A program made the translations under genes and the position numbers. Shown here in pieces: positions 1 to 64,000 of a stretch of DNA of 64,000 bases. The stretch comes from Nemertoderma westbladi (taxonomy: Eukaryota > Animalia > Xenacoelomorpha): positions 1 to 64,000 of the forward strand of contig JAUCBJ010008403.1 of the NCBI GenBank assembly GCA_032718475.1, given 5' to 3'. Each line of letters starts with the position of its first letter. Within the stretch, counting starts at the first letter, position 1. The notes under the pieces were generated by a model. It had not been told where the DNA came from, made no database searches, and saw only the letters and a program-made list of their open reading frames with translations.

Positions 1-191
1 TACCTAGCAACGCTATCAGCTGGTTTCAAAATAGAGGTTCAAAAACTAGAGGAACTATTTCAGGAGCCCTTAAAACAACTATAAACACTATTTCATGATT
101 GAATTTAATGGAGTTATCAAGATGAAGTTAACCCTACAGTAACAGTACTCAGACACCGGTCAGCCATTACATTACATTACCACTCAGATTT

Positions 192-1252
192 GGTGTGCGG
201 ACACTTCCCCCCGGACACTTCCCCCCCGGACAGTTCCCCCCCGTTCAAGTAGGACACTTCCCCCCGGACACTTCCCCCCAGACACCCCCCCCCCCCCCCC
301 GACTGTTCTTAACTTTGCACATTATTATTTTTCATTTTGTAAGGTAAACGGACCGCTTGTATCCAGACAAGTTGTATCCAATTTTCCTTTCGTAGCTCAG
401 AAAGTGATCTTTTGCATCCCGATTTTACATTTTATATCCAAGTTTTATTTATGGGTTTTATCAATGCAATTACATTGTATTGTTTTCTAATCTTTAAACA
501 ATTAATTAGATGACCTATAAATTCCATCCCCCGAATGATATACTGTTTTTATTAACTATAGAATTATAATAATTAATTGTTTTAATTATAGGTATTATTA
601 CTCTTCTTCAAATTGTAGCAGATGTGGATGAATATTATTATTGCAATCAAAACTATACCTCTCCAGGGTAAAATCGACATGCATCGACCTGTATTTTGTG
701 TTCAGCATTACATATTGAAAATTAATTAAATTTCCTGGTTACTTGCAATATTTTTAATTGGATTTTGTTGAATTATATAATATTGTAGTAATTTATATAT
801 TAATTTGGTTAACATTCAATACAGCTCTTACTTTAGGCTTAGTCAATTTATTATCTGATGTTACAAAATGAATTGATTATTTCAAAATGGTCTTAAAGTC
901 TTCCACCACGGGCACACAGGGAAATGCCGGGGTTTAGGGGCGCAGCCCCCAACGAAAGAAGAGGGGGTTTACAATAAAAAGAATAACAGACAAAATTTGA
1001 CTATAAAAATGTTTCTTTTATAATTTTGAAAAACCTTGACTAGATACTTGTCCTGTAACCATCTTTAACTTTTGTTAATTGCTTTGGTGCACCCAGATTA
1101 ATTTTAACACTTTAACTGAGGGGGAAGTGTCCGGGGGGGAAGTGTCCTACTTGGACGGGGGGAAGTGTCCGGGGGGGAAGTGTCCGGGGGGAAGTGTCCT
1201 ACTTGGGCGGGGGGGGGGGGGGGGTGTCCGGGGGGGGAAGTGTCCTAGATCC
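192..1252. mobile_element. Non-autonomous Mutator-like/foldback MITE with G/C-run terminal inverted repeats
   Basis: Left end has tandem ggacacttcccccc units (199-300); right end has the reverse-complement ggggggaagtgtcc units (1119-1245). Termini GG...CC. Flanked by a 9-bp near-TSD, ctcagattt (183-191) / ctcagattc (1253-1261). No transposase. Confidence 0.7.
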
Positions 1253-1934
1253 CTCAGATTCACTTCCATTTTATTAATACAGCAACTACCTGCAGCACTA
1301 CAGAAACCCTTTCCTTGGTTCGATTTCATTGTATTAAAACGATGCATAATCGTCTGTACTTGAATACTGTATATTGTATTGTGAATTGGAAATTAAAGTT
1401 ACCTTTCTCTGCAAGTTATGTGTAATATTCTTAATTCAAAAACTTAAATACTAGCGGTAATATTGTTAACTCCCTCTAGCGGCCGATATTGATGTTGTGG
1501 GTCTGTGACCCTCTGTCACACTATATTAAATGTCAATGTTTACCAACTACCTAATAATTAATTGAGAACTACCCATGTCACTCAAATTAAATTCCATGAA
1601 GTGGTTCAAGTGTTATTAATCCTGGACAAATTGATATTTAGCGCCTCCTAGCGGCGGACCCTGTAAATGCACGACGCTAGCACGATGCAAACTCGGTTTA
1701 ATTACTTTGGGGACCGTCTTTTATATACCGGTATATATATACTGTATATATATAATTTATACTGATATATATATAGCAATTGAGGGAAAGGAACAGGTTA
1801 CAGAGGCAGGCTTTTCTAACCATTGGTACCCGTATTCTAAGCTCTGAAGCTGGCGAACTTTCTTGGCTCGCCCCACAGTCTTTGTCAATTTAACCACTGA
1901 TTGTCAGTTCTGTCACAGGCCCTGTGTTACCAGA

Positions 1935-2168
1935 TACTACTACTACGATAAGCATGCTGCATTGCAGCTGCATTATATACATGTTATATAATATATATTA
2001 AGATTGCTCTGCCACAAAATTACGCCACCACAACTCCCTATCACCCATGACATTTGCTAGATCATCCGCATCTTCAAGGCCAGTGTCCTTTAAGATGCGT
2101 CTCAAGAAAGTCATTGTCTGTCCACTATGCTTATTCGCTCCATGAGGCCGCCAAAGCACAAGATTATC
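1935..2168 (-). mobile_element. RTE-type non-LTR retrotransposon 3' fragment (copy 1)
   Basis: Near-duplicate of 2535-2781 (ccacaactccctatcacccatgac...aaagcacaagattat). Confidence 0.6.
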
Positions 2169-2534
2169 TTTAAAACCAATCAGGAAATAGTGATAAACAA
2201 AATGTTATAGATTTATGAGTTTATTATATTAATTTATACATAAAGTTCTGGAACATTTTATTTATGTATGAAATAGCTACCGGTGTGCAATAGAGATATT
2301 GAATTAAGGGAAAGGAATGGGTCACATGTAACCAAAACAATAATGGAGTCAATAGCACTGGTACATTATAATTTTTGCTGGTAATCAATCATATGTTATT
2401 TGCGCGTGTTATTGGCTGCATCCAGGTCATATAACAGGCAGTAATCTGATAATCTGAAAGAGCTTATCTAAAGGAAGTTTGATGCCATTAACAATGCTGA
2501 TGAAAGCAGGCAATAAGCACAGGCACAGCAATAC

Positions 2535-2935
2535 TACTACTACAGATCGTAGTAGTACGATCGGCATGCTGCATTGCAGCTGCATTATATATATTACATA
2601 TATAATAATAATGTTGTGCCGGCTAAAGACAAAATTGCGCCGCCACAACTCCCTATCACCCATGACGTTTGCTAGATCATCCGCATCTTCAAGGCCAGTG
2701 TCTTTTAAGATGCGTCTCAAGAAAGTTATGGGCTGTCCACCGTGCTTATTCGCCCCATGAGGGTGCCAAAGCACAAGATTATGCACTGGCTGGTCCTCAC
2801 GGCGAAAGCAATGTCCTGCAAAGCGTAGGCGGCTCCGTTCAAGTGTCAAGCTAAGTGGAACCAATGAGACACATCCAATGTTATATAGTGTCTGGTTGTA
2901 GATGCGTTCATTGTACTTGACACACAATGAACCCG
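2535..2935 (-). mobile_element. RTE-type non-LTR retrotransposon 3' fragment (copy 2)
   Basis: Translation LERSRLRFAGHCFRREDQPVHNLVLW...DRELWRR matches the RLRxAGHxxR...DRxxWR C-terminus typical of RTE/RTEX ORF2. Confidence 0.7.
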
Positions 2936-4433
2936 GCGCAGCATTCTTGTGAAAGTGCCATCCAAAGATAATTGGACCGTAAGTAATTATTAATAATTGA
3001 ATCTGTGAAATGCAAAAGGGCGTAAGTCCGTTTTTGAGGTTTCGAGTTGAATACATTTTCTAGGGTAAAAAACCTTTGATTGGTCGCGCCATCTAAGCCG
3101 TATCTCTGTTTATTAACGAGATAATTTCATGTAAAACTAAAGGTGGTTTTGATTTCAGTGGAAAAATGGTGTAACTACCAAAGATATACCCTTTTGCATC
3201 CCACCACTTAAAAATTAACCTCATTTTTACACCACTTTATAAATATTGGTTGATGACTCACTCATATTATATGCTAAAAGTTACCTCATTCTTTGATTTG
3301 CTGGACATTTAGTGAGAAATGTGGCGGGAATTCAAAAAGCAGTTTAATCAAGCATGCCCAAACAACATGTGAATACAGGATTAGCCAGCCATAGTCATTT
3401 TGCAGTTTGCAGTTTGCACTAGGCTTACTACATAGGTTACATATTCAGTGGTATTATTACATAAGATATGCTTTTAGGGATTTTAGCGTTTTTAGGATTT
3501 AGATCGAATCTATAACCTGTATTTTTGGTGAAAACCTGGTATTCTTCACACGGGCCTTTTATAGATTATTTTATACATACAGTACAATTAACCAGTTATC
3601 TTCTTAGAAATACCCTACACGATAGCCTATGGTACTGTATGTTTGTTATATGAGGTTGTCAGATTGTTTGAACTGAAAGTTGTACAGTAGGCCTACAATC
3701 CAACTCGATTTTTAAGCTGCTAGGTGACTCAAGTTGTTTGCTATATCCAGATATCGGGTAACGGTGTGACAGTCAATGTCAACCTCACAGTAGTGTCGTC
3801 AGCTACCCGGTATCATGTAATACCATAGGGCTGCTAATGATAGTTTTTCTGCCTCTATGCTAATACAGTAGAAGGACGTTATTTGTAAATACTTCTTGCT
3901 GTAAATTTCAGTCACTTTTTCTTTGAAATTGTGAGATTTAAAATCACCTTTAAATTTTGCTCTATAAGAAATATACTAAAAAAATCTGAAATGATTACCC
4001 GTTTAAATTTTTGTAAAATACTAGATTTTCACCTGTGGTTAAATCAGTATTATTCTTCAACCTATTTTAACTTTCTACACAAAGACCTCCTCATATTTTT
4101 ATATCTAGTTTTCAAATAAAGTCAATTTAATGAGTATAATGTTAATTTAGAGGCTTACAAGTTTTATGCAAATTTCCAAAGAATATGAATTTATATAAAA
4201 AAAAAATACATGCAAAATAGAAAGGTCTAAACTGTTGTAACCCCTTCAGGCATAAATAAACTATTTCTTGGCAGTTATTGCAAATGAGGTGTATCTTTTT
4301 ATAGAGGCAAAAAAAGGTGTACCTTTTTTTTTACTTTTAAAATTTTTTCACAATAATAATGGTGGAAAGCTATTATTGCACTTAAAAAACCCCCAAAAGC
4401 AAAAATATCTAATTTTATGTCAACATTTTATTG

Positions 4434-6187
4434 ATGTAATTTAAAAGGAAACAATATTCCCAAATTGGAACACTTTAATAAAATAACAATGGATGAGGCA
4501 GAAAAGCTAATAAAGAACTCAAAATCTAAATCTAGTACCATGGATCCGATTCCCACGCAATTAGTAAAACATTCAATAAAATTGTTGCTACCAGTGATTA
4601 TGTTAATTATTAATTTATCAATTACAACTGCTACTGTGCCGACTCTATTCAAGGAAGCTGTGTTAACACCAGTCATAAAGAAAGCACGATTAAACCCTGA
4701 GATACTTAGGAACTTTAGGCCGGTGTCTAATCTGATATATTTAGCAAAGTTAACAGAAAGGGTGATTGCAAACCAGCTGATGACTCATATGAACATAAAT
4801 AAATTGTATGAACCTTTACAGAGCGCGTACAGACCCTTACACGGAACGGAGACCGCGTTGCTTAAGGTAAGCGACGACATATTACGCAAAATCGATTCGG
4901 GATCGGGAGTACTTCTCGTCTTATTAGACCTTAGTGCTGCCTTCGACACGGTCGACCACGTTAAACTGTTGGACACTCTAGATCGAGAAATCGGGGTTGA
5001 GGGAATCGCCCTGGACTGGTTCAGATCGTACTTGTCGAATAGGTCACAACAGGTTCGCATTAATGCAAAATATTCGAACCGGTTGGATTTGCTGTACGGG
5101 CTGCCACAAGGATCGGTACTTGGGCCTATATTATTTTCGATATACACTCGTTCGCTTTCAAATGTTATTCGCAACCACGGCCTCTCGTATCATTTGTACG
5201 CGGACGATACACAGCTATACATTAGTTTTAAACCTATTAATTCGTCCGTCGCTGTTGAGGTGACTGAACGTTGCGTGGCCGATGTAAAGAAGTGGATGGA
5301 AGATAATTTATTGAAAATGAACTCAGATAAAACGGAGATTATCCTTCTGCAGTCCCGTTTCGGTAAACAACTAACGCCCCCTAACATACAAATAGGGGAT
5401 GACCTGATCAGCTGCAGCGACAAGGCACGTAATATAGGTTTCATCGTGGATTCAAATCTGACATACAGCAATCAAATAAGTACAACGGTCCGAGATGCAT
5501 TTCTTCATCTTCGAAGTTTGGCTAAAATTAAACGGTACCTCAGCAGACATGACCTTGAAATCTTAATTCACGCCTTTGTCACAAACAAACTCGACAGCAA
5601 CAACTCATTATATTATGGATTACCCTCGAAGTCAATCAAAAAATTACAATATGTACAGAATTCCGCAGCGCGACTGCTAGAGGGCGTTAAGAAACAAGAG
5701 CACATCACTCCAGTCCTTAAACGTTTGCATTGGTTACCTGTAAATTTACGGATCAAATTTAAAATAGCTTTGTTGACATTCAAGTGTTTACATGGTGCTG
5801 CTCCTGCCTACTTGACCCATTTAATAACTCCCTATGTACCTCCACGACAATTACGGTCTGCTGATAAGGGACTTCTATTTGTACCGCAGTTTTACTTGCA
5901 TAATTACGGGAGACGGGCGTTCTCAATTGCGGCACCAACAATCTGGAACTCCCTCCCGCAAGAAGTTAGAGATGCCACGACGCTGACTCTGTTTAAATCG
6001 CGACTCAAAACTCACCTGTACAAAGAGGAATATTGCTGATTTTTATTTAATATTGTTCAAACTTTTTAGTTATTAATTAATTCTCTGTACGTAGCCTTTT
6101 TAGTTGGTTTCAAATAGTTTTTAAGCGCCTTGAAATATGTTCAGAAAGGCGCTATATAAATATATATTATTATTATTATTATTATTA
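4434..6187 (+). mobile_element. 5'-truncated L2/CR1-group LINE
   Basis: RT-only ORF, 3' UTR stem-loop agcgcctt...aaggcgct (6124-6153) and (tat)n tail (~6165-6187). The 5' boundary is approximate. Confidence 0.85.
4465..6039 (+). CDS. LINE ORF2 reverse transcriptase (partial, no endonuclease)
   Basis: Motifs NFRPVSNL, LLDLSAAFDTVDH, GLPQGSVLGP, YADDTQLY, HITPVLKRLHWLP; uninterrupted 524 codons. Confidence 0.93.
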   Translation: MEHFNKITMDEAEKLIKNSKSKSSTMDPIPTQLVKHSIKLLLPVIMLIINLSITTATVPTLFKEAVLTPVIKKARLNPEILRNFRPVSNLIYLAKLTERVIANQLMTHMNINKLYEPLQSAYRPLHGTETALLKVSDDILRKIDSGSGVLLVLLDLSAAFDTVDHVKLLDTLDREIGVEGIALDWFRSYLSNRSQQVRINAKYSNRLDLLYGLPQGSVLGPILFSIYTRSLSNVIRNHGLSYHLYADDTQLYISFKPINSSVAVEVTERCVADVKKWMEDNLLKMNSDKTEIILLQSRFGKQLTPPNIQIGDDLISCSDKARNIGFIVDSNLTYSNQISTTVRDAFLHLRSLAKIKRYLSRHDLEILIHAFVTNKLDSNNSLYYGLPSKSIKKLQYVQNSAARLLEGVKKQEHITPVLKRLHWLPVNLRIKFKIALLTFKCLHGAAPAYLTHLITPYVPPRQLRSADKGLLFVPQFYLHNYGRRAFSIAAPTIWNSLPQEVRDATTLTLFKSRLKTHLYKEEYC

Positions 6188-6313
6188 AAAGCTTTTGGAA
6201 TAATTAAGTTTTTTAAATTTTTCTCATTTGTGCATTTTGGTAGTTACACCCTTTTGCAAAACCAAGCGCTTCAATTACTTAGGTAATTATTGGACTCTCA
6301 TATAAGAGTATAT

Positions 6314-7990
6314 CTAAGTTACCAGAAAAAAATCAGCATTGAGTTTTTAACATGAGATCCTCTTAGAACCAACTGCGATGTTTAATTTATTAGTTGTAAC
6401 AGAAGCGGGAAATTCAAATAATATTAATAATGTCTGGGGGTTGTGAACAATCTACTACACATAGACACGCGTCAAAAGGGATGGAATTGGGTTTCTTTTA
6501 TTTTTTTATTAAATCGATAATTATGTTGCATTACGTAAAATACCAGCTACAATTGTAACATATTTGTTGCGTTTTGAAATAAAGTTTGTAGTAGATTAAA
6601 TTATTACAGGTTATTTATTTTGAGCGAAACATGAATCCAATCAGCATATGATTACTACATACAAATATAGTTTCGTTATGTTGGCCTTCTCAGTAAGGTA
6701 AGTATTTCCGCTTCTACGTATTGTTGCAATTTCAGTAACAAGTTAGGTAACTTTTATCCTCATTTCAATAAATACTGTACTTTGAAATGGTCTAGTAACG
6801 TTACACTACGTAAAATACCATCTAAAATTTTCACAGGTTTGTTGCGGTTTGAAATAAAGTTTGTAGTAGATTAAATTATTACAGGTTATTTATCTTGAGC
6901 GAAACATGAATCCAATCAGCATATGATTACTACATACAAATATAGTTTCGTTATCTTGGCCTTCTCAGTAAGGTAAGTATTTCCGCTTCTACGTATTGTT
7001 TCAATTTCAGGTAACTTTTATCCTCATATGAATTATTTGAATTGATCCTATTTTCACTCCATTTAAGGGTTTCCAATAAGTTTAAACCGTCAAGTAATCG
7101 GATTTTGTTCTGTCGCCTTTCGTATGTAATAAAAACCAATCCAAAACTCTTTTATTGGTGTTCCGAATCCCTCACCTCAATAATTCTTATCATGGTGCAT
7201 TCGAATGATAGTTAACCATAAATTCGTTTCATTATTAACAGTTATTCCGCCTGCCACAATGTTACAAATATCTTTAATTTTGTAATATTCCCAAGTTTCA
7301 ATTCCCGTTACATTATGACTTGCATTTATCATATAAACTGTTTTCCTTCTCAAGTTGATCTTTATTTATTTCAAGTACAACTTGAAGGTTCAACTCGTCA
7401 ATTAATATTTCGTTATAATCAGCAATCCTTTCGTCTAATAGATTGTGAACTTTCTCGTGCTTGTACACTATTTTATCTCTAATTGTAATATAATTAATTA
7501 GTTCTTTACAAGTTCTTGTGAAGTAGGCTCCCGTGTTGCTTTTAAAATTTGAAAGTAATGGGTTCGATCCTGGTTCAGATGTTTTGGTTTAAAGTTTATC
7601 CAGTTTCATTTACAGCCAGCTTTTAATTTCTTTTTATTTTACTTACGAGTGTCTTTACTGTTTACATATGAAAGTGTTTTGATGAATTTAGATGAATCTT
7701 AAGTTACCAGAAAAAAATCAGCATTGAGTTTTTAAAAGAGATCCTCTCCAAACAAAAATTGCGATGTTTAATTTATTAGTTGTTAAAGAAGCGAGAAATT
7801 CAAATGATGTAAGTAATGTCCGGGAATTGTTGCAATTATTTATTACGGTTTATTACGATTTATTACTGATTATTAAGGTATATGATTACTACAAATATTA
7901 GGTTTCGTTATTTATATCTACTCAGCATCAGCACGTATTTCTGCTTGATATTGTTTCAATCTCAGCCACTAGTTAGGTAACTTTTATCCT
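6314..7990. repeat. Local duplications of the FReD 3' end/3' UTR
   Basis: 6314-6440 resembles 7697-7830; ~278-bp tandem 6530-6770 / 6807-7027; ggtaacttttatcctcat (end of the FReD CDS) occurs three times (~6746, 7010, 7976). Confidence 0.75.
7007..7560 (-). pseudogene. Decayed fibrinogen-related-domain (FReD) paralogue
   Basis: Minus-strand pieces translate NLWLTIIR...EGFGTPIKEFWIGFYYIRKAT (FReD GFG...EFWLG motif) and TYWKPLNGVKIGSIQIIHMRIKVT*, with stops, frameshifts and the middle of the domain missing. Confidence 0.65.
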
Positions 7991-8202
7991 CATTTCTATG
8001 CTTTGCAATGGTCCTGTTTTCTCTCCATTTCGTTTCCAATATGTTTTACTCATCTGTCCAAATAAATACGCCCCTGGCTCGCAATAATCAGGATTTGTCC
8101 AATAATAGGAGTGCCACCACCCCTTAACCCCAGGGCAATATTTATCGCTATCCGCATTGAAATGAATCCAACCTTGGTTATCATTGAAGTAATACGTGTT
8201 AT
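7973..8202 (-). CDS. Last coding exon of a host fibrinogen-related-domain (FReD/FREP-like) gene
   Basis: After acceptor tattattag (phase 1): NTYYFNDNQGWIHFNADSDKYCPGVKGWWHSYYWTNPDYCEPGAYLFGQMSKTYWKRNGEKTGPLQSIEMRIKVT*. This fits the FReD C-terminal pattern D-x-D..C..GWW..C..L-x-G..W..L..EM-x-I. Not in the ORF track because it has no early start codon. Confidence 0.75.
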
Positions 8203-8286
8203 CTAATAATAATAAAAATTTATATATGTATTAATTTGATTGTCAAGCAAGATGAGTAAAGGGCTACGATTTACTTCAACACCAAA

Positions 8287-9376
8287 TGTCGAGGCATTTA
8301 AGACAAGATTAATTTTACAGTTCTCAATGGTAATATAAAGTTCGATCGCGTAACCCAATTTCGAAGTTCAAACACCCCACTAGACCTAGTCAGTCGTAAA
8401 GTACTAATTGCCTCGGTGTACCCACGAATCCGTGGGAGCACTTATACAACGGATCGTTACTTTGATACAATAGGTGGGACGTAAAGTACAGTAGATATTG
8501 ATGGCTGTAAACTGAAATTAGGGGGGGATATGTTGTAATATACGTGTAGACAGTTCCGTTTCACTACGTTGTATGCAAGTATTCGTAATTATGACTTATT
8601 ATGAATTAATAATGAAACATTTGTGAAAGGTCTAGGTATAGGGTAAGTATACTTATTACTCGTACTATTGAATCGATATTGCTATACATTGATCTTAAAT
8701 ATATTTGTTATGAATGCTTGTGTTCGTGTTGGTAAATAATATTACAGTGTTGGATGTCATACACACTCAATACGTTTGAACCGTTGTCGCCTGTAGGGCA
8801 ATACTCGAAGTTAGCAACTCACCTATTATGGTGGTAAATAAAACGAGATGTTTCCTTTAAACAATGTTAATACATAATGAGCAACAACGATAATAACAGC
8901 AATAATAACAATAAATCAATGTTAACTATGTAAGCATGTAAGATAAGCATGTAAAAGGGTAAGTAAGTGAAAGTAAGTGAAAGTAAGTGAAAGTAAGGTA
9001 ATAGTCTAGACCTCTTAGATCTTATGAGGTCTATTTAGGTGGTTTGAGGGTAATAATATAAAGGTTACGCCTACAAAATGAACTAAATCTAAACTATAAA
9101 TACAATTGTCACAGAAGGACGGCCACTGGTAGTAGTAGCCAATGAGGACCCACAAACATGAAAGCAACACTACTCGCTATCTGTAAGCTGAGTGCAGACT
9201 TTCTGAGCCGACCAATAGGAGAAATAGGCAGACTAAATACAAATATCAGATTTACCAGCACGAATAAGTAGTGGGGCTAGCCGTGTATCTGAATAGCTAT
9301 ATTGCTGTACACAACACATATTATACAGTAACACTAGCGTTACATAGATTTTGGGGCTTGTGGAGCTGCATCAAAA
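8287..9376 (-). repeat. 3' LTR of element A (1090 bp)
   Basis: Matches 27445-28528; element-sense termini TTTTGATG...CGACA. Confidence 0.95.
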
Positions 9377-9385
9377 CCGTTCCCT
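9377..9385 (-). other. Short polypurine tract of element A
   Basis: Sense (tttt)agggaacgg abuts the 3' LTR; homologous to gggagcgg in B and C. Confidence 0.75.
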
Positions 9386-10193
9386 AAAATAACCGATAGG
9401 ACTACTACACAATTATTATCAATGTCTGAACGTGGGGCGAGACACAGTCAGCGAGCCTTAGAATGCAGTTCATATAGGGCAAGTGAAATGGGGCATGTCC
9501 ATCTGTCTGTCTGGTAAATGTTTGAACGCGAATTTCGTGGCATCGCTGATATAATCGCTCAATTTCAATTTGTATCTCATAACTGAGCCTCATGCTGCGC
9601 GAAGGCCCCACAAATGTGTACAATGCAGTAAGTACAAGCAATGGACGAATAGGCCAATATGAATATAAAACAAACAAGCAATTACTAGATTATCAATGCA
9701 GTTCTGTAGTTCGTACCGGCTGACCAGTTTGCAGGTATCAGTTGTCAGTACGAGTACACCCGTAGGCTGCTGCAGTAATGGACATACAAATACTGCTACT
9801 GCTCCTGCCAGCCTGCTGGTACGGTACCGGTACATATCTGCATATTGAGATACAAATCTACAACTACAAGACCAAGTCAAATAAAGTCTGACTGTCCTAA
9901 ATTAGGCCTAAATATTTTACAAACAGTTTGAAGGCCGGCATAAAACAAAGGTACTGGTACCAGTATTGCAGTCTTCAAATCAATGTTGTTACATCGTAGT
10001 TCAGTAGTTCGTAAGTACAGTATAGTAATATAAAATTTTAATTATTGCTCGCTTTTACACAGTTACAGAGGCATGCAAGTAGGACTGTCGGTAATTTTAT
10101 CAGCTCAGACAAGCTACACGAGCTGACGAGTCCAATATCGAATAGGCTTATTCTATTCCTGTATTCCTAGTTTGAAGTTACGCCTACTTCTTC

Positions 10194-13100
10194 TTAGTGT
10201 AGGGCAGTAGGGTAGACCTTTTTTTTTTTTTTGGTCCTTTTCATAAATGGTCGTTTTCTTCGTTTTATATGACTATGTATATGCGTTTGAGTGTCGGCTG
10301 GAGGATGGATGGAGTCGAGGACGACTTCCATGAGAGCTTCGTCGGGAACCGGATGTATGTCGACAATATCGGACGATAAGGTATCTGCGTTATCGGTTCT
10401 GATAGATGTACCAGGCGAGGGTTCTGGTTCGGATATCCTCAGTAGTGTTGGAGGATCCGGTCGCTTTGGGATATCGGCACCAACTACAGGTACGATTGAG
10501 ACGGTTTGGGTGGCGACGCCACCTATTGTACCGGTATCATTTCCCATAAAGATTCGAGGTTGAACCGCCTTAAGGATCGCGCGTTCATGGTGAGCATGTT
10601 CAACCGGAACACGGTAACATTTTAAGAGCTCCGGGTGGCCCTTTAAGAACACCGGGCCGTATCCTTCGGCATTCTTTATGAAGCTGATTATGTTGTAGCT
10701 TTCCGCTCGCCCAGGATTGAGGGTACGGAGGAATGCGCGCACAAGCCGAGTGTTAGTACAGGCAGCTATCCGGTTAAGCATTTCATAACTGGGCAACCAA
10801 GCGCGCTGTTCCTCGCGTGCGTGCGCGAATGGATTTACCGCGTATATGCCGAACTGAACTTTTGTCGTTCCGTGTCGCAATGATGATACAGAGTTCAAAT
10901 CAGCGAAGCTCTCCCAGGCTCGAATATATTTATTGATATCTGTTTCATCATCGCGGTTGATATCGACATTGAAGGGGCAGTCTGGGCCGGCGTGTCCTTT
11001 GAAATGCACCGCTCACATTGGGTGACGAAGACGGTACAAGTAAAAAATGTGTGGTCACCGCTGTCTCGGCAATATGGGCAATATATGTTAATGTCGGCGT
11101 ATCCCGTATGATACTCGCACAGAGCTCCGGGCTGGGTCGGAGTCCTATGTGTCCTTAGACCGCAATGTCGGCATCTGCTTCGCTTAGGGATAACGGAGTT
11201 TCGGTATTTACGGATTGTCAGTTTTTCAACACCACAATACCATTCTAATAGTTTGGTATCATCATCTACGACTGGCGTTGGGGTGTCTACGATAGGGGAG
11301 GCCTCCAAACGGGTAGGTTTCTCGAGATTTCCCGTGGGGTCCGGCGCTATGGTTTGGACTTCGGTTACGGAGAACCCAGGGGATACTATTGGCCGTTCCA
11401 AAATGGTCCGATGGAGGTTCGAGGTACAAACTTCCTTAAATATGGCAAATCCACTGGTCGCCAATTCGTCCGCTGCAGAGCGACGTTGTTCCCTATGTGT
11501 TAACGCAGATTTATCACGGAACTGGCTATCAATGTTGGCAAACGGTTTCAAGAACCGCCGAAAGCATTCAAAGGCAATAAACTTACCAGACCCGTCAACC
11601 TTAGCAAGTTGTGTTCCGAGTAATAGCGGGTGTGTTCGTAGGGTCCGACTGCAGGTATCGGCTAGCCATCCTGACAGAGCAGAGTTCTTATATAACAAAT
11701 ACATGGCTAGCGAGGGACGTAGAGGTACGCTCATGAAGCTGTATACTGTTCCAGGGGCGGTTAATGGACCGTGAAAATAATACGAGGAGTAAGATTCTCC
11801 GTATATATCATGATAAGCATTCTGATCACCTTCCTTAAAGTTCCAGCCATATTCCTGGAACGCAATATGGCCGGATGACGTGCGTTTAACTTGACTGAAG
11901 TGGTCTGTATTATTATGGCGATATGTAATGCGGAAGAAACCGCGGGATTGAGCCCAAGGGAGGATGACCTGTGTATCGACAAAGGGATACGGTATATCCA
12001 TAACTATGGGAAAGTCCTCCTGCAGGTCGCTATAAATGGCAGATCCCATTTTATATATTGATTCGTCCAATAATATGTCCAAGACAGGTCTCGGAAGTAG
12101 CGCGGCGTCAATTCCCATGGCTGGATGGCGGTTGGTACTCCGCACATAAGCCTCAGCCTTTACGAATTGTTGATGCTTAGCGCGTCGCTGAGGGGGAGTG
12201 AGGTTAGGGAATACACAGTCAGTACCCTTACACGTACGCGTGAATACGTGGGTGGCTCCTGTAAGGCCTCGAACGTGTATCAAACGGGCCGAGCCGAGTT
12301 CCCAGTCTGGTACGCTACCCTCGTTGTCATATATCATGACGCCGTAACTGCGGATGGATTCGAGAGTATGTCTCCATGCAGCTTGAGCCGTCGCATAGCT
12401 GGTCTCTACCGGTTCCCACAAAGCGTCCAACAACCCAGCTTCTCCTCTCGCTATGGTTATGGACTGGTAGCTGGGCATGGGTTTGTCGTCTACAAAAGTT
12501 AGACCATCCTCCTCGAAAACTACATCAAGATTCCAATGAATCAATCTCCGGTGGTCCATGAAGATCGCCAGATTCATCGGTGGTCTGGGAGTGGCCTCGA
12601 TCGTTACGATGTTGTACGGTCTTTTAAATGAATTTAATTTAACAAGGTAATCCAGGTGTTGTTGGAGTATTTCTAGTTCAGTTATATCCATAGGATTTAT
12701 TAAAGGAAGGAACCGCATGTCAACGTTTGGATTCTCCGGCTGTATTACGTAGTGCTGTTGAAGCATCACGAATAGCGGATGGTTTTTGATCCCGTAAAAC
12801 GGTGGGTGTAAAGGTCGCCGCCGGATGTTGGTGGAGCGGACCGCTTCCCGGATTACGTCAGCTCGAGTTTTATCCGGTGGGACTAACTCGCCGTCGACAC
12901 GGAGTGGTTCCATCATTGGGGCGTCTAGCATGGGGGCATCAGCTAGGGCGCAAGCAGTTTGCGTTGGGTCGCTGAATAACTGTGGTTGGGTAGACCCAAA
13001 TGCCTTAAACTTCATCGACGGATGTACATACCGGGTTACTTGGAAGCCTTCCATCAGAGTTTGTACGTAAGGCTGCCGGTACGTAGCGAGTTCCTCTTCC

Positions 13101-14494
13101 ATTAAGGCTGCGGCTTCCTCGTCACGCTGAGTTTGGGCGCGTACCTTTTCACTGTGTTCGGCGAGAAACTCGGCGAAGGATTGGGTGTCTCCCGAGTTTA
13201 TTCGGTCGCGTAACACAGCGATCTCATTGGCAAGCGACGGTTCGCCCATTTCTTCGATCAGTCGCAACTCAGTCAATAAGGTTTCTGGGCGACTGATCGA
13301 TAAACGCGCGCTAATACCTGCCAAACTGGATGACATTATTAGCTTGGTGGCATCTTCCCGAGGAGGCATCACCATTCCGGGGGTCAGGAGGTCGCCAGGA
13401 ATTCCGCGTAGAAGCGATCCCCTTCCGATGCCAGGAGCGATGAGAGGGACTATTTCCGGTTCTTCACAGGGAAGTAACTGCTCGGGCAATACCATATCTC
13501 TAAATTCAATATAGTCTTGGTAGCGGGGGTCTAGATCTCGAGCCGACAAAGGCGCTGGTTTGGCCTTCGGAACGGGGGGTCGGACGGAAAACCGTGGGAC
13601 GTCGATGGGCGCACGGTTAACGAACTGAAGTTTCTTTAATTCGCCCTCGTTCACGTTGAAGAGATCCCGCTCGTAGCCGCCATACGTGTATCGAGTAAAG
13701 CTGTGCTTGGGACAGCGTTCGCGTGGGTGGTCTGCAGGTTGACCCCACCGTGAACGTTCATTATGCTTCACTTGCTGATTGGGATGGGGACAATCGTCGC
13801 AGTGATACCACAAGCGAAAGTCTTGCTTCTTTACATGAGGAGACCGAGCGCCGGTTTTGCAGTACTCCTCCATCCGGTCGAAACGATCCGGTAATACCGG
13901 AAGCGGTCGACCAGCGGTAATATACATCATAGTATGGTACAACCGCTTGATTTCCATGACTGGGTTTGAGTGGATCCCTTTGGCGTAATTTCGGTCAATG
14001 TTCTGAGCATTGGCAACGTTGAGGTATGTTTCTCGGAGATGTCGGACGAGGTTATCGAAGCGCACCTCGTTAGATAGGTTCTCCATAGAGTCTATGGTGA
14101 TATCATCCCGTATGGAGTCTTCACGTTCCATCTGCGTTATATTGGTACGTTGCTGATTAACGTGATATCGCCACATCTCCATTTCGGTTCTATCGTAAGT
14201 ATTTTCAAAATACTCAAGGTCGGAGGGATGACCCGTAGTGAGGAAGGGCTTGTAAGTTCCATCACTGTTAGTATACTTATGGAGAAAGGCGCGGTAATGC
14301 AACCTTTCGGATATCTCATTAGGAGACAGGATACGTTCGGAGTATTTATGGTCCGACGACTGGGTGTCGCGTGGGGGGTCAGAACTAGAGACTAAATCCG
14401 CCAACATTTCCCTCATTCCTCTATTATATATCTCAGAAAGTTGTTGATGGTGATGGCGAGTTATATCATCTTGGTTGTCTTTGGAAGCAGCCAT
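10194..14494 (-). CDS. Element A ORF2: DEDDy 3'-5' exonuclease-like domain + Cys/His zinc fingers + basic tail (~1430 aa, one 1-bp frameshift near 11005)
   Basis: YDNEG (ExoI); LPRPVLDILLDESIYKMGSAIYSDL...FVDTQ (ExoII, WRN/RNase D-like); CxxC..H..C three times. ORFs 10895-14494 and 10194-11009 join as CERC|HFKGHAGPDC, matching B/C CxxCQLKGHxxxxC. Confidence 0.8.
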
Positions 14495-16148
14495 TGTCGC
14501 AATATCAATATCAAGTAATTATAATATCAGATTATATCATCATATTATATATATATCGGGTCGGCGCGGAGTTGCCACCCGGAATCCTCGCCCGCCGCAT
14601 GCCCCAAGTTCCCAATGACCGCGCTAACGTCTCCGAAACTAATCTCGTACCAGCGAATATGGTGTAAAGGTGAAGGTTCGGTGACTAGCGCGCAAGGGAA
14701 ACTCAAAGACAGTCTTTATTCGGCGATCCGCTTTATCTATTGATTATATGGTTGCGTAACTTCAATTAGCCCACATTGACAACAACGGTTCGCTACAGTA
14801 AACGCACATAAATTAGTGTTATTTTGATGTTTTATGTTATTGTGTGCAATTGTTAAATTTTACATACACTCTTGAATATTTTTCGCCCTTCATATGCTAT
14901 TTGCCAGAATATTAATATAATTGTAGAGAAGATAAATAAATTTATTTATTTAAAATATTTATTAATTAAAATATAGTTTCAAGTTTAACTGAATTAATAA
15001 ATTTCCCTTTTGGATAAATATGTTGTTAACATGAGTATGAGTAACCCATAGCTTGGTACAGAGCCAATTTTAAAATTTACATTTAATAAATTAAATTACC
15101 GGTACAATAAGAATTATGTCGCGCTATCAATATTAAGGAAGAGTTAAATTTGTGTAAATAAATCCAGCTATTATTAATATTTGGCAAATGTAGTGTTTAG
15201 AATAGAGTGTTATTCATTTATTCAGATCTGGGCTCACTGTAATGTTATTAGTCTTTGTGCATTCATAGCAATTATGGTTAAATTAAATTAATTATTTAAT
15301 TATATTTAATATCATGGGGATAATTTGCATATGGGTGTGTCTTAATACTGAGGTAAGAGTTAATAAACAAATTAATATTAATATTATGGTTTCGTGATCA
15401 GGTGAGTAGTACTATCTATTAGAGTGATGAAAACTAGGTTTACCACGATTGCTTTGATAGTTCACCGGTTCGTTTGAACAAATGGATCACGACCGTTCCC
15501 GTAATGTTAGTATTACAGTGACTAAACGTGATTTACTTAGTAAGATGATGCATTAACTGATTAAAGCATATCATGCATTACTTTACTGTACTTGCTGTAC
15601 TTTACTGTACTTACTTACTGTACTCTGGGTGGCTTACAAGAAGGGGCAGGTCGTTTCCAGAATTTACCTAGTATTTGGCCGAAATAAAGGATCGGAATTC
15701 TGCATTCAATTGTTTGCTATGCCGTCATAATACAGTAAGACCTAGGGGTTTATTTTTGTCACGCGTTATGTTTAGAAATTACTTGTACTATCGTGACTTG
15801 TAATAAAGCTTATGTGTTCTAGAATTAAGTTCACGTTTATTAATTTATCCATGATTTCATAATTTTTTTTTTGTAATGGGGTTGTTAGTGATTAACGACA
15901 TAACATAACCCGTTCCCACGATTGAGTGTGAGTGTGACATGTAACACAGCTCAATCGTTTAAAGGGAGTTAAACCAAAATAATTAACAATAATACCTCAT
16001 TTTGAAAAAAAAAAATAATAATAATAAATCGTTAAATGAAATTTATTGACGAAATATTTATTACCAAATTATAATTGCACGATTATGAGGGGATGCATAG
16101 TGGACGAAGCGTTATTATAAACAAAATTCAGAATATGGAAAAAATCCA

Positions 16149-16226
16149 GGGACCGCAATCGGGGATTGAACTCGGTACCTAGAGATTCCAAGTCCCACGC
16201 TCTGCCAAACTGAGCCACTGGGGCCG
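16149..16226 (-). other. tRNA-like Pol III module (SINE-like) inside element A spacer
   Basis: A box tggctcagtttgg and B box gagttcaatcc; imperfect T and acceptor stems. Confidence 0.6.
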
Positions 16227-16634
16227 TATAAGGCAGCAATACCAAAACCTATCCGGAAATTAACAACAACAACGGAGTGAATACTAGAAATATAAACATA
16301 TATAATAATTATATGGATGAATAATTATTACATATATGTTGGATGGTCCACTTGGCACCGGGCAACGTTATTGTGAAGGCAGTTGTTTGTCTTCAGAAAT
16401 ATTCCGACAGAGGTTCTATAAATCCTTTCTGACAATTTCTTAATTCTGGTCTATTTGTAATAAATATCAAATACGTAACGACGTACAGTATATTATGTAT
16501 ATTCTAAAGTAATTATCCTACGAATATAAAATATATCATGCACTATTAATATACAGTTAATATAATTCATGCTACCACAACACCACAATAAATATTATGT
16601 GGTATGAAACACCAGTCGGGTTTAATGGTTCCAT

Positions 16635-19600
16635 TTAGCGCAGCAAGTAAGTCAAGCTGGTGGGCTTGACCTCCTGCCGACCATAATTTCCGGATTCTTC
16701 TCTGGCCATTTCAAGCAGGCATAATCGACCTATTGGTCTGTTGAGGCGCTGTTGTACGTAATTGAGCTTGCCCTTTTCCTTTACTATTATGAGATCGATG
16801 GACCTGACGAGACCATCAGCGCTGGTGTGTGTCTCAACTATGCGCGCTGTTTGCCAGTATTTGTGAGGTAAGTCCTGATCTACCACTAGGACCATATCAC
16901 CTACCCTGGCATTGTCCTTCATCGCGAACCATTTATTACGCAATTGGATGCTCGGAAGGTAGTATCTTTCAAAATGATTGGCGAATCTGCTTGACAGCAG
17001 TTGCACCATCTGCCATGTCTGTCGCAGGTGCTCATCACCATCCTCCGTGAGTGAGAGTGGAAGCATGACAACCTTCTTCTTCATTAAGAAGTGTGCGGGG
17101 GTTAGAGCTTCTAAGGCCTTGGGGCTGGATGAGATGGGCATAAGAGGTCTGTCATTTAGATAGGCTGAGACCTCTTCAAGTATGGTGCGTAATATCTCAT
17201 CGGTGAGATAAGCTTTGCAGGGCAGGATGTGGTGGAACGCTACCTTCACACTACGGATCAGCCGTTCCCAACTTCCACCCCACCAAGGTGCATTCGCTGC
17301 ATTGAATGTCCAGCTGGAGGCGGTGACCTTTAATAGGTTATCTACTTGCTCCTGATTCCACTTGTCTATGCTTTTAGCTATCTCATTATTGGCTCCTATA
17401 AAGTTGGTGCCTTTGTCCGACTTCATAGTATTACTAGTGCCAAATCTACCTATTTGTCTTCACAGGCATAATATAAAGCAGTTCATGGAAATGTCATTTA
17501 CCATATCTAAGTGCACAGCGCGGCAGGTCATGCATACAAAGATAACGCACCAACGTTTTACTATAGTTCAAGCGCGCTTGACTTCAATGGGTCCAAACAG
17601 ATCCACACCTGTGTGGGTAAAGGGTGGTTCGTAGCAGCTCACACGTTCCTTGGGCAAAGGGGCTTCCATTTGAGTCATGGGTGCGCAATAAAGTTTCTTG
17701 CACGGAATGCAATGCCATAGTACTTGGTTTAGAGCATTTCTGGGCTTAATGAGATAGTACTGTGTACGTATCTCACTCAGTATACGCTCCCTGCCCGCGT
17801 GGAACAATTTACTGTGCACATCCTGGATCATTTTGCGTTGTATATAAGGATCCGAGATTAAGATTGGGAAAATTGTGTCGTGCGATAGTGGTGCATTTGT
17901 AAGTCTACCACCAACTCTGATTAACCCATCAATCATTGTGCTGGTATACTTATCATTGAACCGTAAGTTGGGGTTCTTAGACAGGTGTTCGTACTTGGTA
18001 GGGTCATCCTGGAGCTGAGCTAGCCTCAACAATTGTTTATTGGTATCATCGACCTCTTCAGCAGACAAGCTACCCAAGGGGGAGGATAACTTGGAGTATC
18101 TAAAGTATACATATTTCTTTAAGATACTGAGGGCGCGGCAAAGTTTGTGCCACGAGCTATAATGATCTAAGGCTTGAGTTATAAGTGGGGATAGGCCTGG
18201 AATTAAACTGGGGAGTTGTTCTGCACTGATTAGCAGACTATCACCAGGACGCAGATCTTCCTGCACATGCATCGAAGTCATGTCCAAAGGTCTGAAAAGT
18301 TTCGATTTTGATGCTCGCACCTTGGGCTTAATAATCTCGGCACCCTTCGCTTGCTGCCGTATTTCGGCAGGTGTTAGATTTGCTGGCCATTCATCTTCTG
18401 GTTTATGTAGAAAAGCTGGTCCCTCCAGCCAACATTTCGTATTGATAAGTTCCGTAGGTGTCGCGCCTCGCGATGCAATATCTGCAGGGTTAAGCACTCC
18501 CGGACAATGCCGCCATTGCTCAACCTCAGTGTTCTTTAGGATAATGGCAACACGGTTGGTCACAAAAACGCTGAACTGGCACACCGTGTTTGTTAGGTAT
18601 TCTAGAACCAAAGCTGCATCAGTCCAGTAAACTGTCTTAACTATATTGTAGTCCGTTTGTGCCAATATATTCTTAGCTATAATAGTACTATATAAAGCTG
18701 CTTTGAGTTCTGTGCGGGGAATGGTTAAGGAGTCCTTTGGCCTGGCAATAGGTCTAATTAGTGCTTTGGAAGCAGCCAATGCTACCTTTACTCCTTCATG
18801 GGTTACTACCCTAAAGTAAGCCACCACACCCATCCCCTTATCACTGGTGTCGCCGAATAGATGGAGTTGAATCTCGAAGGTAGGCAGGACATTCCCGAAG
18901 TATGCTCGAGGCACTAAAAGGCCCTCCAAGTCAGGGAGTGACAGTTCCCATTTCCACCAGTCATCTAGCAGCTCTCCCTTCAGGGGGAGAGATCCTTAAA
19001 CATATACGTTTGGTTCTAACTAGATCATCACGCAACTTAACCTTAAAAAACATATTGTCGGTCTCAGTGCTCCAACAAAGACCTAGGGTCTTTGTTTCCG
19101 GCAGGTCGTCCTTATTCAAGTCTAATTCAGTGTCACCCCATTCGGAGGGTTCAATTGCCTTTAAGAACTCTCTTGAATTGCTCGCGAACTTGGTTAACCT
19201 GAAACCTCCTAGTTTAAGACAATCTATGGTAGAAAGTGCTATATTTATAGCTTCTTCTACTGATGGGGCTGACTTCAAATTGTCATCCATGTATATGTCC
19301 CGTTTGATATTATTAATAACTGACTCTGGAAATTCATCTCTGTGGTCATCTGCAGTCCGGTGCAAGACTGAACAAGAGTTTGAAGGACTAGAGATTAATT
19401 CCGAAGGCTTGTATGGTCATTCTATATTCTACGGGTGTCACTTTAAGATCACCCTCAGGCCACCACAAGAAACGCATGCTATCTCTATCTTCGCTCAAGG
19501 CCTTGACCTGCAAAAACATGCCTTCAATATCAGAAGCAAAGGCTACCTCATACTGTCTCATACGCATTAAGATCCCCGGTAGAGACTGTAACAAGTTAGG

Positions 19601-22600
19601 CCCTGGTAATAACTCAGAATTTAAAGACTGCCCTTTATAATGTGCTGATCCATCGAATACGACACGGATTTTTCCGGGTTTGTCTTCCCGCTCGACATAG
19701 TGATGGGTCAAGTAATAAGTTTTTTCACTCGGGGCCGAGTCAAGGGGAACTAATTCTGCATACCCTTTACCTATGAATTTAGCCATCTGTTCTTTGTACA
19801 ATTTACAGGCTGGGGGGTTAGATGTTAAACGTCGTTGGAGTTGCAAAATACGTTTTTCAGCTAGCGGTCTGTTGTTGAACAGCTTAGGCTGTGGTGCACG
19901 CCAAAGCAAACCTACCTCGTATTTACCTTCCAAGGGCAAAAAACGTGTGGTAGTTCTCTGTATCTGTTTTGCACGCTCTTCTTCTACTGATGGTGCTCTG
20001 TCATTGAAATTATGCTCTAAGGTTTCCTGTTGCATCCATGCTGCTGTGTATTCTTCTAGGTGAACACGGCGTCTAGCTTCCTCCAATTCCAGGAGCTCCT
20101 GCTGATGCTCAGCACGAGTATCAAGTAGGAGGTGGTATAGCTTATATTGGGTGTCCCAAAGATCGCTGTCACTGATTAAGTTAGTGGCTTCAGAAGTATC
20201 AAGTCGTGCAGAGAATGTATCATTATCTGATGACATGTCAGACTCACTCTCGCTGTCTATATATAACCTTCCATCAATGGTCATACAAGTTTGCTCTATT
20301 TCTATGTCACTGGCCACTGGGTGTGTCTGTTCACTGGTGATGTACTTTGTTCCAAGACGTTCTTTTAATGTCTTGTTAGATGGGCCAGTACAGAACCAAC
20401 CCACGCGAGTCCTTCCTGCATAAGCAGACAAAGGTTTTGGGTACTCGGGTCTCTTTTCTAGGACTTCTAATGCCTCAGGGACGTTTTGCCCTACCAGCAA
20501 CTGTACACCTGGGTAATCGGGGGGGAATCTTGGGATATTATGTTCCCTAGTGAAGTTATCTTCATCCAAGTTATATTCCTTAGCCTGGCTTCGAGCGAAA
20601 TTTTTAATGGCTACCATTTTTACATTTTTGACACTGTCTACACCCTGTGTATCCTGCGGGGCAGATCGAGAGCCCTTATATTACACTGTTTCTACAGTAG
20701 ACTGCCACTTCTGCATGATACCCGAGAGGTTCAATTTCATTTTGTGACTTTCGCTTTCATGGAATATGGTGTCTGCCAAATCCTTATCTATGAAGGTACC
20801 TGTGCTACCAGTATCCATTAAGGCATTGACCACTACACTACAATTTCCTGCATGAAGACGCACCTGCAATAGTGGAAATTCACGGACACCCCTTATTTCC
20901 ATGCGTCCTATTGGACTTGGAAGATGATTTGCTCTAAAACAACTTTCCATGATGGGGTCCTCAGGGTCTTCATATGTGAGTGCTTCATACACATCTATAT
21001 TATTGCAGCACTCATCGTCATCAGAAAATTCTCCAGGAAAAAACTTATCTGGCTCCTCATCTGTGTCCCTTATGTCCTGCTCTACAAAGTGTACACGTTG
21101 GTCGGTTTCCCCATTGGGGTCACGTTCTTGATGTAAAAGTGAGTGATGGGGACCTTGACAAATATTACAAGAGTTGGTATTTACTAGACTACATTTTCTT
21201 CTGAGATGCCCCGGTTTAAGGCAGAGAAAACAGGAAAGCAAGTCCATGGCCGTTTGCCTGCGTTCCTTGAGGGTTTTCTTCAAGAACATTGGACAGCGCG
21301 ATAAGGGGTGTATTTCGAGTTTACACAGAGGACACTCATATGCCATTGGGGTTATGGTGTTGTTAACCTTAGTCTTCCGGTCCTCCAGATCGTTATTTCT
21401 AGGCTTTAAATTTGGTTTAGAATAAGTCTCGCCCCTTTCTGTATGTTTTAGATTTTGAACTGGCTTCTCAATGCTATGTTGTTTTTTACCTTTGTTATAA
21501 TTGGGTTTGCTCAGGTAAACGTTCCCATAACCATCTTCTTCTGGCTCACTGTTAGAGAGAAGCTCTTCAAAATTGGTCCGGTAGGCATATCGTTTTTTAA
21601 TAGTAGCCTTCTCCGTTTTGGACTCTGAACGATTGGCTCCCTTTTCGCGGTCGAGAGTCTTGAGATAAGTTTTTACTTCATCATCTAGAAATCCCCTGAA
21701 AGTATTCATATCTGGGGATGACCCATTTCTTTTATTATACACCATAGTTAATCTATCCCATCTGGTCCCAATGGAACCCTTTGGTAAAGCACTGGAAACC
21801 ATCTGTACTGTCATAGCAGTGTCATAAACTTCACTTCGATTAAGCCAATCCAGCTGCCTACAGATTTCCTCGACATCGTCTCTAAATTCAATTATGGCAT
21901 TTTGAGAGACTCTGCCTTTGGAGGTGAGTCTCTCATACATGCATCGTGCTAAGCTGTCCTCATTGCCGTAACGTTCTCTTAACATATTCCACACGATATT
22001 TACACCATCCGCATGTCCAACATATCTAGCCGCCATATGCTTAGGGGAACCTTCGAGGCAATTGATTAAGAATCTTAATTTCTCGCTATTATTTAATGGC
22101 GAGTCTAGAATATTGTCCTTACAAAATTCGGTAAAGGATAGCCATTTTAATTCATCTCCATCAAATTTCATTATTTGACCTGTTGAAACACACTGTCGGG
22201 CTTCAGTACGAGCCATGTGTTTTGATAGGTCTGCCTGGATGACTGATGAATTAAATAGGATGTCTGTCAATGGTGAATTGTTGTTGTCCTGATATGTGGT
22301 ATTTTCTGCCTGAATACCATTCACATCCGACGCTCGTTTTAGGATCCGCATCCCTCGAGCATTGGTTTGTGAATCTGTTTGCTTATTAGCTGTTGCCACA
22401 GTATCCTGTAAAATAACCAGTTGTTGCTGTAGGTCTTCATTTTCCTTCAATATGGAGTTAAATTGTTCCTTACACTCCTTCAATTGGCCTTCAGCTGACT
22501 CCTGGCCAGGATGCAGCTTGTAACTTCTTCTGTCTGGAAATGGTGCATTGGTAAAATTGTCAGGTGTGCTATCATCTGGGAATGATGCGGCATTAACTCT

Positions 22601-25108
22601 GGTATAGCGTGAGTCACCCTGTGGCGAGACACATCGTCTGTGAGTATCTTGTGCGAATCTAACTTCCGGGCGAGGGAGGGGTGTCACATTATTATATAAT
22701 GGGACAAACGTCCGCCTTCCAGGCGATAACGGCATTGCCTCATTCCAGTCCCGATATCCTGTTACCGGCGCTATTGCGGTTTTTATAGCGGGGCCAGTGG
22801 GAGACAGCCTATCATCTGGATTGGTGTAATATGGGCGATTATGATATGGTTTGTAATATGAGTCAACTTCAGTTGTCACTGGGAAACCTATGTGGTGTTC
22901 AATAACTGGCATGTCCCTTAAGGGTATATTTTCTGCATGGACTTGATCCACCCTTGAAGTAATGGGGGGAATATATTTCGAGGTGGTTGGGGGGTGAGGT
23001 TCCCTTTCCAAACGAGTTATTGGTGAGACTCCACTACCAAAAGAAATTATTCCTTCTCTAGATTGTGCTACTGTACTAGATAAGTAACCATGGTCCCGTA
23101 GCCGGGAGTATGTCATTGATGGGATGGCTTGGGTAACTTGAACAGGACATTGCATGTTTGTGGTTTTAACATTTGGGTTTATAGTGTGAGATAAGTTACT
23201 GCTGATAATTGGAGAGGTTACTGCCGTGGTCTTCGGCAGGCCATCAGATTTATGCGTTTCTACTACTGAGTCAATGAACTCGGGTGAAGCACCACTATCG
23301 CTTGGTTTAACAGTGAAGACGCTGTGTGTAGAAGAGGGTGGCGGGTGCTCCCCATTCGACATTTTATCTACTGTCACATTCTCGTGTATTGTTAGAGCCT
23401 TAGGCTCATTTGGCTCTACTACCTCTGGCAATTTTTCCAGGGAATGCTTAGGAGCAGCGCCAGTGTGGAAACTATCAACCATGCTGGCATAATCACCAGA
23501 GATCACATTTCGATCTCGAGGAGGGAGGTGTGGTAAAACTACTCGGGTGGCTCGCCTGCGTTTACTCTTGGAGCTCCTCACACTTCCACCTGCATCCGTG
23601 GAAATGCACTCATCGGATGAAGTAAAAGTATCCTTAAAGGACTTATCACATCCTTGTTGTACGCTAGCCCTTTCCTTGCGGTGTTGTTCGTCTTGCTTTA
23701 GTAGGGCTAGCTTCTGCTTTATAGCTAGTTCCTTCTCCACGAAAGCTGTAAGTTGAGCTTCCTGTTTGGCGAGTTGTGCTTTCTCTTTAGCAGACTGTAG
23801 TTTTCTCATAGTATCATCTAATTCTGCCCTTTTTTTATTTGCTGCTAATTGTAGTTCTAATTCTAGAATTTCCCGCTTGGCGGCGTGTTGAACCTTTCGT
23901 TCTTGTAGGAAGCACTCTGCGTCTATAGTATCAAGGACATCTCTGGTTTCCTTACTGGAAGGTGCTAAGCCTTTAAGACGCGTCCTCAACTCTGTTTCTC
24001 CAACTGTCTTGATATAAGAACCCAAATACCTTGATATGGCATCCATACCATCGCTGAGTTGAGATTCTTCCGAGTCTAAATCGGAATTATTAGCAGCCTC
24101 TTTCCCAGAGCAAGCTATGTCTTCACCAGGAGGTAATACCGGCCTATGTAATGACTCAAGAGCTAAGGCTTTCCTTGCTATTACTGCCGTTTCTGACAGT
24201 TGGCGAGTCAGCATGGATGAGAGTTTACTGTCATTATATCTAGATGCCATCTCATGAAAGGCAGATAGTATAAGCCGTATCCTACAAATGATTTCCTTTA
24301 CCTCAAGATACTTAGCTGGGTTTGTCTTAGGGTCGTGTTGCTCAAGTTTTAATTTATGGGTCACCATTTCTATATGATGCTCAAATTTACTTACATGTAT
24401 GCATGCCTCGGTAACCAATTGCTCAATATTGGTAACGCCCCGAGGTACCTTTAACCTATATAGTTCATCCCAAGGTAGCTCATTGAATCTGAATAATTTA
24501 TCTAGGGCTGGCTGGTTATAGTATAAGTTGACCAGGTAATGTAGTTCGTCGGTGTATATGTCCTGTTCAATGGCTAATATACCCTCTTCAACCTTGTGCC
24601 GGTAGCTGTCTATCTCCTCTAACAGGAAAGCTAGTCTGACTTGGGGGGTAGACAAGAGAGGCTCGTTAAAACTGAGCTGCTGACTTGCACTAGCTAGTAA
24701 AGTCGGAACTTCCTCGCTACTTGTTTGGGAGTGAGTAAACATGATTGGGGAAGTATCTGCCAATAACGGCTGACCCTGACCTTGACCAATGCCATCTTCA
24801 AAGTTAATAAGGTTCAGATGGGTGCTGGGTTCACTTACCATTGTACCAGTTGTCGGGCATGTAAGTGGCCGGGCGATTGGTGACCACCTATCTCCATCCA
24901 TTGGTTTGTCAGAAAGGTTCTGGCCAAGTCTAGCTTCTTCCGCCTCCCTGGAGACCTGCCTGGTTCGTATTCTTGAACGCTCCCAAATTTTCTTACTGCG
25001 AACTGGTTGAGCTATTATAGGCATAGTGTGAGGTGGTATGAGCCCCGCAGGGTTCAGTGTGAGGGGTTCTTCTGACTTTCGACTCAAATCGCTATCAGCG
25101 GTTGACAT
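16635..25108 (-). pseudogene. Element A gag-pol polyprotein (disrupted)
   Basis: Three Gag Zn knuckles, PR LMDTGS, RT DIEGMFLQV/YMDD, RH LFGDTS..NPADIASRG, IN HHCC + GVDLFGP/SDKGTNF/WERLIRSVK. In-frame stops at 20681, 17568 and 17460, a frameshift near 19395, and a ~100-bp deletion near 18990 removing the DPLG motif. Confidence 0.93.
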
Positions 25109-25554
25109 GTTTTAATTTTATAATTTTGAAATTCGAAGTTTTATTGCAAAGCTAAGTGTTATTTTATTCCACACAGGTTAGAAATTGCCAAAAACTTCTT
25201 GTAACTTCAAATATTACGAACACCACCTAGCGGAAATTCATACACACGATATACACCCTTTATTTCTCAGTAATCCAGGTAGAGCTAGCTCTTAGCTAGG
25301 ATTAATGCACTTTATACTTTCAAATGAATCAGTGCTCTGCCTTACTTCTTTAAAGCTGAGTTCTATGCCGAACTTATAAAGTTTGAGACATCCCTAAATT
25401 TCATAAGACCAAATAAATCCAAGCAATAAATAACACACGCCTGAGGGATTTTATTAGACAAGCCCGCACACACACGCTACAGACAGTGACGTTTGAATGC
25501 AATAAGAGTTTATCATTCAATCCCTGTTATTCCCTGAAACAACAAGTGTGGATG

Positions 25555-26275
25555 AATTGTATACTCGAATTGTTGTGGGGAGGGTGACGGTGAATTAAAT
25601 AAATGTTATAGTACATTATGATAATGCTCTCCATAGTGAAAAATATCAACCGCCCCTATTGGGGCTCGAACTCGGTACCTAGGTTTCAAACTTCCGGTTA
25701 TCATCAGCCGAGTGTGTGTCCTAAGACCACTGAGCTACCAGGGCGGTAGAAGATTTATTCACTTTGGAGTGGGCTATCATATATAGGCCTTTTACAGTCA
25801 CTCATAGGAAAGTACAACGTTATTCCCGTGCTCTGCCAGAAATGGCAACCATGCCTCAAAGAATAACTATTATACAGTGTTGTAAAAACCACTGTAACCC
25901 CGTATGCCGGCCATGCGTGTTAATTAATTATAAATGAATTGTTGTGGGGAGGGTGACGGTGAATTAAATAAATGTTAGAGTACATTATGATAATGCTCTC
26001 CATAGTGAAAAATATCAACCGCCCCTATTGGGGCTCGAACTCGGTACCTAGGTTTCAAACTTCCGGTTATCATCAGCCGAGTGTGTGTCCTAAGACCACT
26101 GAGCTACCAGGGCGGTAGAAGATTTATTCACTTTGGAGTGGGCTATCATATATAGGCCTTTTACAGTCACTCATAGGAAAGTACAACGTACTTTCCATAT
26201 TTTACACTCTCCATATTTTTCACTATGGAGAGCATTATCATAATGTACTCTAACATTTATTTAATTGTATACTCG
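25555..26275. repeat. Complex insert in element A 5' UTR: 2 x 254-bp unit with a tRNA-like module plus an inverted partial copy
   Basis: 25567-25820 repeats at 25936-26189. A/B boxes tagctcagtgg and gagttcgagcc on minus (25649-25747, 26018-26116). Inverted ~55 bp at 26213-26266. 13-bp direct repeat aattgtatactcg at both ends. Confidence 0.8.
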
Positions 26276-27434
26276 GTTCGCCTGAAATTAAACGATAATA
26301 TGTTTAAAACTGATTTTGGCGTCAGGGGTCTGGGTTTTACCTGTAAATAAATGAGAAATTTTAAACAGCCACAGGGAATAAATCTGTCAAAGTCAAATTT
26401 CTGTGGTAGATTTATGGCTGAAATATAACGACAGGTATAGCTGTACTGTATGTGTCGTCTTCCTTGTGAGGTTATTTGAAAGGTCGATACGATAACACTA
26501 TTTCTAACTAAGTGATGCGTACTTAATTTAGGGCACGTGTTGTAACACTAAGTTACCAATTTAAATGACAATCAACTTGTCCTAATTTCAATTATCACAG
26601 AAATGTAGGGGATGAGACGTTCGATAGATTTGAAGATATTACTGTATGTTAAGTACCTCGCGAAATGTAACTGATAAAATAATAAATAGGTTTTGGTGTC
26701 CGTTTCACACTAGATGCGAACTCGATCATGTAATCGTGCAACGGGAAAATATATAGTTATTAATTTGTCAGAAGTTAATTGCTCCACAGACACATACAGA
26801 TTGCCTCGATTTATAAATCGCACGGATATACGGGGCCTTACTCCTTATATGGTATTACGCAGACTGCCAATTAATGAAATTCAAATAAACTATAGAAATT
26901 GATGGCTGCACGTATTTACTCAATGGCATTCGAATCTAGGTGTACCTATAATTCCTTGCATAGATCACGAATATCATACACACAATGTTCACAAATTTAA
27001 ACGAAATACCAAATACGTTGTACCAAATATTAAATGTCACACCGCACTTACGTACTAAAGAAGAGTATCCGTTACTGTTGATGCCCCACTAGTTCATTCA
27101 AGCCGATTGCCTCGATTTACAAGTCGCTCAGATAGACGAGGCCTTACTCCGTGCAAGTTTGTAGGTTTTACACACGAAGAGTAACAGGATACTTCAAACT
27201 TATCAATAAGGCGTCAACAAAGTAGTACTTGGCCCGTAATATAAAGTAAAACGATCAATCAGAAAACTACGTAGTTTCAGTCCTACACGTATTAATTCCA
27301 GTTTATTCACGAACAAAATCACTAACGTAGGTAAGAACGTCCGAGCGTGCACTCTCATAGAACCTACCTTAAGCTAGTTGGTTGTTTGATGTTGCAAAGT
27401 ACCGTACTTTATTTCATCAAAGTAACAAGAGAAC

Positions 27435-27444
27435 AGACTATTAC
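27435..27444 (-). other. Non-tRNA primer-binding site of A (LTR-complementary)
   Basis: Sense gtaatagtct abuts the LTR CA; its complement lies in the 3' LTR at 8998-9007. Confidence 0.65.
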
Positions 27445-28528
27445 TGTCGAGGCATTTAAGACAAGATTAATTTTACAGTTCTCAATGGTAATATAAAGTT
27501 CGATCGCGTAACCCAATTTCGAAGTTCAAACACCCCACTAGACCTAGTCAGTCGTAAAGTACTAATTGCCTCGGTGTACCCACGAATCCGTGGGAGCACT
27601 TATACAACGGATCGTTACTTTGATACAATAGGTGGGACGTAAAGTACAGTAGATATTGATGGCTGTAAACTGAAATTATGGGGGGATATGTTGTAATATA
27701 CCGTTTATAGTTCCGTTTCACTACGTTGTATGCAAGTATTCGTAATTATGACTTATTATGAATTAATAATGAAACATTTGTGAAAGGTCTAGGTATAGGG
27801 TAAGTATACTTATTACTCGTACTATTGAATCGATATTGCTATACATTGATCTTAAATATATTTGTTATGAATGCTTGTGTTCGTGTTGGTAAATAATATT
27901 ACAGTGTTGGATGTCATACACACTCAATACGTTTGAACCGTTGTCGCCTGTAGGGCAATACTCGAAGTTAGCAACTCACCTATTATGGTGGTAAATAAAA
28001 CGAGATGTTTCCTTTAAACAATGTTAATACATAATGAGCAACAACGATAATAACAGCAATAATAACAATAAATCAATGTTAACTATGTAAGCATGTAAGA
28101 TAAGCATGTAAAAGGGTAATTAAGTGAAAGTAAGTGAAAGTAAGTGAAAGTAAGGTAATAGACCTCTTAGATCTTATGAGGTCTATTTAGGTGGTTTGAG
28201 GGTAATAATATAAAGGTTACGCCTACAAAATGAACTAAATCTAAACTATAAATACAATTGTCACAGAAGGACGGCCACTGGTAGTAGTAGCCAATGAGGA
28301 CCCACAAACATGAAAGCAACACTACTCGCTATCAGTAAGCTGAGTGCAGACTTTCTGAGCCGACCAATAGGAGAAATAGGCAGACTAAATACAAATATCA
28401 GATTTACCAGCACGAATAAGTAGTGGGGCTAGCCGTGTATCTGAATAGCTATATTGCTGTACACAACACATATTATACAGTAACACTAGCGTTACATAGA
28501 TTTTGGGGCTTGTGGAGCTGCATCAAAA
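27445..28528 (-). repeat. 5' LTR of element A (1084 bp)
   Basis: Matches 8287-9376 apart from a few substitutions and a 5-bp deletion near 28161. Confidence 0.95.
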
Positions 28529-28801
28529 CCAAATAAATTCACCTTTGTACCAAAACGGATCACTTTCCACCAAATATTTTTAATTAGCTGTAACTAATGT
28601 TCGGCAATCGAAACCCTAGACTTAAAGTGTCTTCAACCCTAAACCTAACTAGAAACCTGGTTTTCAACCCTACCTTGAGCCAATATGGCCAATTAAAGCC
28701 AATTGGCCCTTCAGGGTGACCCTAACCAGGGCCATAGACAGACCTTCTATTATTTGGTGGTAAAGTGAGCCGTTTTGGGTGAGAAGTAAGTTTATTTGGT
28801 G
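28529..28801. mobile_element. Small MITE-like inverted-repeat element split by element A
   Basis: caccaaa (8280-8286) + taaattcacc...ccaccaaata (to 28576) is the imperfect reverse complement of 28751-28801. Confidence 0.55.
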
Positions 28802-28901
28802 CAAAAAGGTATCTAATTAGGTGTGCAAATAATTTGTTGGGTATGTAAAACTGTTAACTATAACTTTACAATTATTAACTGTGTTAGACTAATACAAATA
28901 C

Positions 28902-28938
28902 TAATATCAACCGCAGGATGGCGCATGTAAATATATCT
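28902..28938 (-). CDS. 3' half of the FReD exon interrupted by element C
   Basis: RYIYMRHPAVDI followed by a phase-1 GT (gtattt), matching the phase-1 acceptor at 8202. Confidence 0.5.
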
Positions 28939-28943
28939 ACCAA

Positions 28944-29066
28944 TGTTCGCGCTTTCAGACCTTTGGCAGTTTAACCCGCCAAATTAGGATGTCTTCTAGA
29001 TAATAAATCGCTTTTAGCCTCTGACAAGTATTTGATTCACTACACTAGTCGAAACCAATCTGTGCG
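28944..29066 (-). repeat. Distal piece of C 3' LTR
   Basis: Matches 62498-62620. Confidence 0.95.
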
Positions 29067-30308
29067 TGTAAAAGCTTCTGTGGGATATAACTGGCCCTTT
29101 TGCTTTGCAATCCAGTTTCCCCCCAGGCGCTGGAATACTCTAAAAAGCTCTCTAACTCGAATGATGCAAAGCGACCGGCTGATTGGCTGATTTGCTGTAC
29201 GAGGGGCTTTTTGCTATGTTCTATCGGCCAACCAGAGCTATAGCAGCAGAGTATGCAACCAGGACAACCGAGCGGAGTGACTCATTTTGTGTGTTGGCCA
29301 AGGGTTGCAAAATTCCTGATAGTTCGGCATTTAGATATTCGTGGAACTTGTGGAATCTGGTGTTCTGCCAATGAGATCTAATCCTCTCTGTGTAAAAAGA
29401 TACCTGCAACGGTGTTAGGGACAGTAGTAGCAGTTTTTTCTTGATACTGTTGTGTTGTTTGTATCTAGGCCAGGAACACCGGCTCTAGAGTCAACTCGTT
29501 TTCATACTTTAGAAGAAACATTAGTAGGCTTAAGATTATAGAGCGTATAACTGTTATCACAACACAACTCATAACAACTCACATATCGGTCCATATCAGT
29601 ACATTGTCATATCATATCTTAACCTACCGTCTTAATGGTTTGCTGTTGTTTGGTTGAATATTATTTGGAGAACATTTATAAAGAACCCAAATTTCCCAAT
29701 TTTCTTGATACACTACAGGTTAGAGAGACGGGTTATATATAGCGATTGCGACTTGTATTGTTGTGGTTTGTAGTGAATTTAATGCTATTTGATAAGCACT
29801 ACATTGGTCCGTTGCTGTTCTCTTTATATATGATAAAAATCATTGACGGTCGGCAAATTAGTGAGCAGTATTGTGTGTTACCGGTAGTGTGCATGATTGT
29901 GACTGATAACTAAGCATTTCCTAAAGAATGCGCCTCATACGTGAATCATAAGCCTTACTGACTTACCGTTGTGATTAGTATAAGTAATATCTCTGTTTAC
30001 TTAGATAGAGCGCCACGTCTTAAAGGAACTGTTAATATTTCCCGAAAGTGAAAAATATTAGTCAGAAATTATTTATTAACGATCAATCGAATAATACAGT
30101 AAGTTTACACTGCAATAATAATCTAAGCCCTCAGAATCCAGCCCCCCGGGTATATCCAGCGGGTGAATGGACGCGCACTAGGCTGGCTTCTGCTAATGTT
30201 GTGTTTATTGGTATTAAATATTTGTCATCTTCTAAAGTATATTTATAAACCAAAAGACATATAAATTTTGGCAGGTTAAACTGCTAAAGGTCTTCAAAAG
30301 CGCGTACA
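29067..30308 (+). repeat. 5' LTR of element B
   Basis: Matches 43787-45028 with about 9 substitutions counted by eye. Confidence 0.96.
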
Positions 30309-30319
30309 ATAACAGTTAT
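30309..30319 (+). other. Non-tRNA primer-binding site of B (LTR-complementary)
   Basis: ataacagttat is the exact reverse complement of LTR 29547-29557. Confidence 0.75.
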
Positions 30320-30639
30320 TGACTTTATTGCAGTGAACAATAAAGTTGAAAGTACCGGTCAACCGGTAAACCTGAACCGGTACATCTGTAGGTCAGTAGG
30401 CCCAACTGCCAGAACCGGTACTTCTGTAGGTCTGTAGGCCCAACTGTCCTAACCGGTACTTCCAGTATAAGTACATTAGTATTATTTCGATTGTGATCTA
30501 TTGTATATTGTAGGCTGCCAGGGGAATAGGGATTGATCACCCCTCATTCTTTTGTATAGTTTACTTATTTCTGTCAGTTTTATTTCCTAGTAAGTTAATA
30601 TTGAGCTGAAGACGTGTAAGTCTGCTCAGATTGCTCAGA

Positions 30640-31210
30640 TAACTGTAGGCCGGACTGTTGTCGGATTGTTGTTGGGTTTGGAGAGATTACGGCGTGTGTA
30701 GAGTTTGTCCGATAGAGTGCCAGTTAGTAAGTTGGGGCAGCCATAGCTGTAAGGTCAATCCCCTCTTAAAGAATAAGTCGTACTACCGTGTTAGAACGCA
30801 TACTAACTAACCATTTTGGAATCTGCATATACTGTAGTTTATTTAGGCTTGATCGTAGTCTGCCAGCGTTTTAGCCTGTGTTTGTTTGTGTGATCTGTTC
30901 AGGTACCGTAATAGTTATTACTCAGATATTTTGTAGGCTGGATTGTTGTCTAGCTATTATTAGGTCTGAAGAGATTGCTGCGTGTGTAGAGTTTGTCTGA
31001 TAAAGTGCTGTTAGTAAGTTGGGGCAGCCATAGCTGTAAGGTCAATCCCCTCTTAAAGAATAAGTCGTACTACCGTGTTAGAACGCATACTAACTAACCA
31101 TTTCAGAATCTACACGTACAGTAGTTTATTTAGGCTTGGTGGTAGTCTGCCAGCGTTTTGGTTTGTATTTGTTTGAGTATTCTGTACGGGTAGCGTAATA
31201 TTTATTATTC
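30640..31210 (+). repeat. ~287-bp tandem duplication in B 5' UTR
   Basis: ggggcagccatagctgtaaggtcaatcccctcttaaagaataagtcg at 30734 and 31021; homologous pair in C at ~61530-62110. Confidence 0.85.
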
Positions 31211-32159
31211 AGAGTTTATGCGATTATTCGTAACATTCATGTCCCCAAGTTTATTCCTACAGTAATTGTGCTTGTTATACATACCGTTATAGTTAAATTA
31301 ACCCCGGTACTACACGGGCTGCTTGGCGTAGGAAAAGACTGGTGACTTTGTGCTTCGGTCACTCCAGCAGATGCCGTGGTTCTTTTAACTGTTCAAGTAT
31401 ATTTAACTACTGATTATTTGTTGTGCCAGTACTTGTACCTAATTTAGGGTTTAGTGTACAGTGCTTTCCGAAAGTAATTAGTGTGTAGGCAGTATATTTG
31501 TGTTGTAAAGTGGTTAATAGGCACGCTGGATCTGGTAGTCCGCGGTAATTAACTTCTAGGTAGGAACACTCCGTGATATATAACGTAGTACCTATAGCGA
31601 TACGGCTATAGGTCGTCAGGCGGTGGTATTTTCCTATCTGGACAGTGCAATATATTTACTACTACTTATTATTTTCAAATACCGTAGTATCCTGTCCGTT
31701 TGTAATAACTAGAATTCTAACCCTTTGTTAGGCTGGTTTGTAGACTTCCTGTAAAATTACCCTAAAAAATTTCGTACGTAATATTTTTGTTATGTTTTAA
31801 TTAGAGAATTAATCTCACCCGTATCGTAAGTAATTTGTAGTATTAAGTAACTTAGGTAAATTAGAATTATCAGTTTTTAGTGTCCAATAAATAGCACTTC
31901 ACTGAGAGCGCACAGCTTCTGTGTAGTGACTTCCCCCAGAAATAATAACATTTATTTCAAATATTGACAAAACCCCTTTTTAAACGGGTATATATCTATT
32001 ATAAATCAACTCAAACGATTTATAAATAGTAGGCCTGCCATACAACAACTAGGTCTCAATATCAGTTGGACTACTGCTTAAATAGCAGTAATAAAGTAAG
32101 TTAAAGTAACCAAGTAACCCTAAAATATTCAGAAATTCAATTATTCTAAAATAATTGAC

Positions 32160-32410
32160 ATACCGGTATTTACCATAGGTTTATTATATTTATTTCTATA
32201 AATTTGAGCTACAATCATACCGGTATTCTGTAATTAATTCTAGTTCATAATTATACTTATATATACTATAAGTGTAAGCTGTATACCGGTATTCACGATA
32301 GGCCTATTATATATTTATATATATTTGTGCTAAATTTATATACCGGTACTCTGTGGCAAAACTAGTTTACAATACTTATATATATTATAAGTACATACCG
32401 GTATTCTAAT
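32160..32410 (+). repeat. Array of five TACCGGTA palindromes, ~60-bp spacing, upstream of gag
   Basis: Copies near 32161, 32218, 32284, 32341 and 32396; same array in C at 60323-60570. Confidence 0.8.
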
Positions 32411-32512
32411 ATACTGTAATAAATTAACGGTACTAGGCCAACGGTTATACTGAATTACTAGACTTGCTTTAACTGAAACTATAGCAGTAGACATTCAACT
32501 GTATAGCTAAAC

Positions 32513-35500
32513 ATGTCTGACACTCAGCAAAACCTGTCAGACAGTCTAATCGATACAACCATCTGTGACACAGATAGGAGTGGGGAGCGATTAAGAAAGG
32601 AGTTCAGTTCACCTCCTACTGCAAGAAAGGTCATCCCTCCAGTAGTATCAGACCCTAGGCTAATCCACCATAGGTCCATCATAGGCACTCGGGCCCAGGT
32701 CAAACGGAACCAAGAGGCAGCTGTCCTATCGCAGCAACATCTTGGTCAAGAACCTAGTTCCCAGCGACCCGATAGCTCCAGTAGTTCGGATACTGTAGAG
32801 CTGACCCCCGAACGCGGAGTGCAGATGGCGGCTACAGCCTACTCGGACCCCCTTCTCACCCTTCCTGCCGCAGTGCTAACTACTATATTCATTGCGGTGG
32901 AGGAACACCAAGTCGATCGGGCGAGAAGTAAGCGAGCGACCCAAGATAGTTATGCGGGATACGCCAGGGAAGAATTGATGTCTATTGTCGAGTCACAATG
33001 GAACTTTCCCGGACCCGGACTCCCGTTAGATTTGTCCGAAGCTACTTGGGAAGACATACATAGGATGGGAGTGACTAAAGATACGATGGATCCAGCTGTT
33101 TGGAAGAGGTCGGCAGCAGGATATGTGCAGGGATTCTTCGGCTCCTTAGAGCGATTAGAAGAACAACTGTTTCGACAACCCCAAGGACCTCAAGAGCAGG
33201 AAGAGCTGCTTTATCAAGTACGCGAAAGAACCCTACGCATTAGACTAATCCTATCAGCCTTTGAGGAAACTTCTAAAAGAAGACAGGACATGTCGCTGCA
33301 AGTTGCTGTCAAGACTTGGTTCCAGCGGGTAGGTCTCAAAGTTCAGGAAACGGCCCAGTGGAAATCCCAGCTGGCTGAGAGACCAACCTATGAAGAACCA
33401 ACCGATGCCACCCTTTCTAAAGCGGAAAGCGAAGTGACAGCAGAGAGACCGCGAACTAGAGACGCTATCGACATTTATCTGTCCGACTATCAGCGATTCC
33501 TAGGAGACGAAGAGTTGAGGAGACGGCTGTCTGGACTTTCCCCTAATAGTGAAGGAACCAAGCTTGTGTTGGACTCAATCGATGCGGAAATGTTAGCTGC
33601 AAACCAAGCTGAATTTGATGAAAAACTCCGCCTCGCTAGAGTCCGAGAAGAACAAGTAAAGAAAAAACGGATAGAGGAAAGAAAGGCAGCAGCAGTAATG
33701 GCGGCAGAAGCAGAAGCAGAAAGAAAGGAAGCAGAAGCAGAAAGAAAAGCAGCGGCGGCAGAAGCAGAAGCAGAAAGAAAAGCAGCGGCGGCAGAAGCAG
33801 AAGCAGAAAGAAAAGCAGCAGTGGCAGAAGCAGAACGGAGAGCGTCTGAGGAGACTATCCAACTGGAGTTGGAAAATCTGCAAGAGACGCAAGACAACAT
33901 AAATAAACAGTTAACTGCTAGTCAAATGCAGATGATGAGAAAATCTACTCCCAAGCGCCAGGGATACACATCCTCGGAGGAAGGCGAGACCACAGATCCT
34001 GAAGGCGGAGGAAATAGATCTTGTCTAAGCAGGCGTAGAAAAACATCTCACCGTCACAAATTGCCTGATTTGCCCCCAGCTGTTAGAAGACAGTTAGCTA
34101 GCACAGACTTAGGTAGTACGGAACCCGCATACCAAACTATTCAGGTCAAAAGACTCCCTACAATAGTTGATGAGCCTGAAATAATTAGGCCTGTCGTTCC
34201 CAAAGTCACTTCTGTGTTAGAGACCCCTGTACTTCCAGAGCTTAACTCTAAATTCCCTTTACATAGTACTACACTGCCTGTACCCGGTAGAACAGTCCAA
34301 GAGAATATCCCTGTCCTGATAGCAGAGAGAGAAATCAAAGATTTGTCTCCCGTCGTCCAGCGTCGGCCCGCTACAATGTTGGCGACTCCCGCTTCGGCGG
34401 TCGAGTGGGTAGAGGAGGGACGGCGGGGGATGAACCTCCTGCTCGGACAGATGCAGGAGACTGTCCACCAACTTAAGGGAACAGTAAGGGAAGGTAGGGC
34501 AGAGTTGCAAGAAGTGCAGCAAAGTATCGCACTGGAACGCGACAAGTTAGTCAATATACAAAAAGGGATACCAATACCCCCTGTAAAATTGTGTCAACCT
34601 GTTAGGTCTGAAGTATTACATGCGCAAGGTGTGGAGCCTACACGCATCTATACTGCTAGTGAAGTAGAAACTCCTATAGCAAACCCTATTAAGGGTGATT
34701 ATAGACCTGTTGTTAATGATGTTCCTTATAGACCTGACAATGATCCGAGAAATTTATATACCGATAATTCGATATTAAATAACACGATGGCCCAAGAAAG
34801 CTTTACGCGTCAGATGGCTAGAACAGAAGCCCGCCAAGCGGTCAAAGTGGGAGAGATCGTCAAATTCAATGGAGATGAGATGAAATGGTTACCTTTCAAC
34901 GAATATTACAAAGATAGCATACAAAACTCTGTACTATCTAACGGAGAGAAACTTAGGTTCCTCATCAAGTGCTTGGAAGGACCTCCCAGGTTAATGGCGT
35001 TAAAGTTTATTGGACATCCAGAAGGATTAAGACAAGTATGGGATACATTAAACATCAGGTATGGTAACAAGGATAACATAGCTAAGTATTTGTATGCAAA
35101 ATTAGTAGCCCCCCGGCACTTCCTTAGTAGCGGGATTATAGAGTTTTCCGATGAGATTCAAGATATCTGTAGACAATTGGACTGGTTAGGTAAGTCTCAT
35201 GAATATCAGAGTTCCATGGTTATTGGAGCCATAGTCTCTACTTTACCAAAGGGTGGAGTATGTACACGCTGGGACAAGAAAGTGTTGTACATGAATGAAC
35301 AACAACGACGAAGTCCTACCATGGCTGATCTCATGTCCTTCTTAGATGGTGAAGTAAAACTACAACTCATCAAGCAGTCCAGAGAGAAAACATCGGAAAA
35401 TAAGGTAAGTGAGAAACCCGCTTCTAGGAGAAGAGTAACACCGGTGTGTTACACTGACGACGGCGAAAGCCAAGCTTCTCAAGAAGAGGACAGCGGGAAA

Positions 35501-38500
35501 GACACTGAGAGATCTTACTACGTTGAAAAAACCTCAAAAGATGTAAGTAAATACAAGGCTCGAAACAACGATAGGAGAGAACAGGTTGCCAAGACCCCTC
35601 CTCAGTCTCCTAACAGAATGCACCGAAGAAAACCCGAAGAAAAAACGAGAGTGCATCAAGTTACCCAAGGTAAAGTGAGTAACATAAAACCTAACTGTGC
35701 GCTGTGCGACAGGACCCACCGTTTGAGTGCGTGTGCTGAATTTCTAAAGAAATCCCTTGTAGACAGACGTGCAGTCGTGTGGGACAAGCGGTTATGTTAT
35801 AATTGCCTCAGACCAGGACACCAACGGCGAACCTGTTACTCCGACATAAAGTGTGCAAAGTGTGGCGCGAAACATCATATCTTGTTACACAGTGAGTTCG
35901 ATCGAGACAAACTGAGTCAGGTAAGTGAGCCCGAACTACATGTCCAATTCAGTGATGTAAACGACACTGATCAAGAATCTGAGATGGAAGGATTCTATAC
36001 TGACGAATTCTCCGACGCCAACGAATCCTGTTATCTAATCAATACCGCAGTGTATCGAGCACTTACTTATGAAAAGGACACCAACGATGAGTTTCCCCCA
36101 ACTAACTTTGACAGACAACCATCCTGGAAACCTTCAACTTCCAACGTAGGAATCAGAGAATTTCCTGTAGTGCAGGTAAGAGTTCAGGGTCCTAACAAAA
36201 GTTACATAGTGAACGCCCTCCTTGACTCCGGCAGCACAGGAACATTCATCGATCAAGAACTAGCCGAAGATATCTTTGCTGGACAACCCAAATTCCGGAC
36301 TAAATTGAATATGTCAGGAATTATGCAGGTTTGGAAATCTACCCTAACGGCAGATTACTATGTAGGTGTGTTGTCCACCCCCCAGGATAAGTTAGGAGCA
36401 CAAGGTATAAGGTCGGTAAAAATGGTGGCTATAAAGAACTTCGCTACTACTCAAGCAGACCTTTATAATTGGGACGAGGATGAGAGCATCCAACATCTTA
36501 AAATACCTCGATTTCAGACAGATTATCCTGGAGTGCAAATACTCATCGGCCAAAACGCGCACGAGGCGCTCAAGACATTGGAGAAACGGCCTGCTCAACC
36601 ACAGCCACTGCAAACCTATGCGGTAAGAACTAGAGTAGGTTGGTACTTTACTGGCCCTTCCCGCAGGACTCTCGAAGAGAGAATGCCACACGAACAAATA
36701 TATCAAGTAAACGATTGGGAAGTGGAAAGCAGTGAGGTGGACGAACTAACTGAGGGAACAACATACTCCTCAGATAATGACGACATCTACCAACTCTTCG
36801 ATGAAGAGAACACAATTGACCTACTTACAGAAAACCAAACTTGGAAAAATCAGGTGAACCTATGTCAACTGATTCGCCCATCGGAACCCATTGCTTACAA
36901 TGACGAACTAAACGATGAGATAGAGCGCTACAACGCTAGAACTCGGGACGAACTAGCCGTAAGATTCTTTACTCAAGAACTGGTAGAGCCCAATTCATAC
37001 GATAAGGCTCTATCGATAGAAGAAGAAAGAGCCAAGCAAATCCAGGAAACAACTACACGTTTTTTAAAGGAGCAAGGTAGGTATGAAATCGGCCTACCAT
37101 TCCGAAAACGAGAACCTAGATTTATAAATAACAGACCCTTGGCAGAGAAAAGAATCGCTCAATTACATCGACGCCTTACAGCTAATGCTTCAGCTAAAGA
37201 AATGTACCAAACTCAGCTGAAGAAATTTATAACAAAGGGATACGCGGAGCGAGTACCGGAAGGAACACCAGTGACTGAGAGAACGTATTACTTAACCCAT
37301 CATTACGTTCCCAAACCCGGTAAACCCCAAGAAGTACGAGTTGTATTCGATGGCTCCGCCCTATATATGGGCCAATCCCTCAATTCCGAGTTGTTACCAG
37401 GACCCAACTTACTCCAATCCTTGTTGGGAATACTTTTAAGATTAAGACAATATTCCATCGCGTTCGCCTCCGATATAGAAGGAATGTTCTTACAAGTCAA
37501 GGCGCTGGATAGAGATAGAGACAGCCTGAGATTTCTGTGGTGGCCTGAAGGAGACCTCAACCAGAAACCGGTGGAGTACTGGATGACCATCCAGGCTTTT
37601 GGGATCATATCTAGCCCTTCCAACGCCTGCTCCGTGGTGCGAACCACTGCGAATGACAACCGAGACGCCTTCTCCAAAGAGGTGATAGACAACATCAAAC
37701 GTAATATATACATGGACGATAATTTAAGGTCCCTTCCATCAGTAGAAGAAGCCATTGATGTTGCGAAAGGAACGGTAGAGTGTTTGAAAAGAGGTGGATT
37801 TCGACTGACGAAATTCACCAGCAACTCCCGTGAGTTTCTGGAAGCGATACCGGTAGAAGACCGAGGAGCGAAAGACCTAGACTTAATAAAGGATGATCTT
37901 CCAGAAACCAAGACGCTTGGCTTGAAGTGGGACACTGAAAGAGATATCCTGTTTTTTCAGCTCAAACAGCGAGATAATCCAGTTCGGACCAAACGGATTT
38001 GTTTAAGTATCCTGAGCACTTATTTTGACCCATTGGGATTTATTAGCCCAGTTATATTGATTGCTCGGAGTTTAGTACAACAAATGTGGCTTGAAAACCA
38101 CTCATGGGACGATCCGCTTAAGGGAGAACTGTTAAAGAAATGGATGAAATGGGAAGATTCTCTACCTGCCATCGAGAACTTTATAATTTCCCGTGCATAT
38201 TTTGGACATGTTCTTCCGACGTATTCCTATCAACTCCATGTGTTTGGAGACGCCAGCGACATGGGAATAGGTATAGTAGCATATCTGCGAGTCGAAACTC
38301 CGGATGGAATCAAAGTCGCCTTGGTTACCTCTAAGGCATTGATTAACAACAAATTAAAGGTTCCTCGAGCGGAGTTAAAGGCGGCTTTATACGCTACAGC
38401 CATCGGCCGGAACGTAACAGAACAAATCGACTATCCACTGGAGAAAACGTTTTACTGGACCGACGCTTTACTCGTGTTGGAGTATCTAACCAATGAAGTC

Positions 38501-40630
38501 TGTCAGTTCAGCGTTTTTGTTACTAACAGGGTAGCTATTATTCTTAGTCGCACAACGATAGATCAATGGAGACATTGCCCTGGTACGATTAATCCAGCCG
38601 ATATCGCCTCCAGGGGAGCAACTCCACAGGAACTGATAGATACTCCAGACTGGTTGGGTGGACCCGACTTCCTGAGCAAGGAAGAGGATGAATGGCCTCC
38701 TCACCTTACTACGGCTGAGATTAGACAAGCCAAGGGAGCGGAGACAGTTAAACCTAAAACCCGGGCGAGTAAATCGAAGTTATTTAAACCGACTATCGAT
38801 CTATCTGTATTACATGCTTCCGGAAACGATGCTTCGGATTCACAATCCCTCGCCACAAATAAGTCTGTTGTGGAAATTAGAGATAGAGATTGGAAATCTG
38901 GAATACCAGACGTCTCGCAAAGAATCTCACCCATGCTGCAGAGAGCAATGCATCACTACAGTTCCTGGAATCGGCTCTGTAAAGCCGTCACATATTTAAG
39001 GAGATGTTTTCATCATCACTACTCCAGGACGAAGACCATTAGTGATACCGCTCCATTGACATCTGCGCAAGTTCATGTTATTAAAAATTTACCCAAATAT
39101 AAGACATCTGACCGTTTTCTAAAGGAGAAAATTAGTCACCAGGAGCATGAAGAAACAAATAAGCAGATACTGAGACTCCTGCAATGCTATGAGGATTCCG
39201 ATAAGTATTTCCTGTTGTTGAGAAATCCGCAGATGCGCTTAAGGGATCGATTCTCGAGCACAATGATAGATGGGTTAATACGTGTTGGAGGAAGGCTCAC
39301 CAATGCGCCATTATCCTTTGACACTAAATTCCCCATACTCATTAGAAATCTTGAAGTACAAATCAAGATGATTGTAGATGTTCACAGCAAACTTTATCAT
39401 GCTGGTAGAGAACGAGTTCTTAGCGAAATTCGAACTCGCTATTATTTTGATAAACCCCGTAGAGCTCTGAACCAAGTTCTTAGGAACTGCATACCCTGTA
39501 GGAAAGCATTCAGTAGGCCTTTAACACAGCGAGAGGCAGAATTACCTAGGGAACGAGTAAGCTTTTATGAACCACCTTTTACTAATACTGGTGTAGATTT
39601 ATTTGGCCCTATTGAAGTATATCGTGCTAGGACTATAGTCAAGAGATGGTGTGTCATCTTCGTGTGCATGACTTGCAGAGCCATCCATCTCGATATGGTG
39701 AACGATCTATCTACCAACAGCTTCGTCTTAAGTTTACGACGACAGATCGCTCGCTTCGGGACGAGTAATACCATGAGATCGGATAAGGGAACGAACTTCA
39801 TAGGTGCCAACAACGAAATACAGGCTTACGTGAAGGACTGGAACCAAAGACAGGTGGACGACCAGCTAAGGATAACAGCGTCTAGCTGGACCTTCAACGC
39901 CGCCGACGCCCCTTGGTGGGGAGGAAGTTGGGAGAGATTAATTCGAAGTGTCAAAACCGCATTTCACTTTATAGTGCCATGCCGCGCGTATCTCACCGAC
40001 GAACTTTTGCGGACGTTAATGGAGGAAATAGCTGCCTATCTCAACGAGAGACCGCTTATGCCAGTCTCATCGAGTCCCGATTCCCTGGAAGCGCTAACAC
40101 CCGCGCACTTCCTACTGAAGAAACCTGTAGCCATGCTCCCACGATCGGAGATTGCCGACGGAGACGAATACTGCCGTCGAACTTGGAAACTTATGCAGTT
40201 GCTATCCCGTCGTTTCGCTGACCATTTCGAGAAACATTATCTGCCCACGCTACAACTTCGAACTAAGTGGTTTGCGCAGCAAGAAAACGTCAGCGCCGGA
40301 GATATGGTGCTTATTGTAGATCCAGACCTCCCATGTAAACGGTGGCAGACAGGTCGTATCATCGAGACCCACATCTCGGATGATGGTTTAGTACGCTCGG
40401 TAGCTCATATCTCGAGCGATGGTTTGGTGCGATCAGTAGAACTCGTCGTCATGCGGCGTAACTTTAAGAAACCAGGGATAGTCTTTGAGACGCAACAGCT
40501 CAACCGCCCAGTTGGTCGTTTATGTTTACTGGAAAGAGACAGAGAACTCTCCGGAAACTATGGAAGGCAAGACACTCTTCCCACGACCACCTTCCTAATT
40601 CCTCAAACATCTAGGGACTCCCCAACGTGA
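32513..40630 (+). CDS. Element B intact gag-pol polyprotein (2705 aa)
   Basis: Gag knuckles CALC..CYNC..CAKC, PR LLDSGS, RT YMDD, DPLG, RH VFGDAS/NPADIASRG, IN HHCC and D,D,E; single open frame. Confidence 0.97.
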   Translation: MSDTQQNLSDSLIDTTICDTDRSGERLRKEFSSPPTARKVIPPVVSDPRLIHHRSIIGTRAQVKRNQEAAVLSQQHLGQEPSSQRPDSSSSSDTVELTPERGVQMAATAYSDPLLTLPAAVLTTIFIAVEEHQVDRARSKRATQDSYAGYAREELMSIVESQWNFPGPGLPLDLSEATWEDIHRMGVTKDTMDPAVWKRSAAGYVQGFFGSLERLEEQLFRQPQGPQEQEELLYQVRERTLRIRLILSAFEETSKRRQDMSLQVAVKTWFQRVGLKVQETAQWKSQLAERPTYEEPTDATLSKAESEVTAERPRTRDAIDIYLSDYQRFLGDEELRRRLSGLSPNSEGTKLVLDSIDAEMLAANQAEFDEKLRLARVREEQVKKKRIEERKAAAVMAAEAEAERKEAEAERKAAAAEAEAERKAAAAEAEAERKAAVAEAERRASEETIQLELENLQETQDNINKQLTASQMQMMRKSTPKRQGYTSSEEGETTDPEGGGNRSCLSRRRKTSHRHKLPDLPPAVRRQLASTDLGSTEPAYQTIQVKRLPTIVDEPEIIRPVVPKVTSVLETPVLPELNSKFPLHSTTLPVPGRTVQENIPVLIAEREIKDLSPVVQRRPATMLATPASAVEWVEEGRRGMNLLLGQMQETVHQLKGTVREGRAELQEVQQSIALERDKLVNIQKGIPIPPVKLCQPVRSEVLHAQGVEPTRIYTASEVETPIANPIKGDYRPVVNDVPYRPDNDPRNLYTDNSILNNTMAQESFTRQMARTEARQAVKVGEIVKFNGDEMKWLPFNEYYKDSIQNSVLSNGEKLRFLIKCLEGPPRLMALKFIGHPEGLRQVWDTLNIRYGNKDNIAKYLYAKLVAPRHFLSSGIIEFSDEIQDICRQLDWLGKSHEYQSSMVIGAIVSTLPKGGVCTRWDKKVLYMNEQQRRSPTMADLMSFLDGEVKLQLIKQSREKTSENKVSEKPASRRRVTPVCYTDDGESQASQEEDSGKDTERSYYVEKTSKDVSKYKARNNDRREQVAKTPPQSPNRMHRRKPEEKTRVHQVTQGKVSNIKPNCALCDRTHRLSACAEFLKKSLVDRRAVVWDKRLCYNCLRPGHQRRTCYSDIKCAKCGAKHHILLHSEFDRDKLSQVSEPELHVQFSDVNDTDQESEMEGFYTDEFSDANESCYLINTAVYRALTYEKDTNDEFPPTNFDRQPSWKPSTSNVGIREFPVVQVRVQGPNKSYIVNALLDSGSTGTFIDQELAEDIFAGQPKFRTKLNMSGIMQVWKSTLTADYYVGVLSTPQDKLGAQGIRSVKMVAIKNFATTQADLYNWDEDESIQHLKIPRFQTDYPGVQILIGQNAHEALKTLEKRPAQPQPLQTYAVRTRVGWYFTGPSRRTLEERMPHEQIYQVNDWEVESSEVDELTEGTTYSSDNDDIYQLFDEENTIDLLTENQTWKNQVNLCQLIRPSEPIAYNDELNDEIERYNARTRDELAVRFFTQELVEPNSYDKALSIEEERAKQIQETTTRFLKEQGRYEIGLPFRKREPRFINNRPLAEKRIAQLHRRLTANASAKEMYQTQLKKFITKGYAERVPEGTPVTERTYYLTHHYVPKPGKPQEVRVVFDGSALYMGQSLNSELLPGPNLLQSLLGILLRLRQYSIAFASDIEGMFLQVKALDRDRDSLRFLWWPEGDLNQKPVEYWMTIQAFGIISSPSNACSVVRTTANDNRDAFSKEVIDNIKRNIYMDDNLRSLPSVEEAIDVAKGTVECLKRGGFRLTKFTSNSREFLEAIPVEDRGAKDLDLIKDDLPETKTLGLKWDTERDILFFQLKQRDNPVRTKRICLSILSTYFDPLGFISPVILIARSLVQQMWLENHSWDDPLKGELLKKWMKWEDSLPAIENFIISRAYFGHVLPTYSYQLHVFGDASDMGIGIVAYLRVETPDGIKVALVTSKALINNKLKVPRAELKAALYATAIGRNVTEQIDYPLEKTFYWTDALLVLEYLTNEVCQFSVFVTNRVAIILSRTTIDQWRHCPGTINPADIASRGATPQELIDTPDWLGGPDFLSKEEDEWPPHLTTAEIRQAKGAETVKPKTRASKSKLFKPTIDLSVLHASGNDASDSQSLATNKSVVEIRDRDWKSGIPDVSQRISPMLQRAMHHYSSWNRLCKAVTYLRRCFHHHYSRTKTISDTAPLTSAQVHVIKNLPKYKTSDRFLKEKISHQEHEETNKQILRLLQCYEDSDKYFLLLRNPQMRLRDRFSSTMIDGLIRVGGRLTNAPLSFDTKFPILIRNLEVQIKMIVDVHSKLYHAGRERVLSEIRTRYYFDKPRRALNQVLRNCIPCRKAFSRPLTQREAELPRERVSFYEPPFTNTGVDLFGPIEVYRARTIVKRWCVIFVCMTCRAIHLDMVNDLSTNSFVLSLRRQIARFGTSNTMRSDKGTNFIGANNEIQAYVKDWNQRQVDDQLRITASSWTFNAADAPWWGGSWERLIRSVKTAFHFIVPCRAYLTDELLRTLMEEIAAYLNERPLMPVSSSPDSLEALTPAHFLLKKPVAMLPRSEIADGDEYCRRTWKLMQLLSRRFADHFEKHYLPTLQLRTKWFAQQENVSAGDMVLIVDPDLPCKRWQTGRIIETHISDDGLVRSVAHISSDGLVRSVELVVMRRNFKKPGIVFETQQLNRPVGRLCLLERDRELSGNYGRQDTLPTTTFLIPQTSRDSPT

Positions 40631-42258
40631 TACGTCTGGAGTGGGCGCATGACTATATTATTTTATCTATTTTTATTGTATTTTATATGCGAATTTTATT
40701 ATGTACTTTATTATAATCGTTTTTATTCAATTTTATTTAGTAGAATGTTATTTTAGTGATTATTTAGTAGATTAGTGCAATATATTAGTGTTTATTACGT
40801 ACGTAATTACTTATAATATATATTAGTGCGACGGCGAGAAATAATTATTTTTCTCTTTCCTTACTGTCCGTATCATATTGTAAATACGTGACTACAGTAA
40901 GATGAAATGTCCGTACTTAGTAAAGTACAATAAAGCCACTACTATATTCAAGTATTGTTGGTAGGCAGAGTATTAGGAATGCAAAGTTCAGATCCTCGTG
41001 TCTCGGCTAAACCAAGCTCTGGGTAGACCTTGGAAACGACTTGCCTCTTCACACTGACATTGCTTCGTGCGATATTGCTCTTCTACCTTATATTAAATAA
41101 TACATATAGTAGCGTGATGTCCCTCTAACAGTAGCGTAAAACGCAAATAAATCTGTTAAACTTTTTGACCATCTGTAATTCTAGTCGATTAAGATATCGT
41201 GGCACCCACCGATATACTTGAAAGACAAATTCTAGAATCAGTGGTTAACGTCCCCCAGATAAGTTCTGGAATAAATCGGTGCCCATCTTAAATATTAATT
41301 TAATATTTATTAAAATCTGTAAAATTCAGATCCGTTAATAATTCTAGTCGATTAAGGTATTGTAGCACTTACCGATACTCTTAAAAGACAAATTTCCTAG
41401 AATTAAGGATCCTATGTCCCCAGACCTGCTCTGGAATCAAATTGTGTCAATTTTAACATCAAATAATAAAATTCACGGGAATAAATTTAAATTCATATTT
41501 TAAATGAATTTCATAAATTGTCATTTTGTGCAATTTATAACATTCCCAAAATTCCATTAATTAATAGATCATGGGAGCGGAGATTCATCCTATTGAGTGT
41601 ATTAGAGTGCGAGAATCTCCAACATATAGTCAATAGCCGATAAAAATAATAAAATCATGCATAAAGAGAATATTGACAATTAAAGAATTATTATTAAATA
41701 GCATCCCAGATCTGTATGCATGAGAATTACCCTAATTCTACCGCTAGCATTCCATAATGTCACCATGGCAACACCCACGCTAGAATTAGAAGCAAGTTAA
41801 AAGAACAATAAAAAGCTTGTCCCATTGCATTGCATAGAGAATACATAGCACACTGTTAGTATCCAAGGATACACAATAATAATGTGACATTCTGGAAGGC
41901 ACTGACTAACGGACAAATGGCCTGTATGTGTACAATTGGTGACAGTTGTGTGGAATTTGTGCGTGTGTAGGTGAATGTTACTGCTAAGGTGTGTTTACAG
42001 TAGCTAGTCGGAATTGTGAAAGTAGCCCAACTACCCTATAGAAAGAACCTAAAGTGGATCCAAGACTTTGGGACGGACAGTGGAGTGACTTGTGCCGGTT
42101 ATCGTCGTCGTGCTGTTGCTACATGTTGGCGTAAACACCGCGACGACGGTACGTCGGCGCTGAGAATCCCACTGTCCGGGGGCAAAGAAAGGTAGGCAGC
42201 GACGCCCGCTCGCCTAAACATGAACTCATTATAATCTTAATAAACTCAGATAGCAGAT

Positions 42259-43708
42259 ATGACGGAGTTGATAGAAGATGATCTTGGTATCAGGGAGCGA
42301 TATACTCTACCTTTACAAGCATTTGTGGATAGCTTGATACGCGGTGAAGCCGATCCAACCATTACGGAGGACGATGGTCGTTATATCGAACCGCCGATGT
42401 CCCAAGAGCAACTTACGCGTGAATTGGACTATCGAAAATTAACCGCTCGCTATACGCATCGTAATGGTACGTATATGGACTTCTTAACTACCGGCCATCC
42501 TATCGATTTACATGATACGGACGATGTAGACACTGAAAAGGGAAATGGTTCTATTTAAATATCATACCCAGCGGAGTCGTAACGATAAACCGAGAATAGA
42601 TCACGAAAATTCTATTCGTAACAGACTGGGAAGACGAACCAATATGCCTAGAATCTGAGGAGATTCAGCCTATCGCGCCCGGAACAGCGACAATGATTAC
42701 ATCCTAGAATGGTATCAAGGTCCACAGTGTCTCACTGCGTACAATTATCACCATGCCAACTATGTTTCTCGGCAACGTTGTCGGTTATGCGCATCGAAAG
42801 ACCATGTTACGCCCATGGACATAAACATCCGCTGTTCCTATTTCCACGAACAACCGGCGATGGAAATTTATTGCGCATATTGCAGACTCAATAACTTGCA
42901 TATTTTTGCGGTTTGCCCTCAATTTATGACTCAATGTCACCATTGTCAACTAAAGGGACATGCCAGTTTCGATTGCCCTTTTAATCACGATTTGGAAAGC
43001 GTAGATGAAATGATCACACTACGTTACATCAGAGCTTGGGAAGCGAACGCTGATTTACATTGTGATTTGCGCCATCGCTATTATCCCGGACGCGCTTACG
43101 AAGGAGTTTATGCGTTCCATCCTTATCTATTCGCTTCGGTCGAACAGAAATCACGCATATCGAGTTACGAGCTACTGAAGCGCGTCGGAGAATGTATTTC
43201 AACCAAATTCGTACGCAAATTTCTCAGGAGTGTTAATCCTAGCGACCTTCATTCCTATAACTTAATCAATTATATCCGTCAGGATCCGGACTATGGAGAC
43301 TTGTTTGTTAACTCACATCCCGAGTTACAAGAAGTATATCGACGGCCTTACGAATACCGAGCCCGTGAACGCGAGTTGGAAAGAACCATTAAACCCCGGA
43401 GGTTTCTAACTGCCTATGGTCCACCCACGGCCCTCGTTCAGACCACTCGTAAAGGACCCGTAAGAGCGGCTGTCTTGAAACGAGCTCTCAAAGCCATTAG
43501 ACCCCTCTCACCTGACGTTGATGTCAATCAACCCGGTACTTCGACTGGCGGATACACCGACCATAATCCTACACCCTCTGATGCAATCATATTGCACCCT
43601 TCACCCAGGAGTTATAGCCCTCCTTGTAAAGTGGCTCGCCCCAAAGAGAAAAGGACTCTGGCTAGCTTTAAGAAACTGCGTAAACGCCGTCCGCGCAAGA
43701 AAGACTAA
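42259..43708 (+). pseudogene. Element B ORF2, internally deleted (exonuclease lost)
   Basis: The N-terminus and zinc-finger C-terminus match C ORF2; the junction near 42630 skips ~2.75 kb; frameshifts present. Confidence 0.88.
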
Positions 43709-43778
43709 CTGTTTAGAGTATTTACGTATATTAGAAACTGTGATTTTGTATATTTTATAGACTCAAATCCCATTTTCT

Positions 43779-43786
43779 GGGAGCGG
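43779..43786 (+). other. Short polypurine tract of B
   Basis: gggagcgg directly before the LTR TG; identical in C (46112-46119, minus). Confidence 0.8.
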
Positions 43787-45028
43787 TGTAAAAGCTTCTG
43801 TGGGATATAACTGGCCCTTTTGCTTTGCAATCCAGTTTCCCCCCAGGCGCTGGAATACTCTAAAAAGCTCTCTAACTCGAATGATGCAAAGCGACCGGCT
43901 GATTGGCTGATTTGCTGTACGAGGGGCTTTTTGCTATGTTCTATCGGCCAACCAGAGCTATAGCAGCAGAGTATGCAACCAGGACAACCGAGCGGAGTGA
44001 CTCATTTTGTGTGTTGGCCAAGGGTTGCAAAATTCCTGATAGTTCGGCATTTAGATATTCGTGGAACTTGTGGAATCTGGTGTTCTGCCAATGAGATCTA
44101 ATCCTCTCTGTGTAAAAAGATACCTGCAATGGTGTTAGGGACAGTAGTAGCAGTTTTTTCTTGATACTGTTGTGTTGTTTGTATCTAGGCCAGGAACACC
44201 GGCTCTAGAGTCAACTCGTTTTCATACTTTAGAAGAAACATTAGTAGGCTTAAGATTATAGAGCGTATAACTGTTATCACAACACAACTCATAACAACTC
44301 ACATATCGGTCCATATCAGTACATTGTCATATCATATCTTAACCTACCGTCTTAATGGTTTGCTGTTGTTTGGTTGAATATTATTTGGAGAACATTTATA
44401 AAGAACCCAAATTTCCCAATTTTCTTGATACACTACAGGTTAGAGTGATGGGTTATATATAGCGATTGCGACTTGTATTGTTGTGGTTTGTAGTGAATTT
44501 AATGCTATTTGATAAGCACTACATTGGTCCGTTGCTGTTCTCTTTATATATGATAAAAATCATTGACGGTCGGCAAATTAGTGAGCAGTATTGTGTGTTA
44601 CCGGGAGTGTGCATGATTGTGACTGATAACTAAGCATTTCCTAAAGAATGCGCCTCATACGTGAATCATAAGCCTTACTGACTTACTATTGTGATTAGTA
44701 TAAGTCATATCTCTGTTTACTTAGATAGAGCGCCACGTCTTAAAGGAACTGTTAATATTTCACGAAAGTGAATAATATTAGTCAGAAATTATTTATTAAC
44801 GATCAATCGAATAATACAGTAAGTTTACACTGCAATAATAATCTAAGCCCTCAGAATCCAGCCCCCCGGGTATATCCAGCGGGTGAATGGACGCGCACTA
44901 GGCTGGCTTCTGCTAATGTTGTGTTTATTGGTATTAAATATTTGTCATCTTCTAAAGTATATTTATAAACCAAAAGACATATAAATTTTGGCAGGTTAAA
45001 CTGCTAAAGGTCTTCAAAAGCGCGTACA
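43787..45028 (+). repeat. 3' LTR of element B
   Basis: Matches 29067-30308. Confidence 0.96.
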
Positions 45029-45033
45029 GTGCG

Positions 45034-46111
45034 CGATCATTCACCCGCTGGATATACCCGGGAGATTGAGTTCGACGGCTTAATCTTATTGCTATGTAAG
45101 ACTACTGTATTATTCGACTGATCGTATTACATAATCTCTGACAATATTATTCACCTTCGGGGAATATTAACAGTTCCTTTAGGACGTGGTGCTTTATCTA
45201 TATAAACAGAGTTATGACTTAAACTACACACAACGATATGGCTTAGTTATAATTCACATATATGGCGTATTCTTTAGGAAATGCTTCGTTATCAGTCTCA
45301 CTCATACACAATGCTGCACAATACTGCACACTAATCTGCCGACCTTCACTAATTTTAGTCATATATAAAAGGAACACAGACCGACTCATGTAGGGTCTAT
45401 CAAATAACATTAGATTCACTTCAAACCACTTTAACATAAGTCGCAATCGTTATATGTAACCGGTCTCTCTTACCTTTGGTATATCAAGAATATTGGGGTT
45501 TTCGGGATTATTTCTCGTTATTCCAAATATAATATTTCATCAACCATATATAGTGAATAACCGACAGTAAATAGCAGTATAACGATATAAAAGTATGTAC
45601 GATAAGATATATGCATTGCCCAGTTGAGTTAGGTCAGTAAGTAAGATAACGGATATATGTCCTTATAATTAAGCCTACTAGTGTTAGGCTAAAAGCAGAA
45701 AAGCACAAAATATTCCAAAGCCATTCTTTCCTGGCTCAGGACAGAATGTAAACATTGCCCATAATGCATTGCGTGATTTCTAGGAAATTTCTGTACAAGA
45801 GCAGTAAAAACGCTCTGATTGGTTGACTGAACTGAGAGACACCGTAGAACAAAGAAAATCAACACGTATGCAGATCAGCTGTTAACCGTCGTCATAGTAA
45901 CTACTGTTTCAAGAGGATCCAGCTACTTTGCGTCATAGAATTGCCATAGAATCACCAACCATGTCTTCCAAAGTACACATACGGAAGAAATAGCTCTTAG
46001 GTCCTCTAAAAAACACCGATACAGCAATAATACGGCTTCTTACACCTACTAAACCAACTACAGAGTATTTTAAGGGAAAAATAACCAGGCAATTCCGCAA
46101 AAGCTTTTACA
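45034..46111 (-). repeat. Proximal piece of C 3' LTR
   Basis: Matches 62621-63698; with 28944-29066 it restores the 1201-bp LTR. Confidence 0.95.
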
Positions 46112-46188
46112 CCGCTCCCAGAAAATGGGATTTTCAGTCTATAAAATATAAAAATCACAGTTTCTAAACATAAAGATACTCTAAACAG

Positions 46189-49100
46189 TTAGTCTTTCTT
46201 ACGCGGACGGCGTTTACGCAGTTTCTTGAGGCTAGCAAGAGTCTTTTTCTCTTTGGGGCGAGCCACTTTACTAGGAGGGCTGTAGCTCCTAGGCGAAGGG
46301 TGCAATACAATTGCATCAGAAGGTGTAGGGTTACGATCGGTATACCCGCCGGTTGAAGTACCTGGTTGATTGATATCAACCTCAGTGGAGCGAGGTCTAA
46401 CGGCCTTTAGAGCGCGTCTCAGGACAGCAGCTCCTACGGGTCCTTGACGGGTTGTCTGGACACTAGCGGTGGGTGGACTGTGAGTGGTGAGGAACTTTCT
46501 CGGTTTAATTGTTCTCTCCAGCTCGCGTTCTCGGGTTCGATATTCGTAGGGTCGCCGAGATACTTCCTGTAGTTCAGGGTGCGAGTTCACAAAGATATCG
46601 CCATACTCAGGGTCTTGATGGATAAAATTGATCAAATGATATGAGGTTATATCATTAGGGTTAACGTTTCTAAGGTATTTTCTAACAAACTTGGTGGAAA
46701 TACACTCACCAACACGCTTCATCAACTCATAACTCGGTACGCGTGTTTTCTGTTCAATCGACGCGAATAGATAAGGATGGAACGCGTAAACTCCCTCGTA
46801 AGCGCGTCCAGGGTAATAGCGATGTCGGGATTCGCAATGTAAATCCGCGTTCGCTTCCTAAGCTCGGATGTATCGCAGGGTGATCATCTCGTCTACGCTC
46901 TCTAAATCGCGATTAAAGGGACAATTGTAACTGTCATGTCCTTTAAGTTGACAGTAGTGACATTGAGTCATAAATTGTGGGCAGACGGCAAAAATATGAG
47001 AGTTATTAAGTCTGCAATACGCACAATATATTTCCATCATCGGTTGTTCGAGGAAATAGGAGCAAGGTATGTCTGAGTCCATAGGGGTGAAATGGTCTCT
47101 CGATGCGCATAATCGACAACGTTTTCGAGAAACATAGTTGGCGTGTCGATAATCGTACGCTGTGAGATGTTGTGGACCTTGATACCACTCTAAGACGTAA
47201 TCATTATCGCTGCTCCGGGAAGCTGTAGGCTGAATCGCTTCTGATTCCAAGCATACTGGCTCATCCTCCAACTGCATAGTTGAGGTGGGTGCGTCTGTCT
47301 CAGTAAGTGGACCCACTGTCTGTACTTCTACGACAGAATAACCTGTAGGTATTCGGGGTCTTTGTATAACAGATGAATGTAAGTTCTGTATACAAGCGTC
47401 TTGAAAAATGGCAAATCCAGCGCTGCTCAGTTTCTCCGCAGCTGAGTCTCTCAGACTGAGTTTGGTCAGCGCGCGGTCCTTGAATTGACTATCGACGTTA
47501 CGGAACGGAGTCAGAAAGCGCCGGAAACATTCGAAACGTATAAATTTATTGTGTTCATCTAACTTGGCGAGTTTGGTTCCAAGTATTAATGGATGGGCGC
47601 GTATGGTACGACTGCACACATCGGCTAGCCAACCGGCAAGTGCTGCGTTTTCAAAGATCGTGTATATAGCTAAGGAAGGGCGAAGTGGAACACTCATAAA
47701 GCTATATACGGCACCAGGCGCAGTTAATGGTCCATCAAAATATAAACGAGAGTAATGATCTCCATATACTTGCTGGTAATTGATAGGATTTCCAACCTTG
47801 AAATTCCATCCATATTCTTGAAAGGCAAGATGTCCGATGGAGGTCCGTTGTACTTTAGTAATGCCGCTGGGTGTATTGGCATACATCGTGCGAAAGAAAC
47901 CTCGGCCTTCGGCCCAAGGAGCAATCAGCTGCGTATCAACGAAAGGGTATGGAATGTTTTCCATATTCCGAAAGTCGTTTTGGAGATCCCCATAAACAGC
48001 TGAGCCGATTTTAGGATTCTTTCGTTAAACAACATTTCGAGTACAGGTTGGGGTAACATTGATCCATCGATACCCATGGCTGGTTTGCGCTCAGTGTTGT
48101 TGACATAACGCTGCGCGAGCTCGAATTGTCCATGTCGGAGTTTCTTTTGTGTCTCTGTAAGAGTTTCAAAAAAATAATCAATCACGTCGGAACACGCTCG
48201 AGTGAACACTTGGGTAGAACCAGCGAGTCCTCGTATGTGTATCATTCGCGTAGTTCCTAGTTCTCCAGCCGGAACGCTACCTTCATTGTCATAAGTAACA
48301 ACGCCATACATCTCGATAACGTTAAGAGTCTCGTTCCATTCCTTAGTGGCGTTTTCGAGAGTCATTCCCACTGGATGCCACAAAGTAGCGCATTCGCTAG
48401 CATTGGGTAAGTCTCTATACTTTAAACATTGTGTAGTATAGGTTTCCACGTCTCCATATCGTTTTATTCTTTCCTCCTCGAATAACACGTCAAGATTCCA
48501 GTGCACTAATCGAGTTTTAATGAATCCATCAAGATTATACGGAGGTATTATTTCTTTCTCTATTCTAGAAATATTATACGGTTTTCGAAATGAGTTTATT
48601 TTAACTAACTGATCCAGATGTTTCTGCAGTTGTTCGAGTTCGACAAGATCGAGAGGATTTATTAATGGTAGAAACCTCAGACTATGCGTAGGATCTTCTG
48701 GTTTTACCATGTAATATTGTGTTAAGTTGACGTAATAAGGGTGATCCTTAATTCCATAAAATGAGTCCGGTAAAGGTCTAGCGCGTATGTTAACATCGTG
48801 CACCATGCGATGGACAAGATCCGCTCTATTGTCCGGGGGTTCAACGAGTACACCATCGACACGAGCGGCTTCGATGGGTGGACGTTGTAACATGGGAGCG
48901 TCAGCAATAAGCTCTTGAGATCTGAGATCGGTATTAACCGGTTGAGGCTGTACCATAGCAAAGAGCTTGTCTCTGAAATGAGGAACCATCGAGGGGTGGA
49001 GGATCGTTTTGGAATAGAGATCCGTCATGAGAATTTGAGCTTCTGGCTGGGCTAAAGCTGCTTCTTCCCTCTCATTCAGTTCTATATGTCTTTCCTCAAG

Positions 49101-50399
49101 CTGATTTTCCTCCGCTTGTTGTTGCAAGCGCTCGTCCAGGAATTCTTGTAAAGAGTAGGTGCGTCCACGTTCGATGTCCTCTTCTAGATTTTGTATTTCT
49201 CTATCAAACTGGGGTAAAGCTAATTCTTTCACTGCTTGGACTTGTTGTTGCAATTTACGTTTCTCCAAGCAATCATAAGTTCCCTTTCCGATTTTCTGCC
49301 GAATAGCATCCAATGCATTTCGTATTACGCTCTCTTCGACTTCCGTAACGGGTTGTATCGGAGGGAGGCCGGGACGGTTGTATGGGTTAAACGGCGATAT
49401 TAGATGACCGCGTCCTAGTCCAGCTAGGTAGGGTTGGCGAATATCTAATGAACCCACCACCGGAGTGCCACCAATCAACTGTTCGGGTAACACTAGATCT
49501 TTGAACAGTGAGTACAGTTCGGGAGGATCCGTAATACTATTAGGATCGAGAGTTTGAGGTCTCACTTGGGAATGAGGAGGTCTGACCGAGTATTCCGGAA
49601 CTCTGATCATTGGTTTATTCAAGGATCGTTTAAGCCGTGCGACCGTAGGTGATGCGTCGAAAAGGTTTAGCGCAACGTCTCCGCGGATGTTTATGTCTTT
49701 CGATTTGCTGATTAGGTCTAGGGCATTTGTCGCAGTAATACCAAAGACGCACGTCTTGAAGGGGAAACGCGGGTGATCGTTCTCCAGTTTTACAATATTC
49801 CTCCATCTGTTCGAAGCTATCTGGAACGACAGGTAGCGGTCGATCGGCGGTAAGATACATCATCGTAAAATAGAGCCGTTTGAGTTCTATCATAGGATCA
49901 GGATGTATACCTTGAGGATATCGAGTTTCGAGATTTTGTTGGCTGGCAATATTGAGATAGGTCTCTCTCAGGAATTCCAGATAATCGTTGAAGTCGCTGT
50001 GTTTATCCGGTTCTTCAACGTCTTCCCTTTCGAGTCTGTTTCGAATAGAGTTCTCGTGTTCTATTCTTGATTTATCGTGCCGACTCCGCTGGGTATGATA
50101 TTTAAATAAAACCATTTCCCTTTCGGTGTCTATATCGTCCGTATCGTGTAAATCGATAGGATGACCAGTAGTTAAGAAGTCCATATACGTACCATTACGA
50201 TGCGTATAGCGGGCGGTGAACCTTCTATAATCCAATTCAGCGTAATTTGCTCCTGGGACATTGGCGGTTCGATATAACGACCATCGTCCTCCGTAGTAGT
50301 TGGATCAGCGTCGCCGCGTATCAAGCTATCGACAAACGCTTGTAAAGGTAGAGTATATCGCTCCCTGATACCAAGATCATCTTCTATCAACTCAGTCAT
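46189..50399 (-). pseudogene. Element C ORF2 (DEDDy exonuclease-like + zinc fingers), disrupted
   Basis: TYDNEG, LPQPVLEMLFNERILK, FVDTQ, CRLC/CAYC/CHYC fingers, KKLRKRRPRKKD tail. Frameshifts near 50235, 49640 and 48010; TGG>TAG at 46858. Confidence 0.88.
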
Positions 50400-52054
50400 A
50401 TCTGCTATACGAGTTCACCAATATTATAATGAGTTTATATATATATATTAGGCGAGCGGGCGTCGCTGCCTACCCCTCTTTTGCCCCCGGACAGTGCGAG
50501 ATTCTCAGTGCCGATGTACCGCTGTCGCTGTACTTTCGCCAACGACGTAGCCGCACAATGACAACGATAACCGGCACAAGTCTCTCCACTGTCCATCCAA
50601 AGGCTTAGATGTACTTCAGGTTTTTTCTTGGAGAGTTAGGGCTACTTTCACGATTGCGACTAGCTACTGTAAACACACTTTAGTAGCAACATCACCTATA
50701 AACGCACAAATTCAACACAACTATCACAAACTACGCACATTCGGGCCATTTGTCCGTTAGTCAGTGCCTTCCAGAATGTCACTGTATTATTATGTATCCT
50801 AGGATACTAGCAGTGCGCTATATTCCCTATGCTATTCAATGGGACAAGCTTTCTATTGTTCTTTTTACTCAATTCTAATTCTAGCGTGGTTGTTGCTATG
50901 GTGACATTATGCAAAGCTAGCGGTAGAATTAGGGTATGCATATCCAATGCATACAGATCTGGGATGTTATTTAATAGTAATTCTTTAATGGTCAATATCC
51001 CATCCATACATGACTTTATGAATTTTATCGGCTATGTTTGGGAGATTCTCGCACACTAATACGCTTGATAGAATAAATCTCCGCTCCCGTGATCTATTAA
51101 TTAATGGAATTTTGGGAATGTTATAAATTGCGTAAAATGGCAATTTATTAAATTCATTGAAAAGTATGAATTTAAATTTATTCCCGTGAATTTTATTATT
51201 TAATAGTAAAATTGACACGATTTGATTCCAGAACATGTCTGGGGACACGAGATCCTTAATTCCATGAAAATTGTCTTTTTAAGAGTATCGGTAAATGCTA
51301 CATATCTTAATCGACTAGAACTGTTAAAGGATCTGAATTTTACAGATTTTATTTATGGATTTGTAAATATTAAATAATTAATATTTAAGATGGGCACCGA
51401 TTTATTCCAGAACTTGTCTGGGGACGTTAACCACTGATTCTAGAATTTTGTCTTTCAAGTATATCGGTGGGTGCCACGATATCTTAATCGACTAGAATTA
51501 CAGATGGGCAAAAGGTTTAACAGATTTATTTTGCGATTTACGCTACTGTTATAGGGACATCACGCTACTATATGTATTATTATATATGGTATGAGAGCAA
51601 TATGCACGAAGCAATGTCAGTGTGAAGAGGCAAGTCGTTTCCAAGGTCTACCCAGAGCTTGGTTTAGCCGAGACACGAGGATCTGAACTTTGCATTCCTA
51701 ATACTCTGCCTACCAATAATACTTGAATATAGTAGTGGCTTTATTGTACTTTAATAAGTACGGACATTTCCTCTTACTGTAGTTACGTATTTATAATATA
51801 ATATGGACAGTAAGGAAAGAGAAAAATAATTGTTTTTCGCCGTCACACTAAAGATATAATATATAAGTAATTACGTACGCAATAAACGCGAATATATTGC
51901 ACTTATTCTACTAAATAATTACTAAATAATATTCTACTTAAAATAAAAATTAAAGAAAACAATTATAATAAAATTACATAGTAATAACATACAGAAATAT
52001 AAAAATAATAAAATAATATAAAATAATAGAGTCACACGCCCACTCCGAACGATA

Positions 52055-55000
52055 TTATGTTGGGGAGCCCCTAGATGTTGGTTGGATTAGGGAGGTGGTC
52101 GTGGGAAGAGTTTCTTGCCTTCCATAGTTTCCGGAGAGCTCTGTGTCTCTTTCCAGTAAACATAAACGACCCACTGGGCGGTTGAGCTGTTGAGTCTCAA
52201 AGACTATCCCCGGTTTCTTAAAGTTACGCCGCATGACGACGAGTTCTACCGATCGCACCAAACCATCGCTCGAGATATGTGTCTCGATGATACGACCTGT
52301 TTGCCATCGCTTACGTGGGAGATCGGGGTCCACAATAAGCACCATGTCTCCAGCGCTGACGTTTTCTTGCTGCGCAAACCACTTAGTTCGAAGTTGTAGA
52401 GTGGGCAGATAATGTTTCTCGAAATGGTCAGCGAAACGACGGGATAGCAACTGCATAAGTTGCCAGGTTTGACGGCAGTACTCGTCTCCATCTGTGATCT
52501 CCAATCGTGGGAGCATGGCTACGGGTTTCTTCAGTAGAAAGTGCGCGGGTGTTAGCGCTTCCAGGGAATCAGGACTCGAAGAGACTGGGATAAGCGGTTT
52601 TTCGTTGAGATAGGCGGCGATTTCCTCCATTAACGTCCGCAAGAGTTCGTCGGTGAGATAAGCGCGACACGGCACTATAAAGTGGAATGCAGTCTTCACA
52701 CTCCTAATCAATCTCTCCCAACTTCCTCCCCACCAAGGGGCGTCGGCGGCGTTGAAGGTCCAGCTAGACGCTGTTACTTTTAGCTGGTCATCCACCTGTC
52801 TTTGGTTCCAGTCCTTTACGTAAGCTTGAATTTCGTTGTTGGCGCCAATGAAGTTCGTTCCCTTATCCGATCTCATCGTGTTACTAGTTCCGAAGCGAGC
52901 GATCTGTCGTCGTAAACTTAACACGAAGCTGTTGGTAGATAGATCGTTTACCATATCGAGATGGATAGCTCTACAAGTCATACAAACGAAGATGACACAC
53001 CATCTCTTGACTATAGTCCGGGCACGATATACTTCAATAGGGCCAAATAAATCCACACCGGTATTAGTAAAGGGTGGTTCATAGAAGCTTACTCGTTACC
53101 CTAGGTAATTCTGCCTCTCGCTGTGTTAAAGGCCTACTGAATGCTTTCCTACAGGGTATGCAGTTCCTAAGAACTTGGTTCAGAGCTCTACGGGGTTTAT
53201 AAAAATAGTAGCGAGTTCGAATTTCGCTAAGAACTCGTTCTCTACCAGCATGGTACAGTTTACTATGAACATCTACAATCATCTTGATTTGTATATCAAG
53301 ATTTCTAATGAGTATGGGAAACTTAGTGTCAAAGGATAATGGGGCGTTAGTAAGCCTTCCTCCCACACGTATTAACCCATCTATCATTGTACTAGAGAAA
53401 CGATCCCTTAAGCGCATCTGCGGATTTCTCAACAACAGGAAATACTTATCGGAATCCTCATAGCATTGTAGGAGTCTCAGCATCTGTTTGTTGGTTTCAT
53501 CATGCTCCTGGTAACTGATCTTCTCCTTTAGAAACCTGTCGGATATCTTGTATTTGGGAAGATCTTTAACAACATGGACTCGTGCAGATGTCGATGGAGC
53601 ATCATCACTATTGGTCTTTGTCCTGGAGTAATGATGATGAAAACATCGTTTTAAATATGTGACGGCTTTACAGAGCCGATTCCAGGAACTGTAGTGATGT
53701 ATCGCTCTCTGCAGGAGAGGTGAGAGTCCTTGCGAGATATCTGGTATTCCAGATTTCCAATCCTTGTCACGGATTTCCAATACTTCTTTATTCGTGGCGG
53801 TGGGTTTCTGATCCAAAGCATCACTCTCCGGAAGTAAATAATACAGATAGATCAACCGCAGGTTTAAATAATTTCGATTTACTCGCTCGAGTTTTAGGTT
53901 TAACTTTCTCCGCTCCCTTGGCCTGTCTAATCTCTGCTGTTGTGAGATGGGGAGGCCATTCTTCTTCTTCTCTGTAGAGGAAGTCGGGTCCACCTAACCA
54001 TTCGGGAGTATTTACCAATTCTTGTGGAGTCGCTCCCCTGGAGGCGATGTCTGCTGGATTAATCGTTCCGGGGCAATGTCTCCATTGATCCATCGTCGTG
54101 CGACTAAGTATGATGGCTACTCTGTTGGTAACGAAGACGCTGAACTGACAGACTTCATTGGTTATATACTCTAACACGAGTAAAGCGTCGGTCCAATAGA
54201 CAGTTTTCTCTAATGGATAATCGATCTGTTCGGTTACATTCCGGCCGATGGCTGTAGTGTATAGAGCCGCCTTTAACTCCGCTCGAGGAACTTTCAACTT
54301 GTTGTTGATTAATGCCTTAGAGGTAACCAAGGCGACTTTGATTCCATCCGGAGTTTCCACTCTTAGGTAGGCTACTATACCGATTCCCATATTGCTGGCA
54401 TCTCCAAACACATGGAGTTGATAGGAATACGTAGGGAGAACATGATCATATGAACGGGAAATTATAAAATCCTCGATGGCCGGCAGAGAATCTTCCCATT
54501 TCATCCACTTCTTTAATAATTCTCCCTTAAGTGGATCGTCCCATGAGTGGTTTTCAAGCCACATTTGTTGTACCAAACTTCGAGCGATCAATATAACTGG
54601 GCTAATGAATCCCAATGGATCAAAATAAGTGCTCAGTATACTTAAACAAATCCGTTTGGTTCGAACTGGATTATCTCGCTGTTTTAGCTGGAAAAACAGG
54701 ATATCACTCTCTGTGTCCCATTTCAAGCCAAGTGTCTTGGTTTCTGGAAGATCATCCTTGATTAAATCTAAGTCTTTTGCTCCTCAATCTTCTACAGGGA
54801 TTGACTCCAGAAACTCACGGGAGTTGCTGGTGAATTTTGTTAATCGAAACCCACCTCTTTTTAAGCACTCTACCGTTCCTTTAGCGACCTCAATGGCTTC
54901 TTCAACTGATGGAAGGGACTTCAGATTATCGTCCATGTATATGTCCCGCTTGATGTTGTCAATCACTTCCTTGGAGAAGGCTTCTCGGTTGTCATCCGCA

Positions 55001-58000
55001 GTGGTACGCACCACTGAACAGGCGTTGGAAGGGCTTGAGATTATCCCAAAGGCCTGGATGGTCATCCAGTACTCCACCGGTTTCTGGTTGAGGTCTCCTT
55101 CGGGCCACCATAGAAATCGTAGGCTATCTCGATCCCTATCTAGCACCTTGACTTGTAAGAACATGCCTTCTATATCCGAGGCGAAAGCGATTGAATACTG
55201 TCTAAGTCTTAAAAGAATACCCAACAAGGATTGAAGTAAGTTGGGTCCTGGTAACAATTCCGAATTAAGGGATTGGCCCATGTAGAGAGCGGAGCCATCA
55301 AACACTACTCTCACTTCATGTGGTTTACCGGGTTTGGGAACGTAATGGTGAGTTAAGTAATACGTTCTTTCAGTTACAGGTGTTTCTTCCGGTACTCTCT
55401 CCACGTATCCCTTACTAATAAATTTCTTCAGCTGTGTTTGATACATTTCTTTAGCTGAAGAATTTGCCGTAAGGCGTCGATGGAGTTGCGCGATTCTTTT
55501 CTCCGCCAAGGGTCTGTTATTGATGAACTTCGGTTCTCTCTTGCGGAAAGGTAGACCGATTTCATACCTACCTTGATCTTTGAGGAAACGTGTAGTTGTC
55601 TCTTGGATCTGCTTGGCCCTTTCCTCTTCCACCGATAAGGCCTTATCGTAGGAATTGGGCTCTACCGCCTCTTGCGTAAAGAATCGTACGGCATGTTCAT
55701 CCCGAGTCTTGGCATTATAATGTTCAATGACGTCATTTAGCACGTCGTTATACGCTTCTCGTTCTGATGGATAGAGAAGTTGACATAGGTTCACTTGGTT
55801 TTGCCAAGCCTCGTTTTCCTTAAAGGAGATCAATGGTATTCTCCTCATCAAAAAGTTGGTGAACGTCGTCGTTATCTGAGGAGTATGGAGTTCCCTCAGT
55901 TGGATCGTCTCCCTCACTAGTATCATCTTCCCATTCACTCACTTGGCAGACGCGATCTTGAGGTAGTCTTTCTCTGAGTGTTCTACGGGAAGGTCCAGTA
56001 AGATACCAACCTACTCTAGTTCTTACCGCATAGGTCTGAAGTGGTTGCGGTTGAGCAGGCCGTTTCTCCAATGTCTCCAGCGCCTCATGCGCGTTTTGAC
56101 CGATTAATATTTGTACTCCAGGATAATCGGTGTCGAATCTAGGGATGTTAAGTTGTTGGGCATGATCATCTTCGTCCCAATTATAAGGTTCCACTTGGGT
56201 GGTAGCGAAGTTCTTTATTGCCACCATTTTTACTGACCTTATACTGTGTTCTCCTAGTTTATCCTGTGGAGTGGACAACGCACCTACGTAATAGTCGGCA
56301 GCTACAGTAGATTTCCAAACCTGCATGATTCCTGACATGTTTAGCTTGGTTCGGAACTTGGGTTGTCCAGCAAAGATGTCTTCGGCTAGTTCTTTATCGA
56401 TGAATGTTCCTGTGCTACCGGAGTCCAGGAGGGAGTTCATTATATAGCTCTTCTGAGGTCCGTGGACCCGTAACTGGACTACAGGAAATTCTCGGATTCC
56501 TACATTTGAAGTTGGCGCTTTCCAAGATTGTTGTTGATCCGAAGTAGTTAAGGTAAGGTCGTTGTCTGTATCTTTTTCATACATAAGCGCTCGATACACA
56601 GCGGTATTTATCATATAGCAGGATTCGTTTTCGTCGGAGAACTCGTCCGTATAGAATCCTTCCATCTCAGAACCTTGGTCGGTGTCGTTCACATCACTGA
56701 ATTGGACATGTAATTCGGAATCACTTACCTGACTCGGGTTGGTTCGCTCGAATTCAGTGTGCAACAAGAGATGATGCTTCGCACCGCACTTTGCACACCT
56801 TATGTCAGAGTAACAGGTTCGCCGTTGATGTCCTTGTCTGAGGCAATTGTAACACAACCGCTTATCCCACATGACTTCCCGTCTCTCTTTTAATGATTTC
56901 TTTAAGAATTCATCGCACATATTCAAGCGGTGAGTCCCATCACATAGTACACATTTAGGTTTGATGTTACTGACCTTATTTTGGGTGACATTGTGCACAC
57001 TCGTTCTTTCTTCAGACTTTCTCACCTGAATTCTTTTAGGAGACGTAGGAGGGGTTTTTCTTACCGGTTCCCTTCTGTCATTGGGTCGAGACTTGGATTT
57101 ACTCACATGGTCTTTAGGCATTTTATTGACATAATAAGATCTGTCAGTGTCCTTTCCGCTGTCCTCTCCTTGAGAAGTCTGGCTTTCGCCATCGTCGGTA
57201 TAAAAAAATGGTGTTACTTTTCTCCTGGAAAGGGGTTTCTCACTTACCTTGTTTTCCGGTGTCTTCTCTCTGGACTGCTTGAGGAGTTGCAATTTCACTT
57301 CTCCATCCAAGAATGACATAAGATCGGCCATGGTAGGGTCTCGTCGTTGTTGTTCCATCATGTATAGCACCTTCTTATCCCAGCGCGTGCCTACCCCACC
57401 TTTCGGTAAAGTAGAAGCCACAGCTCCAATGACCATAGAACTTTGGTATTCATGAGACTTACCTAACCAATCTAATTGTCTACAGATCTCTTGAATCTCA
57501 TCGGAAAACTCTATTATCCCACTGCTGATGAACTTTCTGGGCGCTACTAATTTTGCATACAAATATTTAGCGATATTATTCCTATTACCATACCTGATGT
57601 TTAGTGTATCCCAAACTTGTCTTAATCCGTCTGGATGTCCAATAAACTTTAACGCCATTAACTTGGAAGATCCTTCCAAGCACTCGATGAGGAATCTAAG
57701 TTTATCTCCGTTAGATAGTACAGAGTCCTGTATGTTATCTTTGTAATATTCATTAAAAGGTAACCATTTCATCTCATCTCCATTGAACTTGACGATCTCT
57801 CCAACCTTTACCGCTTGCCGGGCTTCGGTTCTAGCCATTTGACGCGTAAAACTTTCTTGAGCCATTGTATTATTGAATAGAGAATTATCGGTATATAAAT
57901 TTCTCGGATTATGATCAGGTCTATATGGAATATCGCTATCAACAGGTTTATAATTACCCTTAATAGGGTTTCCTATAGGAGTTTCTACTTCGCTAGCAGT

Positions 58001-60174
58001 ATAGATGCGTGTAGGCTCCACACCTTGCGCATGGGATACTTCAGACCTAACGGGTTGACACATTGTTACAGAGGGTGGTGGTATACCCTTTTGTAAGTTT
58101 ACTAATTTATTGCGTTCTAACGCGATACTTTGCTGCACTTCTTGCAACTCTAACTTACTTTCCCTCACTGTTCCCTTAAGTTGGTGAACAGTCCCTACCA
58201 AATCTCGGACCTGCCGGGAGGAACATTCCTGTTGTTCCCTCAGCTGCCCGAGCAAGAGACCCATCTCCCGTCGTCCCTCATCCACCCAATCCGCCGCCAA
58301 AGCGGGGTCCGCCAACGTTGTAGCGGGCAGACGAGGGACAACGGGCGATAAATCTTTAATATCTCGCTCGTTGTCCAAAACTGGAAGTGACTTGGGAACA
58401 GTCTTACTAGGCACAGAGGGCACAGATAGTTTGGTGCTGTGCAAAGGGAATCTAGAGGTTATTTCCGGTAGTACAGGTGTCTCTAGCACCGAAGGGGTGG
58501 CTTCGAGAACAGGCCTAATTATTTCCGGCTCATCTACTATAGTAGGGAGTTTGTTTACGGTAGTAATTTGGTCTGTGGGTTCTGTACTACCTACGGTTGT
58601 GCTAGCTAATTGTCTTCTAACAGCTGGGGGCAATTCGGGCAATTTATGACGGTAAGACGTTCTTTTACGCCTACTGAGACGAGATCTATTTACTCCACCT
58701 TCAGGATCGGTGGTATCCCCTTCCTCCGATGATGTATAACCTTGGCGTTTGGAAGTAGATCGATTCACCATCTGATTCGATTATCAGTTAACTGTTTATT
58801 TATGTGGTCTTGCGTCTCTTGCAGATTTTCCAACTCCAGTTGGGTAGCCTCTTCAGACGCTCTCCGTTCGGCTTCTGCCACTGCCTCCGCTGCTTTTTTG
58901 TCTGCTTCGGCCGCTGCCATTGCCGCTGCTACTGCTGCTTTTTTGTCTGCTTCGGCCGCTGCCATTGCCGCTGCTACTGCTGCTGCCTTTCTGTCTTCTA
59001 TCCGCCTTTTCTTTACTTGTTCTTCTTGGGCTCTGGCTATGCTGAGACGCTCATCAAATTTAGCTTGGTTTGCAGCTAACATTTCAGTATCGATTGCGTC
59101 CAACACATGCTTGGCTCCTTCACTATTAGGGGAAAGTCCAGCCAGCCGTCTCCTCAACTCTTCGTCTCCTAGGAATCGCTGATAGTCGGACAAATAAATG
59201 TCAATAGCGTCTCTAGTTCGCGGCTTCTCTGCTGCTGTTACTTCGCTTTCCACTTGAGAAAAGGTGGCATCGGTTGATTCTTCATAGTAGTAGGGGCGCT
59301 CAGCCAACTGAACCTTCCACTTGTCGGTTTCTTGAACCTTGAGGCTCACCCGCTGGAACCACGTCTTGACAGCAACTTGCAACGACGTGTCCTGCTTTCT
59401 TTTGGATGTTTCCTCAAAAGCCGATAGGATTAGTCTAATGCGTAGAGTTCTTTCGCATACTTGATAAAGCAGCTTTTCCTGCTCTTGAGGTCCTCGTTGT
59501 TGTCGAAACAGCTGTTCTTCTAAACGCTCCAAAGAACCGAAGAACCCTTGTACATATCCAGCTGCCGACCTCTTCCAAACAGCTGGATCTACGATGTCTT
59601 TGGCCACTCCCATCCGGTGTATATCATCCCAGGTGGCCTCCGACAAGTCAAATGGGAGTCCAAGTCCGGGGAAGTTCCACTGTGACTCGACAATAGACAT
59701 CAGTTCTTCCCTCGCGTATCCCGCATAACTATCTTTGGTCGACTGCCCACTTCTAACCCAATCGTGTAGGTGTTCCTCCACCGCAACTAACACCTTAGTT
59801 AATACTGCTGCCGGAAGAACAAGAAGGGGGTCCGAATAAACTGTATCCGCCATCTTCGCTCCGCGTTCGGGCGTTAGCTCCACAGTATCCGAACTACTGG
59901 AGCTATCGGGCCGCTGAGAACTAGGTTCTTGGCTAGGAGGTGGCTGCTGTTTGACAGCTGCTTCTTGATCCCGCTTAACTTGGGCCCGAGTACCGATGAT
60001 AGACCTACGGTGTTGGATTAGCCTAGGGTCTGATATTACTACTGGAGGGGGAATAACCTTCCTTACAGTAGGAGGTGATCTGAACTTAGGTCTCGTCGGT
60101 TCCACACCCCTATCTGAGTCACAGATGGTTGTATCTAGGATACTGTCTGATAGGTTTTGCTTGGTGTCAGACAT
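52055..60174 (-). pseudogene. Element C gag-pol (disrupted; sister family of B)
   Basis: Collinear and highly similar to the B polyprotein; frameshifts near 58775, 55820, 53825 and 53090, stop at 54784. Confidence 0.94.
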
Positions 60175-62482
60175 TTCGGTTTATATAGTTGATACAGTTG
60201 AATGCCTACTGCTATAAATACAGTTAAAGCAAGTCTAGTAATTCAGTATCACTGCTAGCCTAGTAATCAATTAACTATACTGCTACTCAGGGTAGCTGTA
60301 TATGTACACACAATGTATTAGAATACCGGTATACACTTATAGTATATATAAGTATTATTACAGGCTAGGTTTGTCACAGAATACCGGTATGTGATTTCAG
60401 CACAAATATATATAAATATATAATAGGCCTATCTTGAATACCGGTATACAGCTTACACTTATAGTATATATAAGTATAATTATGAATTAGAATTAATTAC
60501 AGAATACCGGTATGATTTCAGCCTAAATTTATAGAAATAAATATAATAAGCCTATTGCAAATACCGGTATGTCAATTATTTTAAATAATTGAATTTCTGA
60601 AATTTAAGGTTACTTGGGTTACTTTGTTACTTTACTTACTCTATTACCGTTACTTGAGCAGTAGTCTAACTGATGTTAAGACCTAAAGGTTGTATAACAG
60701 GCCTACTATTTTATAAATAAATTTTGATTTTATTTTATAATATATATATATACCCGTATGAGGGTTTTGTTACAATATTGAAATAGATGTTATTATTTCT
60801 GGGAAGTAATCACTACACAAAAAGCTGTGCGCTCTCAGTGAAGTGCTACTTATAGGACACTAAAACAAATAATTCTACTTCCTAAGTTACTTATCTACTA
60901 ATTACTTACGATTCGGGTGAGATTAAATCTCTAATTAAACACAACAAAATATTACGTACGAAATTTTTAGGGTAATTTTACAGGGAACTATAACCAGTCT
61001 AACAGAAGGTTAGAATTTCTGGTTATTACAACAGACAGGATACTATAGTATGTGAAAATAATAAGTAGTAGTAAATATACTGCGCTGTCCAGATAGGAAA
61101 ATACCACCGTCTGACGACCTATAGCCGTAGCGCTATAGGTACTACGTTATGTATCACGGAGTGTCCCTACCTAGAGATTAATTACCGCGGTCTACCAGAA
61201 CCAACGTGCCTATTAACCACTTTACAACACAAATATACCGCCTACACACTAATTACTTTCGGAAAGCACTGTACGCTAAACCCTAAATTAGGTACAAGTA
61301 CTTATAAAACAGATAACCAGCAGTTAGAAATACTTGAACAGCTAAAAGAACCACGGTATCTGCCGGAGTGACCAAAGCACAAAATCTCCAGTCTTTACCT
61401 ACGCCGAGCAGCCCTGATGTAGTACCGGGGTTAATTTAACTATAACGGTATGTATAACAAGCACAATTACTGTAGGAATAAACTTGGGGACATGAATGTT
61501 GCGAATAATCGCATAAACTCTGAATAATAAATATTACGCTACGCGTACAAACTACTCAAACAAAATGCAAACTAAATGCTGACAGACTACTATCAAGCCC
61601 AAACAAACTACGGTATGTGCAGACTCCGAAATGGTTAGTTAGTATGCGCGCTAACCGAGTAGTACGACTTATTCTTTAAGAGGGGGTTTACCTCACAACA
61701 CTGGAAGCCCCTACTTCCTAACTGGCACTTTATCGGACATACACTCTACACACAACGCAATCCCTCGGACCTAATAACAGCTAGGCAACAATTCAGCCTA
61801 CAGATTATCTAAATAAGAATATTACGCTACCCGTACAGACTACACAAACAAAGTACAGACCCAAACGTTGGCAGACTACTATCAAGCCTAAATAAACCAC
61901 AGTATATGCAGACTCCAAAATGGTTAGTTAGTATGCGCGCTAACCGAGTAGTACGACTTATTCTTTAAGAGGGGGTTTACCTCACAGCACTGGAAGCCCC
62001 TACTTCCTAACTGGCACTCTTTCGGACATACGCTCTACACACGCTACAGTCCTTCAGACTCAACAACAGTCAGACAACAGCTCAGCCTACAAATTCTCTG
62101 TACAATCTGAACAGGCTTACACGCCTTCTGCTCAATATTGGCCTACAAATAAATAAAACTGACAGAAATAAGTAAAATCTCAATAAAAAACCAGGGCGGC
62201 CATTCCCTGATTAAGTACTAAGACCTACCGGTATAATAATCAAATCGAATAATACTAATGTACTTATACTGGAAGTACCGGTTAGGACAGTTGAGCCTAC
62301 GGACCTACAGCAGTACCGGATCAGGCAGTTGGGCCTACAGACCTACAGCAGTACCGGGTCAGGTTTACCGGTCGACCGGTACTTTCAACTTTATTGCTTA
62401 CTGCAATAAAGAAGCTATATCCGTTATTGTTCTTACCAGAACAATATTAAACTGTATTTAGTGCCTACACTGCAATACAGAC

Positions 62483-62497
62483 ACATATATCCGTTAT
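62483..62497 (-). other. Non-tRNA primer-binding site of C (LTR-complementary)
   Basis: Sense ataacggatatatgt is complementary over 15 nt to LTR 63233-63247 (and 45646-45660). Confidence 0.8.
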
Positions 62498-63698
62498 TGT
62501 TCGCGCTTTCAGACCTTTGGCAGTTTAACCCGCCAAATTAGGATGTCTTCTAGATAATAAATCGCTTTTAGCCTCTGACAAGTATTTGATTCACTACACT
62601 AGTCGAAACCAATCTGTGCGCGATCATTCACCCGCTGGATATACCCGGGAGATTGAGTTCGACGGCTTAATCTTATTGCTATGTAAGACTACTGTATTAT
62701 TCGACTGATCGTATTATATAATCTCTGACAATATTATTCACCTTCGGGGAATATTAACAGTTCCTTTAGGACGTGGCGCTTTATCTATATAAACAGAGTT
62801 ATGACTTAAACTACACACAACGATATGGCTTAGTTATAATTCACATATATGGCGCATTCTTTAGGAAATGCTTCGTTATCAGTCTCACTCATACACAATG
62901 CTGCACAATACTGCACACTAATCTGCCGACCTTCACTAATTTTAGTCATATATAAAAGGAACACAGACCGACTCATGTAGGGTCTATCAAATAACATTAG
63001 ATTCACTTCAAACCACTTTAACATAAGTCGCAATCGTTATATGTAACCGGTCTCTCTTACCTTCGGTATATCAAGAATATTGGGGTTTTCGGGATTATTT
63101 CTCGTTATTCCAAATATAATATTTCATCAACCATATATAGTGAATAACCGACAGTAAATAGCAGTATAACGATATAAAAGTATATACGATAAGATATATG
63201 CATTGCCCAGTTGAGTTAGGTCAGTAAGTAAGATAACGGATATATGTCCTTATAATTAAGCCTACTAGTGTTAGGCTAAAAGCAGAAAAGCACAAAATAT
63301 TCCAAAGCCGTTCTTTCCTGGCTCAGGACAGAATGTAAACATTGCCCATAATGCATTGCGTGATTTCTAGGAAATTTCTGTACAAGAGCAGTAAAAACGC
63401 TCTGATTGGTTGACTGAACTGAGAGACACCATAGAACAAAGAAAATCAACACGTATGCAGATCAGCTGTTAACCGTCGTCATAGTAACTACTGTTTCAAG
63501 AGGATCCAGCTACTTTGCGTCATAGAATTGCCATAGAATCACCAACCATGTCTTCCAAAGTACACATACGGAAGAAATAGCTCTTAGGTCCTCTAAAAAA
63601 CACCGATACAGCAATAATACGGCTTCTTACGCCTACTAAACCAACTACAGAGTATTTTAAGGGAAAAATAACCGGGCAATTCCGCAAAAGCTTTTACA
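62498..63698 (-). repeat. 5' LTR of element C (1201 bp)
   Basis: Sense TGTAAAAGC...GCGAACA. Confidence 0.96.
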
Positions 63699-63731
63699 AC
63701 CAATCTCACTTACAGTTTCATTTATATACCA
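63699..63731 (-). CDS. 5' half of the FReD exon interrupted by element C
   Basis: Branch-like ctgac plus pyrimidine tract tcttctctctag, then WYINETVSEIG; continues in frame at 28938 once C and one TSD copy are removed. Confidence 0.55.
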
Positions 63732-63940
63732 CTAGAGAGAAGATAATAAAACAGTTTGTCAGAACATTTACACCTTTCCATCCAACATTGGCGCTGCGAG
63801 TACAGATTCACATTCACATTTTACATATATTAATTACATAATTTAATTTCAAATTACAATTTGAAATCTTACAAATCAAATTAACTTTGATAATTAATTG
63901 TGATTGTGTAACTCAAACTCAAATTACGGTACAAACTTAC

Positions 63941-64000
63941 GAGAATGGCAAACGCACCTGCAATGGGAACTAAATTTACAAACATTTGCAAGGCATTTAA
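63941..64000 (-). CDS. Upstream FReD exon (partial, runs off the window)
   Basis: Open frame LNALQMFVNLVPIAGAFAIL ending at a phase-0 gtaagt donor. Confidence 0.5.

Follow-up and report, generated by a model that had tools for sequence, protein, structure and literature searches.

LTR-complementary primer-binding sites suggest self-priming in giant BEL/Pao retrotransposons of Nemertoderma westbladi

Layout and coding capacity of the three elements

The DNA analysed here (the window) is a stretch of 64,000 nt from the xenacoelomorph Nemertoderma westbladi (assembly GCA_032718475.1, contig JAUCBJ010008403.1, positions 1 to 64,000). It holds three LTR retrotransposons, A (minus strand, 28528-8287), B (plus strand, 29067-45028) and C (minus strand, 63698-28944), each with a 5-bp target-site duplication (TSD). 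Within each element the two LTRs are ≈ 99% identical, which indicates that all three are young. B is nested in its relative C, within the 3' LTR, in opposite orientation and ≈ 120 bp from the LTR end, and element A adjoins this nest. Lengths are ≈ 16.0 kb (B), 18.8 kb (C, without B) and 20.2 kb (A), with LTRs of 1.09-1.24 kb. The main features are as follows.

29067..30308, plus strand: 5' LTR of B, 1242 bp, TG...CA; 1233/1242 identical to the 3' LTR; 5-bp TSD
32507..40630, plus strand: gag-pol of B, a single open frame of 2707 codons with DUF1759, protease (DSG), RT (YMDD), Peptidase_A17, integrase and DUF5641
42289..43708, plus strand: second ORF of B, shorter than that of C by an internal deletion of ≈ 2.7 kb that spares the CCHC-type region
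43770..43786, plus strand: polypurine tract region of B
43787..45028, plus strand: 3' LTR of B
62498..63698, minus strand: 5' LTR of C, 1201 bp; 1192/1201 identical to the 3' LTR; 5-bp TSD
52055..60180, minus strand: gag-pol of C, broken into five pieces by frameshifts, plus a stop in RT; identity to that of B, 76-92%
46189..50304, minus strand: second ORF of C, in pieces; 39-52% identical to that of A
45029..46111, minus strand: first part of the 3' LTR of C, split by element B
28944..29061, minus strand: last part of the 3' LTR of C, past the B insertion
27445..28528, minus strand: 5' LTR of A, starting with TT and ending with CA; 5-bp TSD
16635..25111, minus strand: gag-pol of A, with frameshifts and stops
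10194..14518, minus strand: second ORF of A, a 1207-codon frame plus a 272-codon piece, with a D-x-E motif and a Cys-rich C-terminal region; orphan
8287..9376, minus strand: 3' LTR of A

The coding regions are of the Pao type. DUF1759 was recognised in A, B and C, and Peptidase_A17, Integrase_H2C2 and DUF5641 were recognised in A and B. In B, DSG, YMDD, DAS and the integrase motifs follow one another in the order protease, RT, RNase H and integrase; the hallmark BEL/Pao motifs used for this assignment are those given in an excerpt of PMC554778. The paired LTRs, TSD and polypurine tract of BEL/Pao elements are also present in all three. Over RT-RNase H, B is 95% identical to C and 67% identical to A, and the pol pieces of C are 88-92% identical to those of B. 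The closest database proteins were ≈ 38-43% identical, the named ones coming from corals, echinoderms, fish and a brachiopod. When the window was compared with itself, the LTR of A did not align to those of B or C. The A LTRs begin with TT, not TG (28523-28528 and 9371-9376, minus strand), a start that both the TSD and the polypurine tract define. By their enzymes, A, B and C are BEL/Pao elements, and, judged from the sequence, they appear to depart from the family profile in their priming.

The summed contig depth of run X1 over 28930-30308 was 100,000 to > 1,000,000 for the B/C-type LTR versus 200-1,100 for the LTR of A. This depth, which is not a copy number, points to a very large B/C-type family with variable U3 and site flanks. 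A separate RT ORF, probably of the non-LTR type, lies outside the three elements (4435-6039, plus strand; RVT_1, E 3.7e-30).

Each element carries a second ORF after pol, and no env was recognisable among these ORFs. That of A comprises ≈ 1450 codons, the counterpart in B is devoid of the middle part, and the D-x-E motif is kept in A and C. The second ORF gave no Pfam match above cut-off, no useful PDB match and no sequence relatives; a search with 727 residues of the A protein found none among 1.84 billion representative proteins. Two structure predictions were obtained, both of low confidence (pLDDT 34), and the Atlas twice returned clusters of the PF01612 3'-5' exonuclease (0.79 and 0.89). 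We take the assignment as a putative DEDD 3'-5' exonuclease as a lead only.

Primer-binding sites and their complements in the LTRs

The initial annotation had proposed that the 5' LTRs are not followed by TGG and that the bases next to them pair instead with a site inside the element's own LTR. TGG was indeed absent after the 5' LTR in all three elements (0/3). The primer-binding sites (PBSs), their complements and nearby features are listed below.

30309..30319, plus strand: PBS of B; its first base is the first after the LTR; not TGG
29547..29557, plus strand: candidate primer segment of B, the LTR site that pairs with the PBS; the 3' LTR holds another copy at 44267
62483..62497, minus strand: PBS of C, 15 nt
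63233..63247, minus strand: LTR site of C pairing with the PBS; the 3' LTR holds another copy, from 45646
62416..62427, minus strand: second, 12-nt copy of the C PBS, in the leader, within a 70-nt tandem duplication
27435..27444, minus strand: PBS of A, 10 nt plus one G-U
8998..9007, minus strand: LTR site of A pairing with the PBS; the 3' LTR copy, full length
30266..30289, plus strand: U5 hairpin common to B and C (z -3.4 and -3.1)
29719..29720, plus strand: predicted splice-donor-like GT of B, ≈ 160 nt after the site

The annotated pairings of B (30309-30319 with 29547-29557, 11 bp) and C (62497-62483 with 63233-63247, 15 bp) were both reproduced. For A, the 10 bp and one G-U described between 27444-27435 and 8998-9007 were found as well, but this site is the copy in the 3' LTR; the 5' LTR is short of 5 nt at the site and pairs over only 7 bp (28155-28161). 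In every case the duplex starts with the base that adjoins the LTR. As had been suggested, the sites occupy homologous positions, their 3' ends lying 751 (B), 735 (C) and 711 nt (A) before the LTR end, and the next seven bases after the site are common to A and C.

Pairing of this length was rare in the controls. In 20,000 trials each with Markov-shuffled LTRs, a pairing as long as the observed one arose 25 (B), 0 (C) and 91 (A) times, and internal positions used as mock PBSs gave one in 2 of 13,418 (B), 0 of 16,326 (C) and 32 of 18,008 (A) cases. The PBS of B is a near-palindrome, so that B alone is also compatible with a direct repeat that has one mismatch. This reading fails for A and C, whose longest direct match is 6 nt.

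Between B and C, the PBS has changed at positions 6 and 8, and the LTR site mirrors both changes. When A was included in the comparison, six of the first 10 PBS columns varied and 30/30 cells paired; therefore, no single host RNA explains the pairing. The changes had been regarded as compensatory. They are matched, but a primer copied into the PBS during plus-strand synthesis would match them automatically. They point to templating more than to independent selection on structure; the argument is drawn from retroviral replication. Taken together, the BEL/Pao identity, the loss of a tRNA-type PBS and the LTR complementarity with matched changes were all supported.

The leader of C (62416-62497, minus strand) contains a 70-nt tandem duplication that holds two PBS copies. 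The 12 core PBS bases are identical in the two, the flanks have diverged, and the leader of B aligns with the second copy. An apparent match to the PBS in the 3' flank of C was rejected as a chance extension past the TSD.

Contigs of the public runs X1 and X3 carried the letter of the 3' copy at six of the seven substitutions between the two A LTRs (40 of 270 rows listed), and the X1 contig over the A site had 5 gap positions. The short 5' copy of A thus seems to be either a private mutation or an artefact of assembly. In the X1 contigs, 28 variable places at 8% or more were listed, six of them at 29564-29573, just after the B site. None of these 28 fell in the B site or PBS, a count that leaves contig ends aside and is weak for the PBS, which lies near the end of a stretch. 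In contigs of four runs, and in those of X1 alone, no PBS and site were linked within one copy.

AATAAA does not occur in the LTRs of A, B and C, and R is consequently not delimited in these elements. In B and C, no clear TATA-like word lies 30 nt upstream of the site. Both contain TATA-like words 11-21 nt ahead of the 3' end of the site, which, if used, would place the transcript start after it. The loop between site and PBS measures 710-750 nt in the three elements. RNA folding from site to leader gave long-range pair probabilities of 0.83 for C, 0.06 for B and 0 for the shortened 5' copy of A, and the core duplex of B contributes only -10.1 kcal/mol. A local hairpin able to cover the PBS is predicted in all three and is not stronger than in shuffles (z -0.6 to -1.1). 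The U5 hairpin of B and C, compared with the U5-IR-like stem-loop next to the PBS in the Tf1/sushi group, has no equivalent in the local fold of A. The predicted splice donor of B has counterparts in C (63060-63059, +171) and A (27979-27978, +174 after the site); it is kept 160-174 nt after the site in all three, without a known acceptor. The genomic template must retain LTR sequence beyond this predicted donor.

The sense strand of element A contains three tRNA-like units with Pol III A and B boxes (16149-16224, 26027-26121 and 25658-25752, minus strand); a box scan found none in B or C. The unit between pol and the second ORF (16149-16224) was called tRNA-Pro by ARAGORN and scored 34.4 bits with the Rfam tRNA model. 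The other two are related to each other and lie in a duplicated leader stretch. These units may be SINE heads or element-made RNAs. The unit at 16149-16224 was rejected as a primer: it pairs weakly with the three PBSs (-4.7 to -7.7 kcal/mol), and for the PBS of A the pairing is internal. Matches from a relaxed ARAGORN search were noise.

Relatives in metagenome contigs

A scan of metagenome contigs by RT alignment yielded 79 loci with 38-46% RT identity. We scanned the 60 loci that have a leader and left out the 19 that lack one. Viral contigs contained no relative of A, B and C, and the exact B/C LTR word had no match in metagenomes. Where two LTR copies were available, the LTR end was fixed by their divergence; this kept eight loci, and four of 12 candidates (L010, L045, L059 and L060) were dropped because their LTR ends were not fixed.

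In seven of the eight anchored loci, the sequence 0-4 nt after the LTR is complementary to the locus' own LTR over 10-15 nt. Mock windows reached the observed match in only 0-2 of 808-944 cases per anchored locus. Six of the seven matches appear only after removal of a GT-AG intron of 67-149 nt within the LTR, and one is uninterrupted. That the intron has to be removed for the match to form points to an RNA partner of sense polarity. The eighth anchored locus has a TGG-type primer site. The only TGG-starting tRNA-type site recognised among the relatives lies 5 nt after the LTR (L047:61-82, L062:23-44). L053 and L061 represent one family.

To the 52 other loci we applied a fixed rule: an LTR-like end, followed by GT, with 11 nt of match across a canonical junction. 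Fourteen passed, whereas 100 shuffles gave 0.01 on average and never more than 1. The rule was chosen in the knowledge of an earlier blind scan that had included these loci, and the 14 correspond to about nine or ten families, several being copies of one family. The blind scan itself had a noisy null, with shuffles reaching 10-14 nt, and was not used as a count. The initial annotation had named a lack of complementarity in related families as evidence against its proposal; related families do carry it (7/8 anchored and 14/52 further loci). Its proposal of a self-priming BEL/Pao lineage is supported in part, and the feature is wider than one lineage.

In L018 (7775-7953), a GT-AG intron of 168 nt lies at the primer junction, and exactly this intron is absent from the sister locus L011 (7111-7121). 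The site of L011 is uninterrupted, as in A, B and C, so that one family occurs with and without the intron. L011 has either lost the intron at the DNA level or was assembled from a spliced transcript. A splice-made primer was considered for A, B and C themselves and rejected, because no junction match of at least 8 nt was found; a match only across a GT-AG LTR intron thus occurs in 6/8 anchored relatives and in 0/3 of A, B and C. A quick unrooted tree of 68 rows, built without the duplicate L038 and 13 loci of short RT cover, placed A, B and C as a clade on a branch of 1.42 and left the deep forks open. With this long branch and the open forks, the tree is compatible with a position of A, B and C inside or outside the splice-junction group. 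From sequence comparison, their uninterrupted site may be an intron-lost form of the splice-made primer of the relatives.

The site begins with GT in A and in 16 of the 18 tabulated relatives, which were partly selected for it, and with AT in B and C. Among the 18, a TATA-like word precedes the primer segment by 31 nt in L007 and by ≈ 80-200 nt in eight others. In 14 of 18, a poly(A)-type hexamer follows the segment within 100 nt, a count without a null in AT-rich sequence. The TATA-like words being mostly 80-200 nt upstream, the primer of many families probably lies inside R, and we consider it doubtful that a strict Tf1 geometry would be the rule among the relatives.

Models for priming and comparison with known systems

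In all LTR elements, the 3' end of the primer defines the LTR boundary. The PBSs of A, B and C pair with a 10-15-nt segment of the element's own LTR and not with a tRNA, and the element's RNA would thus probably be the minus-strand primer. We prefer self-priming because only the LTR segment was found to pair at the boundary, in the relatives only as spliced RNA. The segment would lie in R near the RNA 5' end, pair with the PBS, be cut at its 3' end and then be extended by RT. Strand transfer and plus-strand synthesis would copy the primer into a new PBS; this copying would carry LTR mutations into the PBS and so keep the sites matched. We infer the location in R, the cut, the enzyme and the action in cis by analogy with Tf1 and Tj1, as described in an excerpt of PMC4600332.

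The element's RNA could also prime from elsewhere. The primer would then derive from the copy in the 3' LTR or, in trans, from an independent LTR transcript, short or spliced, and its 3' end would be trimmed to the duplex, possibly by the second-ORF exonuclease. The TATA-like words of B and C mentioned above speak for this, as they would put the site in U3 and hence near the RNA 3' end only. The 750-nt loop is poorly favoured in B, and the predicted donor conserved 160-174 nt after the site could give RNAs that contain the site and lack the PBS. The D-x-E motif of the second ORF in A and C, the PF01612 clusters from the Atlas and the DEDDy ORFs of rotifer LTR elements (excerpt of PMC5408684) would fit the trimming step. 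However, the putative exonuclease is without a Pfam, PDB or sequence match and its predicted folds are of low confidence. Relatives with 6-7 kb between their LTRs, and thus little room for a second ORF, pair likewise, and the TATA box of L007, 31 nt before the segment, fits a 5'-end primer. On balance we judge a 3' or trans primer unlikely.

Two further explanations do without a primer from the element's RNA. If the pairing were a conserved long-range RNA structure, serving packaging, a translation switch or circularisation, something else would prime. Matched changes alone are no proof of priming, and a local hairpin with the potential to mask the PBS, as predicted for all three elements, is what a switch would show; yet the PBS hairpins are no stronger than shuffles, no other primer site is visible, and the duplex of A, B and C ends precisely at the LTR boundary, where the end of a primer must lie, that of the relatives 0-4 nt from it. 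We regard such a structure as quite improbable. Still less credence is given to a host tRNA fragment or other small RNA as primer, with the LTR match as a by-product or chance event. Half-tRNA priming is known in copia lineages (excerpt of PMC6317226) and element A carries tRNA-like units, but the three PBSs differ at six of 10 positions and each matches its own LTR far beyond chance.

Self-priming from the LTR segment, which we continue to prefer, can be extended to a wider scenario that we put forward tentatively and would sooner doubt than adopt. Aquatic-animal BEL/Pao elements might largely have left tRNA priming for an R-internal, ancestrally spliced primer, and the giant elements would be an intron-lost branch with a 750-nt loop and maybe a captured exonuclease. 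If this were true, splicing would license reverse transcription.

The ICTV profile of the Belpaoviridae gives a host tRNA-Arg or tRNA-Gly primer with an 18-nt PBS, genomes of 4.2-10 kb and LTRs of 0.2-1.2 kb (PMC8742986). A, B and C share with this profile the order Gag-PR-RT-RH-IN, the LTRs, the polypurine tract and family-specific Pfam domains. They differ from it by the missing tRNA-type PBS, by a length of 16-20 kb, about twice the size range, and by an orphan second ORF in place of a recognisable env. No report of BEL/Pao self-priming was found in the literature searched, which lay mostly outside subscription papers and included PMC554778, PMC3118150, PMC3601003, PMC11042837, PMC9094657, PMC8220671 and PMC5443660 as excerpts. 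If the proposal is true, BEL/Pao would be the third LTR superfamily with tRNA-independent priming, and the family definition, which names tRNA only, would need correction. It would also bear on which came first in LTR elements, self-priming or tRNA priming. Self-primed elements would be expected to escape tRNA-fragment silencing at the PBS, and LTR finders for which a tRNA site is obligatory will overlook such elements or trim them wrongly. The splice-made primer suggested by the relatives would link host RNA processing to the start of reverse transcription, a link not described in the literature searched.

Cer7 of Caenorhabditis elegans, of the BEL/Pao type, has reportedly been proposed to encode its own primer RNA. 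In contrast to A, B and C, that primer is reportedly an internal tRNA-like RNA for a tRNA-type PBS and not an LTR segment. As to the second ORF, the rotifer LTR elements Juno and Vesta have a DEDDy-type ORF3 according to PMC5408684, a paper without any mention of 'PBS'. As in A, B and C, this is an extra ORF after pol and a possible 3'-5' exonuclease. Juno and Vesta are not BEL/Pao elements, however, and their ORF3 is comparable to the second ORF in position and putative function.

The self-priming segment of Tf1/sushi elements is ≈ 11 nt long. Tf1 and Tf2 of Schizosaccharomyces pombe, Tj1 of S. japonicus and the Tf1/sushi group in general resemble A, B and C in that they have no tRNA site and a PBS complementary to their own LTR. 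In Tf1 and Tj1 the primer is the 5' end of the transcript (excerpt of PMC4600332), and in Tf1 it is reportedly released by an RNase H-dependent cut; a 5'-end primer is doubtful in many of the BEL/Pao relatives. The first five PBS bases of Tf1 are those of B and C (excerpt of PMC11042837), which may be chance because A differs. The Tf1/sushi pol is of the Ty3/gypsy chromovirus type, whereas that of A, B and C is of the Pao type; A, B and C have a loop of 710-750 nt, and their BEL/Pao relatives need splicing to form the primer. Self-priming has also been predicted for Tcn1 (gypsy) and for TAR, including Houba and Osr-1 (copia), in plants (excerpt of PMC6317226). These belong to other superfamilies and hosts, and the same excerpt describes no splice-made primer; as in our case, self-priming was proposed from PBS-LTR complementarity, that is, at an equal level of evidence. 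By the same kind of comparison, Tf1-like self-priming likely operates in a superfamily listed as tRNA-primed, in spliced and intron-free forms, and recurs in independent relatives.
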